Both the position numbers and the translations under genes were made by a program. The notes below the pieces were generated by a model. The model made no database searches, had not been told where the DNA came from, and saw only the letters and a list, made by a program, of their open reading frames with translations. A stretch of 64,000 nucleotides of DNA from Parcubacteria bacterium C7867-008 (GTDB lineage: Bacteria > Patescibacteriota > Minisyncoccia > Phycocordibacterales > Phycocordibacteraceae), in NCBI GenBank assembly GCA_001189215.1, contig LFCR01000006.1:67550-131549 (forward strand), written 5' to 3'. Below are positions 1 to 64,000 of the stretch, piece by piece (within the stretch, counting starts at the first letter, position 1; each line of letters starts with the position of its first letter).

Positions 1-85
1 GTATTCAGACTCTACGGGCCTCAAAATCTAGTTATCGACCCTCAGACTTCCTAAAGAAATTCATAGTCACACGACGACAAATCTC

Positions 86-268
86 TTGAACAGGAGTGTA
101 GTACCATTAGGACAACAGAGATTCATGAAAAATATTCTTCTCGCCATTTTTATACTTATCGTACTTGGTATATCTGTGGGATATACCTATGAAAAGACTG
201 TTATAAAGGAGGATTTTTCTGTCGTGAATACAGAAGAACCAATGGATATGGATTCTGATGAAATATAA
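86..268 (+). CDS. small hypothetical membrane-anchored protein (60 aa)
   Basis: ORF with a hydrophobic segment (ILLAIFILIVLGISVG) directly upstream of the sensor kinase; no recognisable domain. Confidence 0.3.
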   Translation: MNRSVVPLGQQRFMKNILLAIFILIVLGISVGYTYEKTVIKEDFSVVNTEEPMDMDSDEI

Positions 269-270
269 AT

Positions 271-1929
271 ATGCAGGACATCACCACTAATTTCGCTACG
301 TTTGGCAATAAGCTGTGTTCGGAGGAACTCTCGTGGTTTCTAGGGCTCTTTGATTTCTCCACCGCACCAACCCTCCTGTATTACTCGTATGTACCGATCG
401 TCATCGCGACGTTATTTATTGGTATATTTGTATTCGTAAATAACAAGACTTCCCTCAAGAGTAAATTGATGCTTGCGGTAGCGGTCCTGTTCTCGTTGTG
501 GGTGCTAAATATACTTACGCAGTGGGTTGCCTCATATCACTCTGCTCTCATGTTCGCGTGGCAGATGACTGCACTTATTGAAGTCGCGCTGTATCTCTCT
601 GTTGCATACTTTGCATATGTTTTCTATTTCAGAAAAGATCTTCCATTTACTTGGAAACTAGGATTCAGTGCAATTCTTCTCATGGTTTTAGTAGCGACTC
701 CCACCGAGTTCAACGTGCTTAATTACGACATATATAATTGTCAGGGAAATAACGGTTTGTTGTGGAACATCATTTATGCGCTTGAACCAGCCGTAATTGT
801 ATTTACCGTTTTGCTTGGAATCTTGGCACAAAATAGAGAGAAGGATCATGCATACCGTAAGCAGATTCGTTTGGTTACGGCTGGGTTGGCGGTATTTCTG
901 ACCACATTCTTTCTTTCAAATTATTATGGTGAACTGACCAAGGTATATGAATTCAACTTCTGGGGTCCTCTTGGCATGTTCTTCTTTGTGATGCTTCTCG
1001 GCTACATGATTGTGGAATTGAAAGCATTCAATGTTCAACTACTTGGCGCACAGGCACTGGTGCTTGGAAACATCCTTCTTGTGTTCTCAGAGTTCTTCTT
1101 CATTAAGGATACGATTAATTACATCTTGGTTTCAGGAACGTTGCTTCTTACGATAATATTCGGATTCTTGTTGGTTAAGAGTGTCCAAAGGGAAGTACGT
1201 CAGCGTGAACGTATCGAGTTACTTGCCGTAGATCTTCAAGAAGCAAATAAACAGCAGGTAACCCTTATCCACTTCATCACGCACCAAATTAAAGGCTTCG
1301 TAACTAAGTCACGCAATATTTTCTCAATGGCTCTTGAGGGGGACTTTGGGCCACTTCCCGAACAACTTAAACCAATGATTGAGGAAGGGTTCCGTTCAGA
1401 TACCAAGGGTGTTACCACCATTCAAGAAATCCTCAATGCTGCGAATATCAAGAGCGGTAAGGTGACGTACGCACAAGCGCCTTTCGATCTCAAAGAACTT
1501 GTGGAGGAGATCATCAAAGATCTGAAGCCAGCTGCAGATACAAAGAGCCTTGCACTTAGCTTTGAGACAACAGGCGATTCCTTTACATTCACTGGCGATC
1601 GTCAGCAGATGTATAACGCACTCAAGAATCTCGTTGATAACTCAATCAAGTACACTCCAAGTGGTACGGTATCAGTAGCTCTTGCTAAGGAAACAAATCA
1701 TTTCACCTTCACCATCAAAGACACTGGTATAGGTATCACCCCAGAAGACATGGCACACCTCTTCACAGAAGGTGGTCACGGAAAAGAATCTATAAAGGTG
1801 AACGTTGAATCAACAGGATTCGGTCTATACATCGTGAAGAACATCATTGATGCACACAAAGGAAAGGTATGGGCAGAGTCTGAAGGAGCAGGGAAGGGAT
1901 CGAAGTTCGTTGTTGAGCTTCCTGCGTAG
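271..1929 (+). CDS. membrane-bound sensor histidine kinase (multi-TM N-terminus, HisKA and HATPase_c C-terminus)
   Basis: About 7 predicted TM helices; phospho-acceptor His region (HFITHQIKGF); ATPase G-boxes (DTGIGI, GFGLYIV) at the C-terminus. Confidence 0.8.
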   Translation: MQDITTNFATFGNKLCSEELSWFLGLFDFSTAPTLLYYSYVPIVIATLFIGIFVFVNNKTSLKSKLMLAVAVLFSLWVLNILTQWVASYHSALMFAWQMTALIEVALYLSVAYFAYVFYFRKDLPFTWKLGFSAILLMVLVATPTEFNVLNYDIYNCQGNNGLLWNIIYALEPAVIVFTVLLGILAQNREKDHAYRKQIRLVTAGLAVFLTTFFLSNYYGELTKVYEFNFWGPLGMFFFVMLLGYMIVELKAFNVQLLGAQALVLGNILLVFSEFFFIKDTINYILVSGTLLLTIIFGFLLVKSVQREVRQRERIELLAVDLQEANKQQVTLIHFITHQIKGFVTKSRNIFSMALEGDFGPLPEQLKPMIEEGFRSDTKGVTTIQEILNAANIKSGKVTYAQAPFDLKELVEEIIKDLKPAADTKSLALSFETTGDSFTFTGDRQQMYNALKNLVDNSIKYTPSGTVSVALAKETNHFTFTIKDTGIGITPEDMAHLFTEGGHGKESIKVNVESTGFGLYIVKNIIDAHKGKVWAESEGAGKGSKFVVELPA

Positions 1930-2046
1930 TATTAAAGATCGAGGATAGTAGAAATCTAAATTGGTTATAAAGATTCACCTGAGAATCTAGAGGATGCAAG
2001 ACGTATATACTGCGTCTTTTTCTCTTAATACAGATAGCCTTAGAGT

Positions 2047-2742
2047 ATGGCTAAACCTGAAGAAAAGCAGCGTTCATTTGCATTACGACGAGAAGGTAAA
2101 AGCATTAAGGAGATCGCTGAAATTCTTCACGTAAGTAAAAGTGCTGCTAGTCTCTGGGTGCGCGATATTGAAATGACTCCTGAGCAAAAAGAATCATTAC
2201 GTCAGCGTCAGATCGAAGGAGGGCACATTGGACGCATTCGGGGTTCAGAAGCAAATCACCGTATGCGAATCGAACGAATGGATCTTGCAAAAGAATTGGC
2301 AGTAATAGAAGTACCAACACTTTCTTGCGAGCAACTATTCTTTATTGGTCTTGGTTTGTATTGGGGTGAAGGTACAAAAACAGAATCAAGTAGAAATGTA
2401 TCAATAGCTAATTCTGACCCACGAGTAATACAGCTAATGATTAGATGGTTTATAGAATGTCTCGATGTAGATAAGGAACGACTCCAACCAAAAGTCTTTA
2501 TCAGTGACGTTCACAAAGATAGGGAGGAGAAAATAACTGAATATTGGGAAGAAACTCTCGATATCCCTAGACAGTTCTTTTCCAAGACAATATTCCTTCC
2601 AAAAGGAAAGAAGATTTACGAAAATCACGATATGTATTATGGTGTTCTGGCACTCCGTGTACGCAGAGGTGGGGATATTAGGAACAGAATCCTTGCTACA
2701 ATTTGCCGTATAGCTGAGTTAAGTGCTACCATGCCGGTGTAG
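2047..2742 (+). CDS. HTH-domain protein, possibly nuclease-like
   Basis: N-terminal HTH (SIKEIAEILHVSKSAASLWV); internal GLGLYWGEGTK motif loosely resembling a LAGLIDADG-type box; the stop overlaps tRNA-Met by 10 nt. Confidence 0.35.
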   Translation: MAKPEEKQRSFALRREGKSIKEIAEILHVSKSAASLWVRDIEMTPEQKESLRQRQIEGGHIGRIRGSEANHRMRIERMDLAKELAVIEVPTLSCEQLFFIGLGLYWGEGTKTESSRNVSIANSDPRVIQLMIRWFIECLDVDKERLQPKVFISDVHKDREEKITEYWEETLDIPRQFFSKTIFLPKGKKIYENHDMYYGVLALRVRRGGDIRNRILATICRIAELSATMPV

Positions 2743-2807
2743 TTCAACGGTTAGAACAAGACACTCATAAAGTCTAGACGATGGTTCAACTCCATCCATC
2801 GGCACCA
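2733..2807 (+). tRNA. tRNA-Met (CAT anticodon, elongator or Ile2-type not resolved)
   Basis: Manual cloverleaf: acceptor GCCGGTG/CATCGGC, D-arm GTTC/GAAC, anticodon loop CTCATAA, T-arm GATGG-TTCAACT-CCATC, encoded CCA. Confidence 0.85.
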
Positions 2808-2809
2808 AT

Positions 2810-3508
2810 ATGCAGGTAATCATTCTCGCAGCCGGACGTGGCACTCGTATGGGTACCCTCACAGATGAGGTCCCTAAGCCTATGCTCAAGGTGCATGGGA
2901 AGACCCTGCTTGAACATAAGTTCGATATCCTTCCTGCAGACTGTGAAGAGATCATCCTTATTGTCGGATACAAGGCAGAAGTGATTCGTAATGCATACGG
3001 AGATTCATATAAGGGAATTCCAATCCGATACATTGTTCAGGAAACCCTAGACGGTACCGGTGGGGCGGTATGGCTAGCGCGCCCGTTTATCAAAGATAGG
3101 TTTGCAGTACTCATGGGAGACGATATATATGGTACCGATGATCTAGCCAACACTCTTGCTGCAGCAGACTGGGCACTTCTGGTTGAACGTACAGAGAACA
3201 TGGCTGAGGGTGGAATTATGGTGGTTGATGAGAACAACCATGTGTTGGGTATTGAAGAAGGTGATCATCGTGGAAAGGCAGGGGTGATGAACACCAACCT
3301 GTTTGTTCTGGATACTCGGGTATTTGAATTCCCGCCAGTGCCCAAGACTGCAGGTAGTTCTGAATACGGTCTCCCACAGACCGTTGTGGAGGCTTCAAAG
3401 AAGTTCGGTATTCCCGTACATGCCATAGACTCCGCCTCCTGGATCCAGGTAACGGCTCCGGAAGATGTGGTTCGCGCCGAGTCCTTACTGCCCGCTCCCT
3501 TGAACTAG
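2810..3508 (+). CDS. sugar-phosphate nucleotidyltransferase (NTP_transferase family)
   Basis: N-terminal MQVIILAAGRGTRMG glycine-rich loop typical of G1P thymidylyl/uridylyl/guanylyl-transferases. Confidence 0.7.
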   Translation: MQVIILAAGRGTRMGTLTDEVPKPMLKVHGKTLLEHKFDILPADCEEIILIVGYKAEVIRNAYGDSYKGIPIRYIVQETLDGTGGAVWLARPFIKDRFAVLMGDDIYGTDDLANTLAAADWALLVERTENMAEGGIMVVDENNHVLGIEEGDHRGKAGVMNTNLFVLDTRVFEFPPVPKTAGSSEYGLPQTVVEASKKFGIPVHAIDSASWIQVTAPEDVVRAESLLPAPLN

Positions 3509-3578
3509 CAGGGAAAACAGGCTATATTCGATGAGTTCGCAGTGCCTCAGGCGTGCGCGGTCTGAGGCGCAATATACT

Positions 3579-3652
3579 GCGGTCGTAGCTCAACTGGTTA
3601 GAGCACCCGCCTGTCACGCGGGAGGTTGCGAGTTCAAGTCTCGTCGACCGCG
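3579..3652 (+). tRNA. tRNA-Asp (GTC)
   Basis: Cloverleaf: acceptor GCGGTCG/CGACCGC, anticodon stem-loop CCCGC-CTGTCAC-GCGGG, T-loop TTCAAGT; CCA not encoded. Confidence 0.9.
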
Positions 3653-3666
3653 CAACGTTCAGAAGT

Positions 3667-3700
3667 CTAGAAAGACCGCCCATGTTGGCGGTCTTTCTAG
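3667..3700. terminator. perfect 14-bp palindromic hairpin downstream of tRNA-Asp
   Basis: ctagaaagaccgcc-catgtt-ggcggtctttctag; symmetric, so the hairpin itself cannot indicate orientation. Confidence 0.5.
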
Positions 3701-3728
3701 TTGCAATACAGTGCTAGAATTCCCACAT

Positions 3729-5474
3729 ATGCAGACTGTCGAAATGAAAGAGAGGATAGGGACCTCTTTCGGACCATCATACGCCGTGCTCAATCTATCG
3801 AAGGTAGGATTACGGTATTTCCGCTTTATGATCAAGTCTTCGCCAAAATCTCGATCAAGACTTCTTAAAGTATTCGCTGATCATCCAAATATAGGTTGGA
3901 TATTTTCTGCAACTGGCTGGTTCAATCTGGCAGTGGGAGTTTGGGCAAAAGACAACGCTGAGATTAATGATATCAGCACCTCCATTCGTTCGGTTCTAGG
4001 GAAGGATGACAAGATCGTATACCAATCAGAACTTACCAGTCTATATGGATTTGGAGACAGGCTCATAGGCAAAGACTTTTCACCAATGCCAATTATTGAT
4101 GCGGTATACAGTCCTATAGAACTCACACCTATTGAATTGGATTATATAAAACTCCTGACACTCGATAGCACACAAGACTCGAATGAACTTTCAGAAGTTC
4201 TGGGTATTCCATCTAATGAAGTAGATATACTTACGCAGTCTCTTACCGAGAAGGGAATCATTGTGGGGTATCAAGAGCGTATAAATTACACAGGTATCTA
4301 TTACAAAGTTTTTATAGATACGTTAAGCAAAAAGAATTCCCACGCTGTAGATGTGCTACTGGAAAAGCTTTGGACAGATCCGAAATGTATATATGTAGAG
4401 CGTGCGAATGGTAAATATGATCTAGAGTTCGAACTTATTCTTGCTCGTAAGGGTGATCTTAAGCCGTACCTAAAAGATTTTGGAGAGTATAAAACTGCTA
4501 TCCTAACCGAAAACCTATACACCAATCTCTACCCTCTAAATAAGACTGCCAACTTGCGAGCTATTCAAGAAGCATTGGTAGGGCAGGACGGGCCAGTCAT
4601 TGATTTCCGTAACTCAAAACTATGGTATCTGAACCACCATGGTGCAGACGCGTATCTAAGCATTTATGAGAACCGTGCATACTTTGAGACGATGGAGAAG
4701 AGTGAACTCGATTTGTTCGATGAAGTTGCCTCATACATTCGCACTGGACATGACGATATCAAATACAGCGTAATGGATATTGGTAGTGGCGACGGTCTCA
4801 AGGGAAGGGTATTTATTGAACGACTCGGTGAGAAGGACGTGAAAGGCTATTATCCAATTGATATTCAGCCTATTGAACTTGCGGTGGCACTTCGTACTCA
4901 CCAGGAAGGAGCGTACGCTAAGCATCCTACACTCCTTGATATTGAAAATTTGCCGGCACGTTTTCCGTTAACGCTACTTCCTTCTGAAGAACAGGTGTAC
5001 GTTTTCTTTGGCGGAACGTACGGCAATTTTAAAAGTGCAGAAATAAATCAATACTTAAAACCAATCGTGCAGCCGGGCATAGAGATGCTTATCTCGATGC
5101 CGATCATAACTGAAGGTAAGACGGAAGAAGAGATCATTGCTTCATATACAGGAACAAAATTCCAGGATATGACATTCGGACCACTTGCGCAGATTGGATT
5201 CAAATTAGAAGACTTTGAAACAAGTACGCTACAAGATGATCTACATGTATATATTGCAATGGAGGATCAGCGACTCGTGTCCTCATATATTCTGAAAGAA
5301 GACGTTGTAGTACTTGGACGAACCTTCGATAAAGGGACCACGTTTAAGATGACCTCATCTTGGAAACCTACTCTAGATCAGGTCATCGACGCACTCGCTC
5401 AAGACTTTGACGTTAAGAAGACGTTCCACAATAAGGACATGTCCATTTCATTGGTGTGTGCAAAGACCACCTAA
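3729..5474 (+). CDS. fusion protein: RAM (AsnC_trans-like) domain, full Lrp/AsnC regulator (HTH and RAM), and EgtD-like SAM-dependent methyltransferase (Methyltransf_33-like)
   Basis: The ORF track runs through tRNA-Asp, so the start is taken at ATG 3729 after the tRNA and hairpin. The middle region resembles Lrp/AsnC (ELDYIKLL...LSEVLGIPSNEV...GII.GY). The C-terminus carries MDIGSGDG (SAM motif I) and FFGGTYGNF resembling the EgtD LGSSIGNF motif. Confidence 0.55.
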   Translation: MQTVEMKERIGTSFGPSYAVLNLSKVGLRYFRFMIKSSPKSRSRLLKVFADHPNIGWIFSATGWFNLAVGVWAKDNAEINDISTSIRSVLGKDDKIVYQSELTSLYGFGDRLIGKDFSPMPIIDAVYSPIELTPIELDYIKLLTLDSTQDSNELSEVLGIPSNEVDILTQSLTEKGIIVGYQERINYTGIYYKVFIDTLSKKNSHAVDVLLEKLWTDPKCIYVERANGKYDLEFELILARKGDLKPYLKDFGEYKTAILTENLYTNLYPLNKTANLRAIQEALVGQDGPVIDFRNSKLWYLNHHGADAYLSIYENRAYFETMEKSELDLFDEVASYIRTGHDDIKYSVMDIGSGDGLKGRVFIERLGEKDVKGYYPIDIQPIELAVALRTHQEGAYAKHPTLLDIENLPARFPLTLLPSEEQVYVFFGGTYGNFKSAEINQYLKPIVQPGIEMLISMPIITEGKTEEEIIASYTGTKFQDMTFGPLAQIGFKLEDFETSTLQDDLHVYIAMEDQRLVSSYILKEDVVVLGRTFDKGTTFKMTSSWKPTLDQVIDALAQDFDVKKTFHNKDMSISLVCAKTT

Positions 5475-5520
5475 TACTATTGATGTATGAAACTAAAATA
5501 TTCTTCCCACGACTCTGGAA

Positions 5521-5643
5521 TAATGGTTGGAGCTACGGGTTGGTTCTGGATCCTCATACTATTAATTTTTGTTATTAGTTTCGGCTTTAACTGGATCGTT
5601 GAAGAACATCCAGAGTTTTTTCAGTATCTACATATTATTTAAA
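5521..5643 (+). CDS. possible 40-aa small membrane protein
   Basis: Unlisted short ORF MVGATGWFWILILLIFVISFGFNWIVEEHPEFFQYLHII with weak RBS; speculative. Confidence 0.2.
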
Positions 5644-5733
5644 AAAGTTCCGCAATCCTAATTAAGAGATTGTTTATAGCTTGTTAGCGACAACACCCTA
5701 GACATCTTGTCTGGGGTGTTCTACGTTCATAGT

Positions 5734-6279
5734 ATGAGAAACCCGCAAAACATACTGGTAGCTGTAATCATTATTCTCCTAATCGTAATCATCGGTGGCG
5801 GATATTACATTATTGCTAGTAATCCAATTGCAACCATACCCTCGCCAACAAGTACCTCCACTACTCAAGAGATACAGAAAAGCGATACAAGCGGAAAATC
5901 AGCACAACCTTCTGTATCTCACGTCGATTGGACGGCTCCTGGGTATATTGGAACGCTCGTGACGATTGACAATGATTCGCTTCAGTCCGCATCTCCAAAC
6001 CCAACCATTAGTGGTACTGCACAGGGCTTCGGCTCACTTAATATTGGCGTCATATCAAATGACAGAAGTGGATCAGCCGTATTTAACGTAAAACCGATTC
6101 CGGTGGTAAATGGAAAATGGTCCATCCAGCTTGTTCGAAGTACGTTCGGTGGTTCAGGAAATGTGTTTAATGATACGGGAACCGTGCCGGATGGTAGCTA
6201 CAACATACAGATATCTCCTGGACCAACCTATGTGGCGAATTCTCTGATAAACGCCACCATGATTGTTGATGCGAACTAA
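5734..6279 (+). CDS. secreted or membrane-anchored hypothetical protein (Ser/Thr-rich linker)
   Basis: N-terminal TM (ILVAVIIILLIVIIGGGYYIIA) followed by PSPTSTSTT linker; start chosen at the internal ATG of ORF 5707..6279. Confidence 0.45.
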   Translation: MRNPQNILVAVIIILLIVIIGGGYYIIASNPIATIPSPTSTSTTQEIQKSDTSGKSAQPSVSHVDWTAPGYIGTLVTIDNDSLQSASPNPTISGTAQGFGSLNIGVISNDRSGSAVFNVKPIPVVNGKWSIQLVRSTFGGSGNVFNDTGTVPDGSYNIQISPGPTYVANSLINATMIVDAN

Positions 6280-6306
6280 GATCAGAGAAAGGTTTAGCAA
6301 CACCGT

Positions 6307-6612
6307 ATGAGCTTCGAATCATTCAATCTGGTTGAAGCAGGCTTTTGGGTTGCGTGTGCTGTACTCACACGTACCGCTATCGGTAAGGTAAAGAACATTG
6401 GGCCGTTCTTCTGGAAGTTGCTCAGCATCAATTTCTTTCTATTTGGACTCTCTGATCTTGCAGAGCTTATGTACGGAGAGAGCTTCCTGCTTCCTGGAGG
6501 GGAATGGCTCTATCTTTGGAAAACACTGTGTGTCTTAGGATTTGTAGCACTTACTGCGTATTATCTCTGGGTACGTATATTTAGTGGTACCGTTACTAAA
6601 GCCAGATACTAA
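6307..6612 (+). CDS. hypothetical membrane protein
   Basis: 3-4 hydrophobic helices; no recognisable motif. Confidence 0.4.
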   Translation: MSFESFNLVEAGFWVACAVLTRTAIGKVKNIGPFFWKLLSINFFLFGLSDLAELMYGESFLLPGGEWLYLWKTLCVLGFVALTAYYLWVRIFSGTVTKARY

Positions 6613-6623
6613 GCATCCTACCC

Positions 6624-7250
6624 ATGACTCCACATTCATCTATTTCCCTATATAAGCTAGTGTTAGTAGTTTTTATTGTCTCAGTGGTAACCATTCCGCA
6701 AATGGCTCTAGCAGCTACTGTTGACCTTAAGGTGAATGACTCAGATTCCGCGTTGAGTTATTCAGGAAAAAAGAAACTCAATCTTTCTTGGGTCGGCACA
6801 GGAGTGCAGAATTGTGACATTTATGTGGGTAGGGGCACCTCTTTTAAAGTTAAGAGTACAGGCACCAAGAAGCTCAAGGTTTCTTCTGATGCGCCGTATG
6901 TAAGCTTCAACTGTAACGATGCTGCGACAGGCAAAGCTATAAGTGATTACGTGTATATAACAGATCCAAAAGGAACGAGTGGATTCTCTGTCACCACCAA
7001 TGATACGCATACGGTTACTGCCTATGCCACTGGCAAACGAACCACTCCAGTATGTGTAGGGGAGTACTTTGGAACCATTAAGTGGGGAGACAGAAGTAGT
7101 AATCCTGTTGGTCCAGAACTTAAGAATCAGCAGTGCGGTACCGATGTTACCGATATGCAAACACACTGGTATCAAAAAGCTGGCAAGTATACAGTTACGT
7201 TTACTGACTGGGCAGGACGTACACACAAAGAGAAAGTCACAATTCCCTAG
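6624..7250 (+). CDS. secreted hypothetical protein
   Basis: Signal-peptide-like N-terminus (LVLVVFIVSVVTIPQMALA). Confidence 0.45.
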   Translation: MTPHSSISLYKLVLVVFIVSVVTIPQMALAATVDLKVNDSDSALSYSGKKKLNLSWVGTGVQNCDIYVGRGTSFKVKSTGTKKLKVSSDAPYVSFNCNDAATGKAISDYVYITDPKGTSGFSVTTNDTHTVTAYATGKRTTPVCVGEYFGTIKWGDRSSNPVGPELKNQQCGTDVTDMQTHWYQKAGKYTVTFTDWAGRTHKEKVTIP

Positions 7251-7292
7251 ACTTAGGGAATTGTCCTCGAGAGCCATGCTAGCTTTAATGGC

Positions 7293-9074
7293 ATGAGACA
7301 TCGTCTTGGCTTCATTGCGGTACTGGCAATCATGCTTGCTGCTGCACTCCCAGCTTCAGCACAATATGACGGATATGAAGTAATAACGTCATACGCCTCT
7401 ACTATGACCGTGCGGACAGACGGAACGGTAGCCGTTGCGGAAGATATCGCATACAGCTTTGGTACTCAAGAACGACACGGCATATACAGAGATATTCCAC
7501 AGAAACGAGTACCAGGAGGCGCACTACCCATTGAAATAGCAGATGTACAGGTTACGGATGAACAAGGGAAGCCGTATACCTTCACTCAAGAGCATGAAGG
7601 AGACAATATACGTATTCGTATAGGTGATCCTGATATCTTGATCCGGGGAGTACATACCTATCACATTGAATATATTGCACACAATGCTATTGGTCACTTT
7701 GATGATCGTGATGAGTTGTACTGGAATGCCGTAGGTACCGGATGGGCTGTACCGGTACTTAATGCGGTTTCTACGGTGGTTATTCCAGGAAGCTTTGTGG
7801 AAGGTCAGTTGTACACGGCCTCCTATTGTGGATACGAGGGTAGCAATGATCCTTGTTCGGAGCCACCATACTCATACGATCCATCTAGTAATCAGACGGT
7901 CTTTACCTTTGCACGCGACGAGCTCGGGCCGTATCAAGGAATGACCATTGCTACCGGCTTTCCTTTAGGAATAGTCACACTCCCCACAACAAAAGACATC
8001 ATTTATTATTATGTCCTGCACTACTGGTATGTGCCTCTTATTGGCATACCAGCAACCATTTTTGTTCTGTGGTTCTTCTGGGAAATAATTATCAAAATCA
8101 TAGCGCTAATAAAGCTTCTCACTAGAGAATTAATTGCTTCTATCAAGGAGAGTTTTGCGATACAACAATATGATAGAACGCACGTTGTGGTAGCTGAGTA
8201 TGATGCAGGCGATATAACTCCTTTGGAATCAGGTTTGCTCAGTAAGGGTATTGTGGCTGATAGCTATCTTTCTGCTGAGCTCATTTGGCTTGCGATACAA
8301 GGGTATATTCGAATTGAATATAACGATGGAGACTATCGATTCGCGCGTACTCAAAAGACATCAGACGGATTGTCCTTATACAACAGCATTTTACTTGCAG
8401 GTATAGCAGACCGTACAACATCTTCGTTGAAAGATGAATTCTATACAACAGCAAAACGAGCTAAGGAACTGGTCACCGAGTCTCTCGTAGAGCGCAGGTA
8501 TATGGAAACGGTTGTTGATATGTCACAGATGCTGCGAAGCAGCTTCCAACATATCGTGATTATCATTGTGGTGGCTGCCGTCTTGTTACTAGTTGCAAAC
8601 ATATTCGGTGCAATCTTGGGAATCATTATTATGGTTGCATTGGATTTAATCCACTTTGGACTTCCGCACCTTACTCAAATGGGTATCGAACTACGAAGAC
8701 GCCTTCAGGGACTCAAACTATATATTTCAGTTGCTGAAGTAGAACGAATCAAATTCCATAATGCACCTGCAAAGTCTCCTGAACTCTTTGAGAAATTACT
8801 CCCATACGCCATGGTCTTTGGTCTTGAGAAAGAATGGGCAGCACAGTTCGAAGGTATCTATACACAACCACCAGCATGGTACACAGGAGACAATCGCATG
8901 GATGCATTCTCAGTGGGATTATTTACCTCACATATACAGAGTCTCTCTTCAGAGACCGCACAGGCACTAACCTCACAACCAGCACCTTCAGGTAGTTCAG
9001 GAAGCTTCAGCGGTTCATCAGGTGGCGGTTTCTCCGGAGGCGGAGGCGGCGGTGGTGGAGGGGGAAGTTGGTAG
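7293..9074 (+). CDS. DUF2207-like membrane protein (signal peptide, extracellular domain, TM helices, Gly/Ser-rich C-terminal tail)
   Basis: N-terminal signal peptide, central and distal TM helices, C-terminal SGSSGSFSGSSGGGFSGGGGGGGGGGSW tail characteristic of DUF2207. Confidence 0.55.
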   Translation: MRHRLGFIAVLAIMLAAALPASAQYDGYEVITSYASTMTVRTDGTVAVAEDIAYSFGTQERHGIYRDIPQKRVPGGALPIEIADVQVTDEQGKPYTFTQEHEGDNIRIRIGDPDILIRGVHTYHIEYIAHNAIGHFDDRDELYWNAVGTGWAVPVLNAVSTVVIPGSFVEGQLYTASYCGYEGSNDPCSEPPYSYDPSSNQTVFTFARDELGPYQGMTIATGFPLGIVTLPTTKDIIYYYVLHYWYVPLIGIPATIFVLWFFWEIIIKIIALIKLLTRELIASIKESFAIQQYDRTHVVVAEYDAGDITPLESGLLSKGIVADSYLSAELIWLAIQGYIRIEYNDGDYRFARTQKTSDGLSLYNSILLAGIADRTTSSLKDEFYTTAKRAKELVTESLVERRYMETVVDMSQMLRSSFQHIVIIIVVAAVLLLVANIFGAILGIIIMVALDLIHFGLPHLTQMGIELRRRLQGLKLYISVAEVERIKFHNAPAKSPELFEKLLPYAMVFGLEKEWAAQFEGIYTQPPAWYTGDNRMDAFSVGLFTSHIQSLSSETAQALTSQPAPSGSSGSFSGSSGGGFSGGGGGGGGGGSW

Positions 9075-9082
9075 GTATTTGT

Positions 9083-9682
9083 ATGGAACTCACTGCACTC
9101 GAGCAAGAGGTACTTGAACAATACGAAGCATCGTTATTTGTTCCTCCTCAACCTACACGTAAGCAATTTATCCTGTGTCCGGTTGGAATCGTTGGGGCAG
9201 GAAAGACTACGGTGTTAAAACCGCTTGCAGAGAAACTCGCTCTCGTACGTATTTCAGGTGACGATATTCGTTTCCTTTTAAAACAACGAGGCCTCTCATA
9301 CGATGGAGTAGTATCGATTGGTGCTGCGATAAGTAAGAAGTACCTGTCGGAAGGGTATAGTCTTGCGCTCGATAGTGATGCTGCAAGTCCACGTAGTAAG
9401 GAGGTGATTGAGGACGCTCAGGAAGAATTTGGTGTTATCCCAATTTGGGTACACATTAACCCTCCAGAGGACTTCATTCTCAATAAGCTCCGCACATACA
9501 AACACACCTGGCTGTTTAAGGATGCAGATCAGGCAGTTCAAAACTATATGAATCGAAAGGAACTACATGAGAATCTTGAAGAATATCCCTTTGTATATAC
9601 ATTCGACACCTCCAAAACAGACCTAGCCACCCAGATTGCAGAGGCGGTAGCGATCATTGAACCCTTGACCGTACTTGAATAA
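9083..9682 (+). CDS. P-loop NTPase, AAA_33 or zeta-toxin-like kinase fold
   Basis: Walker A GIVGAGKTT; start moved to the internal ATG with MELTALEQ. Confidence 0.5.
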   Translation: MELTALEQEVLEQYEASLFVPPQPTRKQFILCPVGIVGAGKTTVLKPLAEKLALVRISGDDIRFLLKQRGLSYDGVVSIGAAISKKYLSEGYSLALDSDAASPRSKEVIEDAQEEFGVIPIWVHINPPEDFILNKLRTYKHTWLFKDADQAVQNYMNRKELHENLEEYPFVYTFDTSKTDLATQIAEAVAIIEPLTVLE

Positions 9683-9696
9683 ATCAAGGTATATGC

Positions 9697-10128
9697 ATGC
9701 TAGAATTCCTTCATGAAGAAAGGAATTCTTCGTTATCTATGAAAAATATTATCTCAACCTATCTAGTATCTCTGAAGAAATATGCAGATTTTATGGGTCG
9801 TGCCACCCGTACTGAATATTGGACATTTACGATTGCGAACTGGGCAATCATACTTCTTCTATTAGTACCGTACGCTCTGCTTGGTGAGGATTCAGTATTC
9901 GCGATACTTTGTGGAGCTGTTGATGGCATATTCATCTTCGGTACTGCGATCCCTAATCTTGCTGCTGCGATACGTCGTCTCCATGACACTGGAAAGAGTG
10001 GATGGTGGTTTCTTATACAGTTTGTTCCCTATATAGGTACTCTTGTGCTCATCTACTTCCTTGTTGGACGAACAAAAGTAGAGCCGGTGCCAACACCTCC
10101 TGCTGCCTCGGTACCTCCGGTAGTGTAA
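9697..10128 (+). CDS. DUF805 family inner-membrane protein
   Basis: KKYADFMGRATRTEYWTF matches the DUF805 signature (F.GRA.R.EYW). Confidence 0.6.
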   Translation: MLEFLHEERNSSLSMKNIISTYLVSLKKYADFMGRATRTEYWTFTIANWAIILLLLVPYALLGEDSVFAILCGAVDGIFIFGTAIPNLAAAIRRLHDTGKSGWWFLIQFVPYIGTLVLIYFLVGRTKVEPVPTPPAASVPPVV

Positions 10129-10166
10129 TCAGAGTGCTATCCTTACAACATACGTAATCTAATCTT

Positions 10167-11018
10167 ATGGATCAACAAAACCTTTTAGCTTCTGCTGCCA
10201 CCAGCATAGAGGGACTTCCCACCGAAGTTCTTGCCTCAATCCTTGTTGGAATTCTCGTAGCAATGCTCGTGCTGCTAGCGTTCGGTGTGTTGATGGCTGT
10301 TTCTGCGTGGATCACCTACCGTAAGGCAGGAAGACCAGGATGGGCATCACTTATCCCGTTCTATAACCAGGCGGTGATGCTTGAGTTTACGAATCTCCCA
10401 CTCTGGTGGATCGTGCTTCTCTTCGTGCCAATTGTGAACATTGTAGTGTCGATCATCTTGATGCGTCGTCTTGCAGGCGTGTTTGGAAAAGGGGTTGGAT
10501 TCACCATCGGTCTCATCTTCCTCCCATTCATCTTCTGGCCAATTATCGCCTTTGGACGTTCAACCTACAGCAATACATATCCATCTGCACGCCCAATGTC
10601 TGATGTTACAAAGTGGGCACTTATCGGTCTTACGGCATGTCTGCTCTTCCAGACTGCTTTCACCGTTAAAATAGACTCATTCATTGATAGTCTTGATGAG
10701 ATTGCTCAAGAGTCTATGGAATCTGATACTTCTTATGAAGGTATGGACGATGAAAGCTTTGGATATTGTATAACTGACACCACGGTCTGCTACGACGGTG
10801 AAGTCATTCCTGGTGCAGACCCAAAAACCTTTAAAGATCTAGGTAACGGATACGGTGTTGATGCGAATCATGTATACGATGTGGGATATGTGCTTGAAGG
10901 AGCAGACCCCGCAACCTTCGTAGCGGTTAACGACGGTGGTGCCTACGATGCCAAAGATAAGGATAGCTATTACTACTGGGGTGAGGTAATCAGTGAGGAA
11001 GAAGCGCTCGGTAAATAG
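10167..11018 (+). CDS. membrane protein with DUF5684-like N-terminus and DKNYY-like C-terminal repeats
   Basis: YRKAGRPGWASLIPFYN motif; C-terminal repeated GADPKTF/GADPATF segments and DKDSYYYW resemble DKNYY repeats. Confidence 0.45.
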   Translation: MDQQNLLASAATSIEGLPTEVLASILVGILVAMLVLLAFGVLMAVSAWITYRKAGRPGWASLIPFYNQAVMLEFTNLPLWWIVLLFVPIVNIVVSIILMRRLAGVFGKGVGFTIGLIFLPFIFWPIIAFGRSTYSNTYPSARPMSDVTKWALIGLTACLLFQTAFTVKIDSFIDSLDEIAQESMESDTSYEGMDDESFGYCITDTTVCYDGEVIPGADPKTFKDLGNGYGVDANHVYDVGYVLEGADPATFVAVNDGGAYDAKDKDSYYYWGEVISEEEALGK

Positions 11019-11062
11019 AGGGCTTCCTGGTATGGTAGTAACAGACATGGAAAGGGCTACCA

Positions 11063-11443
11063 ATGCTGATCGGGCTGTTACGTAATGTGATCCTAGGCGA
11101 AGTCTTCTTCGTCCTCCTTGTGAACTTGGGCGCGACGGTTGCTGGCTATACGCTCGCGAAGAAACGTACGCAGACGAGCTATGAAAACATGGAGCGGTGG
11201 GGACGGGCAGCTTTTGCCATCAATACCATCCTGTTCCTAACGGTTTGCGTCTTCAAGAGGAGCGAGAACACGTCCCTGTACTGGTGGTGTGTCTCCCTTA
11301 CGGGCATCACCGTGCTCCTATCTGCAGTGCTCGTGTTCTTGAAGAAATGGGCAGATAAGAACCGCCTACACAGAAAAGTCGCAATTCCTTATGTTCTCAT
11401 CATATTGGGGGGCATCGGCACTGCCGTATTCCTCGCCAATTGA
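11063..11443 (+). CDS. hypothetical membrane protein
   Basis: Four hydrophobic helices. Confidence 0.4.
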   Translation: MLIGLLRNVILGEVFFVLLVNLGATVAGYTLAKKRTQTSYENMERWGRAAFAINTILFLTVCVFKRSENTSLYWWCVSLTGITVLLSAVLVFLKKWADKNRLHRKVAIPYVLIILGGIGTAVFLAN

Positions 11444-11451
11444 CTATGAAG

Positions 11452-11482
11452 GGACCCGTCCGCGCATTGCACGGACGGGTCC
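11452..11482. terminator. bidirectional hairpin between convergent genes
   Basis: ggacccgtccg-cgcattgca-cggacgggtcc, an 11-bp perfect stem. Confidence 0.55.
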
Positions 11483-11494
11483 AATCACTTTTAC

Positions 11495-11893
11495 CTATGC
11501 CTTCTCCTCCTGAGTAACCGGAGCAATGATACCTTCGTTGATCGTCTTACGAAGCTCATTGAACTCATGGGTGAGCATAGCGAGCTTCTCATCAGTACCA
11601 TCTTCAATATCGATGAATTCGTCACGTGCAGGACCACTTGAACGAATGATCTCATCAAGCTTTAGATTGATTGCATGTGCGTCACGATTCTGAGTGTTCT
11701 GAATCAAGAACACCATGAGGAACGTAAGGATGGTGGTTCCAGTGTTTATGACGAGCTGCCAGGTATTCGAGAAATTGAAGAGGGGACCACTCGCTGCCCA
11801 TATAAGGACAAAGAGTATGGCTATTATGAATCCTGTTGGAGATCCAGTAACCCGACTCGTCTTCTGTGCAAGCTTCCGGAAGAGATCATTCAT
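11495..11893 (-). CDS. low-affinity iron permease family protein (pfam04120-like)
   Basis: WQLVINTGTTILTFLMVFLIQNTQNRD matches the conserved core of the bacterial low-affinity Fe permease family. Confidence 0.65.
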   Translation of the reverse strand: MNDLFRKLAQKTSRVTGSPTGFIIAILFVLIWAASGPLFNFSNTWQLVINTGTTILTFLMVFLIQNTQNRDAHAINLKLDEIIRSSGPARDEFIDIEDGTDEKLAMLTHEFNELRKTINEGIIAPVTQEEKA

Positions 11894-11911
11894 GGTGTAC
11901 CTAGAAGAGAA

Positions 11912-12124
11912 CTATGCTCCGCGCTCGTAGCACTTACAGCTGCCTCCAAATAGCTTTGCAACACCGGTCAAGATAATAAGGCTTGGCCATACGATACGAA
12001 TGATGTCTGCCGTAAGGTACCCTGTGTTACCTGCAAGAAAAGCACCACCGAAGAGAATGATAAGTATTGGCTGAACAAGGTGATGCGGACAACGACAAGA
12101 CGAGGAAGTATTAACGTGATTCAT
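11912..12124 (-). CDS. small hypothetical membrane protein
   Basis: 70-aa ORF with two hydrophobic helices; weak support. Confidence 0.25.
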   Translation of the reverse strand: MNHVNTSSSCRCPHHLVQPILIILFGGAFLAGNTGYLTADIIRIVWPSLIILTGVAKLFGGSCKCYERGA

Positions 12125-12276
12125 GTACAGAAATTATATGTGTATAGGATTAAGAATAGCAGGGTATACAGGATGACTGTTGGGGCAGGTGGATAGTCTT
12201 GAAGATTGAAAAAATGACGGAATTGGGTAGGATGAGCAGAACGGACCTGCATAGGTTCGTTGCATGTTCTTAGTTC

Positions 12277-12539
12277 GCCGATGTAGCTCAGGGGTAGAGC
12301 AACTCCATGGTGGGCCGCAAAGCCCTGCCCACGTCTTCTGCGAAGAATTCGTGAATCCCGAATTACGGTTAATAGTCCCACAGGCCAAGACCGTGGCGTT
12401 CTAGATATGGGACGCCCGAACGACTGACAAGGGTATCTCTCGAAGATAAATATACAGTCTAGCCCTTCTCCAAGTGGTACAGGAGAGAAGGTGTAAGCGA
12501 AGGAGTAGGTCGGCAGTTCAATTCTGCCCATCGGCTCCA
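12277..12539 (+). tRNA. intron-containing tRNA, tentatively tRNA-Thr (GGU); exons 12277..12311 and 12500..12539
   Basis: Acceptor GCCGATG/CATCGGC, D-arm GCTC-AGGGGTA-GAGC, anticodon stem ACTCC/GGAGT, T-arm GGCAG-TTCAATT-CTGCC, encoded CCA. The anticodon loop is split AUGGU|AA by a 188-nt insert. Confidence 0.7.
12312..12499 (+). ncRNA. group I-like intron in the tRNA anticodon loop (after position 36)
   Basis: 5' exon ends in U (12311), which can pair with G12327 in a P1 helix (G12310-C12328, G12309-C12329; the intron 5' end GGGC pairs with GCCC). The intron ends in G (12499). Internal P4/P7-like strings (ccaagaccgtgg, acagtctag). No intron ORF. Confidence 0.6.
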
Positions 12540-12540
12540 T

Positions 12541-12861
12541 ATGACAGAGTCTAAAACAAAGGAGCACCCATTTTCCGGTAAGACCGGAAGAATCTTGGTG
12601 CTAGTGTTCACCCTCCTTTATATAGCAGCATCCGGTATTTATTTCTTCACCACGGGTGTGAAGGAATTTACGCTGTATCTTGCTGTACTGTTAGTACTCG
12701 TAGGGCTTGTTGCTTGGACCCTACCGCGCACCAGACTTCCGGTGTGGTCTCTTTGGCTCCTTTCCATTCTCGGCCTCCTCCACGCTCTTGGTGGTGGCGT
12801 ACAGGTGAATGGTGACGTTCTATATAACTTTATTCTGATTCCAATCGTTATAACGGTTTGA
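12541..12861 (+). CDS. hypothetical membrane protein, possibly the N-terminal part of a split gene
   Basis: Three TM helices; overlaps the next ORF by 4 nt in a different frame. Confidence 0.35.
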   Translation: MTESKTKEHPFSGKTGRILVLVFTLLYIAASGIYFFTTGVKEFTLYLAVLLVLVGLVAWTLPRTRLPVWSLWLLSILGLLHALGGGVQVNGDVLYNFILIPIVITV

Positions 12862-13181
12862 ATGGAATCACTCTCTGGCGCTTTGATCAGTTGGTACACC
12901 CATATGGCACTGCAGTGGCTGCACTCATTGCATACTTCTTCATTGCAAGACATGCAAAGCTTCCGCGTATCTGGATGGTTATTCTCGCAGCGTTTGTGGC
13001 AATGGGACTTGGTGCACTCAATGAAGTGATTGAGTTCATTACCAAACTCACTGTTCCTAATACAGACGTAGGTGGATACAACAACACGGCAATAGACCTC
13101 TGTACCAATATGGTCGGTGCAATTATTGGTGCTGCAATTGCTGCACTTAAGTGGGGGAAGAAGCCTCCACTTGATACTTAA
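12858..13181 (+). CDS. hypothetical membrane protein, possibly the C-terminal part of a split gene
   Basis: TTG start; TM helices; LNEVIEF motif. Confidence 0.35.
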   Translation: MNGITLWRFDQLVHPYGTAVAALIAYFFIARHAKLPRIWMVILAAFVAMGLGALNEVIEFITKLTVPNTDVGGYNNTAIDLCTNMVGAIIGAAIAALKWGKKPPLDT

Positions 13182-13217
13182 TCTTTTTGTGGGTACATTG
13201 AGAAACGTATTTAGTTT

Positions 13218-13293
13218 GCCGAGGTAGCTCAGTTGGTAGAGCAATTGCATCGTAAGCAATGGGTCGGGAGTTCAAGTCTCCCCCTCGGCTCCA
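13218..13293 (+). tRNA. tRNA-Thr (CGT)
   Basis: Acceptor GCCGAGG/CCTCGGC, anticodon arm ATTGC-ATCGTAA-GCAAT, T-arm GGGAG-TTCAAGT-CTCCC, CCA encoded. Confidence 0.9.
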
Positions 13294-13296
13294 GAA

Positions 13297-13332
13297 GAAA
13301 AACTGACTCTTACTAAGAGTCAGTTTTTCTTT
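13297..13332 (+). terminator. rho-independent terminator after tRNA-Thr
   Basis: actgactct-tacta-agagtcagt followed by tttttcttt. Confidence 0.7.
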
Positions 13333-13379
13333 ATCAATCTCTTACCGTATCTCTATCACCAAAAAGCTATGCTCACGCA

Positions 13380-13446
13380 GCCGGCGGTTTGGTAACGTGG
13401 AGAGCTTGGTAACTCACCCACAAGGGTTCGATCCCCTTCGTCGGCG
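13380..13446 (+). pseudogene. tRNA-like remnant with intact T-arm and 3' acceptor strand, degenerate 5' half
   Basis: AAGGG-TTCGATC-CCCTT T-arm and acceptor GCCGGCG/CGTCGGC pair well, but no D or anticodon arm can be drawn. Confidence 0.3.
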
Positions 13447-13456
13447 TAGTAGTGTG

Positions 13457-13492
13457 TTGACGATATCTTCCCAAGGCGTAGTATATAGAGGC
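13457..13492 (+). promoter_or_regulatory. candidate sigma70-type promoter (TTGACG, 17 nt, TAGTAT)
   Basis: Sequence motif only. Confidence 0.25.
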
Positions 13493-13530
13493 CAAGCTCG
13501 TGTTTATACCAGACGTGGGTGAGAAGGAAG

Positions 13531-13558
13531 AACGGCCGAAAGGCCGTTTTTCTTTTTT
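13531..13558 (+). terminator. intrinsic-terminator-like hairpin in the prfB 5' leader (possible attenuator)
   Basis: acggcc-gaaa-ggccgt followed by tttttctttttt, 15 nt upstream of the prfB ATG. Confidence 0.45.
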
Positions 13559-13572
13559 GCTATACTCAGCCC

Positions 13573-14454
13573 ATGAGTCCTGAAGACCGTCTCGCAGAAA
13601 TTGAACAGCTCATGATGTCCCCAAACTTCTGGAGTGATAAGGATGCTGCTCAGAAAGTAGTACGTGAATATCAATCTCTTAAAGAAGGAGGCTCTGGAGA
13701 TGGACATGACGGAGGATCAGCTACCCTTGCAATCCTTGCTGGCGCTGGTGGAGACGATGCAGAAGACTTTGCACGCATGCTCCGTGGAATGTACGAAGGA
13801 TATGCCGATGAGAAGGGATGGGCGGCACGAGAACTCCATGCAAATGAAAACAACCATGGAGGCTATCGAAATCTACTCCTAGAAATTGAAGGACGGGGTG
13901 TATACGGACGTATTAAGCATGAGGCAGGGGTACACCGATTGGTGCGCATCTCTCCCTTTAATGCGAATGATAAGCGTCAAACATCTTTTGCATTAGTGGA
14001 AGTCCTCCCAGTGCTTGCACCCAATGAGCAGACCGCACTTAATCCAGAAGAACTTGAGATCACCTTCGCTAAATCAGGTGGAGCAGGTGGACAGAACGTA
14101 AACAAAAGAGAGACCGCTGTGCGCATTACTCACACTCCAACAGGTATTTCTGTACACGTATCCAGTGAACGAAGTCAGCAAGCAAATCGCGATAAAGCCG
14201 TCTCTCTTATCCAGGCGAAGATATTTGCGCGTGAAGAAGAGAAGCGAGATGCAGAAGCAAAGGGGCGATCTATTGCTGCAACCACCGCCAATGAATGGGG
14301 TAGTCAGATACGGTCATATGTATTACATCCGTACAAAATGGTAAAAGATCATGTAACAGGCCACGAATCACATGATCCTGAGGCGGTATTAGCGGGAGAC
14401 CTTGATGATTTCATCGATGCATCCACAAACAGTGGGCAAGACACGGAGGGGTAG
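13573..14454 (+). CDS. prfB: peptide chain release factor 2, N-terminally short, no programmed frameshift site
   Basis: SPF tripeptide (ISPFNAND) and GGQ ([11 protein letters not shown]) motifs; start placed at ATG 13573 after the leader hairpin; no CTTTGAC frameshift heptamer upstream. Confidence 0.8.
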
Positions 14455-14471
14455 GGTATAATGAGCCGGTC

Positions 14472-15152
14472 ATGATCTATTTCGACAAGGTGACGAAACT
14501 CTATCGAGACGGGACTCCCGCTCTTGAAGACATCACCCTCTCGATTGCTCCTAAAGAGTTCGTTTCTATCGTTGGTCACTCAGGTGCTGGCAAGACCACA
14601 CTCCTTAAAATGCTTCTTGCAGAGGATGCACCAACCACCGGTACTGTTTATTTTGAATCAACGGATGTGCACTCCCTCCCTAAGAGCCTCCTCCATCACT
14701 ACCGTCGCAAGATCGGTATGGTCTTCCAAGACTTTCGTCTCATTCCAAATAAGACTGCATACGAAAACATTGCCTTTGCTATGGAAGCAGCAGGTCGTCA
14801 TGATGATGAGATTGCGTCAGACGTACCCCACATCCTTGATCTCGTTGATCTTGGTAGCAAAGGAGGTCATTTCCCGCACCAGCTCTCAGGAGGAGAACAG
14901 CAGCGCGTTGCTATTGGTCGTGCGATTGTGAATCAGCCTGATGTGATTGTTGCTGATGAGCCAACCGGAAACCTTGATCCGGTAAACACGTACGAGATCG
15001 TTGAAATACTTAAGAAGGTTAACGAACTAGGCACGACTGTTCTCATCACCACACACAACAAGGGTGTGGTTGATGCGATGGGCAAGCGTGTTATTACCAT
15101 GGAACGTGGACGCATCACTCGTGACGACGCACACGGACAGTATATTCTTTAG
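14472..15152 (+). CDS. ftsE: cell division ATP-binding protein FtsE
   Basis: Walker A GHSGAGKTT, ABC signature LSGGEQQRVAIGRA, adjacent FtsX. Confidence 0.85.
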   Translation: MIYFDKVTKLYRDGTPALEDITLSIAPKEFVSIVGHSGAGKTTLLKMLLAEDAPTTGTVYFESTDVHSLPKSLLHHYRRKIGMVFQDFRLIPNKTAYENIAFAMEAAGRHDDEIASDVPHILDLVDLGSKGGHFPHQLSGGEQQRVAIGRAIVNQPDVIVADEPTGNLDPVNTYEIVEILKKVNELGTTVLITTHNKGVVDAMGKRVITMERGRITRDDAHGQYIL

Positions 15153-15155
15153 CGT

Positions 15156-16067
15156 ATGATGATGACCTTCAAGCGAATCCTTTCAGCCGGCGCGACATCC
15201 TTCACGCGCAGTGGTCTTGTGTCTTTCGCTACCGTGCTCATCATGACCGTCACACTGATCATCATTGGTGCGCTTGTACTGCTCTCCGCCGTTCTTACCA
15301 ACACCCTCACCTCAATTCAGAACAAGGTGGATGTGAACGTATACTTTGCTACCACTGCGGAAGAGAGTCAGGTACTTGCGGTAAAGACACGCCTCGAACA
15401 GCGTCCCGAGGTTGATGAGGTTACCTATACCTCTCGTGACCAATCTTTACTGACTTTCCGTGAGAAGCATCAAGACGACGTGCTCACTCTTCAGGCACTT
15501 GATCAGTTGGGAGACAATCCACTTGGCGCATCACTTGCTGTTAAGGCAAAGGACCCAACACTCTATGCCGCAGTCGTACAGTTCCTTACGGACGACACGG
15601 CAGCGAGCAGCATCATAGACCGTATTAACTACGCACAGAACAAGGTCGTTATTGAACGTCTGAGTAATGCCATTGATGCAACGCAGCGTGCTGGTCTTGC
15701 GATCGTAATCCTCTTTGTTATTGCTTCAATCATCATCGCGCTAGCAACCGTTCGTCTTGCTATATACAGCGCACGTGATGAGATCTCCGTCATGCGTCTT
15801 GTGGGAGCTTCAAACATGTACATTCGGGGTCCGTTCATTGTTGCTGGGGTTATTGCAGGACTCATATCCGGTCTGATAGCACTGGCGTTCTTCTTCCCCG
15901 TAACCTGGTACGCAGGCTATGCATTCTCAACCTGGCTTGGTGGTTTCAATCTCTTTACGTACTACGTGGTTAATTTCCCATTCCTCTTCATGGTGGTGGT
16001 TGGTTCCGGTCTTGTGCTAGGTTCTATTGCCTCATTCTTAGGAGTCCGTAGGTATCTTCAGGTATAA
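15156..16067 (+). CDS. ftsX: cell division permease-like protein FtsX
   Basis: N-terminal TM, large extracellular loop, 3 C-terminal TM helices; directly downstream of ftsE. Confidence 0.8.
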   Translation: MMMTFKRILSAGATSFTRSGLVSFATVLIMTVTLIIIGALVLLSAVLTNTLTSIQNKVDVNVYFATTAEESQVLAVKTRLEQRPEVDEVTYTSRDQSLLTFREKHQDDVLTLQALDQLGDNPLGASLAVKAKDPTLYAAVVQFLTDDTAASSIIDRINYAQNKVVIERLSNAIDATQRAGLAIVILFVIASIIIALATVRLAIYSARDEISVMRLVGASNMYIRGPFIVAGVIAGLISGLIALAFFFPVTWYAGYAFSTWLGGFNLFTYYVVNFPFLFMVVVGSGLVLGSIASFLGVRRYLQV

Positions 16068-16070
16068 CGT

Positions 16071-17714
16071 ATGGCAATCGAAGGACATAAGTATATATTT
16101 GTGCTCGGGGGCGTCATGTCTGGCGTTGGAAAGGGAGTAGCCGCATCAAGTATGGGTCTTATCCTGCAGCAGCGAGGATACGGAGTTAATCTCGTAAAGA
16201 TTGATCCCTATCTGAACGTAGACGCAGGAACTATGAACCCCACAGAACACGGAGAAGTCTTCGTATTGAAGAGTGGTCTTGAGACTGATCAGGACATGGG
16301 TAACTACGAGCGATTCTTGAATCGTGATCTTGGCCCAGAAGACTATATGACCTCAGGCATGGTGTATCAGAGTGTTATTAACCGTGAGCGTGCACTGGGA
16401 TACCATGGACACACGGTAGAAGCGATCCCACACGTCCGAGATGAGATTCTTGCGCGTATCGAGGAGGCGGCTTCCTACAACGGAAGCCGTATCTCTGTTA
16501 TTGAGATTGGTGGTACGGTGGGAGATTTCCAGAACGCACTCTTTATCGAAGCAGCACGTGTTATGCGTCTGAAGCGTCCCGATGATGTTCGTTTTGTAAT
16601 GGTGTCCTATCTTCCCGTACCTGGAACACTTGGTGAAATGAAGACTAAGCCAACACAGAGTGCGGTACGTGAACTTAACTCCTATGGGGTGCAACCAGAT
16701 TTTATCGTTGCTCGTTCAAAAGGTTCAATGGACGAAAAGCGAAAGGAGAAGCTTGCTATCTGGTGCAATGTACGCCCTGAGCACATTATCTCTGCGCCGG
16801 ATGTAGATTCTATTTATGATGTACCGCTTAACTTCGAGAAGGATAATCTGGGTGATCTGTTACTTGATGCACTCTCACTTCCTAAAGACAAGAAAGCTGA
16901 TTTTGACGAGTGGCAGAAGTTTGTAGACAACACTAAGATTAGTACCCCTGAATTGAAGATTGGCATTGTTGGTAAGTATTTTGATACGGGAGATTTTGTT
17001 CTTTCAGACGCGTATCTTTCAGTTATTGAAGCACTCAAGTTCTCCGGAGCAGCACTTCAAGTTAAGCCAAAGATTGAATGGATTAATGCAAAGAAGCTCG
17101 AAGGTGATGCAGATCTCAGCACTCTAGATGTATACGATGGCATTATCGTTCCAGGTGGCTTCGGGGAGACTGGTATCGAAGGAAAGATTGCTGCAGCTAA
17201 GTATGCTCGTGAAAAGAAGATTCCATACTTTGGGCTCTGCTATGGCATGCATATGCTCGTGATTGAATACGCACGTAATGTGCTTGGCTTCGATGGTGCG
17301 CACACGGTTGAAATCAATGCAGAGACTAAATATCCCGTTGTTGATGTGATGCCCGATCAGAAGGCCCATATATCTGAAGGGAAGTACGGCGGTACGATGC
17401 GTCTTGGTTCATACACCGCAAAGCTTACAGAAGGAACTATTGCGCGTGAAGCATATGGTATTGATTCAGTTGATGAGCGTCATCGCCACCGCTACGAAAT
17501 TAATCCAGAATACATTCCTCAACTTATTCAGAAGGGTCTCGTGTTCTCAGGTACTAGCCCTGATGGTGTCTTAATGGAGATTGCAGAACTTCCTAAGAGT
17601 GAGCACCCATTTATGCTTGGGTGTCAGTTCCACCCAGAACTTCAAGCACGCCCTCTTTCACCGCACCCGCTCTTCACCGCATTTCTTAAAGCATCTATTG
17701 AAAAGAAAGGGTAA
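16071..17714 (+). CDS. pyrG: CTP synthase
   Basis: N-terminal synthetase domain (VLGGVMSGVGKGVAASS) and C-terminal glutamine amidotransferase (GLCYGMHM, HPE). Confidence 0.9.
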   Translation: MAIEGHKYIFVLGGVMSGVGKGVAASSMGLILQQRGYGVNLVKIDPYLNVDAGTMNPTEHGEVFVLKSGLETDQDMGNYERFLNRDLGPEDYMTSGMVYQSVINRERALGYHGHTVEAIPHVRDEILARIEEAASYNGSRISVIEIGGTVGDFQNALFIEAARVMRLKRPDDVRFVMVSYLPVPGTLGEMKTKPTQSAVRELNSYGVQPDFIVARSKGSMDEKRKEKLAIWCNVRPEHIISAPDVDSIYDVPLNFEKDNLGDLLLDALSLPKDKKADFDEWQKFVDNTKISTPELKIGIVGKYFDTGDFVLSDAYLSVIEALKFSGAALQVKPKIEWINAKKLEGDADLSTLDVYDGIIVPGGFGETGIEGKIAAAKYAREKKIPYFGLCYGMHMLVIEYARNVLGFDGAHTVEINAETKYPVVDVMPDQKAHISEGKYGGTMRLGSYTAKLTEGTIAREAYGIDSVDERHRHRYEINPEYIPQLIQKGLVFSGTSPDGVLMEIAELPKSEHPFMLGCQFHPELQARPLSPHPLFTAFLKASIEKKG

Positions 17715-17756
17715 TATTGTATTTAATAAACTTTGTGTTATAGTTTAATTAGAGTA

Positions 17757-17775
17757 CCGTATCAGTTCGATACGG
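17757..17775 (+). promoter_or_regulatory. 7-bp perfect hairpin between pyrG and the XRE regulator gene
   Basis: ccgtatc-agttc-gatacgg; no following U-tract. Confidence 0.3.
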
Positions 17776-17794
17776 ACCACTGGGAGAGACTGTA

Positions 17795-18175
17795 GTGGAC
17801 GAAATTGATATTCATCTTGGACGACGTCTCAGGCGCAGGCGCCATTTGCTGGGACTTTCCCAGCAAGAACTCGCACACGCGTGCGGGTTGCAGTTCCAGC
17901 AGATCCAGAAGTACGAATGCGCTGCGAATCGCATGAGTGCTGCTCGTCTGTGGCAGTTGGCAGAAATTCTAGAAGTACCCGTCAGCTACTTCTATGAAGG
18001 ACTCACCAGGCATCAGCGTGATCGGATTGAAGGGGAGACCGCTTCAAGCACCAACGAGGTCATTGCCAGCAAGGAGACGCAGGATCTGATCCGTGCGTAC
18101 TATCAGCTGAACGAACGCCCTCGTCGCAGGCTCCTGGACCTCGCCAAGGCAATGAACGGAGAAATCGAAGCCTGA
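17795..18175 (+). CDS. XRE-family HTH transcriptional regulator (GC-rich, likely acquired)
   Basis: LGLSQQELAHACGLQFQQIQKYE HTH; codon composition visibly GC-richer than neighbours. Confidence 0.65.
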   Translation: MDEIDIHLGRRLRRRRHLLGLSQQELAHACGLQFQQIQKYECAANRMSAARLWQLAEILEVPVSYFYEGLTRHQRDRIEGETASSTNEVIASKETQDLIRAYYQLNERPRRRLLDLAKAMNGEIEA

Positions 18176-18206
18176 GCTGCAGCAGCTCTACAGATATAAA
18201 GAAAAA

Positions 18207-18243
18207 CACCGGCAGCCCCACTAGGCTGCCGGCTTCTTTTATG
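18207..18243 (+). terminator. rho-independent terminator
   Basis: ccggcagcc-ccactag-gctgccgg followed by cttctttt. Confidence 0.65.
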
Positions 18244-18360
18244 GTAACGAACCTAGAATTCAGACGTCTTATATATAGATCCCGTTAATGGGGGATAATC
18301 AAATCTTCATAGTTCCCATTGCTATACTTACTAGTATTATCGGTTTTAACAGAATCATTC

Positions 18361-18621
18361 ATGTCTCAGAACACGAAGGTAGCAGTGGCGATAGCCGTGG
18401 TTGTCGTTCTCGGCGTAGCTGCCTATTACTGGTACGCAAAAATGATGCCGCAGGAAGATACTACGTTCACCACCGCGTCTAGCACGCTTCCTTCAGGTAA
18501 CAGCACCACAGACACAAGTCTTAACGAAGATACCGCTGCTATAGATGCAGAGCTCAAAGGTCTCATTGCAGATCAAGCAACGGTAAACAGTTCAGTGGAT
18601 GATTCGGAAAAGACCTATTAG
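18361..18621 (+). CDS. small membrane-anchored hypothetical protein
   Basis: Start at ATG 18361 (MSQNTKVAVAIAVVVVLG), one TM, Ser/Thr-rich tail. Confidence 0.35.
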   Translation: MSQNTKVAVAIAVVVVLGVAAYYWYAKMMPQEDTTFTTASSTLPSGNSTTDTSLNEDTAAIDAELKGLIADQATVNSSVDDSEKTY

Positions 18622-18641
18622 CAGTCGCTAAACAACTTTAT

Positions 18642-19547
18642 ATGAAAAACATAACAACACCCGCCATTGCTCTTGCAGTACTTCTCGCAACAGCACCATC
18701 TGCAGCATTTGCAGAATCAATGATGACAGCAGAAAGTCAGGGAGGTGGTGATGTGCAGATTGAGAAGCCACACAAGGGCATTGAATTACGTCTTAATGAT
18801 AAGCCAGTAAATAAAGGGAGTGGACCAACTATCAACGTTCGGAGTATCGAACGTGTAAACAGTGAGGAGGTAATGTCACCAGAGAATCCAAGCATAATGC
18901 TGAAGACGAAAGCTGGAGTATCAGCGGATACTGGCGTAGACATGCGTATCCAGAAGCTCAATGATGTTCTCATCCGTCTTGATAAGACTGAGCGCCTTTC
19001 AGACAGCGCACGCGCTTCTATCAAGGCATCAGTTACAGGACAGATTCAGTCTCTTAAGGATGTGAAGGTGAAGATTCAGGCGAACAGCACCAGCACCGTG
19101 AAGGATAAGATGAACACCACCAATCATCCATTCCGTGCTGCAGCACTCGTTCTTCCTAAGGCAGCAATCACCGCAGCGGCAGATCGCATCATGACGATCG
19201 CTGGTCAGATGGAAGCATTCTCTGCAAAGATCGATGCCCGCATCACTGCAGCATCCACCGCAGGAACTGATGTAACAGCAGCACGTGCTGCTCTCACAGA
19301 CTTCAACGCGAAGGTGGCGGATGCTAAGGTTCAGGCACAGGCAGCTATAACACTTATTGCTACTGTCTCAGCAGACAAGGAGGCCGATGAAACAACCTTC
19401 AAGGCTAATGTAGCAGCACTCAAGGAAGCACGAACAAAGATTGATGCTGCACAGGCAGATCTTAAGGCAGCTCGGGAAGATATCGGTAAGATTCTAAAGA
19501 GCATCAAAGGTAAGGGTGAAGTGAAAGCAGAAGGTTCCGTTCGATAA
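18642..19547 (+). CDS. secreted alpha-helical hypothetical protein
   Basis: Signal peptide ending AFAES; Ala/Lys-rich helical C-terminus. Confidence 0.45.
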   Translation: MKNITTPAIALAVLLATAPSAAFAESMMTAESQGGGDVQIEKPHKGIELRLNDKPVNKGSGPTINVRSIERVNSEEVMSPENPSIMLKTKAGVSADTGVDMRIQKLNDVLIRLDKTERLSDSARASIKASVTGQIQSLKDVKVKIQANSTSTVKDKMNTTNHPFRAAALVLPKAAITAAADRIMTIAGQMEAFSAKIDARITAASTAGTDVTAARAALTDFNAKVADAKVQAQAAITLIATVSADKEADETTFKANVAALKEARTKIDAAQADLKAAREDIGKILKSIKGKGEVKAEGSVR

Positions 19548-19561
19548 TACAAAGATATGCA

Positions 19562-19588
19562 CGCCCCGCCTCACACTGAGGCGGGGCG
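19562..19588 (+). terminator. GC-rich hairpin after the secreted protein gene
   Basis: cgccccgcctca-cac-tgaggcggggcg. Confidence 0.5.
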
Positions 19589-19624
19589 TTGCTATACTTG
19601 CCTCATACTCTCTAATGCTGTGTA

Positions 19625-20068
19625 TTGACTATGGATATCGTTATTAATTACTACGCAGTGCTCGGTGCAGGAATAACCGGAGTGATACTGGGTGTACTTT
19701 GGTACGGTCCAATCTTCGGCAAAGCTTGGACCAAGGAAATGGGTGTTACGCCTGAAGAGGTTGCAGCATTCAGGTCCGATAAGAAGAAGATGGCAGCAAT
19801 GAATCGGAACTATGCCTATGTTGCCATTGCGGCACTTGTCATGGCCTTTGTACTCAATTTAGTGATCATGAGTACTTCTGCCTATGTGAAGCCAGATATT
19901 GCTCTTGGCTTCGCATCAGCATTCTGGGTATGGGTAGGCTTTATTGTCCCAGTAACACTTAATGGCGTGTTGTGGGAGGGGAAGAGCAAGAGGTACTGGC
20001 TTATCACCTCTGGTTACTATCTAGTCTCACTCAGCCTCATGAGCGTGATCCTCACGCACTGGATGTAA
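19625..20068 (+). CDS. DUF1761 family membrane protein
   Basis: N-terminus YYAVLGAGITGVILGVLWYGPIFGKAW matches the DUF1761 signature. Confidence 0.5.
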   Translation: MTMDIVINYYAVLGAGITGVILGVLWYGPIFGKAWTKEMGVTPEEVAAFRSDKKKMAAMNRNYAYVAIAALVMAFVLNLVIMSTSAYVKPDIALGFASAFWVWVGFIVPVTLNGVLWEGKSKRYWLITSGYYLVSLSLMSVILTHWM

Positions 20069-20140
20069 AGGGTGTGCTTGAAAAAGAGGGCTTTTTCAAG
20101 TATCGTCTGTATACCTTCGCGGCTTCGGCCGCGTCGGCAT

Positions 20141-20211
20141 TGCGGGATCGTCTAATGGTAGGACTGCGGTTTCTGGTACCGTATATCTAGGTTCGAGTCC
20201 TAGTCCCGCAG
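20141..20211 (+). tRNA. tRNA-Gln (CTG)
   Basis: U1-A72 acceptor (TGCGGGA/TCCCGCA) typical of bacterial tRNA-Gln, D-arm GTCT/GGAC, anticodon arm GCGGT-TTCTGGT-ACCGT, T-arm CTAGG-TTCGAGT-CCTAG. Confidence 0.8.
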
Positions 20212-21813
20212 CAAGCTAGGATTTTTGGAGTAGATTTCTCCAATATCCTTTGTATTTCCTAGTTGGTTCTCTGGTTCTAACCTTGCAGAAACAGCGCGAG
20301 CTTCTTCTGCCATGTTTCTTATCGGAAATAACAGATTATCCAATGAAATGCTCAGTTTTCCGTTGGTTAGTTTGTAGTCCGAACCTAATGCAGAGAAGAT
20401 CTCCTTTTTAACACCAAGGTTCTTGTCTGTATTCGCTTTAGAGAAAACAATCGGTGCCTTCTCTGCAAAGTTAAATCCTCGCTCTGCGATCTCTAGCCAG
20501 TTCTCAACGCGTTTGTCAGTATCCTTTAAGAAAGACCATAGACGATCCTTCTCTGCGAGCAATACTTCTTTACGGCTTCGGAACTCATGTTCATCAATCT
20601 CAGAGTTTGAGCGCATATCAATCAGATTATCTATCTTCTTGAGACATGCGTCATACTCGCGGCGCTGGTTTCCAAACATCTGCTCTCGGTCTGTAATCTC
20701 CTTAGCGTTCATGTCCTTTAAACGAGCTACTGCCCATGTGGTGAACTCAGGGGGGATCTCTAGCTTGCTAAGCTCCTCAACAATCTGCTTCTGTAGTTCC
20801 TGTTCCTCAATGGCTTTCTGTGAGCAGTTAGGATCTTTCCGCTTTGTGCAGTGATAGTAGGTGTAATGAGCCACACCACCATTAGCAAGCTTCTTCCATT
20901 TCTCCTCGCCCGTTATAAGGGCATTACATTCACCGCATCGGATCGGACCACGGAAGGTAATCTCACGCTTTCCTTTAGGGCGGGGATTACTTCTTCTGCC
21001 TAGTAGGAACTGTATGCGATCAAACTCTTCACGCGTCATGAGCGGTTCGTGCGTACCTTGGTACCAAAGACCACTTCCAACAGGGTACTCAAATTCCCCG
21101 TAGTAGAACGGGCGAGTGAATAAGTTGTAGGCATTGCTACGGCTTATTTTCTTTCCGCTTGCTGCGCGTAGACCCCAGTCATTTGTAGCTATCTCTAGGA
21201 TACGGGGTGGCGTGTAATCGCCTGTCAGCATGAGGTCCACCATTTTGCGTAAGAGTGGTAGGCGTTCCGTATCGGTATAGATCCTTTTCTTACCCCGCTC
21301 TTCAAACTTATCGTTCTTATAGCCCAGCGGTGCTGGGGCAGGGTATACACCCATCTTTGCCTTCTGCTCAAGCCCGCGCTTCACATCACGGCCTTTCTTG
21401 GCACTCTCGTACTGCGATTGCGAAAGAGCCATTTGAAGCATCCAAATGCCCTCTGGGGAGTTGTTCTCAAAGTGATAGGTGGCAAACTTAAGATCGCTTA
21501 TCTCTCCTGTACGGAGTGTGTAGGTTATGGCACTTGCGTCTACCTCATTACGGGATAGGCGGTCAGGATGCCATGCCAGAAGCCCGTTGCGCTCTCCTGA
21601 GCGCATTCGTATAAGCATGTCAGCAAACTTAGGGCGATTGTAAGGAATGAAGGCACTGCGCTCCTCCTCAATAAACTCTATATCCAGATCTGCAAACATT
21701 TCAGAAAGCTTCGCCTTTTGTGCGGGTATGGAGAGTGCCTGCTTCTCCTTATCCTCAGAGGACTTTCGGAGATAGGCGAAGTATTTAGGTTTGCTCGTTT
21801 TAGCCATACTCAT
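20200..21813 (-). CDS. large serine recombinase (resolvase catalytic domain, recombinase domain, zinc ribbon)
   Basis: N-terminal YLRKSSEDKEKQ catalytic-Ser region and C-terminal CGECNA...YYHCTKRKD zinc ribbon, typical of phage and ICE large serine integrases. Confidence 0.85.
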   Translation of the reverse strand: MSMAKTSKPKYFAYLRKSSEDKEKQALSIPAQKAKLSEMFADLDIEFIEEERSAFIPYNRPKFADMLIRMRSGERNGLLAWHPDRLSRNEVDASAITYTLRTGEISDLKFATYHFENNSPEGIWMLQMALSQSQYESAKKGRDVKRGLEQKAKMGVYPAPAPLGYKNDKFEERGKKRIYTDTERLPLLRKMVDLMLTGDYTPPRILEIATNDWGLRAASGKKISRSNAYNLFTRPFYYGEFEYPVGSGLWYQGTHEPLMTREEFDRIQFLLGRRSNPRPKGKREITFRGPIRCGECNALITGEEKWKKLANGGVAHYTYYHCTKRKDPNCSQKAIEEQELQKQIVEELSKLEIPPEFTTWAVARLKDMNAKEITDREQMFGNQRREYDACLKKIDNLIDMRSNSEIDEHEFRSRKEVLLAEKDRLWSFLKDTDKRVENWLEIAERGFNFAEKAPIVFSKANTDKNLGVKKEIFSALGSDYKLTNGKLSISLDNLLFPIRNMAEEARAVSARLEPENQLGNTKDIGEIYSKNPSLLRD

Positions 21814-21817
21814 ATCA

Positions 21818-23053
21818 TTATACGGCGAGAACCCAGGACATGCGCGTCATCAGTTGGTATCGCTCAATCCCTGCCTCAATAAAGGCGATGCTGTTTGAAT
21901 ACGGTAGGCCTTTGGTTAGCTCTGAGGCCTCCACAAGCCGTTTGGTTAGCCGTTCTGGGTGGTCTGCGCTCCAAACCCTAGAAATCACCCGCCGGACCTC
22001 TTTAGCCCCATTGTCGCGGATAGCACTTGCCAGTCCATAGGAGATCAAGGCACGGTTCAAGCTGTGAGCATTCCCATGCTTTCTGGCTTCCGTGATTATG
22101 TGAGAGAGCAGTCCCAGATCATCTACTGGGCCAAGGAGAGCAAGTTGATTTTCAGGCCTTTTGATGAGGTCGCGCCATGATTTTAAGAGAATGTTTTTGC
22201 ACAGGTCAGGGGTGAATAGATCCTTAAATTTCACAGATGTTTTAGGGTCTCTGCCTAGGTGGGCGTTTATCTCAGAAAGAACTGCTTGGCCTTTTTTAAC
22301 CCGATATTCGTACCTAAATACCTCATGCTTATCTAAGCCGCATCGCTCTATTAAGGCACGCTCCCGTTCCAATCGTCCTTTGTCCTTGCGTTTTACCATT
22401 GGCCGCATCGCATCTGCGATTTTGTCGTAAAAAACTCTCTCACGAGTGCCGGAGTAGATATGCAGCGATTGGCCACCATGTTTGTACTCTACTTTGGTTA
22501 TATCAACTACCTTGCTCATATCTACACGTCCCAATTCATCTAGAACTTCTTTCATTCTTATCTCGGGAGGGAGTAGGACGTTTTTGCATAAATGAAAAGC
22601 AGAGACCTTCGCATTAGCTAAAACCTCACTCTCAATCTGGATACCCACATCCTCAAGTGCCTTTCTAAGTTTGTAGAGAACCTTCTCAAAATCTGCATCA
22701 GATACCTCCTGCAAGCTATTTCCAAATAGTAGCTTAGGGACTGAAAAGGTGAGTTGGATTGTATAGACCACCTCGTCTCGGTCCCTATTTAATGCCTCAT
22801 AAATCTCAACCTTTGGGAGATACTGCCCTGCGTAAGGAGGGTGAAAAACGAAATGACGCAGATATATTGAAAGAGAGCGCAGCTCTGTAGGAGATAGATC
22901 GTGTATTCGCCGGTTGGTTAGTTCAGGTACGAACCATGACCTGTTCAGGATTTTGAACTTTCTCGGCCCAGTTATCTTGATAATTACGGTATCCATAGGA
23001 ACTTCGTTGTTGTCGGTGTTTTTCAAGGAACCCTGTAAGGGCGATTGCTGCAT
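21818..23053 (-). CDS. hypothetical protein of the integrated element (possible replication or mobilisation function)
   Basis: 411-aa ORF 4 nt upstream of the recombinase; no recognisable motif. Confidence 0.35.
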   Translation of the reverse strand: MQQSPLQGSLKNTDNNEVPMDTVIIKITGPRKFKILNRSWFVPELTNRRIHDLSPTELRSLSIYLRHFVFHPPYAGQYLPKVEIYEALNRDRDEVVYTIQLTFSVPKLLFGNSLQEVSDADFEKVLYKLRKALEDVGIQIESEVLANAKVSAFHLCKNVLLPPEIRMKEVLDELGRVDMSKVVDITKVEYKHGGQSLHIYSGTRERVFYDKIADAMRPMVKRKDKGRLERERALIERCGLDKHEVFRYEYRVKKGQAVLSEINAHLGRDPKTSVKFKDLFTPDLCKNILLKSWRDLIKRPENQLALLGPVDDLGLLSHIITEARKHGNAHSLNRALISYGLASAIRDNGAKEVRRVISRVWSADHPERLTKRLVEASELTKGLPYSNSIAFIEAGIERYQLMTRMSWVLAV

Positions 23054-23391
23054 CAGCGTGCAGCAATAACAGCTTTAATCGCGCGGATAATTGCCTCGTC
23101 AATCTCAAAAGGATATTCGCTGTAAAATTCGGCGCTCACATCTTGGATCTCATCTTCACTGAGCGTGGTAGTGCAATGCGTTGCACTAAGTTCCTGAAGT
23201 TGGAAGCGGGTATATAGGGCTGCAATGGGGTAGCGTCTGGTTAGGTACTGCTCGCCTGATCTGCTTACCGGAACAAGGTTAATACTCTCCATGTGCTCCT
23301 CAGCGGCTTTGCTTTGGGCGTTTAACTCTTCCCAGTTAATAGAACGTATATCCTCCATTGAGGCCGCTGCTAATTCGTCATGCCTTTCCAT
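23053..23391 (-). CDS. hypothetical protein
   Basis: Overlapping co-oriented ORF in the element. Confidence 0.3.
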   Translation of the reverse strand: MERHDELAAASMEDIRSINWEELNAQSKAAEEHMESINLVPVSRSGEQYLTRRYPIAALYTRFQLQELSATHCTTTLSEDEIQDVSAEFYSEYPFEIDEAIIRAIKAVIAAR

Positions 23392-23567
23392 ACGTGTGGT
23401 GGTTTATTGGTAATGCATTCTTTTCCCGCCACAGCACGGCTCATTGCCTCAATAAGGCGAACTAGACGTAGGCCTTTATCTAGCGCTTGCGCCTTAGTGA
23501 TCTCAGTTCCATAGTGCTTTTTCCAAAGCTCTTGAAACTCTGCGATGTCCTTATCGGTCAAAACCAT
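23370..23567 (-). CDS. small hypothetical protein
   Basis: 65-aa co-oriented ORF. Confidence 0.25.
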   Translation of the reverse strand: MVLTDKDIAEFQELWKKHYGTEITKAQALDKGLRLVRLIEAMSRAVAGKECITNKPPHVWKGMTN

Positions 23568-23626
23568 ACTGTTTGCCCAGTATGGTTTCTATAAAATTCC
23601 CCGTGCGGTTTTCGGACTAAATAGGA

Positions 23627-24367
23627 CTATTTCCGACTATTCCTGATATGAGCACCTTTTAAGTCATGTTCTAAAATCTCAATATCCACGCCACTTTTTT
23701 GAAGTTCAGCTATAGATACAGTTTTTCTAAATGTCAGAGTGCTATGTGCGCGCTCAGGGAAGAAAGCTTTAAGGATCTCCCCAGTAAATCCAAGAGCATA
23801 TAGAACTTTAGAAAAGCTTTCTTTGCCCAGTTCCGTTTTCATCATCTCCGGTAGCTTTTCTCGCTCAATACGCTGTCCCGAACGCTCAAACACATACTCA
23901 AGGAACCCCAGGTTCTTGCCCGCACCATGAGGTCTGCTTAATAGATATTTGTTTATGTAGACATTTCTATCTTGGATAGATATGGAAAACTCATTCGTTT
24001 CTTTTTGGGCAATCGCGGGTTCACTGCTGTACTGCGAGTACTCGGAATACATCTCATCAAATTTAGGGAAAAGTATGTCAACTAAAAAGCCCTTAGGATC
24101 AATGTCATTGAACATACCTAGACCTGGACTATCTACTATGCTCCCACGTCTGGTGATGTAATTTTCCCGCACCACCCTGAGTGCCTTCTCGTGCCCAAGT
24201 TTTTTGATGATCTTTATTTGGTTTTGTGCGGAAGGATAGGTTTGATTTGGGTGTTCATGCGCAACTTCGTAAGTTACATATTGATCTTCCGGCGTAAGCA
24301 GGTAGTCCTCTTTTAGGCGCTCAATTACTAACCATATTTCTCTAGCAATTTTCTCCTCTTGGGACAT
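23627..24367 (-). CDS. hypothetical protein
   Basis: 246-aa co-oriented ORF; no motif recognised. Confidence 0.35.
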   Translation of the reverse strand: MSQEEKIAREIWLVIERLKEDYLLTPEDQYVTYEVAHEHPNQTYPSAQNQIKIIKKLGHEKALRVVRENYITRRGSIVDSPGLGMFNDIDPKGFLVDILFPKFDEMYSEYSQYSSEPAIAQKETNEFSISIQDRNVYINKYLLSRPHGAGKNLGFLEYVFERSGQRIEREKLPEMMKTELGKESFSKVLYALGFTGEILKAFFPERAHSTLTFRKTVSIAELQKSGVDIEILEHDLKGAHIRNSRK

Positions 24368-24486
24368 AGATACTTAAAATCTACGCTGTTCTGGGGTCTT
24401 TTCAAATAGCGCTTTCCTCGTGCTATCGTATTGACACAATTGAATAGGGCGGCCTAAACCTGCAGAAACCTTCTCGGGCATGGCCT

Positions 24487-24604
24487 CAAGACCGATCAAG
24501 CATAGAAGACCCGTCATGGGGTTCGCTTGATCGGCCATATCGGGAAACCGGTATGCCCGTGGCGGGTCTTCTGTGTACCGCCTCGGTTTACAAGACCGAT
24601 CAAG
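24487..24604 (+). repeat. compound repeat: 14-bp direct repeat caagaccgatcaag (x2) flanking a 10-bp inverted repeat agaagacccg / cgggtcttct
   Basis: Read directly from the sequence; lies between the element genes and the OB-fold protein gene. Confidence 0.5.
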
Positions 24605-24615
24605 AAAAACTAAAT

Positions 24616-25095
24616 ATGGATACGCAATCTGCGTCTGTTAAGAAGCCACTTCTCAAGCGGTGGTGGGTGTGGGTACTTATCGTACTCGTAATATTTATCA
24701 TCATTGGTTCAATAGGCGGCTCAGACCAAACCAGCTCAACAGGCGGAAGTTCTGAGGCCGCTGCTGTACCTGAACCTGCATTCACTCTCACAGCCATACA
24801 AATGGCTTCTGAGTACAAGGAGAACGAGGTCGCTGCAGATGCAAAGTACAAAGGTAAACTGGTTGAACTCTCAGGCACCGTAGACACAATAGGAAAGGAT
24901 ATTGCTGACACTCCTTTCATTGCGTTTGAAACAGAAAATCAGTACGAGATCATCAATCGTATTCAGTGCATGTTCAAGACGGGAGATACCGAAGCACTGT
25001 CTGCAGTAAGTAAAGGCCAGAAAATAACCCTTCGTGGAACAGTATCCGGCGCGCTCGGCAACATCATTGTTAAGAACTGCGAGATAGTTCAGTAG
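24616..25095 (+). CDS. membrane-anchored OB-fold protein (tRNA_anti-like domain)
   Basis: TM anchor then AIQMASEYKENEVAADAKYKGKLVELSGTV, matching the tRNA_anti-like OB-fold signature. Confidence 0.55.
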   Translation: MDTQSASVKKPLLKRWWVWVLIVLVIFIIIGSIGGSDQTSSTGGSSEAAAVPEPAFTLTAIQMASEYKENEVAADAKYKGKLVELSGTVDTIGKDIADTPFIAFETENQYEIINRIQCMFKTGDTEALSAVSKGQKITLRGTVSGALGNIIVKNCEIVQ

Positions 25096-25130
25096 ACGGA
25101 GATAATACGTTACCCCTCAGAAATTAGAAG

Positions 25131-25197
25131 CTGCAGCCGCTATTGCTGCAGGTTGTTTCTAGTGCAACGCCTTGCACTGCATACCCCCTAGGGGTAT
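25131..25197 (+). promoter_or_regulatory. three consecutive palindromes upstream of csoR, including a CsoR-type operator ATACCCCCTAGGGGTAT
   Basis: ctgcagc...gctgcag (25131..25153), agtgcaa-cgcc-ttgcact (25161..25178), atacccccta/ggggtat (25181..25197); the last resembles known CsoR operators. Confidence 0.55.
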
Positions 25198-25208
25198 TAT
25201 TACCTCTA

Positions 25209-25475
25209 ATGAATATAGAGACCAAAAAACAGCTTCAAAACCGACTTAAGCGTATTGAAGGGCAAATCCGAGGTCTACAGCAATTGGTAGATAAAGACAC
25301 ATACTGTATTGATGTTATTACTCAAACCTCAGCCATTAAAAGCGCCCTATCAGGGGTTGAGGATCTTCTTCTTGAGAACCACTTGGATACCTGTGCTTCT
25401 AGTCAGATAAAGTCAGGGAATATTGCGAAGGCAAAGCAAGAAATTCTGGCCGTCTACCGCCTAAAGCGTAAATAG
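25209..25475 (+). CDS. csoR: CsoR/RcnR-family metal-sensing transcriptional repressor
   Basis: [16 protein letters not shown] and the conserved C...H...C ligand positions (YCIDVI, HLDTC); start moved to ATG 25209. Confidence 0.75.
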
Positions 25476-25476
25476 T

Positions 25477-27771
25477 ATGAGTAATCATCAGACGTACCGG
25501 ATTAAAGGTATGCATTGCGCTTCGTGCGCAGGCATCATTGAGCGTACCGTTAAGAAAGTTGAGGGTGTAGAACACGTTGAAGTGAACTATGGGACAGAGA
25601 CCGCCAAGATCGCTTTTGATGAAGCTAAGACCAATCCCCACTATCTTTCCGAACAGATAAAACCACTTGGATACACACTGGTTATACCTACGGCTGAAAG
25701 TATGAGCATGTCGGCTGATGAACACGCTGCTCATACTGGTTTACGCCAGTCCAAGACAGAGAAGCTTGCTGAGATTAAGGACATGCGTTGGAGGGTTCTT
25801 TCTGTCCTTCCGCTTGCCGCATTCAGCATTTTCGTTATGGGGTGGGAAATGGCTGCACAGTTCGGCTGGATCAATACCATTCCGGAGATTTGGTATGAGT
25901 TCTTTCATCACCTCCTGCCGATCTTCGCTACCTACACCATGGTGGTTGTCGGTAAGCCCTACCTACTCGGCTTCTATCGCTTTGTTCGCTATGGGAAGGC
26001 GAACATGGATACTCTTATCGGTATTGGTACTTCTGTTGCCTTTCTCTACAGCTTCGTCCTCACTGCCTTTGAGGAACCACTTAGGCAGTTTCTCAATGTT
26101 GACCAGACCTACTATGACGTAACCATAGTGGTAATCGCCTTTATTGCATTCGGTAAGTATCTTGAGGCCAAGTCCAAGCTCAGGACAGGCGATGCCATTC
26201 AGAAGCTTCTTGGCCTGCAGGCAAAGACGGCGCTAGTCATGCGCGATGGTATAGAGGTTGAACTCCCTATAGAACAGGTCGTACATGGCGATCTAATTGT
26301 TGTGAAGCCAGGCGGGAAGATACCGGTTGATGGTGTTCTTACAGAAGGCAGTTCTTATGTGGATGAAGCTATGGTTACGGGTGAACCTCTACCTGTAGAG
26401 AAAAGAATAGGAAATGCCGTTGTTGCCGGAACCTTGAATACAAAAGGCCACTTCATATTTAAGGCAACCAAAGTAGGTTCAGAGACCTTACTTGCCAGCA
26501 TCATCAAAATGGTAAGCGAGGCGCAAGGCAGCAAAGCGCCTATTCAAGGACTTGCAGACAAGATCTCTAGCGTCTTTGTCCCCATCGTTCTCGTATTCGC
26601 AGTTCTTGTATTTGCGGCATGGCTGTTCTTTGGCATCCCTACATTGGGCTTTGCACAGGCGCTTACACTCGGCCTCACGTCTTTCGTAGGCATTCTTGTG
26701 ATTGCTTGCCCGTGTGCGCTCGGACTTGCTACGCCTATCGCCGTTATCGTTGGAGTAGGTAAGGGAGCTAGTGAGGGCATTCTTATCAAAGATGCAGCTA
26801 CCCTTCAGAAGCTTAGAAGTGTGAACACGATAGTCGTAGATAAAACGGGTACGATCACAAAAGGTAAGCCAGAAGTAGTTGCTCTAGAGACCTACGACAA
26901 TCACTCGGAAGGAGAAATACTGAGCATACTTGCTTCCCTTGAGAACAAATCTGAACACCCTCTTGCAAGCGCAATTCTTGCGTACGCAAAAGATAAAGGG
27001 GTATCAGCAAGTCCAACTGATACGTTTGAAATTATTGAGGGCAAAGGTGTTAAGGGGTCAGTAGGGGGTACGGAGTATTTTGCAGGAAACCCTAACCTCA
27101 TTAGTGATCTTAAACTTAGCTTTGATAACCAAGTCCTTGAAAGCCATACGACTAAGGGAAGGACACCCGTTTTGCTAGCTTCAAGTAAGGAGGTTATGGG
27201 GCTGGTATTAATAGCGGATGCTCTTAAGCCGGAAGCGGCCACAGCTATTAAGAAGCTGCATGGCATGGGAATTTCAATCGTTATGCTTACAGGCGATAAC
27301 AAACAAACAGCTCTCTCAATAGCTAAAGAGGTAGGTATTGATGATGTGGTAGCTGAGGCGTTGCCGGACGAGAAGCTTAATAAAATCAAAGAACTACAGG
27401 CAGCAGGTCGTGTGGTTGCTATGGCAGGAGATGGTGTAAATGATGCTCCAGCGCTCGCACAAGCGGATGTAGGTATTGCTATGGGAACTGGTACAGATGT
27501 GGCTATTGAAACTGCAGGCATCACGCTTCTCCATGGAGACATTTCAAAGCTGGTAAAGGCAGTACGCCTCTCACGCTTCACTATGGCAGGCATCAAGCAA
27601 AACCTCTTCTGGGCTTTCATATACAACTTGGTGGGGATACCGATTGCTGCGGGTATTCTCTATCCGTTCTTCGGCCTGCTTCTCTCACCGGTGATTGCTG
27701 GGCTGGCTATGGCGCTCTCAAGCGTATCTGTGGTGCTCAACTCACTCCGATTAAAAACCGTTAAGCTCTAA
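25477..27771 (+). CDS. copA: copper-translocating P-type ATPase
   Basis: N-terminal [17 protein letters not shown] motif, DKTGTIT phosphorylation site, GDGVNDAP. Confidence 0.9.
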
Positions 27772-27773
27772 TC

Positions 27774-28790
27774 ATGGATACCTACACCTTTCACATTCAA
27801 GGTATGCACTGCAAGTCCTGCATTGCTCTCACAGAAGGAGAGCTGATGGATCTGCCCGAGGTTACTCATGCGCAATCCTCACTCAAGACGCATACCGTGG
27901 ACGTTACTGGTGAGTTTGGCGAACGGACGCCTGAGCAGATCGCGCAGCTCCTTACAGAACCTTTGAAGCGCCATGGATACAGTGTCCATTTGGAAAAACA
28001 GGCGCATAAGGTACGGTGGGCTGATTTCACCTATGCCGTTCCAATAGCGGCTATGTTCGTTGCCGTATTTATCATTCTTCAAAAGCTGGGCATCGTGAAC
28101 CTTGTTGGGGCAGGGGAAATGACTTACACCACGGCCTTTGTCATTGGCCTCGTTGCCTCTGTATCAACCTGTATGGCCGTAGTTGGCGGGCTAGTGCTTT
28201 CAATGTCAGCAAGCTACGCAAAGGAGGGGGAAGCAGTACGTCCGCAGGTGTTGTTCCATATAGGTCGCCTCGCCTCGTTCTTCGTGCTTGGCGGCGTAAT
28301 AGGCGCTATAGGATCAGCGTTTCAGCTCGGAGGGACAGGCACATTTGTTCTTAGCTTCTTTGTTGCAATAATCCTTCTTATTCTCGGTCTCAATCTCCTA
28401 GATATTTTCCCTTGGACCAAGAAGCTTATCCCTACGCTGCCAAGCTCTTTTGGAAAGGGTGTTAGGGGTCTTCAGGGGGCTGCGGGTGTCCTCACACCAC
28501 TCCTTATTGGCGCAGCTACCTTCTTCCTGCCATGCGGCTTCACGCAGTCCATGCAGCTCTACACTCTCACCACTGGCAGCTATCTTGAGGGAGCGTTGAC
28601 GATGTTCATATTTGCCCTTGGAACGCTTCCCGTGCTCGCACTCCTAAGCTTCAGCGCCCTAAGCATTAAGAAGATGCAGACAGGCATGTTCTACAAGACG
28701 GCTGGCCTCGTGGTGATATTCTTCGGTCTCTTTAATCTCATGAACAGCTTGGTTGCTGCAGGACTTATCCAACCACTTATTAGCTTCTAA
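27774..28790 (+). CDS. HMA-domain fused polytopic membrane protein (DsbD_2/TauE-like transporter fold)
   Basis: N-terminal GMHCKSCIALTEGEL metal-binding domain followed by about 6 TM helices with FFLPCGF. Confidence 0.5.
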   Translation: MDTYTFHIQGMHCKSCIALTEGELMDLPEVTHAQSSLKTHTVDVTGEFGERTPEQIAQLLTEPLKRHGYSVHLEKQAHKVRWADFTYAVPIAAMFVAVFIILQKLGIVNLVGAGEMTYTTAFVIGLVASVSTCMAVVGGLVLSMSASYAKEGEAVRPQVLFHIGRLASFFVLGGVIGAIGSAFQLGGTGTFVLSFFVAIILLILGLNLLDIFPWTKKLIPTLPSSFGKGVRGLQGAAGVLTPLLIGAATFFLPCGFTQSMQLYTLTTGSYLEGALTMFIFALGTLPVLALLSFSALSIKKMQTGMFYKTAGLVVIFFGLFNLMNSLVAAGLIQPLISF

Positions 28791-28804
28791 CGTATACTTA
28801 ATTT

Positions 28805-29194
28805 ATGAAAAATTTGCCAATGATCCTCTCGGTCCTCGTAGCTGCTCTGGTGATTGGAGGGGCTATTGTATTTAGCCAGAAACCAGATGGTTCAGGTCAG
28901 GTCGTACAGAATGTCTCTATGGAAGGTGAGAAGCAGATAATTGAAATAGATGCTAAGGGTGGGTACTCTCCTAAGCTCACTACTGCAAAGGCCGGAGTGC
29001 CTACCGTACTTCGTTTAAAGACAAATGGTACCTACGATTGTTCATCAGCGGTGACCATTCCTAGCATTGGGTTCCGTAAGACCCTAGATGCAACTGGTGT
29101 AACTGAAGTTGAAGTACCTTCCAATATTGCACAGGGGACGCTAGAGGGACTATGTTCAATGGGTATGTATAACTTCTCAGTCAAGTTTATTTAA
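28805..29194 (+). CDS. secreted cupredoxin-like copper-binding protein
   Basis: Signal peptide; C-terminal EGLCSMGMYNFSVKF resembles the Cupredoxin_1 C...H/M...M ligand region. Confidence 0.5.
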   Translation: MKNLPMILSVLVAALVIGGAIVFSQKPDGSGQVVQNVSMEGEKQIIEIDAKGGYSPKLTTAKAGVPTVLRLKTNGTYDCSSAVTIPSIGFRKTLDATGVTEVEVPSNIAQGTLEGLCSMGMYNFSVKFI

Positions 29195-29200
29195 GACCTT

Positions 29201-29770
29201 ATGACTCTTGAGCAATATTCCATTCTCCTTTCACTGGGACTTCTTGCCATTTTTACCTTGCTAGTGGTAAGCAGCATTCTGTATGCAGCTGTCCCAGCTG
29301 TTAAGGATCATGTCCGTAAACATTCCTATGCTAATTATCTTTCAGCCATGGCGCTTATCTCAGTTGCAGCCATACTTGGTGCTCTCATCTATCAGCTCGC
29401 ATACCTCACGCCTGTTTGCGAGCTGTGCTGGTGGCAACGCATATTCCTATTCCCAATAAGCGTTATTGCGTTAGTAGCCCTATGGTTTAAAAGTAGGGAA
29501 GCACATATTACGATAGCAATCCTTTCTGTATTCGGTCTCTTCTACGCGCTGTATCACTACTATTACCACTTCCAGGGCTTAGTACTTGGGAACACACTCG
29601 CCCTCCCATGCTCTAGCGGAGGTCTTCTTCCGGCTTGTACAGATAGTCCCATACTGACCTTTGGCTTCATAACAATCCCGTTCATGGGTATCTTGGTCTT
29701 CTCAAGCATGCTGATCCTGGCGTTCTTTGCTCATAAGGCAATGAACCGAGAAACTCAGGCAAATGACTAG
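29201..29770 (+). CDS. dsbB: disulfide bond formation protein B (DsbB/BdbC family)
   Basis: TPVCELCWWQRI motif (CxxC in the first periplasmic loop) and a second Cys pair (PCSSGGLLPAC); 4-5 TM helices. Confidence 0.65.
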   Translation: MTLEQYSILLSLGLLAIFTLLVVSSILYAAVPAVKDHVRKHSYANYLSAMALISVAAILGALIYQLAYLTPVCELCWWQRIFLFPISVIALVALWFKSREAHITIAILSVFGLFYALYHYYYHFQGLVLGNTLALPCSSGGLLPACTDSPILTFGFITIPFMGILVFSSMLILAFFAHKAMNRETQAND

Positions 29771-29791
29771 CAATTGGTATAATTGAGCAAT

Positions 29792-30433
29792 ATGAAAAAG
29801 AACTCAGGATTTTGGATATTAGGAGGGTTGGCGGGTGCGGCAATTGTGCTAATTCTGGTTTCTAATTTTCTAAATGCGTCTCCAGTTTCTAATGAAGTTG
29901 CCGCTCCTATTGCTCTCTCGGCTGATGATCACAAGAAAGGGGCAGAAAATAGCCAAGTTATTCTTATTGAGTACTTGGACTTTGAATGCGAAGCGTGTGG
30001 TGCCTACTATCCGCTCGTAAAGAAGATGGAAGCGGAATTTGGCGACAGAATTACATTCGTTGCTCGGTACTTTCCGCTTCAGGGACACAGGAACGGAGTT
30101 CCAGCAGCCCACGCTGTAGAAGCTGCAAGCCGCCAGGGTAAGTTCTGGGAAATGCATGACATTCTCTATGAACGTCAGAAAGATTGGGGAGAGAAGCAGG
30201 TGGCAACCCCTGAAGTATTTGAGGCATACGCCCAAGAACTTGGACTAGATATGGATAAGTTCAAGGCCGATGTTGGTTCACCTGATGTTGCTGCACGAGT
30301 AAAGCGTGATATGGATGAGGGTATTCAGCTTGGCGTTAAATCAACGCCAACCTTTTTCTTGAATGGAAATAAACTAGCTAACCCGCAATCAGAAGAAGCA
30401 TTCCGATCAATACTTCAGAATGCGCTCCAATAA
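29792..30433 (+). CDS. dsbA: thiol-disulfide oxidoreductase, DsbA/BdbD family
   Basis: Signal or TM anchor, thioredoxin-like CEAC active site (DFECEACGAYYP). Confidence 0.7.
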   Translation: MKKNSGFWILGGLAGAAIVLILVSNFLNASPVSNEVAAPIALSADDHKKGAENSQVILIEYLDFECEACGAYYPLVKKMEAEFGDRITFVARYFPLQGHRNGVPAAHAVEAASRQGKFWEMHDILYERQKDWGEKQVATPEVFEAYAQELGLDMDKFKADVGSPDVAARVKRDMDEGIQLGVKSTPTFFLNGNKLANPQSEEAFRSILQNALQ

Positions 30434-30436
30434 TGC

Positions 30437-31309
30437 ATGAGCAAGCACTCGCACGAGAGTAGTGGAAATATACGAACAGCCCTCTTTCTCAATATTGTCT
30501 TTACGATAGTTGAGCTGATTGGCGGTCTCCTTACAAACAGTCTCGCCATTCTTTCGGACGCTCTCCATGACTTTGGAGACACTATTGTTTTGGCACTTGC
30601 GCTGTATGCGGAGAAGAAGTCAAAGCAGGGTGCAGACGAAAAGCGAACCTATGGCTATGCTCGGCTATCGGTATTCTCAGCACTCGTATCAGGAGCAGTT
30701 CTTATAGGTGGTTCCTTGTTCATCATCTCTCAAGCTATTCCTCGGCTCTTAAACCCAGAGGCGGTACATGCGCCTGGCATGATGATACTGGCTGTAGTGG
30801 GCATCGTTTTCAACGGTATAGGAGCGTATCGCCTCAAGAAGGGAGAAGGAATAAATGAACGAGTGCTCTCCTGGCATCTCTTTGAAGATGTGTTCGGCTG
30901 GATGGCAGTATTCATAGGTGGAGCTTTGATTTACTTCTTCGATCTTCCAATTCTTGACCCAATTCTTACGATCGGCTTCACGCTGTTCATTCTCTGGGGA
31001 GTTATCCGCTCAATGGGAGAGGTAAGCAACATCCTTCTTGAAGGAGTGCCTGAGAAAATAAATCTACAGTTGCTAAAGAGTGATATTCAAAAGATAGAAG
31101 GTGTTCTTGGCCTTCACGATGTGCATGTATGGTCTCTAGAAGGAAAGACGAATGTTCTAAGTGGACATATTGTTGTAAACCCACAAAGCGTAGACGATGG
31201 ACACGCGATACAGCAAAAAGTTAAAGAGATGCTGAAGGATAAGCATGATATTGAACATGCCACGATAGAACTTGAGACCGATGCAAAGTGTGCAGAGAAA
31301 AACTGTTAA
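30437..31309 (+). CDS. czcD: cation diffusion facilitator family Zn/Co/Cd efflux transporter
   Basis: HDFGDTIVLALAL and the other CDF TM signature helices, plus the C-terminal cytoplasmic domain. Confidence 0.8.
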   Translation: MSKHSHESSGNIRTALFLNIVFTIVELIGGLLTNSLAILSDALHDFGDTIVLALALYAEKKSKQGADEKRTYGYARLSVFSALVSGAVLIGGSLFIISQAIPRLLNPEAVHAPGMMILAVVGIVFNGIGAYRLKKGEGINERVLSWHLFEDVFGWMAVFIGGALIYFFDLPILDPILTIGFTLFILWGVIRSMGEVSNILLEGVPEKINLQLLKSDIQKIEGVLGLHDVHVWSLEGKTNVLSGHIVVNPQSVDDGHAIQQKVKEMLKDKHDIEHATIELETDAKCAEKNC

Positions 31310-31431
31310 ATGCAGTTTTACATCCTTTAGATAAGCCATATTTTCATCCCCATTTCTTCATGAAAGCAACATTGACCACTCTCATGGGGAAGCTATACTA
31401 GTGGAACTGGTTAGATACGGTTGTACTCAAG

Positions 31432-31455
31432 AAAAGCCTGTTATGGCTTTTTTGT
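31432..31455 (+). terminator. rho-independent terminator downstream of czcD
   Basis: aaagcc-tgttat-ggcttt followed by tttg. Confidence 0.55.
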
Positions 31456-31605
31456 ATTATGAAGAAACGCTGAACGTCCCTTTGTTTTCCTATACTGCCT
31501 TCCAAGTTTTTCTCCCGTTCTATAGCTCGCGCTAAGAAGAGGGGTACATACAAAGTTTATGGTTCGGTAGCAGCGGTATTCGCTCTATCACTTTTTATCC
31601 ATAGC

Positions 31606-32589
31606 GTGTCGCCACAGTCTGTGGACGGCATCTTTCCTTTCCCGCACACAGCTCATGCTCAATCTGATGGTGAGGGCGGCATGATACATGATCCAAGTAT
31701 TGGTCTCCTTGAAGGGGTAAGGGACCCAAGTGTTCTCAATGAACACGAAATGGAAGTTTCTGGAGGAATGGCGCTTATGCCACATGGCGATCTTCCTGAA
31801 GGTGATGAAACTTCTAGTGCTAGTGGAAAGCAAACTAAACCAAAGAAGACAGGTATCGCTATTTACACAGTGAAAGAAGGGGACTCTCTCTCTGAAATTG
31901 CAGAGGAACACGGTGTTTCCACTAAAACTATTCTTTGGGCAAATGACATCCGTGATGCAAGTACTATCCGTATTGGAGATGACCTCATAATCCTTCCAGT
32001 TTCCGGCGTACAGCATAAAGTAGCTAGCGGAGAAACCCTGCAAGCTATCGCTAAGAAGTACGGATCTGACGTTTCTGACATTGCCTTATACAACGGTATA
32101 AGTGAAAGCAAGGGACTTGCTGCAGGTTCTGAAATCATTGTTCCAGGAGGTGCGTTCCCATCAACTCCACCAAAGAGTATTGGAAGTACTGGCTCATCTA
32201 AAAAAAGTACGGCGTCAACCAAATCTTCAAGCTCATCTTCTTCATCTGGTAAGTTTGGCAACCCGCTTCCTGGAAGGCCAATTTCTCAAGCAAATCATGG
32301 ATACAACGCGGTTGATATAGACGGCGAAACAGGAGACCCAATCTACGCTTCAGCTGGCGGTTCAGTTATTATCGCTAAGGGAGGTGGTGGTTATAACGGA
32401 GGATATGGAAATTACATCGTTATTGATAACGGAGGTGGTGTTCAGACGCTGTACGCCCACATGTCGTCTTTGGAGGTCTCAGGTGGAACAGTTGGTAAGG
32501 GAGAAGTTATCGGATATGTAGGTAATACAGGTAAATCAACAGGTTCGCATCTCCACTTTGAAGTGCGTGGTGCAACCAATCCGCTTTAG
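31606..32589 (+). CDS. LysM-domain M23 family metallopeptidase (start probably upstream, near 31522)
   Basis: Two LysM repeats (YTVKEGDSLSEIA, HKVASGETLQAIA), Ser-rich linker, M23 motifs (NHGYNAVDI, YAHMS, GSHLHFEV). The in-frame upstream sequence encodes a signal-peptide-like AVFALSLFIHS but lacks ATG/GTG/TTG. Confidence 0.75.
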   Translation: MSPQSVDGIFPFPHTAHAQSDGEGGMIHDPSIGLLEGVRDPSVLNEHEMEVSGGMALMPHGDLPEGDETSSASGKQTKPKKTGIAIYTVKEGDSLSEIAEEHGVSTKTILWANDIRDASTIRIGDDLIILPVSGVQHKVASGETLQAIAKKYGSDVSDIALYNGISESKGLAAGSEIIVPGGAFPSTPPKSIGSTGSSKKSTASTKSSSSSSSSGKFGNPLPGRPISQANHGYNAVDIDGETGDPIYASAGGSVIIAKGGGGYNGGYGNYIVIDNGGGVQTLYAHMSSLEVSGGTVGKGEVIGYVGNTGKSTGSHLHFEVRGATNPL

Positions 32590-32605
32590 TAAGTTCAACT
32601 CTCTA

Positions 32606-33370
32606 ATGACAGGAGATAAAAAGTTTCTACAAGAACTAAATATATTCAGAAATGAAGTGCAGTCAGCACTAAGGTTTTTATATACGGAATTAGCGATACG
32701 CGAGATGGGGATTACCCGTAAGGGTGTTCTAGAAGCGATGGATAGAACCCCTACTTTTTGGAATACCGTGCTTAGCTCGTTGCAGCACTCTACATTTATT
32801 ACCTTAGGGAGAATATTTGGCACTGGAAGGCATGACTTTAATAAGCTTTTACGATCTATTCAGGACAATAAAGTAATGTTCACCAAGGCAGCATTTTCTG
32901 AAAGATGGGAGAACAATCCTGATAAGGGGCAGTTAGGTAATTACCTGCAAACCTACCTTAAGCATGTATATGAACCATCCCAGCAGGACTTTGACGACTT
33001 GGTGGCGCATTTCCAAAAGCAGAGAGACCAGTATGAAAGTATCTACAGGGACATCAGGCACCATTTTGGCCATCGTCTCTATATACGCAATGAGGAAATT
33101 GAGAAGTTATTTAATGCGGTCAATATTGTTGAACTGGAGAAGTTTTGCGTGAACCTTGAGGCGCTATGGGATGCTCTCTGGAACCAATATCATAATGGAA
33201 GGGGACCCATGCTCCCGCTTAAACGAAAGAGATATTCAACACGCAATATTCTGAAGGGTAAGACATCGCCATATAAGACACCTCCGAGCAATGCTCAATA
33301 TATTTATGAGGCACAGACAGCCCTAAAGATGCTTGAGAAAGGTAAGCCAAAGAAACCTAAATTGCGCTAG
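32606..33370 (+). CDS. hypothetical protein, possible HEPN/Abi-like defence protein
   Basis: RHHFGH (R-x4-H) near the C-terminus and an all-helical character; weak inference. Confidence 0.3.
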   Translation: MTGDKKFLQELNIFRNEVQSALRFLYTELAIREMGITRKGVLEAMDRTPTFWNTVLSSLQHSTFITLGRIFGTGRHDFNKLLRSIQDNKVMFTKAAFSERWENNPDKGQLGNYLQTYLKHVYEPSQQDFDDLVAHFQKQRDQYESIYRDIRHHFGHRLYIRNEEIEKLFNAVNIVELEKFCVNLEALWDALWNQYHNGRGPMLPLKRKRYSTRNILKGKTSPYKTPPSNAQYIYEAQTALKMLEKGKPKKPKLR

Positions 33371-33480
33371 CAAGTTCAAGATCCGGTAAGAGTTTATAGG
33401 CAAAGTTTGATTTACCAGCCAATAAAACGGTTCTAACTTCGTCCAGTCCCCGCAGCTAATAAATTTGCTAGTATTAGTCT

Positions 33481-34431
33481 ATGAAAATAGCCGTACTAAG
33501 CTTCTCATTTCTTAAGCCAAAACACCTCGAAAAACTGCGGAGTTTCGGAGAGGTGATTGAGTACCAGTCAACCAATAACGCCCCAGACGCAACAGAGCGA
33601 GTAAAGAGTATCGAAATAGCTATTGCTGATTGTTGGGACGTACCGATGGATAAAACCTTCTTTGAGAGTTCCCCAGATCTTAAATACGTCAGTCTGAACT
33701 CCACTGGGTTTAATCAGGTAGATATTGAAGCAGCCAAGGCTCATGGTGTTGCGATTTCTAATGTCCCTGGATACTCAACAGAAGGTGTTGCGGAGCAGAC
33801 CCTTGGCCTCATGCTCGCGGTTGCTAGACACATACCGAAAGCTAATCAAGAGATGATGAAGGCCCCGTTTCAGATCGATCCAGCTAATAGGAATCATGAT
33901 GTATATCAAGGAGTTGAATTGAGAGGAAAGACCCTTGGAGTCTTTGGACTCGGTCAGATTGGTCTTCGCGTAGCTGAGCTGGGGAATGCTCTAGGCATGC
34001 GAGTCATAGGTTGTACGAGATCCCCTAAACAGATGCCGAATATTGAAATTGTTGATTTCTATACTCTGCTTGAGGAAAGCGATTTCCTCGCCATAACCTC
34101 CGCTTTCAGTGCCGAAATGAAAGGCCTCTTCAATGAGAATACCTTCTCCAAAATGAAACCAAGCGCAATCCTTATTAATACTGCCCGAGGAGATTTCGTA
34201 GAAGAAACAGCGCTCAGCAATGCGCTCAAGAGCAATAAGATCTATGGATATGGTGCGGATGTACTTACAGACTGGTCTGTGAATAATCCGATTCTCGGAA
34301 TGGAAAGAGTAGTGCTTAGTCCTCACTCAGCATTCTTTACCCAGGAGTCCGCAGACCGGCTTGCAGATAGCGTAATTGCGAACGTGGAAGCATATATTCA
34401 AGGTAAACCAATAAATGTCATAACTATTTAG
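33481..34431 (+). CDS. D-isomer-specific 2-hydroxyacid dehydrogenase family protein
   Basis: NAD-binding GLGQIGLRVAELG, catalytic region with ARGDFVEE and HSAFFT. Confidence 0.8.
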   Translation: MKIAVLSFSFLKPKHLEKLRSFGEVIEYQSTNNAPDATERVKSIEIAIADCWDVPMDKTFFESSPDLKYVSLNSTGFNQVDIEAAKAHGVAISNVPGYSTEGVAEQTLGLMLAVARHIPKANQEMMKAPFQIDPANRNHDVYQGVELRGKTLGVFGLGQIGLRVAELGNALGMRVIGCTRSPKQMPNIEIVDFYTLLEESDFLAITSAFSAEMKGLFNENTFSKMKPSAILINTARGDFVEETALSNALKSNKIYGYGADVLTDWSVNNPILGMERVVLSPHSAFFTQESADRLADSVIANVEAYIQGKPINVITI

Positions 34432-34438
34432 TTAGTAA

Positions 34439-34477
34439 GGTTCCCACGTCGTACCAAACCCCCAGCAATTGACTTTT
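34439..34477 (+). repeat. island repeat, subfamily A, copy A1 (ends in TTGACT -35; TATTTT -10 at 34491..34496)
   Basis: ggttcccacgtcgtaccaaacccccagcaattgactttt. Confidence 0.8.
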
Positions 34478-34573
34478 ATAATTTAAATAGTATTTTGCAT
34501 ACAGACGATCTTATGGTGAGGTCGTTGTAAACCATAGCCGATGCCTTAAATGGATAGGCGATTGGAGGATCCC

Positions 34574-35116
34574 ATGCACATGAACAAAGCCGAGCTTGCC
34601 CATCTGGAACATGAGCTGAATCCCGTCCTGAAAAATCAGGTAGTGGTGCGTTACGAGACGATTGGAGGTACTCAATTCAGCGGCGATGTCTTGACCTTCT
34701 ATCCCTACGAGGACGAGTGTTGCCTAATCGCCCAGGTTACGGTGAATGCTACACTCAGTCATACGGTGGAAGTGAAAGTGGGCGCCACGCTCACGACTTT
34801 GGACATGGTTCTCAAAGACTGGAACCAACGCCGCTGCAACGACTGGCTGAATCCCGAAGCTTTTGTGGCCAATATTCCTGTATTCCGCGACGGACAGCTC
34901 TGTACGTCGCTCAAAACTGGAATCGATAGTGGCTGCTGGGACTTTTGGTCGGGCTTGATGGCAGGCGTAGTGAACGGGCATTACGATGCCGTTATCACCA
35001 ATCACCGCCCAGATCCAGAAGAGATCGCAGCCGCAACCGCGCTTTGGAAGCGCTTCTCGGCGTTCACAGCGCAGAACCAGCGTAAATGGGCTCAAAGGGT
35101 AATGTCCCACTATTAA
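34574..35116 (+). CDS. hypothetical protein (island gene 1)
   Basis: Start at ATG 34574 with GGAGGA RBS; no recognisable domain. Confidence 0.45.
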   Translation: MHMNKAELAHLEHELNPVLKNQVVVRYETIGGTQFSGDVLTFYPYEDECCLIAQVTVNATLSHTVEVKVGATLTTLDMVLKDWNQRRCNDWLNPEAFVANIPVFRDGQLCTSLKTGIDSGCWDFWSGLMAGVVNGHYDAVITNHRPDPEEIAAATALWKRFSAFTAQNQRKWAQRVMSHY

Positions 35117-35186
35117 GAAAAGGGCCGCCTAGTACTCTACGGAGGAATGGCGGCTTTTCTTTATATGGCTTTAAATAGGCATTTGG

Positions 35187-35213
35187 GTTCGAATATCGTC
35201 CCAGACTGCCAGC
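35187..35213 (+). repeat. island repeat, subfamily B, copy B1 (lacks the TTGACT tail)
   Basis: gttcgaatatcgtcccagactgccagc. Confidence 0.7.
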
Positions 35214-35265
35214 TAATGAAATTGGAAAACCGCATGAACGATTTTCCGTTACGCGGTTCTGAAAA

Positions 35266-35649
35266 CTAGACTGACACCACATCGACGACGCCTTGCGGGT
35301 ACGTGTGACCGGGCTTGGCGAAGTTGTCTCGGTCGAGAATCATGCTGACCGCGCCACCGAGCGAGATGTGATAGGGGAGCGTGCGGACGAAGATGACCTC
35401 AGTGCGATCGCAGAAGAATCCGGAAAGGATCTTTCCTTCTTCCTCCTTGTCCATCTGCGTGTACACGGCGCCACATTTGAAGTTCATGCAGATGGCGACC
35501 ATGCGCTTGATCTCGGTGCACGACCCACCGTTCCGCCGGATAGTCTTCCGGTCTGTCCACAGGACATTCCCGTAATGACAGCTCAGGCAGAGTTTCGGAA
35601 GCGATTCGATGAACGCACGCCGCGTCCATTTTGGGCGATTCTGGTCCAT
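35266..35649 (-). CDS. Cys-rich hypothetical protein
   Basis: Strong RBS (AAGGAGGG) 6 nt upstream on the minus strand; 8 Cys; preferred over overlapping + strand ORFs. Confidence 0.5.
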   Translation of the reverse strand: MDQNRPKWTRRAFIESLPKLCLSCHYGNVLWTDRKTIRRNGGSCTEIKRMVAICMNFKCGAVYTQMDKEEEGKILSGFFCDRTEVIFVRTLPYHISLGGAVSMILDRDNFAKPGHTYPQGVVDVVSV

Positions 35650-35697
35650 ATGACCCTCCTTCTGTATCTAGGTGGAGTGTACCTCTGATTCCAAAAA

Positions 35698-35728
35698 GGT
35701 TCCAACGTCGTACCAAACCCCCAGCAAT
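35698..35728 (+). repeat. island repeat, subfamily A, copy A2 (no TTGACT tail)
   Basis: ggttccaacgtcgtaccaaacccccagcaat. Confidence 0.75.
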
Positions 35729-35759
35729 GTTTAAATTAAGCCGTATCTGAAGTAAAGAA

Positions 35760-35788
35760 TAAGCGCCCGACCAAGGGCCGGGCGCCGC
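35760..35788 (-). terminator. terminator hairpin downstream of the M16 peptidase gene
   Basis: gcgcccg-accaagggc-cgggcgc; a T-rich tract follows on the minus strand. Confidence 0.5.
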
Positions 35789-35802
35789 TCACTGCCGAAT
35801 GG

Positions 35803-37050
35803 TTACGGCTTAATGAGAAGATCGAATCTTCGCTCAGGCATCAGATACTGAGCTATTTCTTTGAGATCAGAATAGTCCATGCGCGATATGGTATCAATGT
35901 CATCCTGACCGCTTTCAATTGCGCCCATGATCCAAAGCATGTCTTGGGCAAGATCGCAGATTTTTGAGCTGTTATGATCTCGCATCATAACGTCAGCGAT
36001 CTCGATTCGTTTCTGGCGCTCGAACCCTTCCTGGTCTTCGACCACAAGCTTTACGCACTCAGTCACAAGGTCGCTAGACTGCTCAAGGGCTTCACGGACC
36101 ATTACATTGCTTGTGATACTTAGGTCGGTGAAAGAAGGTCGCGCATCCATAGATGCACTAATACCATAAGTCCAGGCATGTTTCTCCCGGAACTCGGCGT
36201 TGAGTTGTCGACTCAGCAGAGCCCTGAACACGTTAACGTGCTCTGGATGAATCGAACTGGGAAGCAATGCATGCACTTCCAAGCCCGAGCCTGTAAAGCC
36301 GCGTGAATATTCCCCTATGGACATGACTTTCCGAGTGGAAGTTGGCAACCGTACTTCTGTTGCTGGTGCTTCTCCGCGTGTGCGCCTACCCGCTTTTTCT
36401 TGAGCGAACGGGCTTCCCGAAAGGATACTAACGACTTCATCGATCGTCTTCCCGCCGACGCAGACGATAGCGGTGTTCTGAGGCGTGTAATGAAGGTCGT
36501 AGAACGTCTGAAGATCCGTCGTGCTGATGGCCTCGATAGTCTCAGGCAATCCAAGCGCTCGTGAATGGGCCATGCGAGTATTAGGCATGAGCGCGTTTCG
36601 TATCGACTGGAACTGCTCAAGCGCTAGATCGTTTGGGAAGCGCCGCTTGAATTCTTGATGGATCACTCCTCGCTCTCGTTCATAATTGTTCACGAGCGAG
36701 CCGTTGAACAGCATCTCGCCGAAGACTTCAAAGCTCTTCGCCAGGTTACGTGTTTCAGCAGGAGCGAAGAACCCGTATCGAGTCCAGTGATACGAAGTTA
36801 CACCGAGGGTCGCCTCGCCGCCATTTTCTAAGAAGAAATCCTCTAGCTGTTGTTTCGAGACATTCGTATTCTCGCTCACCATGTGTTCGACAAAGTGAGC
36901 GACACCTTCGCGACCAGGAGGATCCTGATTAGCGCCGCTGTAGATTTGGAAACCAACGCGTACCCAGGGCCGGCCAGGCAAATGGAGGATGTGCACTTCA
37001 AGATCGTTCGAAAGGGTAGTTGATTCGAAGTTAGCATACGGATCCCACAT
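35803..37050 (-). CDS. M16-family (pitrilysin/insulinase-like) zinc peptidase
   Basis: Inverted zincin motif HFVEH (HxxEH) near the N-terminus; about 415 aa; AGGAG RBS. Confidence 0.65.
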   Translation of the reverse strand: MWDPYANFESTTLSNDLEVHILHLPGRPWVRVGFQIYSGANQDPPGREGVAHFVEHMVSENTNVSKQQLEDFFLENGGEATLGVTSYHWTRYGFFAPAETRNLAKSFEVFGEMLFNGSLVNNYERERGVIHQEFKRRFPNDLALEQFQSIRNALMPNTRMAHSRALGLPETIEAISTTDLQTFYDLHYTPQNTAIVCVGGKTIDEVVSILSGSPFAQEKAGRRTRGEAPATEVRLPTSTRKVMSIGEYSRGFTGSGLEVHALLPSSIHPEHVNVFRALLSRQLNAEFREKHAWTYGISASMDARPSFTDLSITSNVMVREALEQSSDLVTECVKLVVEDQEGFERQKRIEIADVMMRDHNSSKICDLAQDMLWIMGAIESGQDDIDTISRMDYSDLKEIAQYLMPERRFDLLIKP

Positions 37051-37172
37051 TGGGGTTACTCCTGTTTGATTTGAAAGGATCGTTCTTGAGAATTATACTA
37101 TATAAATATATTTTATCAAATATTACAGCAAACCATCGACCCTACGTAATCATGCTTTAATTTTCCATAAAA

Positions 37173-37200
37173 GTTCCCATGTCGTACCAAACCCCCAGCA
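37173..37200 (+). repeat. island repeat, subfamily A, copy A3
   Basis: gttcccatgtcgtaccaaacccccagca. Confidence 0.75.
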
Positions 37201-37274
37201 CTCAAATAACCTCCGGGGGAACTTTTTCCAAAGTGAAGGATCATTAAAGTTAGAAACAGCGTTATACTTACCGT

Positions 37275-37805
37275 ATGCCGAAGCAAGTACTCATTCTGAC
37301 CGGAGGTATACTTCTTGTCGGTGTCTTAGGTGGTGTCTGGTATTTCAATGAAAGAATAGTCGAAGATGTAAGCGACACGCATCCGCCCGTGGAAGTACAG
37401 TCTGCTGAAATCTCGAAGGAGGTACGGAAGACCTCTGAAACTTCAGCAAATACTACCGTCTCGAAATACTCAGCTGCGAAGGACGTACTACCTACAACGG
37501 TTGGTCAATGTTCAGTAACGAAGGTGGAAATCGTTACTAATAGGCTTGAGGCCGAGGATGGATCACCACAAGCAGGGAGTGGTAGTGTCATCGGATACAC
37601 GAACCATGGCGGACAAGTCCTATACGAGCAACTTTTGGAAATAGATAACTCGAAGCCGGGTGACGAGGTTACCCTGTGTCTGTTGTCCATTCCTCAGGAT
37701 TGTCCAGAAGGGGACGAACGAGGGAAGATCTATCGTGCAACCAATCTAAGGACAGGAGCAAGCTGGGTAGCACCTGATGCACAGCATTTTTGCGGAGGTG
37801 CATGA
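37275..37805 (+). CDS. membrane-anchored secreted hypothetical protein
   Basis: N-terminal TM (VLILTGGILLVGVLGGVWYF); no domain recognised. Confidence 0.4.
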   Translation: MPKQVLILTGGILLVGVLGGVWYFNERIVEDVSDTHPPVEVQSAEISKEVRKTSETSANTTVSKYSAAKDVLPTTVGQCSVTKVEIVTNRLEAEDGSPQAGSGSVIGYTNHGGQVLYEQLLEIDNSKPGDEVTLCLLSIPQDCPEGDERGKIYRATNLRTGASWVAPDAQHFCGGA

Positions 37806-37856
37806 TATTTAGAGTTTGCAAGGATTTCAAGGACAAGTCTGTAAAACCTTGACTGT

Positions 37857-37884
37857 GGTTCCCACGTCGTACCAAACCCCCAGC
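37857..37884 (+). repeat. island repeat, subfamily A, copy A4
   Basis: ggttcccacgtcgtaccaaacccccagc. Confidence 0.75.
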
Positions 37885-37894
37885 TCGCTAACTT

Positions 37895-37936
37895 TAGTCT
37901 ACAAACAGAAAACCCACCGACTAGATGGGTAATCCG
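37895..37936 (-). terminator. rho-independent terminator for the small minus-strand peptide gene
   Basis: cccacc...ggtggg hairpin followed on the minus strand by ttttctgttt. Confidence 0.5.
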
Positions 37937-37952
37937 TAGGTGGGTGATGTGC

Positions 37953-38099
37953 TCAGGTGAGCTTATCCATCTTCTTGAAGAACCAATCCAGGCCGAGGAG
38001 AGAGGCGAAGATCAGTCCATAGCTCCCAGCGAAGATTGCGATTTCAGCTGGTGTTGCACGCGACTGCTGGTTTGCGAGAACGAGGAGCCCGAAGATCAT
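37953..38099 (-). CDS. 48-aa hydrophobic peptide (MIFGLLVLANQQSRATPAEIAIFAGSYGLIFASLLGLDWFFKKMDKLT)
   Basis: Not in the ORF track (under 60 aa); GAAGGGA RBS, two predicted TM helices, own terminator. Preferred over the low-complexity + ORF 37944..38162. Confidence 0.35.
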   Translation of the reverse strand: MIFGLLVLANQQSRATPAEIAIFAGSYGLIFASLLGLDWFFKKMDKLT

Positions 38100-38180
38100 T
38101 TGTTTGTCCCTTCTGATCTGTCTAGCAATAATTTACTTCTATTATTGCAAATGTCAACTTGAGTAAAGCTTTAAATTTCG

Positions 38181-38218
38181 GTTCGAATATCGTCCCAGAC
38201 GGCCAGCAATTGACTTTT
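38181..38218 (+). repeat. island repeat, subfamily B, copy B2 (TTGACT -35; extended -10 TGcTATTTT at 38231..38239)
   Basis: gttcgaatatcgtcccagacggccagcaattgactttt. Confidence 0.8.
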
Positions 38219-38270
38219 AATACATAGTGTGCTATTTTAATTTCAGGAATCACAGCTCTGGGAGAAGGGT

Positions 38271-38573
38271 ATGGCTCAAGCGGAAGGCGGCGCAAAGCGT
38301 CAGCTGACGGTCCGTCTCAAACCGGCAAATCGTGCCGGACTGGACCAACTGGCAGAGCGAGGGAATGGCAACATCTCCGCGCTCGTCGATCAGGCGGTTG
38401 AGGAATTCCTCGCCCGTCGCTCAGGTACGCCGATTGCGGCACAAGGCCCGTTCGCCTTGGACAGCGCCGACATCGAACGTATCGCACCCGTCGTGAAGGC
38501 GATCGGGGCGCCCATTTCGCTCCAAGTCTTTACCGACATCATCGAGGCTCAACGGACACAGTCCAAAGCCTGA
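38271..38573 (+). CDS. ribbon-helix-helix (CopG/Arc/ParD-like) DNA-binding protein
   Basis: KRQLTVRLKPANRAGLDQLAERGNGNISALVDQAVEEFLARR fits an RHH N-terminal beta-strand plus two helices. Confidence 0.5.
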   Translation: MAQAEGGAKRQLTVRLKPANRAGLDQLAERGNGNISALVDQAVEEFLARRSGTPIAAQGPFALDSADIERIAPVVKAIGAPISLQVFTDIIEAQRTQSKA

Positions 38574-38575
38574 AT

Positions 38576-38628
38576 CAATCCACCATGCAGAAGGACAGAA
38601 GGTCCACTTGCGGGTGGATTTTCTGTTA
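38576..38628 (+). terminator. possible terminator (long-loop hairpin with U-tract)
   Basis: atccacc...ggtggat followed by tttctgtt. Confidence 0.3.
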
Positions 38629-38650
38629 TATGAGGCTATATCGCAAATTT

Positions 38651-38688
38651 GTTCGAATATCGTCCCAGACTGCCAGCAATTGACTTTT
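38651..38688 (+). repeat. island repeat, subfamily B, copy B3 (TTGACT -35; TATATT -10 at 38702..38707)
   Basis: gttcgaatatcgtcccagactgccagcaattgactttt. Confidence 0.8.
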
Positions 38689-38743
38689 TCATATTTGAAT
38701 ATATATTCACATCAGATTGAAACTCGAAAGCGAGGAATTCCTC

Positions 38744-39337
38744 ATGATTCGCAACCTGATACGGCCCAATGCCCACTTCGTGGTGGGTGAGCATGAAGGC
38801 CGAAAAGTCTTCACGCTCGGCAACATCCGGTTCCCATTACTGCCGGTCGAAACCGTTCTGGAGTCAGAACGCACCTTTGTGAACATCGACGTATTCCGCA
38901 GGGACGGTTCGAAGCTGTCGGGTATGATTCGGGTGTCTACGGATTTCCCGAATGGTGTCGCTGGCACGCCGCCGTATTTCGACATGTACGACATGAAGCT
39001 ACGGCGCGAGACCGAACTTCAGGCCGAGAGCTTCGAGGAAGGGGATCTGCTCTACCTGACGAATCTTCCGTTCAGGTTCGGGGAATCCCTTCTCAAGCAG
39101 CTCGGCGAGCAGGCTGACGTCTGCAGGGAATACATCGAGCGACACAAGCTATTGCTCGATGATGTCTTCCGAAGATGCGAAGCGATCAGGACTGATAACG
39201 GAGCTGAGCTCACGGACGATCAGACCAACATGATCTTCGGGCAGTTCTACCGATCGGTCGGCGAATTGTTTCAGGAGCTGAAAGAGCGCACCGACCTGCC
39301 CGAGCTGTTCGAGCTTCGGGAGACGGAACCGGCCTGA
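38744..39337 (+). CDS. hypothetical protein (island gene)
   Basis: Start at ATG 38744 with GAGGAA RBS; no recognisable domain. Confidence 0.45.
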   Translation: MIRNLIRPNAHFVVGEHEGRKVFTLGNIRFPLLPVETVLESERTFVNIDVFRRDGSKLSGMIRVSTDFPNGVAGTPPYFDMYDMKLRRETELQAESFEEGDLLYLTNLPFRFGESLLKQLGEQADVCREYIERHKLLLDDVFRRCEAIRTDNGAELTDDQTNMIFGQFYRSVGELFQELKERTDLPELFELRETEPA

Positions 39338-39358
39338 TCGCTCTTCACGAACCTTAAG

Positions 39359-39397
39359 AGACCCTGTCCAGATCTGATCTGGCAGGGTCTTTCTTTA
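39359..39397 (+). terminator. rho-independent terminator
   Basis: agaccctg-tccagatctgatctgg-cagggtct followed by ttcttt. Confidence 0.7.
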
Positions 39398-39402
39398 TAA
39401 AA

Positions 39403-39440
39403 GTTCCCACGTCGTACCAAACCCTCAGCAATTGACTTTT
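39403..39440 (+). repeat. island repeat, subfamily A, copy A5 (TTGACT -35; extended -10 TGTATTAT at 39452..39459)
   Basis: gttcccacgtcgtaccaaaccctcagcaattgactttt. Confidence 0.8.
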
Positions 39441-39533
39441 TATAATATAAGTGTATTATACATTTACTAACCATGTGGTTAGCTTTCAGACCCGGATGGG
39501 TTCAGAGAGACGGATGTCTCAGAAAGATCAAAC

Positions 39534-39956
39534 ATGTTCTCTAGAAAAGCAAAGAAGCCAGGCTCAAATCTTGAGCGAATCTTAAGTGAGTTTCCATGGC
39601 TTTGGGCAGTTCGCCAGCAGTGGGTAGAGCCCGAAGAAGGACATTTCCTTCACATTAGTGCTGGTGACGCCAATCTACATTTTCTCAAATTTGGGATCCT
39701 TGGACGAAGAGGATCCTTCAAGCAGGGGGGAGTCTGGATCGTCTCACGCTCGGGAAAGACGACCTCCATCGACCAGGTTAACGTCGTTGAATATCGTCAG
39801 TGGTTCACTGATCAGATGTTTGAGGCCCGTCCTGACGAAACCTTCCAGATCACCCATCTGGTGCTTGATAGCAGGGAGTGGAATCAGGTTCAGATATTCC
39901 GTATGCCACCCCAGTTCGATCCTGAACACGTCTCATGGTTTAGTGGAAACTACTGA
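39534..39956 (+). CDS. hypothetical protein (island gene)
   Basis: 140-aa ORF following a repeat with promoter; no domain recognised. Confidence 0.4.
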   Translation: MFSRKAKKPGSNLERILSEFPWLWAVRQQWVEPEEGHFLHISAGDANLHFLKFGILGRRGSFKQGGVWIVSRSGKTTSIDQVNVVEYRQWFTDQMFEARPDETFQITHLVLDSREWNQVQIFRMPPQFDPEHVSWFSGNY

Positions 39957-39971
39957 CCATACACGCATGTT

Positions 39972-40002
39972 GGCCGCCTCAATCCTGGGGCGGCCTTTTA
40001 AT
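39972..40002 (+). terminator. rho-independent terminator
   Basis: ggccgcc-tcaatcctggg-gcggcc followed by ttttaatt. Confidence 0.65.
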
Positions 40003-40013
40003 TACACAAATTT

Positions 40014-40039
40014 GTTCGAATATCGTCCCAGACGGCCAG
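40014..40039 (+). repeat. island repeat, subfamily B, copy B4 (truncated after gccag; marks the right edge of the island)
   Basis: gttcgaatatcgtcccagacggccag. Confidence 0.7.
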
Positions 40040-40161
40040 GGCTCCTGGAAGCTGGTCGAGATCTCGATAATCCCAGCCGGAGTCCCATCCTTTTCTACGA
40101 TGAGGTGAACGAAGCCGATGAAACGCAAAAAAGTAGATCATATGCACGTATGCAAATAAAT

Positions 40162-40190
40162 GAAAAACCGCCGTACGGCGGCTTTTCATT
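40162..40190. terminator. bidirectional terminator hairpin
   Basis: aaaaaccgccg-ta-cggcggctttt with A/T tracts on both sides. Confidence 0.6.
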
Positions 40191-40221
40191 TCATCGCAGT
40201 TTGATGCGTGCGAGTACGTAA

Positions 40222-41070
40222 CTAATCTTGAACCAAGACCGTAGTGCCAAGCGGAGTCCACTCATACAGCTTCTTAGCTATATCAGGAGGGAGGTTCACA
40301 CACCCATGAGACCATTGTTTCCCAAACATTGTGTGCCAGTAAGCACCGTGTATGGCTCCTCCTTCTTTCGTGAAGTATATATTCCATGGCACCCCGGGCA
40401 GATCATAATACTGATCCGATATACCCGGAAGAGGTCCTTGCATGTAGCGGCTCGGCGTCTTTCGATACACCGTAAAGATACCTCGAGGGGTAGGTGTAAG
40501 ATCAAGCCCTGTCGAGATTGATGCTTGCAGGAAAAGCGAGCCCCCATCATAGGCATACAAGACCTGTTCGGAACGATCAATAAGGATTCGTTTCGTAGTG
40601 CTGGAAACAGTTGCGGGAGAGTGTTCTTCAGTCGGTATATCGAAAACTGGGCCCGTAACCTCGGAAGCTACATACCAGGTGTCATGTATGCGCTCTGGAT
40701 ACCGTACCCATTCGTTGAAGACAACCTCATGCCATTCTCGGCCCGTAGTGTCGATAACTGTAGTCGTACCGACTGCAAGCACGATCCCTGAACGAAGCTT
40801 GGCAACTATAGGAGCCGTGGTGGTCGGTGCTGAACGGGCATTCGCACATGAGCCGACAAGGTATGGATCGCACCCTTCGATAATCTCCACGTAGTGAACC
40901 GAAGAAACAGGAGTTTCTTGGATTTGCGATACATCCGGCACTATGTCTATCAGGGTTGATTCACTTGAGAGAGTTGGAAAGGAAAGCGAGAGAGCGATAA
41001 TCCCTAAACAAAATAAAGCCAACCCCACCAGAGGCTTCGCTCTGCGAATTTGTGCCAGAAACGCGTGCAT
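40222..41070 (-). CDS. L,D-transpeptidase (YkuD/ErfK family)
   Basis: Signal or TM N-terminus; catalytic SHGCVNL motif near the C-terminus. Confidence 0.7.
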   Translation of the reverse strand: MHAFLAQIRRAKPLVGLALFCLGIIALSLSFPTLSSESTLIDIVPDVSQIQETPVSSVHYVEIIEGCDPYLVGSCANARSAPTTTAPIVAKLRSGIVLAVGTTTVIDTTGREWHEVVFNEWVRYPERIHDTWYVASEVTGPVFDIPTEEHSPATVSSTTKRILIDRSEQVLYAYDGGSLFLQASISTGLDLTPTPRGIFTVYRKTPSRYMQGPLPGISDQYYDLPGVPWNIYFTKEGGAIHGAYWHTMFGKQWSHGCVNLPPDIAKKLYEWTPLGTTVLVQD

Positions 41071-41197
41071 ATTCAGACTATATACCCTTAAGGAAGTTTT
41101 TAGCTAAATGTACAATTTCAAATATGAATCACATATCTAAACTTATTTCTGTTGGTACAGCCAATAGAAGGTTTCTAAACCTCACTGATATAATTAC

Positions 41198-41605
41198 TTG
41201 ATGGAGAATTATTTGAGGTATAAGGAATATCGAAAGCCTACATGGGCTCCTCCTTCTTGGGTGTTCGCACCTGTATGGACGATTCTGTACCTACTGATCG
41301 GAATTTCTTTTGGGTATGTATTTTTCTTGTATCTTAACAAAACTCTTCCTTTCATCGTGCTACTCCCATTTCTTTTGAATTTGCTCTTCAATTTCTCCTA
41401 TACTCCTATACAGTTCCGATTACGAAATTTCTCCCTCGCACTTATAGATATAGTTCTTGTGGACATTACCCTAGTCTGGGCACTTTTGTCTGTACACACA
41501 CATGTACCTTGGGTTGTCTATATAAACCTTCCGTATCTCGCATGGGTGTTGTTTGCTACTGTTCTTCAGATTTCAGTAACCGTATTGAATAGCAAAAGAA
41601 GGTAA
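41198..41605 (+). CDS. tspO: TspO/MBR family tryptophan-rich sensory protein (paralogue 1)
   Basis: RKPTWAPPSWVFAPVWTILYLLIGIS and downstream LPYLAWVLFATVL match TspO conserved helices. Confidence 0.6.
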   Translation: MMENYLRYKEYRKPTWAPPSWVFAPVWTILYLLIGISFGYVFFLYLNKTLPFIVLLPFLLNLLFNFSYTPIQFRLRNFSLALIDIVLVDITLVWALLSVHTHVPWVVYINLPYLAWVLFATVLQISVTVLNSKRR

Positions 41606-41639
41606 TATCGTTAGGCTCTGGTGGTCTTGTACTCTCTAA

Positions 41640-42128
41640 TTACGTGTCGCTTTGCAACACACTAGAGAAAGCTTCCTTTGAGGCATTTGTTTCACTGAAG
41701 TCACCAAAACGAATCCACGTTGGAACGAGCTTGAAGAGTAATGGTTTTGCTGCATCCATGTGTGTTATCGGTGCTGATGGTTTTCCTTCAGGGAAGAGTC
41801 GTGAGGTGAGCTCAGAGAGCATCGGACCAAAGGTGGCCGTGTCTGTGATTTCTTCAAACACACCTTCGATCTGCAGCGTCTGATTCTTTTCAGTGTCGGT
41901 TACTACGAATGCTGCCTGAGGATGTGAATGCATATCACTCACCTTGCGTGTGTTTGCAAGAGTGAGGAGATATACAGATAGGGAATCATCGCATGAGTAA
42001 TAAAGCGTTCGAACGCGTGGAGTTCCTTCCGCAGATACTGTTGCAAGAGAGCCGCAGGAATGCGCTTTAAGAAAGGTCAAAGCATCAGATCTTTGCATTT
42101 GTGGTGTATTCATTGCATAAGTATACAC
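41640..42128 (-). CDS. pyridoxamine 5'-phosphate oxidase-like FMN-binding protein (paralogue 1)
   Basis: Split-barrel PNPOx-like pattern (GSLATVSAEGTPRVRTLYY...VYLLT); paralogous to 47100..47630. Confidence 0.55.
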   Translation of the reverse strand: MYTYAMNTPQMQRSDALTFLKAHSCGSLATVSAEGTPRVRTLYYSCDDSLSVYLLTLANTRKVSDMHSHPQAAFVVTDTEKNQTLQIEGVFEEITDTATFGPMLSELTSRLFPEGKPSAPITHMDAAKPLLFKLVPTWIRFGDFSETNASKEAFSSVLQSDT

Positions 42129-42218
42129 GCTGTAAGAATGTTCGATATCCTCTTAAATAACGAGCGAGGGCGGACAAGGTACCCTCCAATAGGTAAAGGT
42201 TGATGCTACCATTTCAAT

Positions 42219-42818
42219 ATGTTTGATCTGAGGATATATATAGTCATAGTTGCTTCTGTCCTGGCAGTCATTGGCAACGTCTCCTATCTTAGGGATGTCC
42301 TTACCGAGAAGGTAAAACCGCATCCGTACACCTGGTTTATATGGTCAATAGTGTCTATGACAACATTCTTCGGTGGACTCGCAAAAGGTGCGGGTATTGG
42401 AGTTATACCCACAGGTATCGCTGAATGCTTTACGATCATCATCTTCCTTCTCTCGCTCAAGTATGTATTTAAGGATCGTGCCCTGCATATTCGAGCCATC
42501 GATACGTACTTTCTTGTTGCTGCGTTGTTGGGGCTTATTCCGTGGTTCCTTACCAAGGACCCAACTATTTCTGTAGTCATTGTGGTTGTGATAGATATCA
42601 TTGCCTTCATTCCAACACTTCGAAAGACTTGGGAGCATCCTGAAACGGAGAAGCCGCTTCTCTATGGTATGAATGTCGGACGCCACGTACTCACTCTACT
42701 GTCCCTAAGTTCATACAATATCGCCACCACTATTCATTCGATTGCGATGATTGTTACGAATACGCTTATGGTGTTTTTCATTCGAAGAAAAGGGTTAAGA
42801 ATAACAGAGTCCACCTGA
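42219..42818 (+). CDS. hypothetical membrane protein
   Basis: 5-6 TM helices. Confidence 0.4.
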   Translation: MFDLRIYIVIVASVLAVIGNVSYLRDVLTEKVKPHPYTWFIWSIVSMTTFFGGLAKGAGIGVIPTGIAECFTIIIFLLSLKYVFKDRALHIRAIDTYFLVAALLGLIPWFLTKDPTISVVIVVVIDIIAFIPTLRKTWEHPETEKPLLYGMNVGRHVLTLLSLSSYNIATTIHSIAMIVTNTLMVFFIRRKGLRITEST

Positions 42819-42927
42819 AAGAAATATATTCACCTTAAACGGTGTACTAGATAGGGAATAGCATAGTGAAATATTTATAAAAATCTACCATTTAAACCCA
42901 TGAGCGATATCAGACTCATCTTTCTGC

Positions 42928-43539
42928 GTGGAGAGGGGTCTGCGCTACCTGCGCTACACTAGACCTATGCACGACCAAGTTTCAACAGACGAAGAGCTTG
43001 CAGCGCTCGTGCAGCGTGGTGATGTTGAACGATTCGGTATGCTTATGGTTCGGTATGAGCCAAAGTTGATGAGATACGGTTCACGCTTCCTTGCGCAAAC
43101 CGATGACATTCGAGAGATCGTTCAAGACGTCTTTATTAAGACGTACCAGGATATACAGTCCTTTGATACCACTCAAAGATTTTCACCGTGGATTTATCGC
43201 ATAGCGCATAATACGTTTGCAAATGAATTACGACGAAAGAGTCGTAACCCTATACGCCTTCCTGATTTCGACATATTACTAAGTCATTCTGCTGCGATAG
43301 AATCGTCTGATAGTGAAAGCGAACGGGCCAGTCTGGCTCGCATGGTAGAAAGAGGGTTGAATAGTATCTCACCTAAATATCGGGAAGTCCTGGTACTCTA
43401 TTTTATGGAAGAACTCTCCTATAAGGAGATAGCCGATGTTCTCCGAGTGCCCGTTAATACCGTTGGTGTGCGGCTTGCTCGAGCAAAATCGGCTCTTAAA
43501 GCTTCTTATACGGAGCGCAACATATCCTATGAACAATAA
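42928..43539 (+). CDS. ECF-family RNA polymerase sigma factor
   Basis: Sigma-70 region 2 (FSPWIYRIAHNTFANELRRKSR) and region 4 (YREVLVLYFMEELSYKEIADVLRVPVNTVGVRLARAK). Confidence 0.75.
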   Translation: MERGLRYLRYTRPMHDQVSTDEELAALVQRGDVERFGMLMVRYEPKLMRYGSRFLAQTDDIREIVQDVFIKTYQDIQSFDTTQRFSPWIYRIAHNTFANELRRKSRNPIRLPDFDILLSHSAAIESSDSESERASLARMVERGLNSISPKYREVLVLYFMEELSYKEIADVLRVPVNTVGVRLARAKSALKASYTERNISYEQ

Positions 43540-44251
43540 TTCACAACATGATCAGTTTCAGAACGAAGTCTTGGAACGTATTCGTTCTGGACAGCTTCAG
43601 ATGAAGCCACGGTTATTTTTTGTGCTCAAGTCAGTATGTATCATTTTGATTACAGTATTCATTCTCCTTATATCAGTGTGGCTCGTAAGTTTCATATCAT
43701 TTGGTCTCCGTCTTACCGGTAATGAGTCTTTGCTCGGTTTCGGAGCGAAAGGGTCACTTATCTTCCTAGTACTCTTCCCATGGTGGCTTGCGCTCCTGGA
43801 TCTTGGATTGGTCGCGTTGTTAGCGTGGCTGGTGCGTCGCTTTTCATTCGGATACCGAAGACCTCTCTTATATCTCTTAATAGCTTTGACAGTCTGTGGC
43901 GCAGCTTCAGGTCTCTTGTTCGATCGGGAGACGCGATTCCACGATGATCGTTTTGAAGAAGCTGAGGCCGGAGAATTATTCGGTCCTCTAGAGTCCTTAT
44001 ATGAGAGCGCTCATTTGAAAGCACCTGAAGAGCATGGTGTGTATCGTGGATTTGTTCTGGATATTGGTGAACGATCCTTCACACTCACTCATGATGATAA
44101 CGATAATGATGAAGATGACGGAGAATGGACGGTGCTACCGCCAACCAATTTCGATATGAAGATGATACGAATTGGGGATAGGGTATATGTTGCAGGGGAG
44201 CGTGAAGATCAAGAAATAGAGGCGTACGGTCTACGTATCCTAGACCGTTAG
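43529..44251 (+). CDS. putative anti-sigma factor or membrane protein co-transcribed with the ECF sigma
   Basis: Start overlaps the sigma-gene stop (ATGAACAATAA); two TM helices, then an acidic D/E-rich C-terminus. Confidence 0.45.
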   Translation: MNNNSQHDQFQNEVLERIRSGQLQMKPRLFFVLKSVCIILITVFILLISVWLVSFISFGLRLTGNESLLGFGAKGSLIFLVLFPWWLALLDLGLVALLAWLVRRFSFGYRRPLLYLLIALTVCGAASGLLFDRETRFHDDRFEEAEAGELFGPLESLYESAHLKAPEEHGVYRGFVLDIGERSFTLTHDDNDNDEDDGEWTVLPPTNFDMKMIRIGDRVYVAGEREDQEIEAYGLRILDR

Positions 44252-44291
44252 CAGAATGAAATAAAAGAGTGCTGTCAGGTGTACTACGAGT

Positions 44292-44486
44292 ATGTCTACA
44301 CAAACTCTTACCTACGCGCTGTATGTCTGTCTCGAATGCGGATGGATATATGACGAAACGCTCGGCATGCCTGAGCGCGGTATCCCACCAGGAACTAAAT
44401 GGGAGACTCTCCCTGATGATTTTAAATGTGGTGACTGTGATATTCAGAAGCGCGATACCCATATGTGGCAGAAACTTCCCGTATGA
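44292..44486 (+). CDS. rubredoxin
   Basis: YVCLECGWIYDE...PGTKWETLPDDFKCGDCD: two CxxC(G) knuckles with typical rubredoxin spacing. Confidence 0.7.
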   Translation: MSTQTLTYALYVCLECGWIYDETLGMPERGIPPGTKWETLPDDFKCGDCDIQKRDTHMWQKLPV

Positions 44487-44848
44487 AAAAGGATACCAAG
44501 ATATTTTTCTCCACCGTTTTGGGTATACCGTTATTTTTGAGTGCAGTATGGGGAGTACATGCCGCCGACGAAAGGAGTACTGTGGTCTTTCAACGTGATG
44601 AGACTATAGAAGTTACCCCTGAAATTCCTGAGCCAATCGAAGCACCTAAGCAGGTGGCTATCGCAACAGTGACCCCAAAAGCTCCTGTTCAAAAACCTAA
44701 GGCAGTAAAGGTTGCAGTGCAGCCTGTGGTAGTTCCACCGCCAGAAGTTGCACCTGTCGTTGCTGTGGTTATTGAGCCATCATCTCCGGAGCCAGCTCCT
44801 AAGAAGCCAGTCGCTGTGAAGAAGTCTCGTCGTACACGCGCAAGTTAA
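44465..44848 (+). CDS. secreted Pro/Val/Lys-rich hypothetical protein
   Basis: Signal peptide; low-complexity PVQKPKAVKVAVQPVVVPPPEVAPVV. Confidence 0.35.
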   Translation: MAETSRMKKDTKIFFSTVLGIPLFLSAVWGVHAADERSTVVFQRDETIEVTPEIPEPIEAPKQVAIATVTPKAPVQKPKAVKVAVQPVVVPPPEVAPVVAVVIEPSSPEPAPKKPVAVKKSRRTRAS

Positions 44849-44852
44849 TGCC

Positions 44853-45779
44853 ATGGAGGAATTCGACTATGAAAAGAGAGTGATGGGTTCAGAGGCTAGT
44901 ATCAGTATCGTTGCTGATGATCGTGCCACCTCTGATGTCCTTGCTAGAACTCTCTTTGAGATTGCGGAAAAAGAGGAGGCGCGGTTCTCACGATTCCGAA
45001 AAGACAGTGAGCTTTCACGGCTCAATAGTGAACGTGCAATTAAAGTTTCCGCAGAGTTCATGGATGCACTTCTGCTTGGGAGAGAGCTATACCGTAAATC
45101 TTCAGGGGTATTTAATCCGCTCGTTGATATATCACGTTTCGGATACGACGCAGATATAAGTGTAATAAAAGGTACGGAACGTACGGGCAATGATGGTGCA
45201 CCATACAACACAGACATGGAGGCTATCCATATTGACCAAGAGACCATGAGTGTTTCTCTTCAGGTAGGACAGAATCTCGATTTCGGTGGCTTCATAAAAG
45301 CGCACACCGCAGAGAAGATGGCGATGGCTGCATTAAATTGCCAAGGGGTTCTTGTGAATCTTGGGGGAGACATATATGCTCGTGGACTTGATGCAGAGGG
45401 TAAGCCTTTCGTCTTCATGGTGCAACACCCAACTGACCCAAACGTTGATCTCTCATTCATCGCGACTAATGTAGGAATCGCAACGAGTGGATCATATAAC
45501 CGTCACTGGAAGTATCGAGGTACTCCGTTCTTTCACATACTCGACAGCACAGGAAGTAAGAATCCAATAACCGAAATCCTATCAGCAACCATTATCTCCA
45601 GGACAGGAGCGGAAGCTGACGCATATGCGACCGCAGCTCTCGCCCTTGGTGCCGAGGCTGGTGGGGAATTCCTGACAGAGAATGGATGCGAGTACTGTTT
45701 CATCTTAACGGATGGGAGTTCTATATGTTCTCGTTCGTTCCCAATGATTCAACAATCTACTGTAAATTCTTATGCCTAG
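44853..45779 (+). CDS. apbE: FAD:protein FMN transferase (ApbE family)
   Basis: NLGGDIY and ATSGSYNRHWKYRGTPFFHILD resemble ApbE signature regions (TSG.YER...HHIIDP). Confidence 0.6.
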   Translation: MEEFDYEKRVMGSEASISIVADDRATSDVLARTLFEIAEKEEARFSRFRKDSELSRLNSERAIKVSAEFMDALLLGRELYRKSSGVFNPLVDISRFGYDADISVIKGTERTGNDGAPYNTDMEAIHIDQETMSVSLQVGQNLDFGGFIKAHTAEKMAMAALNCQGVLVNLGGDIYARGLDAEGKPFVFMVQHPTDPNVDLSFIATNVGIATSGSYNRHWKYRGTPFFHILDSTGSKNPITEILSATIISRTGAEADAYATAALALGAEAGGEFLTENGCEYCFILTDGSSICSRSFPMIQQSTVNSYA

Positions 45780-46398
45780 CAAAACCTTCTTCGCATTCAC
45801 CGCATCACTTCAAGAGTTATTGCTTGTAATAAGTATTGGAATACTGCTGATACTACCGGTAACTCTTGCATACATTCCTTCGTACCTGCCAACATGGTCA
45901 TACACGGCGCTATTCGGTGTCTCACTTTTTGCAGTATTTCTGGTACTAGCTATACGACCTCTCGCGGATTTACTACCGAACATCACATGGATTCGGCCAC
46001 TGGTGATCCTGCGTAAAGGGTTTGGTGTACTGTCTGCCTCCATAATCGTTGGAATAATGCTTTCAAAGTTTATGACTGACGGAGTCTACTATGCACTGGA
46101 TTTCTTTAGCCTAGAACATTGGTCCCTTCAGGGAGCTTCGATTCTTGCCCCTATAGGCGATCTATCGGCCCTCATACTTCTTGTGACATCAAATAAGTTC
46201 TCAAAGCGCGTGCTTGGTACGGATTGGAAACGAATCCAGAAGCTAGCGTACGTGTATTTCTATGCAGGCGCACTATACGAATATCTTCTGCTCGGCCAAA
46301 TTCTCGCGCTCATTGCAATGATTATTGTCACTATTTTAGTTCTCGCCGCGTATAGGAAGAATCATCCGGTATATAAACCAATCCTTCAATCGGTATGA
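45772..46398 (+). CDS. ferric-reductase-like transmembrane component (6 TM, putative heme-binding)
   Basis: 6 hydrophobic helices, overlaps the downstream FNR-like gene by 4 nt (split NOX/FRE-like arrangement); heme His ligands not verified. Confidence 0.4.
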   Translation: MPSKTFFAFTASLQELLLVISIGILLILPVTLAYIPSYLPTWSYTALFGVSLFAVFLVLAIRPLADLLPNITWIRPLVILRKGFGVLSASIIVGIMLSKFMTDGVYYALDFFSLEHWSLQGASILAPIGDLSALILLVTSNKFSKRVLGTDWKRIQKLAYVYFYAGALYEYLLLGQILALIAMIIVTILVLAAYRKNHPVYKPILQSV

Positions 46399-47096
46399 AT
46401 ATAAAACGTATGACCGCTCATATAGCTGCAGCGAATGATATCTCGCCCACGGCACGGGAAGTCGTCCTTGATTTGCCAGAACCGTTAAACTTTATACCTG
46501 GTGCGTTTGTAAATGTGTTTATGGAAATTGAAGGAGTCCGTGCGCGTCGTGCGTACTCGATTTCTTCAGATGAAACTATTCAGGACGTCATTACACTAAC
46601 TATACGTAAGGGAAGTCTTGGTGGTATGAGCGAACGCTTCTGGGATGAATCAATAACTGCAATTCCTGTTGAAATAATGGGACCGCTTGGGCTTAATACA
46701 TCTGACAAAATCTCAGGCACGAGAGTGTTTCTCTTTGGATTCGGCATAGGTGTTTCCGTGATAAAGGGATTACTACCGCATCTTCTTCGAAGGAAAAATC
46801 TCAAAGAGATAACAGTCATGATCGCAAGCAGGAATGAGGAGGAGGCTTTGTACAAGGAATTCTTTGAAGAGCAGCTAATACATAACCCTCATCTCAAACT
46901 GAAGATGGTCCTTTCACAGCCGTTTGATCCTAAGTACCCATATAAGGGACACCTACAAGATCATATTAATGGCTTAGATTTTACCGATGCATCGATATAC
47001 ATTTGTGGCTCAAAAGTTGCTACGGAATCTTTAAGAGATGCGATAGAGAATGAGGGTAAGAAAGTGGGTGAATTCTTTCTCGAAGCATTTGATTAA
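46395..47096 (+). CDS. FNR-like FAD/NAD(P)-binding oxidoreductase domain protein
   Basis: RRAYSISS (RxYS FAD-binding motif), GxGxxP-like NAD-binding region (FLFGFGIGVSVI). Confidence 0.55.
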   Translation: MNIKRMTAHIAAANDISPTAREVVLDLPEPLNFIPGAFVNVFMEIEGVRARRAYSISSDETIQDVITLTIRKGSLGGMSERFWDESITAIPVEIMGPLGLNTSDKISGTRVFLFGFGIGVSVIKGLLPHLLRRKNLKEITVMIASRNEEEALYKEFFEEQLIHNPHLKLKMVLSQPFDPKYPYKGHLQDHINGLDFTDASIYICGSKVATESLRDAIENEGKKVGEFFLEAFD

Positions 47097-47099
47097 TGA

Positions 47100-47630
47100 T
47101 TACGAATCCTCTGCGATTAGTTCGGAAAGTACATCACTCGTATGTTTTCCAGAAGTGAAATCACCCCAGCGGATCCATGTAGGTGTTATGCGGAACAGTT
47201 TCACCACAGCTGCATCAAAGTGAGTAAGGGGAGCCTGATATGTTGTATTAGATTGTAGTTGTCTAAATACAGACTGCACGGTCTCGTCTGAGACTGGAAT
47301 GTCAGAGACATCTTTTGCAATACCTTCGATCTCGACTGCTTGTGGTACGTTTTCGTTTGACACACTAAAAGCAACTTCTGCACGGTGTTTAATATCCTCG
47401 ACCTTACGTGTGCTTATAAGTGTGAGGAAATAGATAGAAAAATCCTCACCGCAGACGTAATAGACCATACGGGAGCGTGGAGTTCCGTCAGGTGAAAGTG
47501 TCGAAAGTACACCGGTATTGTTTGACTTCAGGAAAGAAAGGGCCGCGGCCTTTTTGGTGTTCGATGTATCCATGCCACAAGTATACTCCTTGGCACTAAT
47601 TCTGCGATATACTTTATGCAACCAGATCAC
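47100..47630 (-). CDS. pyridoxamine 5'-phosphate oxidase-like FMN-binding protein (paralogue 2)
   Basis: Alignable by eye to 41640..42128 (VLSTLSPDGTPRSRMVYY / FRITPTWIRWGDF). Confidence 0.55.
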   Translation of the reverse strand: MIWLHKVYRRISAKEYTCGMDTSNTKKAAALSFLKSNNTGVLSTLSPDGTPRSRMVYYVCGEDFSIYFLTLISTRKVEDIKHRAEVAFSVSNENVPQAVEIEGIAKDVSDIPVSDETVQSVFRQLQSNTTYQAPLTHFDAAVVKLFRITPTWIRWGDFTSGKHTSDVLSELIAEDS

Positions 47631-47655
47631 TGGCTAGTAAAGAACATCAGAAACT

Positions 47656-48135
47656 ATGGATAATGATACAAAACTAACGCGTTCGTTCACTGGATACGTT
47701 GCCACGCTCCTATTCTTCGGTGTTGGAGCGATAACTACGATCGGCATGGCATGGTACTCAAGCCTTAATCTTCCTTCTTGGACACCACCAGAACTGCTCG
47801 TTGCATTAATATGGTTCGTACTATTTGTTCTTACTGCCTGCTCTGTAGCGGTGTTTTGGGAGAGGTCTAAGAGAAGCGAACGATCTTTCGCTTGGATACT
47901 CAACCTATACATGGAAAATGCCATGCTCGTTCTCCTTTGGAACTACGTTTTCTTCGGTCTGCACAATCTAACTCTAGCCTTTGGCGTAGCGATCCTTATT
48001 GGTGTCATGGTACTGATTATTGTGATAAAGCTCTGGAAAGAAGTTCGCCTCGCCGCATTGCTACTCCTCCCATACTTACTATGGATGTTAGTTGCGCTGA
48101 TGCTTACCTATCAGATCATGATTCTAAATCCTTAA
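47656..48135 (+). CDS. tspO: TspO/MBR family protein (paralogue 2)
   Basis: LNLPSWTPP and LLLPYLLWMLVALMLTYQI conserved TspO helices. Confidence 0.6.
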   Translation: MDNDTKLTRSFTGYVATLLFFGVGAITTIGMAWYSSLNLPSWTPPELLVALIWFVLFVLTACSVAVFWERSKRSERSFAWILNLYMENAMLVLLWNYVFFGLHNLTLAFGVAILIGVMVLIIVIKLWKEVRLAALLLLPYLLWMLVALMLTYQIMILNP

Positions 48136-48145
48136 GACCTATCAT

Positions 48146-48553
48146 ATGAAGGGATTCGTAACGAACATAGAACAAGTTTCTTTGGAGAATGAAAACTTCA
48201 GGCAAGTTCTCTATACCGCGAGGAACTGCCAGCTTGTGCTGATGGCTCTACCAGCAGGCGAGGAGATCGGAGAGGAAGTACATGATGGCGACCAGTTCAT
48301 CCGTGTTGAAGAAGGGGAGGGTCAATCAATCCTGGATGGAGTAGAACGTGATCTTACTGATGGCTCAGTGGTGATTATTCCTGCCGGAGTACGGCACAAC
48401 ATTAAGAACACCTCGGTGAGTGATTCTTTAAAGCTCTACTCTATTTACGCTCCACCGCACCATAAAGATTGTGTGGTACATGCCACTAAGGAAGAAGCTG
48501 AGGCAGATGATGAGCACTACGATGGTCAGACTACAGATGACCTCGATCTATAG
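48146..48553 (+). CDS. cupin-domain protein (paralogue of 61602..61997)
   Basis: Cupin motif region (GEEIGEEVHDGDQFIRVEEGEG...VIIPAGVRHN); shares the N-terminus and core with 61602..61997. Confidence 0.55.
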   Translation: MKGFVTNIEQVSLENENFRQVLYTARNCQLVLMALPAGEEIGEEVHDGDQFIRVEEGEGQSILDGVERDLTDGSVVIIPAGVRHNIKNTSVSDSLKLYSIYAPPHHKDCVVHATKEEAEADDEHYDGQTTDDLDL

Positions 48554-48562
48554 TTCCCAGTC

Positions 48563-49039
48563 TTAGCCTTTTCGTGCTGCATCAATAGCAGCTATATCGA
48601 TCTTCTGCATGGTCATCATTGCTTTGAATGCGCGTTCTGCTTCTTCGCCACCAACGGCAAGTGCCTCGAGTAGAGTGCGTGGTGTAATCTGCCATGATAC
48701 TCCCCAGCGATCCTTACACCATCCGCAGTCACTCTCCTTACCACCATTTCCAACAATGGCGTTCCAATAGCGATCAGTCTCTTCCTGATCTTCTGTTGTG
48801 ATCTGGAATGAGAATGACTCACTTTGCGTAAAGATGGGGCCACCGTTAAGACCAACACAAGGAATTCCACAAACAGTAAATTCCACCGTTAATGCGTCAC
48901 CCTTTTCACCACCTGGAAATTCAGTTGGCGCATAAAAAACAGCCCCTACTTTGCTATCAGGGAAGGTTGCAGCATAAAAGTTTGCCGCATCTTCCGCGTC
49001 CTTATTAAACCAGAGGCAAATGGTGTTTTTAGGTATCAT
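48563..49039 (-). CDS. PhnB-like protein (3-demethylubiquinone-9 3-methyltransferase domain family)
   Basis: LWFNKDAEDAANFY...LTVEF...GLNGGP...CGWCKDRWGVSWQI conserved blocks of the pfam06983-like family. Confidence 0.55.
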   Translation of the reverse strand: MIPKNTICLWFNKDAEDAANFYAATFPDSKVGAVFYAPTEFPGGEKGDALTVEFTVCGIPCVGLNGGPIFTQSESFSFQITTEDQEETDRYWNAIVGNGGKESDCGWCKDRWGVSWQITPRTLLEALAVGGEEAERAFKAMMTMQKIDIAAIDAARKG

Positions 49040-49072
49040 ATTTTTTTATGTTCCTTTAAGTATATCAAATGT

Positions 49073-49091
49073 GTTTCCACGTCGTAGCAAA
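49073..49091 (+). repeat. distant partial copy (A6) of island subfamily-A repeat
   Basis: gtttccacgtcgtagcaaa versus consensus gttcccacgtcgtaccaaa. Confidence 0.4.
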
Positions 49092-49149
49092 TTTCTAGTC
49101 AATCTCGTCAGGGATAATAATGAGTGTTAAAAGTTGATACACTGTAAAT

Positions 49150-49785
49150 ATGAAGAGCACAAAGGCAGATCATATTGGGAAGGTGATAATAGTTACTGTA
49201 GTAGTGGCTTTCGGACTAGTATGGCTAGCCATGCGCGCAATACCACAAATAAAACAACCTGAAACGGTTACTACTATTGCCACCTCGACTTCAGCATCTA
49301 CAACAAGCAGTATCCGGATGACTGCTAAAACGAGTAATCGCTGGGAATCATTTGTGAAGCCATCTGATTCCGAACTCCGTACCATGCTTACACCACTGCA
49401 GTATCAGGTGACTCAAGAGCAAGGAACGGAAGAACCATTTACAAATGAGTATTTTGAGACTCATTCCTCAGGTATTTATGTGGATCGTGTTTCAGGAGAA
49501 CCTCTCTTTTCCTCAAACGATAAATATGATTCTGGTACAGGATGGCCTTCGTTTGTCCGGCCCATATCGAATGAGAGTGTGGTACTCAAGACCGATAGCA
49601 ATCTTTTGTTTCCTCGTACAGAAGTTCGATCACGTTACGCTGATTCGCATCTGGGACATGTCTTTGATGATGGGCCATCTGGTCGTGGAGGTAAGCGGTA
49701 CTGTATGAATTCTGCAGCACTGAAGTTTGTGCCAAAAGATGACATGGAAACAGAAGGATACGGACAGTATTTAACTAGCTTGTAG
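49150..49785 (+). CDS. msrB: membrane-anchored, likely extracytoplasmic peptide-methionine (R)-S-oxide reductase MsrB
   Basis: N-terminal TM anchor plus Ser/Thr linker; SelR domain with GTGWPSF and [11 protein letters not shown] motifs. Confidence 0.75.
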
Positions 49786-49825
49786 GAAGAATAACACCCA
49801 ACACACTAGTGATACCATTACACCA

Positions 49826-50326
49826 ATGGAACGTTTTGAGGCGTACGAGAAATTAGTCATATCCATTGAGGAAGCTTCTGAAGCAGATATAGAGGTACTT
49901 ATCGATATAGAAAAGAGTCTCCCACAAACAAATACATATTCAGCAATGTATACGGAGGATGAATGGAAGCAAGAATTGGCAGAGAATAAAATATACCTAA
50001 TTAAAGATCGAGAAGTACCAATAGGTAGTGTCGCCTATGTAGAGAGATCTCTAGAACATATATACATAAGTGGCATTGTTGTTCGTCCGGAATATCAAGG
50101 TAAAGGTATTGCAACCAATGCGATAAAAGGAGTGCTAGAAAAGTACCGAAATGCAACCCGGTTTGACCTGGCTACACACCCAGACAATCCTGCGCTCAAA
50201 CTGTATGAATCGCTTGGATTCAAAGTAGAGGAGCGAAAAGAGAACTATTTTGGAGATGGTGAACCTCGCTTGATTCTTGCCCTGACAAACACGCATGGTC
50301 CTAGCGCCGTATCAAGCTTTGAATAA
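49826..50326 (+). CDS. GNAT family N-acetyltransferase
   Basis: VRPEYQGKGIATNAIK acetyl-CoA binding motif. Confidence 0.6.
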   Translation: MERFEAYEKLVISIEEASEADIEVLIDIEKSLPQTNTYSAMYTEDEWKQELAENKIYLIKDREVPIGSVAYVERSLEHIYISGIVVRPEYQGKGIATNAIKGVLEKYRNATRFDLATHPDNPALKLYESLGFKVEERKENYFGDGEPRLILALTNTHGPSAVSSFE

Positions 50327-50337
50327 TAATAATTCAT

Positions 50338-50772
50338 ATGGCAGAGCTAAAAACAAAGCTTACTAAAGCAAACGTCGAGAAGTTTTTGAAAACAATCAAA
50401 GACGAACAGAAGCGCAAGGATTGTTTTGTAATCGCAGAAATAATGGAAAGGGCCACAAAGTCTAAGCCAGAAATGTGGGGTGCATCAATCGTTGGTTTTG
50501 GTCGTAGGAAGTATACCTATGCAAATGGCAAAGAGGGGGAGTGGATGGTGATTGGTTTTGCTCCCCGCAAACAAAATATTGCACTCTATGGGTTAAAGAT
50601 CTTCAAGATGACAACCAGTGGTTTGAAAGAAGATAAAGGAGAAAACGATTTCCTCCTAAAACTGGGTAAGTATAAGGAGGGAGGTGGGTGTCTCTATATA
50701 AACAGGCTTTCCGATATCAATACAAAGGAGCTTGAGAAAATAATTAAGCTTGCGCTGAAGCGTCAAACATAG
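50338..50772 (+). CDS. DUF1801/YdhG-like protein
   Basis: Overall similarity pattern only. Confidence 0.3.
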   Translation: MAELKTKLTKANVEKFLKTIKDEQKRKDCFVIAEIMERATKSKPEMWGASIVGFGRRKYTYANGKEGEWMVIGFAPRKQNIALYGLKIFKMTTSGLKEDKGENDFLLKLGKYKEGGGCLYINRLSDINTKELEKIIKLALKRQT

Positions 50773-50864
50773 CTGTTCCAGACGACGTATATAAAAAGAA
50801 AGCCGCCCGGAGCGTCACGGAGTGTTCCGGGCAGCTTCGAGCGACTGGTCGCAGTGCTTTTGTA

Positions 50865-51593
50865 TCACCGTCGGCAGATGTGAATGTAGTCACCATACCC
50901 GGAATCGCTATCCGGCCATGGCTGAGTTGTCGTCACACTTGCGAAGTGTCGCTCAAGGAGAGCGAGACGCTTCGGAAGCGATGGTTTGAACTCTTCCATC
51001 ATCACATCATTTTCTAGTATGCCGATTGTCCATGCGATAACTCGGTCAGGAGCCCCATTAGTGATCGTGTTAATGAGATACTCGTACCCAAGCTTCGCTG
51101 CAGCAAGCTTTCGCTCCGTCTCATTCGTATAGTCGTCTACATAGCAATCCGAAAGGACGACGACTCCTCCTTGCTTCACCAGCGACGCAATGTTCGCAAT
51201 TGCTGCTTCTTGTTGGTCATACGGTACATGATGCAGAGCACCAGTGCAGACGACGACGTCGAATTGCTCAGATGCCTTCCAGTCCAGAACATCTCCTAAT
51301 TGGAAATCAATTTCTTCTGGATAGACAGCCTTACCGTGCCCCACATACCGCTCGTCTATGTCGACGCCGGTAAGCCGTAGGTCCATACGCCTTTTACTGA
51401 TGAGTCCGAGCAGGTAGCCAGGACCACACATGATATCGAGCAGCGTCCCACCAATCGGGGCAAGTGCACTGATACGGTTGAGAACGGTCTCAAGTGAATA
51501 TTTGTATGGCCAGAAAAGAAGGCCTTCTTCGTAGGTTTCAGATTCCGGTAGTTCTCTCATTTCGCGCACTCCTGTATGTGCTGTATACCCCAA
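50865..51593 (-). CDS. class I SAM-dependent methyltransferase
   Basis: LLDIMCGPGYL (motif I), TGVDIDERYV (motif II). Confidence 0.65.
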   Translation of the reverse strand: MGYTAHTGVREMRELPESETYEEGLLFWPYKYSLETVLNRISALAPIGGTLLDIMCGPGYLLGLISKRRMDLRLTGVDIDERYVGHGKAVYPEEIDFQLGDVLDWKASEQFDVVVCTGALHHVPYDQQEAAIANIASLVKQGGVVVLSDCYVDDYTNETERKLAAAKLGYEYLINTITNGAPDRVIAWTIGILENDVMMEEFKPSLPKRLALLERHFASVTTTQPWPDSDSGYGDYIHICRR

Positions 51594-51645
51594 TACGTAT
51601 TCTAGACAGAACCTAGCATAGATTGCATAAAGACTCCAACCCTAG

Positions 51646-51945
51646 TTACTGCACACTTACCAAAATAAGTACAACAAACGTTATAGCACCGAACACACCT
51701 AGTGTTTTTAGAAAATATGATAGCGCCTCAGCTCTCTTGTTTTCTATGAGTTTACGTAATGGTTGATAGAAGAATAAGAACGCCATAACTGCTGCAGAAA
51801 ATACAAACAACGAGATGAATCCCATACCATCAAGCAGGGTATCTGGAGTGTCATGTCGGAATGACTCAAGGAAGCGCATGAATAGTGCTACAGCAGCAAT
51901 ATAGATAGTTGCAGCAACTGCATTGATAAATGGACTCCATTTCAT
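51646..51945 (-). CDS. hypothetical membrane protein
   Basis: Three TM helices. Confidence 0.35.
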   Translation of the reverse strand: MKWSPFINAVAATIYIAAVALFMRFLESFRHDTPDTLLDGMGFISLFVFSAAVMAFLFFYQPLRKLIENKRAEALSYFLKTLGVFGAITFVVLILVSVQ

Positions 51946-52001
51946 GTACCAGATATAACCCCACTGAATGGTTCTTGGTTACTTATAGTGACTGATATAC
52001 T

Positions 52002-52895
52002 TTGAACATGTCTGATGAAACCCTCCGCCCGGAACTAGCTGATTCAACGTCGATAGATGGGTCAATGCATGCTGAAAGTTCAGCAACAAATCTCTCAACT
52101 GCCAATCGTCGGGACATGTGGTGGTACGGTATTATCCTTATTTTATTGCTTGTCTGTGTCGGGGCATGGCTTGCATATAGCAATTTGAGTAGCGAATCAC
52201 CAAAGCAAGAAGTCTCTGCTGAGAGGAAAATCGCGCAGGCATGCAAGCAACTTATTGCGGGAAATGAGGTGCACGGAGATGTGCCTCTACCCATTACCTG
52301 TGAACTCATAGTGAATAAAAATGAGCCAGCACTATCCATGACGATCCTTCCCGATGGAAGCGTAAAGTTCGCACGTGATGGAGTAATACTTTCTGAGTTC
52401 CGTAATGATACCTATGAACCTGAATTAGACTCAGATTCAATAGTGAGCATCGTGTCCTATTACGATGACAAAGTAATCCTGGATTTTGAACCATTCTATC
52501 TTAATGACTTCAACTACGACGGCTATCTAGATATCGTTATGCTTGCGGGAAGGGGAGCCTATCAAGCTTCATATAAGTTATTTGCATACAACACGAAGAG
52601 TCATACGTTCGATACCAAACCTACCTTAGAGTTAACAGATCCAGTCATAGATGAGAAAACCAAAGAGATATACTCGCACGCCAAGGGAAGAGGACTCAAC
52701 GATATATATAGCAACGAAACATATCGCTTTGAAAAAGGAGAGTACGTCCTAGTACGACTTGAAACACAAGATATGGTGGATTTCAATGATCTAGATTCAG
52801 ACTACGTTTATATTGAATATGAGAGAAAGAACGGGGAAATGTTAGAAGTGAAGCGTGAGATTATTACTGCCTCAGAAATCTTTGGAGAACAGTAA
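52002..52895 (+). CDS. membrane-anchored hypothetical protein
   Basis: Single N-terminal TM; no motif. Confidence 0.4.
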   Translation: MNMSDETLRPELADSTSIDGSMHAESSATNLSTANRRDMWWYGIILILLLVCVGAWLAYSNLSSESPKQEVSAERKIAQACKQLIAGNEVHGDVPLPITCELIVNKNEPALSMTILPDGSVKFARDGVILSEFRNDTYEPELDSDSIVSIVSYYDDKVILDFEPFYLNDFNYDGYLDIVMLAGRGAYQASYKLFAYNTKSHTFDTKPTLELTDPVIDEKTKEIYSHAKGRGLNDIYSNETYRFEKGEYVLVRLETQDMVDFNDLDSDYVYIEYERKNGEMLEVKREIITASEIFGEQ

Positions 52896-52907
52896 TTTTA
52901 TAAAACT

Positions 52908-53651
52908 ATGGAACGGATTTTCATTGTCACGGGAGCTTCAGGTAAGCTTGGCGCTTCTTTTATTGAGAATCTGAAAGAAAAGAGTAACCATGTCTTTGCT
53001 CTCGCACGAAGGCAGACGGAGACGGAAGCTGATATAACGCTAGCTGCTGATCTACTTGATGAGAATCAGGTTGAAGCAATTTTCAACACGATCAATGTAA
53101 GTGATGCTACAGAGATCGTTCTAATACACACCGTTGGTAAGTTTAAATTTGAGAGTAATGATTCTATTGGAACTCATAAGAATGAGGAGGGCATAGACGA
53201 TGAAGTGTATACGACCAACGTCATTACCACGAAGAACATACTTAAGCAGCTCCTTTCAAACATGAAACCGCAAGCTACAGTAAGCGTAGTCGCCTTTGCT
53301 TCAGTGAGTGATAAGCACGATATACCATTTTGGTCTTCATATACTCGAGCAAAGAATATTCTACGAGGGTATCTTCAGACACTATCTGAAGCAAACCAAA
53401 TATCAGCACTCATGGTTAATGTCAGTACTGTTGATACCGGTAATGAGAATCTCCTTCGTCCTAATGCGGACAAGACCTATTGGTTGCAGCCCCAGGAAAT
53501 TGTTGAAAGAGTCCTGCCTGAACTCAGTACTTTAAATGGCTATAAGGAAATAGACGTAGTTAAGGAACGACCAGATTTCGATGAAAAGTACTATATAGAT
53601 CACGAGGCTCTTCTAGGGAAGTGGAAAAGAGAGATGGATATTAAAGAGTAA
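52908..53651 (+). CDS. NAD(P)-binding Rossmann-fold protein (atypical SDR-like)
   Basis: IVTGASGKLG glycine-rich N-terminus. Confidence 0.45.
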   Translation: MERIFIVTGASGKLGASFIENLKEKSNHVFALARRQTETEADITLAADLLDENQVEAIFNTINVSDATEIVLIHTVGKFKFESNDSIGTHKNEEGIDDEVYTTNVITTKNILKQLLSNMKPQATVSVVAFASVSDKHDIPFWSSYTRAKNILRGYLQTLSEANQISALMVNVSTVDTGNENLLRPNADKTYWLQPQEIVERVLPELSTLNGYKEIDVVKERPDFDEKYYIDHEALLGKWKREMDIKE

Positions 53652-53676
53652 TATTCTGGCAGGATATACTTTAGGT

Positions 53677-54207
53677 ATGAAAGAGCACCTAGATTTTAAA
53701 CCTGTAGAAGAATGCCAAGATATCGTAAGTGAATCGGTATATGCCGTAGCAACAGGGAAAGGAATACTGGCAGGTGCCATCAATCCCGAATACATGAATG
53801 GGCATGCGCTTTCAGATCATTATGATATTGATCCTGATAACGGTGTAAATTGCATTATTGTACGTGGAAAGCGAGGCGAGGATCGTGTGACCGCAGCAGT
53901 CCTTGTCCCTGTTGGATATCGGGCAGATCTAAATGGTTTGGTATGCGAGAAGTTGAATGCAAAGAAAGTATCCATGGCACCTTTAGATGATGTGATTCAA
54001 GAATCAGGAATGGAATACGGAAGCATCACCCCCATAGGGCTCCCTCTATCTTGGAAGATATTGATAGACAGCAGACTTATGGAAAAGGAAACGGTCATTG
54101 TTGGTGGAGGTAAGCAAGTATCAAAACTCCTCGTTCCAATGAGTGTTCTTGCGGCACTCCCGAATACAGAGATTGTTGAGAATCTATCTACTAGAATTCC
54201 CGACTAA
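53677..54207 (+). CDS. YbaK/ProX-like aminoacyl-tRNA editing domain protein
   Basis: Length and conserved GSITPIGLP plus Lys/Gly-rich core resemble tRNA_edit domain. Confidence 0.45.
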   Translation: MKEHLDFKPVEECQDIVSESVYAVATGKGILAGAINPEYMNGHALSDHYDIDPDNGVNCIIVRGKRGEDRVTAAVLVPVGYRADLNGLVCEKLNAKKVSMAPLDDVIQESGMEYGSITPIGLPLSWKILIDSRLMEKETVIVGGGKQVSKLLVPMSVLAALPNTEIVENLSTRIPD

Positions 54208-54218
54208 AGATAGTACCC

Positions 54219-54548
54219 ATGAACATCGATAAACCACCGTCAGCAGAACGAAAACCCGAAGTATCACGAGAGAAAGTAATCGCTGTGTTTACAGAGGGCG
54301 GTTTATGTGAAGAATCAGTTGGACTCTACAGTACTTGGATGGAACAACTCGAAGTAAAGCGTAACGCCGGTGAAATTACAGACTTCGATGTTTTCTCGCA
54401 GTCTATCGAGATTAAGATTGAAGCAGGACTTATTAGAGAAGCCGTAGAAGAATGTGAAGAAGTACTCGAACAGTTTGGAAGCACTTATGGCACCGGTGAA
54501 ATGGAAGTATTCTGTCAACGAATTATTAGTGCCCATCAATTCTCGTAA
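54219..54548 (+). CDS. hypothetical protein
   Basis: ORF only. Confidence 0.3.
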   Translation: MNIDKPPSAERKPEVSREKVIAVFTEGGLCEESVGLYSTWMEQLEVKRNAGEITDFDVFSQSIEIKIEAGLIREAVEECEEVLEQFGSTYGTGEMEVFCQRIISAHQFS

Positions 54549-54556
54549 GTATCAGT

Positions 54557-54949
54557 ATGGAAACTATCCCTGCAGATCTTCGCAAGGTACTTGCAGCCAA
54601 CGCTAAGGCAAAAGTAATTTGGAATGATCTTACTCCCATTTCACGACGTGATTTTATTAGTTGGATAGAATCTCCAAAACAACCAGAGACACGCATCAGA
54701 AGAGTGGGGAGAGTATGCGACATGCTTATAAGTGGTAAGCGTCGTCCTTGCTGTTATGCCATAGTGCCAATGAATTTGTATAAGTCTCTCAACGGACTTC
54801 CCAAAGCAAAAGCACATTGGAAAACTCTCACTCCAGACGAGCGGCGAGATTTCGTAGATTGGATAGAATCAGCAAAAGATACAGCTATGCATGTTGGTCG
54901 TATTGAGAAAGTTTGTGTATTACTGTTGAAAGGTAAACGTCATCTATGA
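54557..54949 (+). CDS. YdeI/OmdA-family protein (internal tandem duplication)
   Basis: Two repeats of LTP.xRRDFxxWIES.K...R..R..KVC.ML..GKR. Confidence 0.5.
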   Translation: METIPADLRKVLAANAKAKVIWNDLTPISRRDFISWIESPKQPETRIRRVGRVCDMLISGKRRPCCYAIVPMNLYKSLNGLPKAKAHWKTLTPDERRDFVDWIESAKDTAMHVGRIEKVCVLLLKGKRHL

Positions 54950-55374
54950 AAGAGCAAGATTTTACCAAACGACTAACCATTGTGGTGCGTAGCGATCTAG
55001 AGTCGTGGCAGGTGGCTAATGCCATTGCTCACATATCGGCATATATAGGAAATAAACTAGAAGGAGATTTTGATACAGGAACATACTTCACTTCCGTAGA
55101 TAACGTTACATTCCCAAGAAATTCTCAATACCCAATCATCATAAAAGCTGCATCTGATACGAATGTCCTCAAACAAGCTTTTGACATAGTTCGTGCAGAA
55201 GGGCTGCTCCATATCGCCTTCATGCGTGAAATGATTGAATCCAGTGATGATGCAGAAATAGAGAGGATTCTAAAGGATAAGAAGTGTGATGATATTGAAC
55301 TACTGGGATTCGGTGTCTTTGGTGAGAATGAAAAGGTAAAAACACTTACCAAGCAATTCGGATTGTGGAAGTAG
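54946..55374 (+). CDS. hypothetical protein (DUF2000-like)
   Basis: Weak resemblance only. Confidence 0.3.
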   Translation: MKEQDFTKRLTIVVRSDLESWQVANAIAHISAYIGNKLEGDFDTGTYFTSVDNVTFPRNSQYPIIIKAASDTNVLKQAFDIVRAEGLLHIAFMREMIESSDDAEIERILKDKKCDDIELLGFGVFGENEKVKTLTKQFGLWK

Positions 55375-55378
55375 CTAG

Positions 55379-55966
55379 GTGCTACCATATTCTTATATGA
55401 ACTGGATACAGAGCATTTTTACCGCACTCGCTCTCTTCTTTGGAAATCTTCTCGGTCTGTATCCAGAGAAGCCTCTGCAAGACCTACCGCCTATGCACCC
55501 CATTCAGGCAGCGACAACTTCTACACCAGTAGTACCGCAATCTAAACCAACTGTTCCCGCAAACTCTTTTGATCCACTAACGGTTAAGGTTGGAGATGTT
55601 GTTGGTAGATTCACCGTTGTTAGTGTTGAACCAGTGCGTGCAGAGCAACCATATGGTGAATCAAATAGTCGCGTAACATTCAGTGCAAACATACCAACCA
55701 AGGGACTTATTGTTGCTAGTGATAGGGGAGGGTATTTCTACCAACCAGAAGATAAGACACTTTATCCTCGTTTTAAAGAAGAAGACCGTTATATATTTAT
55801 GGGCACTGCATTGAACGGTTCCCTCACCGATAATGGACTTGATGATCGAACGTATGTGTATGGAAGTGAATTTCCTGTCGAAGGTGTAATTACGAAACTG
55901 GAATTCATCCGATATGGAGAGGCAGATTCCAAAGTCACTATAAAAGCCCTTAGAGAAATTAAGTAA
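55379..55966 (+). CDS. secreted hypothetical protein
   Basis: Signal or TM N-terminus. Confidence 0.4.
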   Translation: MLPYSYMNWIQSIFTALALFFGNLLGLYPEKPLQDLPPMHPIQAATTSTPVVPQSKPTVPANSFDPLTVKVGDVVGRFTVVSVEPVRAEQPYGESNSRVTFSANIPTKGLIVASDRGGYFYQPEDKTLYPRFKEEDRYIFMGTALNGSLTDNGLDDRTYVYGSEFPVEGVITKLEFIRYGEADSKVTIKALREIK

Positions 55967-56020
55967 AGGAAAACCGCCACATACTGGAAGCGCAACGGCT
56001 TCCTAGTATGCGACGGTCCA

Positions 56021-56587
56021 TTACCCCCTAATGAGCTCAGCGAGAAGTGCAGGATAGAGAGCTCGTTCTCCCTCTTTGATTCTTCCATGCAGACTTTCTC
56101 GAGTATCTCCCGGAAGAACTTTCACAGACTCCTGAGTCATGATGGGGCCTGCGTCGAGATCGGCCGTTGCCCAGTGGATCGTGAACCCAGAGACTTTCAC
56201 ACCGTAGTCGAGCGCATCCTGTACCGCATTGTCACCGGTAAACGATGGCAGTAGCGAAGGATGTGTATTCAGAATCCTCATCCTAAACGCATCTGGTTCG
56301 AACATGCAGGGCGAGAACACGGTCATGAATCCGGCCATGGCGACCAGATCAATCCGATGTTCTTTAAGAATTGCGATAGTGCGCCTGGTGTACGCTTCAC
56401 GACCAGTGACGTCCTTCTTCCTGAATGTCCGATCTTGATGTACACACGAAAGGTTAGCCCGTCTCGCGATATCGAACGCGCGACAGGAACGATCAACTAG
56501 TACGAGCTCTATTGGAAGAGACTGTTCGATCATTGCCTCCAAGAGCGAGCCTGTGCCAGAGGCTAAGACAGCAAGACGCAAAGTCAT
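56021..56587 (-). CDS. purN: phosphoribosylglycinamide formyltransferase
   Basis: LAVLASGTGSLLEAMIE N-terminus, HPSLLPSF and D(x)GPI active-site region. Confidence 0.8.
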   Translation of the reverse strand: MTLRLAVLASGTGSLLEAMIEQSLPIELVLVDRSCRAFDIARRANLSCVHQDRTFRKKDVTGREAYTRRTIAILKEHRIDLVAMAGFMTVFSPCMFEPDAFRMRILNTHPSLLPSFTGDNAVQDALDYGVKVSGFTIHWATADLDAGPIMTQESVKVLPGDTRESLHGRIKEGERALYPALLAELIRG

Positions 56588-56676
56588 TCTCGTGCTCCAT
56601 GTTGAGATTTCCTGTCTGAACGTACCATGCCCAGGGAAAACATTCGAGTTTCCTTAAAATAGGCTATAGTGCACCT

Positions 56677-57312
56677 ATGATAAAAGCAGTCATATTTGAT
56701 TCAGACGGCATGCTCTCACATGGCCCCCGATTTAGTGACACCTACGCTAAAGAGAGAAACATCCCGATTGAGGATATGATCCCTTTCTTTAAAGGACCTT
56801 TTAACGACTGCATTGTTGGAAAGACAGACCTTAAAGAAGAACTTGAGAACGGAGGATGGCTACAGAAATGGGGGTGGATTGATTCTGTAGAGGAGTTTCT
56901 AGAGTATTGGTTTTCTGTTGGTGATCAGTTAGATGCGAATGTATTTGCAACTGTCACTGAACTACGCGAGAAAGGAACCATTGTGGTACTTGCAACAAAT
57001 CAAGAGAAATATCGCACGGCATATCTATCTGAGAAGTTTGGATATGAGAATGCGTTCGATAAGATCTTCTCCTCTGCACGCACTGGCCATAAGAAACCAA
57101 ATGCTGATTTCTTTCAAAAGATTCTCGAATATCTACAAGAACAAGATCCTTCAATCACCAAAGAGAATGTACTCTTCTGGGATGATGATATGGAGAACGT
57201 TGATGGCGCACATGCATTTGGCATTAAGTCTGAACAGTTCACGAACGAACAGAGCTATAGAGAGAAAATGGCTGAGTATAGCTTACTTAGAAGCTCCATT
57301 TCAGCGCTCTAA
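56677..57312 (+). CDS. HAD-superfamily hydrolase
   Basis: Motif I FDSDGML, motif III K, motif IV WDDDMENV. Confidence 0.6.
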   Translation: MIKAVIFDSDGMLSHGPRFSDTYAKERNIPIEDMIPFFKGPFNDCIVGKTDLKEELENGGWLQKWGWIDSVEEFLEYWFSVGDQLDANVFATVTELREKGTIVVLATNQEKYRTAYLSEKFGYENAFDKIFSSARTGHKKPNADFFQKILEYLQEQDPSITKENVLFWDDDMENVDGAHAFGIKSEQFTNEQSYREKMAEYSLLRSSISAL

Positions 57313-57913
57313 GTGCAGGTTTCTTAATAAGGTATATAACTGCGAGTCCGCTAAGTACTCCAACGACACATCCCGCAACCATATCTGAAGGATAGTGTAC
57401 TCCTGCGGCAATACGCGCAATGCAAACCAGTACGGTGCATACATAAAATGCGATACCTAGTTTGCGGTTATAGAAGAACACTATCGTTGAGAATCCAAAT
57501 AAGAATGACGCGTGACCGGAAGGGAAGGAAGGTGCATCTATGGTAAGGAGATGGCTAATATCCATCGCAGCGAGAGGACGCAGTCGAGGAAAGAAGAATC
57601 GTATGGGGCTTGTTACCAGGAATCGAGCAATGCTTCCCGCTACAAACGCGAACACAACACCCATAACCTTTGATCTGTGTGAGAGGTCTTTACGGTATGC
57701 CAGATAGAGTACAAACCAACCAACCAGTATGAATGGGAGATACGTAGCGAAAAACACAATCACTATATCCAATATAGGACCCTGGCCGGCAAATGAATTT
57801 AGAACCGAGAAAAGATAGAGATCCAAGGACATGTACCCCAGCGTACTACACATTCTGCAGGACTCAGCCTCAAACGGTATACTGACCGTATGAAGATCAC
57901 CAAATTCCCGCAT
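57287..57913 (-). CDS. PAP2 (acid phosphatase/undecaprenyl-PP phosphatase type 2) family membrane protein
   Basis: PSGHASFLFG and RIAAGVHYPSD PAP2 motifs. Confidence 0.65.
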   Translation of the reverse strand: MREFGDLHTVSIPFEAESCRMCSTLGYMSLDLYLFSVLNSFAGQGPILDIVIVFFATYLPFILVGWFVLYLAYRKDLSHRSKVMGVVFAFVAGSIARFLVTSPIRFFFPRLRPLAAMDISHLLTIDAPSFPSGHASFLFGFSTIVFFYNRKLGIAFYVCTVLVCIARIAAGVHYPSDMVAGCVVGVLSGLAVIYLIKKPALRALKWSF

Positions 57914-58537
57914 TCCTGTCTGCTTATCGAAACCAAGGCCAGACGCATCCTCATTGATCCTGGTTCCTGGAATACCGCATTACCAGAGCTTACCGATCTC
58001 AATGCCATCCTCATCACGCATGAGCATCAGGACCATTTTGACCTCGGGGTTATGAAGCCTATCCTTGCAAAGAATCCTGGGGTGCAAATCATCACACACA
58101 GCGCGGTGGGGCAAAAATTAGATGAAGCTGAAATTGCGTATACACTTATCGAACCAGGGCAGACTATAGATATATCAGGTGTTTCTATTGAAAGCTGTGG
58201 CACTGAGCACGCTATTATCTATGGCAGCACGTCACCATGTCGTAACACAGGATATCTGATTGATGAGAAGTTATTCGTTCCTGGAGATGCTGTGCATGAC
58301 ATGCCAGCAAAACAAGTAGAGATACTCGCTCTCCCTACAGGAGGTCCTTGGTACAAGACCTCAGAAAGTATTGATTATGCTAAAGCAGTAAAGCCGAACG
58401 TGGTGTTCCCGATCCACGACGCTATGTATACCAATGAGTACAAAAAGAGTAGTGTGCCGAGGTGGTTCGTTGCACAACTGGAACCTGCGGGTATTCGCTT
58501 TGAAAACCTACAAGACGGAATGTCACAGGAGTTCTAG
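57890..58537 (+). CDS. MBL-fold metallo-hydrolase
   Basis: THEHQDHFD (HxHxDH) motif. Confidence 0.65.
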   Translation: MKITKFPHSCLLIETKARRILIDPGSWNTALPELTDLNAILITHEHQDHFDLGVMKPILAKNPGVQIITHSAVGQKLDEAEIAYTLIEPGQTIDISGVSIESCGTEHAIIYGSTSPCRNTGYLIDEKLFVPGDAVHDMPAKQVEILALPTGGPWYKTSESIDYAKAVKPNVVFPIHDAMYTNEYKKSSVPRWFVAQLEPAGIRFENLQDGMSQEF

Positions 58538-58540
58538 ATA

Positions 58541-58580
58541 TAACAAAACACCCCGCATAGACGGGGTGTTTTGTTATACG
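58541..58580. terminator. bidirectional terminator
   Basis: aacaaaacaccccg-cataga-cggggtgttttgtt. Confidence 0.7.
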
Positions 58581-58783
58581 TCTGCTGGCTTACGAACACT
58601 TGTTGCGTATGGTCCTTTCAGACTTTTGGTAACAAGGAAGGCAAGTCGGTCTCCGATGCGTAGATCAGTCATGGATACTCCCACAAGATCACTGGCATCA
58701 AAGAACAGTTCTTCGTCCGTACCCTCCTGCTTTATAAAGCCTGAGCCACGATCATTGAAGCTGGTTATGATTCCTACACGCAT
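58574..58783 (-). CDS. cold-shock protein (CspA family)
   Basis: GFGFI RNP1 motif, 69 aa. Confidence 0.85.
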   Translation of the reverse strand: MRVGIITSFNDRGSGFIKQEGTDEELFFDASDLVGVSMTDLRIGDRLAFLVTKSLKGPYATSVRKPADV

Positions 58784-58839
58784 GTGATGAGTGTTACCTG
58801 ATAAGAGAACAAAAAGCGCCCCAAAAGGGACGCTGATTG

Positions 58840-59067
58840 TTAGACCTTGCTAACGTTTACCGCGTTCATGCGGCTTGGGTCCTTCTGGCTCGGAGCGATC
58901 TCGAATTCGAGAGTGTCTCCTGGCTTAAGATCCTCAATGCTTACGTTGACGAGCTCCTTAGCGTGAAAGAATAGGTCATCCTGTCCTTCAATCTTGATGA
59001 AGCCGAAGCCTTTCTCGTTAATACCTGCGATGATTCCTGTTTGCATAAATATATATGGGCGATGCAC
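58840..59067 (-). CDS. cold-shock protein (CspA family), second tandem copy
   Basis: KGFGFI RNP1 motif, 75 aa. Confidence 0.85.
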   Translation of the reverse strand: MHRPYIFMQTGIIAGINEKGFGFIKIEGQDDLFFHAKELVNVSIEDLKPGDTLEFEIAPSQKDPSRMNAVNVSKV

Positions 59068-59204
59068 CTGATAACAATCAAGTGCCGATGGTTCAACATG
59101 ACGTTGTCCACCGCTACGATTGATACAACCAATCTACCATTTCATGTATAGATTGTCAATTTAGGGTCGTATTGGGGGACTTCTTTTGCTATAGTGTTCG
59201 CATT

Positions 59205-60089
59205 ATGACCTATCAGGTGCTGCTTTTCTATAAATACATCACCATCGAAGATCCGGCGCAGCTGGCAGCGTCCGTCCGTGCTCTTGCAGAGAAACATGCG
59301 CTATTAGGACGTGCACTTATAGCGGAAGAGGGTATTAATGCAACACTCGAAGGTGAGCTGGAGGCAACAGAGGCCTTTGCCTCAGAATTTCTGAACGATC
59401 CACGCTTTGCGGATATGCAAATAAAACGTAGTGAAGGAGATGGTGAAGCTTTTGGAAAGCTGGTAGTGAAAGTACGTGACCAAATCGTAGGTACACGATT
59501 TCCTAAAGAGAAAGTAGATCCACGAGTACAGACTGCACCTCGTATTCAGCCAGAAGAACTAAAGCGTTGGTTTGAGGAAGGGGAAGATTTCACTATTGTT
59601 GATATGCGTAACGATTATGAATATCGTTCCGGACACTTTAAGGGCTCTGTAAACCCTGGCCTTGAAAACTCGCGTGATCTTCCAGAAGCAATACCCGAAC
59701 TTATGCCTTTAAAGAATAAGAAAGTATTAACCGTCTGTACGGGAGGTGTCCGCTGCGAATCTATGAGTGCGTATCTTATGAGTGAGGGGTTCACGGATGT
59801 GTATCAGCTTGAGAATGGTATGCATGGATACATGGAGAAGTACCCTGGAGAGGATTTTCTTGGCACACTCTATACGTTTGATCGTCGTAAGGTGATGGAC
59901 TTTGGTGGAGATCGAGAAGTGATTGGTCGCTGTCATCGCTGTGAGGGAGCTACAGAAACCTACGCAAACTGCGCTAACGATCTGTGCCACCTACATTTCC
60001 TGGTGTGTGACACCTGTTCTCATGAAGAGGGGACCTTTTGTTCAGACGCGTGTGAAGCAACGAAGAGTACTGCGTTAATACAGGACTAG
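59205..60089 (+). CDS. trhO: rhodanese-domain protein with C-terminal Cys cluster (UPF0176/TrhO-like tRNA U34 hydroxylase)
   Basis: Rhodanese active-site Cys loop (CTGGVRCE) and C-terminal CHRCEG...C...C...CDTCSHEEGTFCSDAC. Confidence 0.6.
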   Translation: MTYQVLLFYKYITIEDPAQLAASVRALAEKHALLGRALIAEEGINATLEGELEATEAFASEFLNDPRFADMQIKRSEGDGEAFGKLVVKVRDQIVGTRFPKEKVDPRVQTAPRIQPEELKRWFEEGEDFTIVDMRNDYEYRSGHFKGSVNPGLENSRDLPEAIPELMPLKNKKVLTVCTGGVRCESMSAYLMSEGFTDVYQLENGMHGYMEKYPGEDFLGTLYTFDRRKVMDFGGDREVIGRCHRCEGATETYANCANDLCHLHFLVCDTCSHEEGTFCSDACEATKSTALIQD

Positions 60090-60851
60090 AAAGAAGAATG
60101 TGATTGCAAGAATGATTCGGTATACACCGAACGGTATAAAGGTGTATCGCTTAATAAAGGCCAGGAAGATACGAAGTACGATCAATGCCGTAATGAACGC
60201 CGTTGCCATACCTATTAGGAGGATTCCTATATCTGCATCTGCAAATAACTCGTAGTTCTTGAGAAGGTCATAGCTAGTAGCGGCACCCATAGTTGGTACC
60301 GCAAGAAGGAAGGAGAATTCTACGATCGCAGCACGACGGATACCAAGGAGAAGACCTCCCATAATGGTTGCGGCAGATCGTGATACGCCCGGGATCACCG
60401 CAATAGATTGGAAGAGTCCAATAAGGAATGCTTTCTTGTATGGAATAGTGGCAAACGTATCTGTCTCAACTTCTCGTGCCTCTTCCTTGTGGAGTAGTTC
60501 AAACAGAATAAGAAGGACACCTCCTACAAATAGCGCAATCACCACCGTAAGCTCGCTCTTAAGGAGCACTCCTTTAATAAGTGGATAGAGTGTAAAACCA
60601 ATGATAGCGGTAGGGAGGAACGCTACGAACAACCGTTTTAATACTGCAATGTTTAGAAATGAACGCCAGTACGTGAGAAGTACTGCTCCAATTGCACCAA
60701 ATTGAATCGCAATGATAAAGCTTGTAAGGAATGCAGACTCTGGAATGGCCAGAAGATCACTCGCAAGTATGAGATGTCCTGTTGAAGAAACAGGAAGGAA
60801 TTCAGCAGCACCCTCAAGGAGTCCCAGAACAATGGCATCAAGCGGAGTCAT
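60075..60851 (-). CDS. uppP: undecaprenyl-diphosphatase
   Basis: LEGAAEFLPVSSTGHLIL N-terminal signature and 8 TM helices. Confidence 0.8.
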   Translation of the reverse strand: MTPLDAIVLGLLEGAAEFLPVSSTGHLILASDLLAIPESAFLTSFIIAIQFGAIGAVLLTYWRSFLNIAVLKRLFVAFLPTAIIGFTLYPLIKGVLLKSELTVVIALFVGGVLLILFELLHKEEAREVETDTFATIPYKKAFLIGLFQSIAVIPGVSRSAATIMGGLLLGIRRAAIVEFSFLLAVPTMGAATSYDLLKNYELFADADIGILLIGMATAFITALIVLRIFLAFIKRYTFIPFGVYRIILAITFFFLVLY

Positions 60852-60872
60852 GCAGGTATTCTAAGATACACC

Positions 60873-61571
60873 TTAGTTGGCACAAGATGTAGCACCACTA
60901 GAGAGTGGCTTAGTAATAAGACCCGAATAATTCGTTGAATCAGCGCAGAGATATTTCTCTTCTGAAAACTTTATTTGTACAACATATGCCGTTGCGTTAC
61001 TGCGACAGATAGGAACTGAGCGGGTATCATTCGCTATTTTTGATAGAGCGTTTCGCACTGATGCATCGCCAAACATACCACCTGAATCACAGCTTGAAGA
61101 CATGCCGTAGGATCCTGATTGATCACGATAGGCTTCTGCGGATGCTTGGACTGTACGCAACTCAACCTGGGCCGTTGCAGCAGCTGCGGCATTTATAGGA
61201 GCAGTAATTGGATTCTTCCCTGCACTATTCTCATTAGAGGTTGATTGAGCAGGTAAAAACTTAGAACCAAGGAAAAATATACCGCCCATAACAGCAATAA
61301 CCACCAGTATCATAAAGTACCCCCAGTAGGAGTTTTTGACAGATTGTCTTTCACTCGTATGTATCTCTGGACGAGGTGTCTCAGAATTCTCCACTACCGG
61401 AGCAATACCACCCTCTACCGCAACCAATACTTCTGCAATCTGCGCTTCGTCCATGCCTTGCGCAGTAAGTGTTGCACGAATGGCTTCATCCGTCTGGCCC
61501 TGTGCTCGTGCATTTTTAATAAAATTGAATATTCCTAGATCAATCATGTGCTTATTAAAGCACATAACCAA
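60873..61571 (-). CDS. membrane-anchored hypothetical protein
   Basis: Central TM, Cys-containing C-terminal region. Confidence 0.35.
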   Translation of the reverse strand: MVMCFNKHMIDLGIFNFIKNARAQGQTDEAIRATLTAQGMDEAQIAEVLVAVEGGIAPVVENSETPRPEIHTSERQSVKNSYWGYFMILVVIAVMGGIFFLGSKFLPAQSTSNENSAGKNPITAPINAAAAATAQVELRTVQASAEAYRDQSGSYGMSSSCDSGGMFGDASVRNALSKIANDTRSVPICRSNATAYVVQIKFSEEKYLCADSTNYSGLITKPLSSGATSCAN

Positions 61572-61601
61572 AACTTCAGAATCTATTGATATAGTTTATG
61601 T

Positions 61602-61997
61602 ATGAAAGGATATATCGAAAACATCGAGAAATTGAGTCTAGAGAACGACTTGTTCCGGAAGGTACTCTATACATCAAAACATATACAGCTAGTGCTTATG
61701 AGTATTCCTGTTGGAGAAGAGATTGGTGCAGAAAAGCATGAGCTTGATCAATTCATCCGTATTGAAGAAGGAGAAGGGAAAGCGGTACTTGATGGAGTTG
61801 AACATGATCTTGAAGATGGCAGTGCGGTAGTCATTCCTGCAGGCACACTCCACAACGTCATCAATACCTCTACGGATGCAGCACTTAAACTCTATAGTCT
61901 TTACGGTCCGCCTGAACACAAGGATGGAACGATACATGCCACTAAGGAAGAAGCAGAAGCACATGAAGATCATTTCGATGGAGTCACCAGCGAGTAA
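61602..61997 (+). CDS. cupin-domain protein (paralogue of 48146..48553)
   Basis: Alignable to 48146..48553 across its length. Confidence 0.55.
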   Translation: MKGYIENIEKLSLENDLFRKVLYTSKHIQLVLMSIPVGEEIGAEKHELDQFIRIEEGEGKAVLDGVEHDLEDGSAVVIPAGTLHNVINTSTDAALKLYSLYGPPEHKDGTIHATKEEAEAHEDHFDGVTSE

Positions 61998-62250
61998 TCC
62001 ATACTTCGTATACATACTGGAGTGTGCAGACGGAACCCTCTATGTCGGAAGTACCAATGATCTTAAGAAGAGATTGAAAGCTCACAATGGTGAATTACCG
62101 GGGGGTGCACGATACACCAGTGGAAGAAGACCAGTCCAGGTACGGTATGCAGAAGAGTGCACTGGGCGTGGCGCAGCACTTACACGTGAACACGAACTTA
62201 AGAAGTTATCTCGTGCTAATAAATTGGATCTATTGTCTGTTAGGAAATAA
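61978..62250 (+). CDS. GIY-YIG nuclease family protein (UPF0213-like)
   Basis: YFVYILECADGTLYVGSTNDLKKRLKAHN matches the GIY...YIG core; overlaps the cupin gene by 20 nt. Confidence 0.65.
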   Translation: MESPASNPYFVYILECADGTLYVGSTNDLKKRLKAHNGELPGGARYTSGRRPVQVRYAEECTGRGAALTREHELKKLSRANKLDLLSVRK

Positions 62251-62307
62251 GAGAATATATTTAGGAAGTAATGGGCTTAGGCCTCACCCCTTCGGGGGAG
62301 AAAGAAA

Positions 62308-62658
62308 TTAGCTGCCAAAGATGTATTCTGAGGCAGCTTTTTTCGTTAACTCAAATTTATCTTGAGCTAACATACCGACTTTGTATATAAGTCTTTTGGA
62401 ACTAAGAGGACGTGTCTGTGAAAGTATGGCTGTACTATTTTCTTCGCCAATAATTCCAATCGGAAAATAAAAAGGGAATGGCTTTACCTTTTTGGTTAAC
62501 GGAATACCAATAAATAAATGTAGATTCCATTTCCTAATATTAAGTATTAGTCTCCAAAACCTGTCGCTTCTTCCATCTTGCTCGTATCCAATATTGCACC
62601 CCATATAGCAAAACAAAACTTCTCTTTCTTTGAAGAATGGAATAGATTCAGGCTCCAA
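62308..62658 (-). CDS. hypothetical protein (doubtful)
   Basis: ORF whose 3' end is encoded by the terminator hairpin of the opposite strand. Confidence 0.2.
   Translation of the reverse strand: MEPESIPFFKEREVLFCYMGCNIGYEQDGRSDRFWRLILNIRKWNLHLFIGIPLTKKVKPFPFYFPIGIIGEENSTAILSQTRPLSSKRLIYKVGMLAQDKFELTKKAASEYIFGS
62309..62345 (+). terminator. rho-independent terminator
   Basis: agctgcc-aaagatgtattctga-ggcagct followed by tttttt. Confidence 0.65.
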
Positions 62659-62843
62659 TGCGTCAATTCTTTTCTTTAACGGGTGCCAATTATCAAAATC
62701 TTTTCATATGACATCGTTCCTAAATCCTACTCCTGTAAGTAAATAGATGCTCATTTGCCTTCAGTTTTTCTTTATCTCCACCTTACGTTCCTCATATCAC
62801 GTAATTCGTATAGTACGTATGTTCCTACTAAATACTTTCACCT

Positions 62844-63578
62844 ATGGAACGAACCTACGTAATGACGAATAACGATCTGGTGCTTGATAGCAACGGCAAG
62901 CGGTATGAATTGCGTGTCCGTGATTTACCCCAGCAAGATAAACCACGAGAACGTCTCGCTGCAGAAGGTCCAGCGGCCCTGACTGTTCAAGAACTTCTCG
63001 CGATAGTCCTCACCACAGGAACAAGGAAGGAAGAAGTTCTCTCTATGGCATCTCGTATTGTGAACGAGTATGGAGACCGCAATGCATTGATGGCAACAGA
63101 TCCAAAAGCACTTGCTGCAGATCTTGATATACCGCTCATTAAAGCGATGCAGATTGTTGCAGCAGGAGAGCTTGGGCGGCGTTTCTTCCGAAAGCAGAAG
63201 AATGGTGCTGCCATAATCCGTACTGCACGGGATGTGTATGACTACACGGTAGAGATGCGAGCACTCCCGAAGGAACACCTACGCGGTCTGTACCTAGATT
63301 CCCACTATCAAGTGATACATGATGAGACACTCTCGATAGGAACCATTGATGCAAATCTTATTCATCCTCGGGAAGTGTTCCGTCCAGCGCTTGCGCATGC
63401 GGCCGCTGCCGTGGTGCTCGTACACAATCATCCGTCCGGCATTGTTACGCCAAGTCAGGCAGATTGTCTGGTAACCGAACAAATCGCAGCAGCTGGAAGA
63501 ATCTTAGGAATTGATCTTGTGGATCATGTCGTCATTACGGAGGATAGCTTTACTAGCATATCTACTGAATTCTCATGA
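62844..63578 (+). CDS. radC: RadC-family JAB/MPN domain protein
   Basis: HNHPSG metalloprotease-like motif and HhH-like N-terminal region. Confidence 0.75.
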   Translation: MERTYVMTNNDLVLDSNGKRYELRVRDLPQQDKPRERLAAEGPAALTVQELLAIVLTTGTRKEEVLSMASRIVNEYGDRNALMATDPKALAADLDIPLIKAMQIVAAGELGRRFFRKQKNGAAIIRTARDVYDYTVEMRALPKEHLRGLYLDSHYQVIHDETLSIGTIDANLIHPREVFRPALAHAAAAVVLVHNHPSGIVTPSQADCLVTEQIAAAGRILGIDLVDHVVITEDSFTSISTEFS

Positions 63579-63877
63579 CGATTCATCCACCAGTAACTTC
63601 TCAGTCTCGAACCTATCAATATAGCCCAAATTCACAAGCCTCTGTTACGGCGCTACATCCAAGTATTCAGTTCTTCGTCCGTGATCGTGCCACATGGGAA
63701 TCCTTCGATCGCACAGATCTAACCGCTTATCTCTTTGATGGTGCAGTAAAAGCTGCAGCACAGATAGAGCGCATCGCGTATATGGATCAGCCGTATACGA
63801 AACAAGATCAGGAAAATCTTGCATTTATGGTTGAATCCTTATTGCACGCACGTGGTATCGCAGACGAAATTAAGTGA
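63575..63877 (+). CDS. hypothetical protein
   Basis: ORF overlapping the radC stop by 4 nt. Confidence 0.4.
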   Translation: MTIHPPVTSQSRTYQYSPNSQASVTALHPSIQFFVRDRATWESFDRTDLTAYLFDGAVKAAAQIERIAYMDQPYTKQDQENLAFMVESLLHARGIADEIK

Positions 63878-63887
63878 TGGGGTGTTC

Positions 63888-63918
63888 AATGAAAACAACC
63901 TGTCTCGGACAGGCTGTT
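63888..63918. terminator. bidirectional terminator
   Basis: aacaacctgtc-tcg-gacaggctgtt followed by tttc. Confidence 0.6.
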
Positions 63919-64000
63919 TTTCATTCTTCCATCCGGTATCCACGTCCGGGAACGGTATAGATAAGCTTCTTCCATTCTGGTCTCTCAATCTTCTTTCGGA
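63913..64000 (-). CDS. 3' end of an OmpR-family response regulator (partial; continues beyond the window)
   Basis: Minus-strand translation ...RKKIERPEWKKLIYTVPGRGYRMEE* is the characteristic winged-helix C-terminus. Confidence 0.5.

What the first reader, a model, noticed from the sequence alone, without database searches (positions are those of the whole stretch)
41198..49785. Redox-stress cluster with duplicated TspO + PNPOx-like pairs, an ECF sigma/anti-sigma, rubredoxin, ApbE, split ferric-reductase/FNR and an anchored MsrB
Two divergent gene pairs with the same architecture occur 6 kb apart: 41198(+)/41640(-) and 47656(+)/47100(-). Each pair is a TspO/MBR membrane protein next to a split-barrel PNPOx-like FMN protein. 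TspO binds and photo-oxidatively degrades porphyrins. PNPOx-like proteins include heme-degrading and flavin-dependent reductases. Their repeated pairing suggests a conserved two-component functional unit.

Between the two pairs lie:
- an ECF sigma whose stop overlaps the start of a membrane anti-sigma-like gene;
- rubredoxin;
- an ApbE flavin transferase;
- a 6-TM ferric-reductase-like protein translationally coupled (4-nt overlap) to an FNR-like FAD/NAD domain, a split NOX/MsrQ-like electron conduit.

Just downstream is a membrane-anchored, apparently extracytoplasmic MsrB. Together this looks like an envelope electron-delivery and methionine-sulfoxide repair system with flavinylation (ApbE) that is not the proteobacterial MsrPQ design. 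A partial island-type repeat (A6) sits immediately upstream of msrB.
Basis: partly seen in the sequence, partly recalled or inferred. Interest (0 to 1): 0.5.

Follow-up and report, generated by a model that had tools for sequence, protein, structure and literature searches.

The report
Haem-free flavin electron module in CPR bacteria
The genes are real, but the "stress cluster" is really three unrelated neighbours, and its core is a previously undescribed operon, conserved across ultra-small CPR bacteria, that appears to move electrons with flavins instead of haem and includes a new small protein ending in a natural "flavin-tag".

Summary
The window is from Parcubacteria bacterium C7867-008, a Candidate Phyla Radiation (CPR) bacterium. 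All the gene calls hold. The "same architecture" claim does not: TspO/PNPOx pair 1 is convergent and pair 2 is divergent.

Comparison with about 100 related loci splits the region into three units.

1. **A conserved operon, 42928-47096.** It runs regulator, rubredoxin, X, ApbE, TM208, FNR.
   - ApbE lies upstream of TM208 in 59/61 loci, FNR downstream in 54/57, and rubredoxin nearby in 31/33.
   - ApbE has no signal peptide in any relative.
Its only conserved part is the C-terminal heptapeptide S-R-x-[S/T]-R-A-S, in register with the 7-residue ApbE flavinylation motif.
   - Fusions elsewhere link TM208 to ferredoxin/rubredoxin-FNR or FMN_red.
2. **A TspO/PNPOx-like/cupin neighbourhood.** It recurs in CPR, with TspO beside PNPOx in 7/17 loci.
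3. **A membrane-anchored MsrB.** It has its own promoter motif and is not linked to the module (2/16 loci).

Best reading: a haem-free MsrQ/Fre-like conduit with a flavinylated tether. How a cytoplasmic ApbE would modify an exported X is unexplained.

The parts
42219..42818 (+). TM199, a 199-aa polytopic membrane protein of unknown family. It accompanies the ECF-type version of the module.
   Evidence: No Pfam, NCBIfam or PDB match. An orthologue lies upstream of the ECF sigma gene in L010 (81% identity) and downstream of FNR in L024.
42900..42950 (+). Conserved stem-loop in the leader and start region of the ECF sigma gene.
   Evidence: RNAalifold on window, L010 and L024 gives 16 pairs, 4 of them with compensatory changes, at -21.6 kcal/mol. 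Only three sequences were available.
42928..43539 (+). ECF-type sigma factor, the first gene of the operon.
   Evidence: Sigma70_r2 (56.3 bits) and Sigma70_r4_2 (56.5 bits). Orthologues with the same partner gene occur in L008, L010 and L024.
43529..44251 (+). Anti-sigma-like membrane protein of 240 aa. Its start overlaps the sigma gene stop by 11 nt.
   Evidence: No Pfam or PDB match. It always lies next to the sigma gene in L008, L010 and L024, at 40-70% identity. The anti-sigma role is inferred from position only.
44292..44486 (+). Rubredoxin, the proposed one-electron carrier between FNR and the membrane protein.
   Evidence: Pfam Rubredoxin, 64.3 bits. It is present in 31/33 related loci with enough flank. 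In more distant relatives (P0277, P0282, P0300) it is fused between the membrane domain and the NAD-binding domain.
44483..44848 (+). Protein X: a small exported tether protein with a natural C-terminal 'flavin-tag-like' heptapeptide (KKSRRTRAS-COOH). It is the proposed ApbE substrate.
   Evidence: It has an N-terminal signal or anchor, a variable low-complexity spacer and an invariant tail. The tail reads S(29/33)-R(33/33)-x-[ST](33/33)-R(27/33)-A(33/33)-S(33/33)-COOH. In a database search 51/53 hits end in [ST]xA[ST]. X is a lipoprotein in L108. It is the only one of 223 window ORFs with such an ending. It has no Pfam or NCBIfam match.
44853..45779 (+). Leaderless (cytoplasmic-type) ApbE, an FAD:protein FMN transferase.
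   Evidence: Full-length Pfam ApbE match, 148.8 bits. It aligns with mature E. coli ApbE from residue 20 of the crystallised chain. A stop codon lies 12 codons upstream in frame. It has no hydrophobic segment (maximum Kyte-Doolittle 1.09). Orthologues all start M-x-E-[YF]-x-[YF].
45772..46398 (+). TM208: a six-helix STEAP/MsrQ-like membrane protein that retains the flavin pocket but has lost the haem ligands.
46395..47096 (+). Fre/FNR-like NAD(P)H flavoreductase of 233 aa, translationally coupled to TM208.
   Evidence: FAD_binding_6 and NAD_binding_1. [quoted passage not shown] It lies downstream of TM208 in 54/57 loci and is fused to TM208 in P0178 and similar proteins.
41198..41605 (+). Short four-helix TspO paralogue lacking TM1. 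It is a neighbour, not part of the module.
   Evidence: TspO_MBR, 97.5 bits, profile positions 24-143. Conserved 131-aa orthologues occur in L003 (61% identity) and L007.
41640..42128 (-). PNPOx-like split-barrel protein 1, convergent with the short TspO.
   Evidence: PNPOx_N, 53.3 bits. It is 37% identical to copy 2.
47100..47573 (-). PNPOx-like split-barrel protein 2, divergent from the long TspO.
   Evidence: PNPOx_N, 48.7 bits. All 48 homologues come from CPR or metagenomes. The nearest solved relatives are Rv2991, general stress protein 26 and Rv1155.
47656..48135 (+). Full-length five-helix TspO, followed 10 nt later by a cupin gene.
   Evidence: TspO_MBR, 96.2 bits, profile positions 3-144. 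TspO lies within about 1 kb of the PNPOx-like gene in 7/17 related loci.
48146..48553 (+). Cupin_2 protein, the third recurrent member of the TspO/PNPOx neighbourhood.
   Evidence: Cupin_2, 56.8 bits. Orthologues at 57-70% identity lie adjacent in L003, L007, L012 and L018. In L007 the order is PNPOx, cupin, long TspO, short TspO, all on one strand.
49073..49092 (+). Promoter-proximal 20-nt motif upstream of msrB, shared with nine sites at 34.4-40.0 kb.
   Evidence: Ten matches, all on the + strand, against 0.08 expected by chance (families D1-D4).
49150..49785 (+). Membrane-anchored MsrB of the single-cysteine, zinc-free type. It is an independent gene.
   Evidence: SelR, 158.7 bits. It has an N-terminal helix (Kyte-Doolittle 2.44) and a Ser/Thr linker. 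The orthologue in L013 is an anchored MsrA-MsrB fusion. It is not linked to the module in relatives.

Best explanation
Positions 42928-47096 form one operon: ECF sigma, anti-sigma-like protein, rubredoxin, X, ApbE, TM208, FNR. It encodes a redox module conserved across CPR/Patescibacteria.

**What is shown**
- The gene set is conserved. The regulator differs: most relatives use a divergently transcribed response regulator and histidine kinase, while this clade uses the ECF pair.
- TM208 is a STEAP/MsrQ-fold protein. It keeps the cytoplasmic flavin-pocket residues but has replaced both haem-ligand histidines.
- ApbE has no export signal.
- X is an exported or anchored protein. Its only conserved part is a C-terminal heptapeptide in register with the minimal ApbE motif.
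- In other lineages the TM208 domain is fused to ferredoxin-FNR, rubredoxin-FNR or FMN_red.

**What is inferred**
- NAD(P)H reduces the Fre-like FNR.
- Rubredoxin passes single electrons to a flavin held in the cytoplasmic pocket of TM208.
- ApbE attaches FMN to the terminal serine of X.
- This tethered FMN takes the place of the lost outer haem and/or carries electrons away from the membrane to an unknown extracytoplasmic acceptor.
- Expression responds to an envelope or oxidative signal through the adjacent regulator.

**Neighbours that are separate units**
- TspO, the PNPOx-like genes and the cupin form their own recurrent neighbourhood.
- The anchored MsrB is an independent gene.
For: **Module conservation**
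- ApbE lies upstream of TM208 in 59/61 loci and FNR downstream in 54/57. Rubredoxin is present in 31/33. The regulator is a two-component system in 28 loci and ECF in 3 (annotated examples).
- The same order as in the window is found in L010 and L024.

**TM208 fold and cofactor sites**
- Flavin site: hhalign pairs TM208 T139-S140, W152 and Q156 with MsrQ T134-S135, W147 and H151. R81 and K82 correspond to R77 and R78. All are invariant.
- Per PMC12525009 these are exactly the MsrQ FMN-site residues, and STEAP has R-K and Gln at the same places.
- Haem site: columns 95 and 169 are His/His in distant relatives that hit PF01794, but are I/F/T/N and Y/L/I throughout the TM208 clade. The spacings R81+14 and Q156+13 equal those of MsrQ (R77 to H91, H151 to H164).

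**Fusions**
- Fer4-FAD-NAD-TM208, FMN_red-TM208, TM-rubredoxin-NAD, and TM-Fer4-FAD-NAD.

**Protein X**
- The tail is invariant.
- X stays linked to ApbE and the TM208 fusion at greater evolutionary distance (L106: ApbE, X, Fer4-FNR-TM208).
- In L108, X carries a lipobox (LILVAC). The FMN_red-TM208 fusion there itself ends in SRHSQAS.
- In the haem-type sister system of L107, the gene in X's position is a lipoprotein with a canonical DTISGAS motif.
- No module protein has [ST]GA[ST].

**Literature**
- The minimal ApbE motif is 7 residues. It works best at a protein terminus. D to A has a minor effect and G to A leaves about 50% activity. Cytosolic ApbEs exist (PMC12052999).
- Unstructured C-terminal flavinylation sites are known on FMN_red proteins (PMC11334425).
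- Fre supplies electrons to MsrQ through its FMN (PMC12525009).
Against: - ApbE is leaderless while X appears to be exported. Flavinylation would have to occur before export, or the topology prediction for X is wrong (the N-flank charge of +1.4 against -0.6 is only moderate evidence).
- The X tail departs from the canonical motif at two of its five specified positions. Position -2 is Arg, never Gly. Position -6 is Ser, not Asp.
- No flavinylation, cofactor content or electron transfer has been measured.
- Without haem there is no demonstrated redox centre in the outer half of TM208, so transfer across the membrane is conjecture.
- The terminal acceptor is unknown.
- The TM208/MsrQ residue mapping rests on a weak pairwise profile alignment (hhalign probability 16%). 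It is corroborated by the hmmalign column pattern and by identical residue spacings.
Confidence: 0.5

Rival explanations
1. The module works entirely at the cytoplasmic face of the membrane, for example as a membrane-docked NAD(P)H:rubredoxin or flavin oxidoreductase for O2/ROS detoxification. ApbE tethers FMN to a cytoplasmic tail. TM208 is only a flavin-binding scaffold, and no electrons cross the membrane.
For: - ApbE is leaderless in all orthologues.
- FNR and rubredoxin are cytoplasmic.
- Both haem ligands are lost, so there is no obvious path across the bilayer.
- In the FMN_red-TM208 fusions the same tail (SRHSQAS, ARRSQAS) sits on the C-terminus of TM208 itself.
- That terminus must be cytoplasmic, because reductase domains are fused to either end of the domain in different lineages.
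Against: - X has an N-terminal signal or anchor with a positive N-flank.
- X has AXA-like cleavage sites in the window clade and a clear lipobox in L108.
- Its long Pro-rich or coiled-coil spacer (60-150 aa) is unnecessary for a tail that only shuttles between two cytoplasmic-face partners.
- The haem-type sister system pairs with an exported lipoprotein carrying a canonical motif.
Confidence: 0.22
2. One reading: the whole region is one envelope repair system. ApbE, TM208 and FNR deliver electrons to the anchored, extracytoplasmic MsrB, with TspO/PNPOx as accessory stress functions under the ECF sigma.
For: - All the genes lie within 8.6 kb.
- MsrB is predicted to be anchored outside the cell.
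- E. coli MsrQ serves Met-sulfoxide repair and is transcribed divergently from a two-component system (PMC12525009).
Against: - MsrB lies near the module in only 2/16 well-flanked loci, and those copies are cytoplasmic zinc-type MsrBs.
- msrB is separated from the operon by five genes on both strands. It has its own promoter motif, shared with genes at 34-40 kb.
- MsrB chemistry is thiol-based, and no precedent is known for reduction by a flavin or haem conduit.
- TspO and PNPOx occur with the module in 1-2 of 16 loci.
Confidence: 0.08
3. Flavin salvage or trafficking rather than electron transfer. In flavin-auxotrophic Parcubacteria the ApbE homologue acts like the Treponema Ftp enzyme (FAD pyrophosphatase / flavin trafficking). 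TM208 binds or transports flavin, and X serves as a flavin carrier.
For: - Parcubacteria lack riboflavin synthesis, ribK/ribF and any recognised riboflavin transporter, yet need FAD (PMC4508563).
- TM208 retains only a flavin site.
- Ftp-type ApbE enzymes are known (titles found).
Against: - The domain is repeatedly fused to NAD(P)H reductases and Fe-S or rubredoxin carriers.
- Its obligatory pairing with an FNR (54/57) points to redox chemistry.
- The STEAP/NOX fold has no known transporter members.
Confidence: 0.1
4. For the TspO/PNPOx part only: TspO (long and short forms), the PNPOx-like protein and the cupin form a tetrapyrrole-handling unit. It would bind, import or detoxify host-derived porphyrin or haem in an organism that has a haem-copper oxidase but no haem synthesis.
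For: - TspO lies within about 1 kb of the PNPOx homologue in 7/17 loci and the cupin in at least 4. L007 has all four genes on one strand.
- C7867-008 carries cytochrome bo3 oxidase genes (PMC4508563).
- TspO proteins bind porphyrins (established knowledge; PMC4926414 and PMC13185565, as listed).
Against: - Gene orientation is not conserved: convergent, divergent and co-directional arrangements all occur.
- The nearest solved PNPOx-like relatives are FMN/F420-type proteins of unknown function, not haem-degrading enzymes.
- No ligand evidence exists.
- The linkage was absent from 10/17 loci, although several of those are truncated.
Confidence: 0.3

Closest known systems
'MsrQ-like' flavinylation-associated electron-transfer system (Meheust et al. 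2021, eLife, PMC8238504)
   Same: An apbE gene is clustered with an MsrQ/ferric-reductase-type six-helix membrane protein and an NAD-binding (PF00175) reductase. The proposed path runs from NAD(P)H to an extracytosolic flavinylated protein.
   Different: - That system is defined by a PF01794 hit with two haem sites, an FMN_bind-domain protein and an exported ApbE, and is mostly actinobacterial.
- Here TM208 misses PF01794 and both haem ligands.
- ApbE is leaderless.
- There is no FMN_bind domain. A disordered tether protein carries a 7-residue C-terminal tail instead.
- Rubredoxin is a constant member.
- The lineage is CPR, which that survey found 'strikingly underrepresented'.
E. coli MsrQ + Fre (two-component NOX-like system) and the hprRS/msrPQ locus
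   Same: - A membrane FRD protein with a cytoplasmic FMN pocket (R77, R78, S135, W147, H151) is fed by a 233-aa NAD(P)H-flavin reductase (PMC12525009).
- TM208 keeps those positions, and the FNR is collinear with Fre.
- The locus shows the same layout, with a two-component system transcribed divergently.
   Different: - There is no MsrP partner.
- MsrQ has a haem b on H91/H164, whereas TM208 has I95/Y169.
- The E. coli reductase is unlinked, whereas here it is translationally coupled.
- ApbE, rubredoxin and X have no counterpart in E. coli msrPQ.
STEAP metalloreductases (eukaryotic FRD subgroup)
   Different: STEAPs keep one outer haem on two histidines and carry an F420H2:NADP+-oxidoreductase-like N-terminal domain. 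TM208 has no haem ligands and uses a separate FNR plus rubredoxin.
Engineered 'flavin-tag', and the natural C-terminal flavinylation extensions of FMN_red proteins
   Same: - A 7-residue ApbE recognition peptide placed at a protein terminus is efficiently flavinylated (PMC12052999).
- ApbE-associated FMN_red proteins carry flavinylation sites on an unstructured C-terminal extension (PMC11334425).
- The X tail has the same length, the same register and the same terminal position.
   Different: - Canonical motif: D-x-x-[ST]-G-A-[ST]. X tail: S-R-x-[ST]-R-A-S.
- The modified residue would be the very last residue of the protein.
- The carrier has no flavin-binding fold at all.
Surface-anchored Msr systems of Gram-positive bacteria (pneumococcal MsrAB2 with CcdA/Etrx) and Neisseria PilB. 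These are recalled from general knowledge and were not retrieved here.
   Same: An MsrB domain is held outside the cytoplasmic membrane by an N-terminal anchor. A relative (L013) has an anchored MsrA-MsrB fusion.
   Different: No CcdA or thioredoxin-like partner lies next to msrB here. A DsbD_2/DsbB/DsbA set lies about 20 kb away in an integrated island.

Membership tests
MsrQ-like flavinylation system (Meheust 2021 operational definition) | A PF01794 (Ferric_reduct) protein encoded in an apbE/FMN_bind gene cluster. | tested here: not met
   No PF01794 hit for the window protein. Only 1 of 30 family members reaches E = 0.71. The homology is only remote.
MsrQ-like flavinylation system (Meheust 2021 operational definition) | An FMN-binding-domain substrate with a signal peptide, and an extracytosolic ApbE. 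| tested here: not met
   No FMN_bind domain and no [ST]GA[ST] in any module protein. ApbE is leaderless.
MsrQ-like flavinylation system (Meheust 2021 operational definition) | An NAD-binding domain (PF00175) fused to or adjacent to the membrane protein. | tested here: met
   The FNR gene overlaps TM208 by 4 nt. It is present in 54/57 loci and is fused in P0178 and similar proteins.
Ferric-reductase-domain (FRD) superfamily, STEAP/MsrQ subgroup | The six-transmembrane-helix FRD fold. | tested here: met
Ferric-reductase-domain (FRD) superfamily, STEAP/MsrQ subgroup | Bis-histidine ligation of haem b (MsrQ H91 on TM3 and H164 on TM5). | tested here: not met
   I95 and Y169 occupy these columns in the window protein, and no invariant His exists in the family. 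Distant relatives that hit PF01794 have His at both columns.
Ferric-reductase-domain (FRD) superfamily, STEAP/MsrQ subgroup | Cytoplasmic flavin pocket: R-(R/K) after TM2, a Ser in the T-S motif, Trp, and His/Gln at the start of TM5. | tested here: met
   R81, K82, S140, W152 and Q156 are invariant across the clade and its relatives. Residue roles are taken from PMC12525009. Flavin binding itself was not tested.
ApbE FAD:protein FMN transferase | A full-length ApbE domain with conserved core motifs. | tested here: met
   PF02424, 148.8 bits, profile positions 1-266 of 266. It aligns with E. coli ApbE, and the GGD, TSGSY, H-[IV]-[LI]-D and EADA-x-x-T segments are conserved.
ApbE FAD:protein FMN transferase | An N-terminal lipoprotein or secretion signal, typical of the periplasmic enzymes. 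| tested here: not met
   The domain starts at residue 11 and a stop codon lies upstream in frame. A cytosolic ApbE class is known from Klebsiella (PMC12052999).
ApbE FAD:protein FMN transferase | Mg2+-dependent FMN transfer to Ser/Thr. | not testable with these tools
   This needs biochemistry.
ApbE flavinylation motif D-x-x-[ST]-G-A-[ST], applied to the protein X tail | [ST] at position 0, Ala at -1 and [ST] at -3. | tested here: met
   S 33/33, A 33/33 and S/T 33/33. 51/53 further homologues also fit.
ApbE flavinylation motif D-x-x-[ST]-G-A-[ST], applied to the protein X tail | Gly at -2 and Asp at -6. | tested here: not met
   Position -2 is R in 27/33 and never G. Position -6 is S in 29/33. 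Published mutagenesis reports D to A as minor and G to A as about 50%. G to R has not been tested anywhere I could find.
TspO/MBR | A PF03073 match spanning five transmembrane helices. | tested here: inconclusive
   TspO-2 is full-length (profile 3-144 of 145). TspO-1 covers profile 24-143 only and lacks TM1, but is conserved as a 131-135-aa form in L003 and L007.
MsrB (SelR) | A SelR domain with the catalytic Cys; two zinc-binding CxxC pairs; a resolving Cys. | tested here: inconclusive
   The domain (158.7 bits) and the RYCMNS catalytic Cys are present. Both CxxC pairs and the resolving Cys are absent from the sequence. It is therefore a zinc-free, single-Cys subtype.
ECF sigma / anti-sigma pair | Sigma regions 2 and 4, plus a cognate anti-sigma with a recognisable anti-sigma domain. 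| tested here: inconclusive
   Sigma regions are met. The partner has no known anti-sigma domain. It is co-conserved and overlaps the sigma gene in four genomes.

The most novel reading that the evidence does not exclude
CPR bacteria, which make neither haem nor flavins, have rebuilt the STEAP/MsrQ transmembrane electron wire using flavins only.

- A cytoplasmic ApbE tags the very last serine of a small disordered pre-protein (X) with FMN before the protein is threaded through Sec.
- Outside the cell, the tethered FMN docks into the pocket vacated by the outer haem of TM208.
- There it is reduced by the inner flavin, which is fed by NAD(P)H, then FNR, then rubredoxin.
- The FMN then swings out on its 60-150-residue Pro-rich or coiled-coil stalk to reduce an acceptor in the wall or on the host cell surface.

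This would be a new class of ApbE substrate (a natural C-terminal flavin-tag). It would also be a 'modify, then export' route that avoids exporting FAD, and the first haem-free member of the ferric-reductase-domain family that still transfers electrons across a membrane.
Probability: 0.22. Interest if true: 0.85.

Novelty: new variant of a known kind. Interest (0 to 1): 0.68.

Why it matters
**Scope of protein flavinylation**
- The main published survey of protein flavinylation reported CPR bacteria as nearly devoid of extracytosolic flavinylation. That survey required signal peptides and FMN_bind domains.
- The module described here would have been invisible to it, yet it occurs in many CPR lineages (Paceibacterota, Nomurabacteria, Campbellbacteria and others).

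**What would follow if X is flavinylated**
- The substrate range of ApbE would extend to a bare C-terminal peptide on a disordered protein.
- This would be a natural precedent for the engineered flavin-tag.

**What would follow if TM208 is active without haem**
- The STEAP/NOX/MsrQ scaffold could then work with flavins alone.

**Relevance to CPR physiology**
- It bears on how organisms lacking haem, quinone and flavin synthesis handle redox balance or oxygen.
- It may also bear on how episymbionts exchange electrons with their surroundings.

**Testability**
- Both central claims can be tested with simple co-expression and cofactor assays.

**Secondary point**
- The TspO/PNPOx-like/cupin neighbourhood and the conserved four-helix TspO give a new genomic handle on the still unclear bacterial role of TspO.

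Tried and rejected
**Searches that gave nothing useful**
- Pfam on TM208 and 29 homologues gave no meaningful hit.
- A profile search of PDB sequences with the TM208 alignment gave only a spurious UbiX match at E = 0.5.
- Pfam, NCBIfam and PDB searches on TM199, the anti-sigma-like protein and X found nothing.
- Consensus promoter and terminator scans of 41-50 kb were uninformative: fewer sigma-70-like sites than in shuffled sequence, and no convincing terminators between operon genes.
- Literature searches for ApbE + Patescibacteria, CPR + rubredoxin + ApbE, and TspO + PNPOx returned no paper describing either association. The Nelson & Stegen genome paper does not mention these genes.

**Ideas tested and rejected**
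- *X and ApbE as one frameshifted, membrane-anchored ApbE.* Rejected. The two genes are separate in all relatives, on opposite strands in most, and ApbE's frame has a stop 12 codons upstream.
- *Canonical [ST]GA[ST] motifs elsewhere in the window.* Three hits were found (37275-37805, 52908-53651, 60873-61571). That is about the number expected by chance, one is a Rossmann-fold glycine loop, and none was followed further.
- *TspO-1 as a pseudogene.* Rejected, because the short form is conserved elsewhere.
- *An alternative genetic code for the window.* Rejected, because the ORFs are intact under table 11. One distant locus, L107, does read TGA as sense.

Full report
**Origin and gene content**

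The window matches JGI metagenome contig 3300001199 J055_10000296. Its proteins are deposited as 'Parcubacteria bacterium C7867-008'. This is a Candidate Phyla Radiation (CPR) organism from oxic Hanford groundwater (PMC4508563).

- two TspO_MBR proteins and two PNPOx_N proteins;
- an ECF-type sigma, a rubredoxin and a full-length ApbE;
- an FAD_binding_6/NAD_binding_1 reductase;
- a SelR/MsrB preceded by a hydrophobic helix and a Ser/Thr linker.

The reported gene overlaps are real.

Three corrections are needed.
- **The two TspO/PNPOx pairs are not alike.** The first is convergent and the second divergent. TspO-1 is a four-helix form lacking TM1 (profile positions 24-143, 25% identical to TspO-2). 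The JGI gene caller missed it. It is not a pseudogene, because 131-aa orthologues exist in L003 and L007.
- **The 'ferric-reductase-like' protein (here TM208) has no Pfam match**.

**What is conserved together**

I collected 17 genome loci through the PNPOx-like protein. I collected 80 metagenome loci through TM208, plus annotated contigs. I then mapped all window proteins onto them.

The TM208 neighbourhood is extremely constant:
- ApbE lies immediately upstream in 59/61 loci with enough flank.
- The FNR lies immediately downstream in 54/57.
- A rubredoxin lies within 4.2 kb in 31/33, followed by a small ORF.

In 28 loci a response regulator, histidine kinase, rubredoxin and small ORF are transcribed divergently from ApbE-TM208-FNR. 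In the window's own clade (window, L010, L024) the two-component system is replaced by the ECF sigma and anti-sigma-like pair, and everything is co-directional.

The other genes of the finding are rare near the module. In the 16 loci with at least 6 kb on both sides, MsrB occurs in 2, TspO in 1, PNPOx in 2 and cupin in 3. The MsrBs found there are cytoplasmic zinc-type enzymes.

msrB in the window also has its own promoter-proximal 20-nt motif. It shares this with nine sites at 34.4-40.0 kb (10 matches against 0.08 expected).

The 8.6-kb region is therefore three juxtaposed units, not one system.

**The membrane protein**

TM208 belongs to a family of at least 464 clusters, none with a Pfam domain. 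A 30-sequence alignment has no invariant histidine, and the window protein has only two His, neither in a helix core.

The fold is nevertheless clear:
- The AlphaFold2 model has pLDDT 88.9.
- NCBIfam's MsrQ model aligns collinearly at E = 0.004.

A 2025 study of E. coli MsrQ (PMC12525009) assigns the haem to H91 and H164. It assigns the cytoplasmic FMN pocket to R77, R78, S135, W147 and H151. It notes that STEAP has Arg-Lys and Gln at the corresponding places.

hhalign pairs TM208 T139-S140, W152 and Q156 with MsrQ T134-S135, W147 and H151. R81 and K82 match R77 and R78.

Aligning distant relatives to the family profile gives three results:
- These five positions are invariant throughout.
- Columns 95 and 169 lie 14 residues after R81 and 13 after Q156. 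These are exactly the MsrQ spacings.
- Those two columns are His/His in relatives that still hit PF01794. They are I/F/T/N and Y/L/I in the whole TM208 clade, and I95 and Y169 in the window.

TM208 is thus a STEAP/MsrQ-type protein that kept its flavin site and lost its haem site. This is plausible in a lineage without haem synthesis. Cofactor content is inferred, not measured.

**Redox partners**

The FNR is the size of Fre and collinear with it (residues 5-232 against 3-230 of 233). Fre is the enzyme that feeds MsrQ in E. coli.

A profile search of 1.8 billion representatives found 292 relatives. Many are fusions:
- ferredoxin-FAD-NAD-TM208;
- FMN_red-TM208;
- TM-rubredoxin-NAD;
- TM-ferredoxin-FAD-NAD;
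- TM-ferredoxin.

Reductase domains are found on either end of the membrane domain, so both termini must be cytoplasmic, as in the FRD topology. A rubredoxin or ferredoxin sits between the reductase and the membrane domain. This gives the module's stand-alone rubredoxin a role as the one-electron link.

**Protein X**

The ORF downstream of rubredoxin has a short basic N-terminus and a hydrophobic segment. The mean flank charge is +1.4 on the N side and -0.6 on the C side.

Its middle part is unalignable and low in complexity. It is Pro/Val-rich in the window clade and Ala/Gln/Glu-rich elsewhere, with total lengths of 90-191 aa.

The C-terminus is invariant: S(29/33)-R(33/33)-x-[S/T](33/33)-R(27/33)-A(33/33)-S(33/33), then the stop codon.

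Further evidence on X:
- A database search with an alignment of X sequences returned 53 unnamed CPR proteins. Of these, 51 end in [ST]xA[ST], and the other two in ...RVS and ...RTS.
- Of 223 window ORFs, only X has such an ending.
- X stays with the module at greater distance. L106 reads ApbE, X (tail TRSRAS), ferredoxin-FNR-TM208.
- L108 reads X, leaderless ApbE, FMN_red-TM208. There X is a 90-aa lipoprotein with lipobox LILVAC and tail SRYSEAS. The fusion protein itself ends in SRHSQAS, and a second such fusion ends in ARRSQAS.
- In L107, a haem-type sister system in an organism that reads TGA as sense, the gene in X's position is a lipoprotein with a canonical DTISGAS motif.

According to the 2025 ApbE review (PMC12052999):
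- The minimal recognition motif is seven residues, D-x-x-[S/T]-G-A-[S/T], with FMN on the last residue.
- Such a tag works best at a protein terminus.
- D to A has little effect, and G to A leaves about half the activity.

C-terminal unstructured flavinylation sites are also known on FMN_red proteins (PMC11334425). The X tail has the same length and register, with Ser for Asp and Arg for Gly.

No other module protein has even the four-residue core motif: 0 of 60 ApbE, 77 TM208, 51 FNR, 37 rubredoxin, 35 kinase and 37 regulator sequences. X is therefore the only candidate ApbE substrate in the operon. This is an inference from motif similarity, linkage and positional equivalence, and nothing has been shown biochemically.

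**The unresolved point**

ApbE is leaderless in the window: the domain starts at residue 11, a stop lies upstream in frame, and there is no hydrophobic segment. The same holds in about 45 orthologues. X, by contrast, looks exported.

Three readings remain open:
- FMN is attached in the cytoplasm to the unfolded tail of this very short pre-protein before Sec export. This would avoid having to export FAD.
- The relevant tails are cytoplasmic, as on the FMN_red-TM208 fusions, and the system works at the inner face of the membrane.
- The topology prediction is wrong.

I rank the transmembrane model first because of four observations: the lipobox, the wall-spanning type of spacer, the sister system's exported canonical substrate, and the conserved residues on the outer face of TM208 (W117, D130, Y169). 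I cannot exclude the cytoplasmic-face model.

**TspO, PNPOx-like and cupin genes**

Among 17 loci found through the PNPOx-like protein, TspO lies within about 1 kb in 7 (L003, L007, L010, L014, L015, L016, L018). A highly similar cupin (57-70% identity) is adjacent in at least 4. Several negative loci are cut by contig ends.

Orientation varies. L007 has PNPOx, cupin, long TspO and short TspO on one strand.

The nearest solved PNPOx-like relatives are Rv2991, general stress protein 26 and Rv1155, not haem-degrading enzymes. The cupin resembles BH2720 and TcmJ-like proteins.

The association is real, and I found no description of it in the searchable literature. A role in tetrapyrrole handling is plausible for an organism with a bo3 oxidase and no haem synthesis, but it is untested.

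**Comparison with known systems, and verdict**

The closest described system is the 'MsrQ-like' flavinylation cluster of Meheust et al.. The window fails three of its defining features: a PF01794 hit with haem sites, an FMN_bind substrate, and an exported ApbE. It adds two constant members, rubredoxin and X.

It works like E. coli MsrQ/Fre and like STEAP at the flavin site, but lacks their haem.

I classify it as a new variant of a known kind.
- The existence of the module and its redox nature are well supported, at about 0.9.
- X as the ApbE substrate stands at about 0.55.
- The full transmembrane mechanism stands at about 0.4.

Noticed in passing
window 34440-40033 and 49073-49092: A 20-nt motif, GTTCSMAYRTCGTMCCARAC, occurs in two sequence variants. 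It looks like two half-sites (GTnCCnA) spaced 11 bp apart. It occurs 10 times, always on the + strand in intergenic DNA, about 9 nt upstream of a TTGACT -35-like box. Nine copies precede small hypothetical genes at 34-40 kb and one precedes msrB. It looks like the binding site of an OmpR/PhoB-type activator defining a small regulon.
   Followed up: partly
window 20141-31309: A probable integrated element. A large serine recombinase gene (20200-21813, minus strand) abuts and overlaps the 3' end of tRNA-Gln (20141-20212). It is followed by hypothetical genes, a CsoR-like repressor, a Cu-type P-ATPase (25477-27771), an HMA+DsbD_2 protein, a cupredoxin, DsbB (29201-29770), a DsbA-like thioredoxin (29783-30433) and a cation-efflux protein. 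This would be a copper-resistance and disulfide-bond island in a CPR genome.
   Followed up: no
window 24451-24566: A LOOT RNA (Rfam RF03000) scores 70 bits against a gathering score of 46.4. It lies inside the putative island, just upstream of a tRNA_anti-like OB-fold protein gene (24553-25095).
   Followed up: no
window 42900-42950; L010 and L024 equivalents: A conserved hairpin overlaps the ribosome-binding and start region of the ECF sigma gene. It has 4 compensatory base-pair changes among three sequences, which suggests translational control of the sigma factor.
   Followed up: partly
window 41198-41605; L003 4535-4930; L007 11354-11749: A conserved 131-135-aa TspO subfamily lacks transmembrane helix 1 and begins at the LP1 loop. 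In L007 it directly follows a full-length TspO, which hints at a long/short hetero-oligomer.
   Followed up: partly
TM208 homologues P0049-P0168 (window 45772-46398): The cytoplasmic C-termini of stand-alone TM208 proteins often end in Q-[T/S/A/P]-[V/I]-COOH, for example QTV, QTI and QSV (QSV in the window). This could be a docking peptide for a partner such as FNR or ApbE.
   Followed up: no
L107 (Logan SRR22387864 contig): A related locus is only readable if TGA is a sense codon (code 4 or 25). It carries a haem-type TM-rubredoxin-FNR fusion next to a lipoprotein with a canonical DTISGAS flavinylation motif that Pfam's models do not recognise.
   Followed up: partly
L102 (E. coli K-12 2036000-2044000): E. 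coli msrPQ is transcribed divergently from the two-component system hprRS. This is the same layout as the response regulator and kinase opposite ApbE-TM208-FNR in most CPR loci.
   Followed up: no
window 60873-61571 (minus strand): A 232-aa membrane-anchored protein of unknown family has a canonical-core SSGAT sequence eight residues from its C-terminus. The number of such hits in the window is what chance predicts, so it was not pursued. It is nevertheless another possible ApbE target.
   Followed up: no
L013 17882-19063: The closest MsrB orthologue in a related genome is a membrane-anchored MsrA-MsrB fusion. It has the same zinc-free, single-Cys MsrB domain, so surface Met-sulfoxide repair seems to be a CPR trait independent of the ApbE module.
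   Followed up: partly
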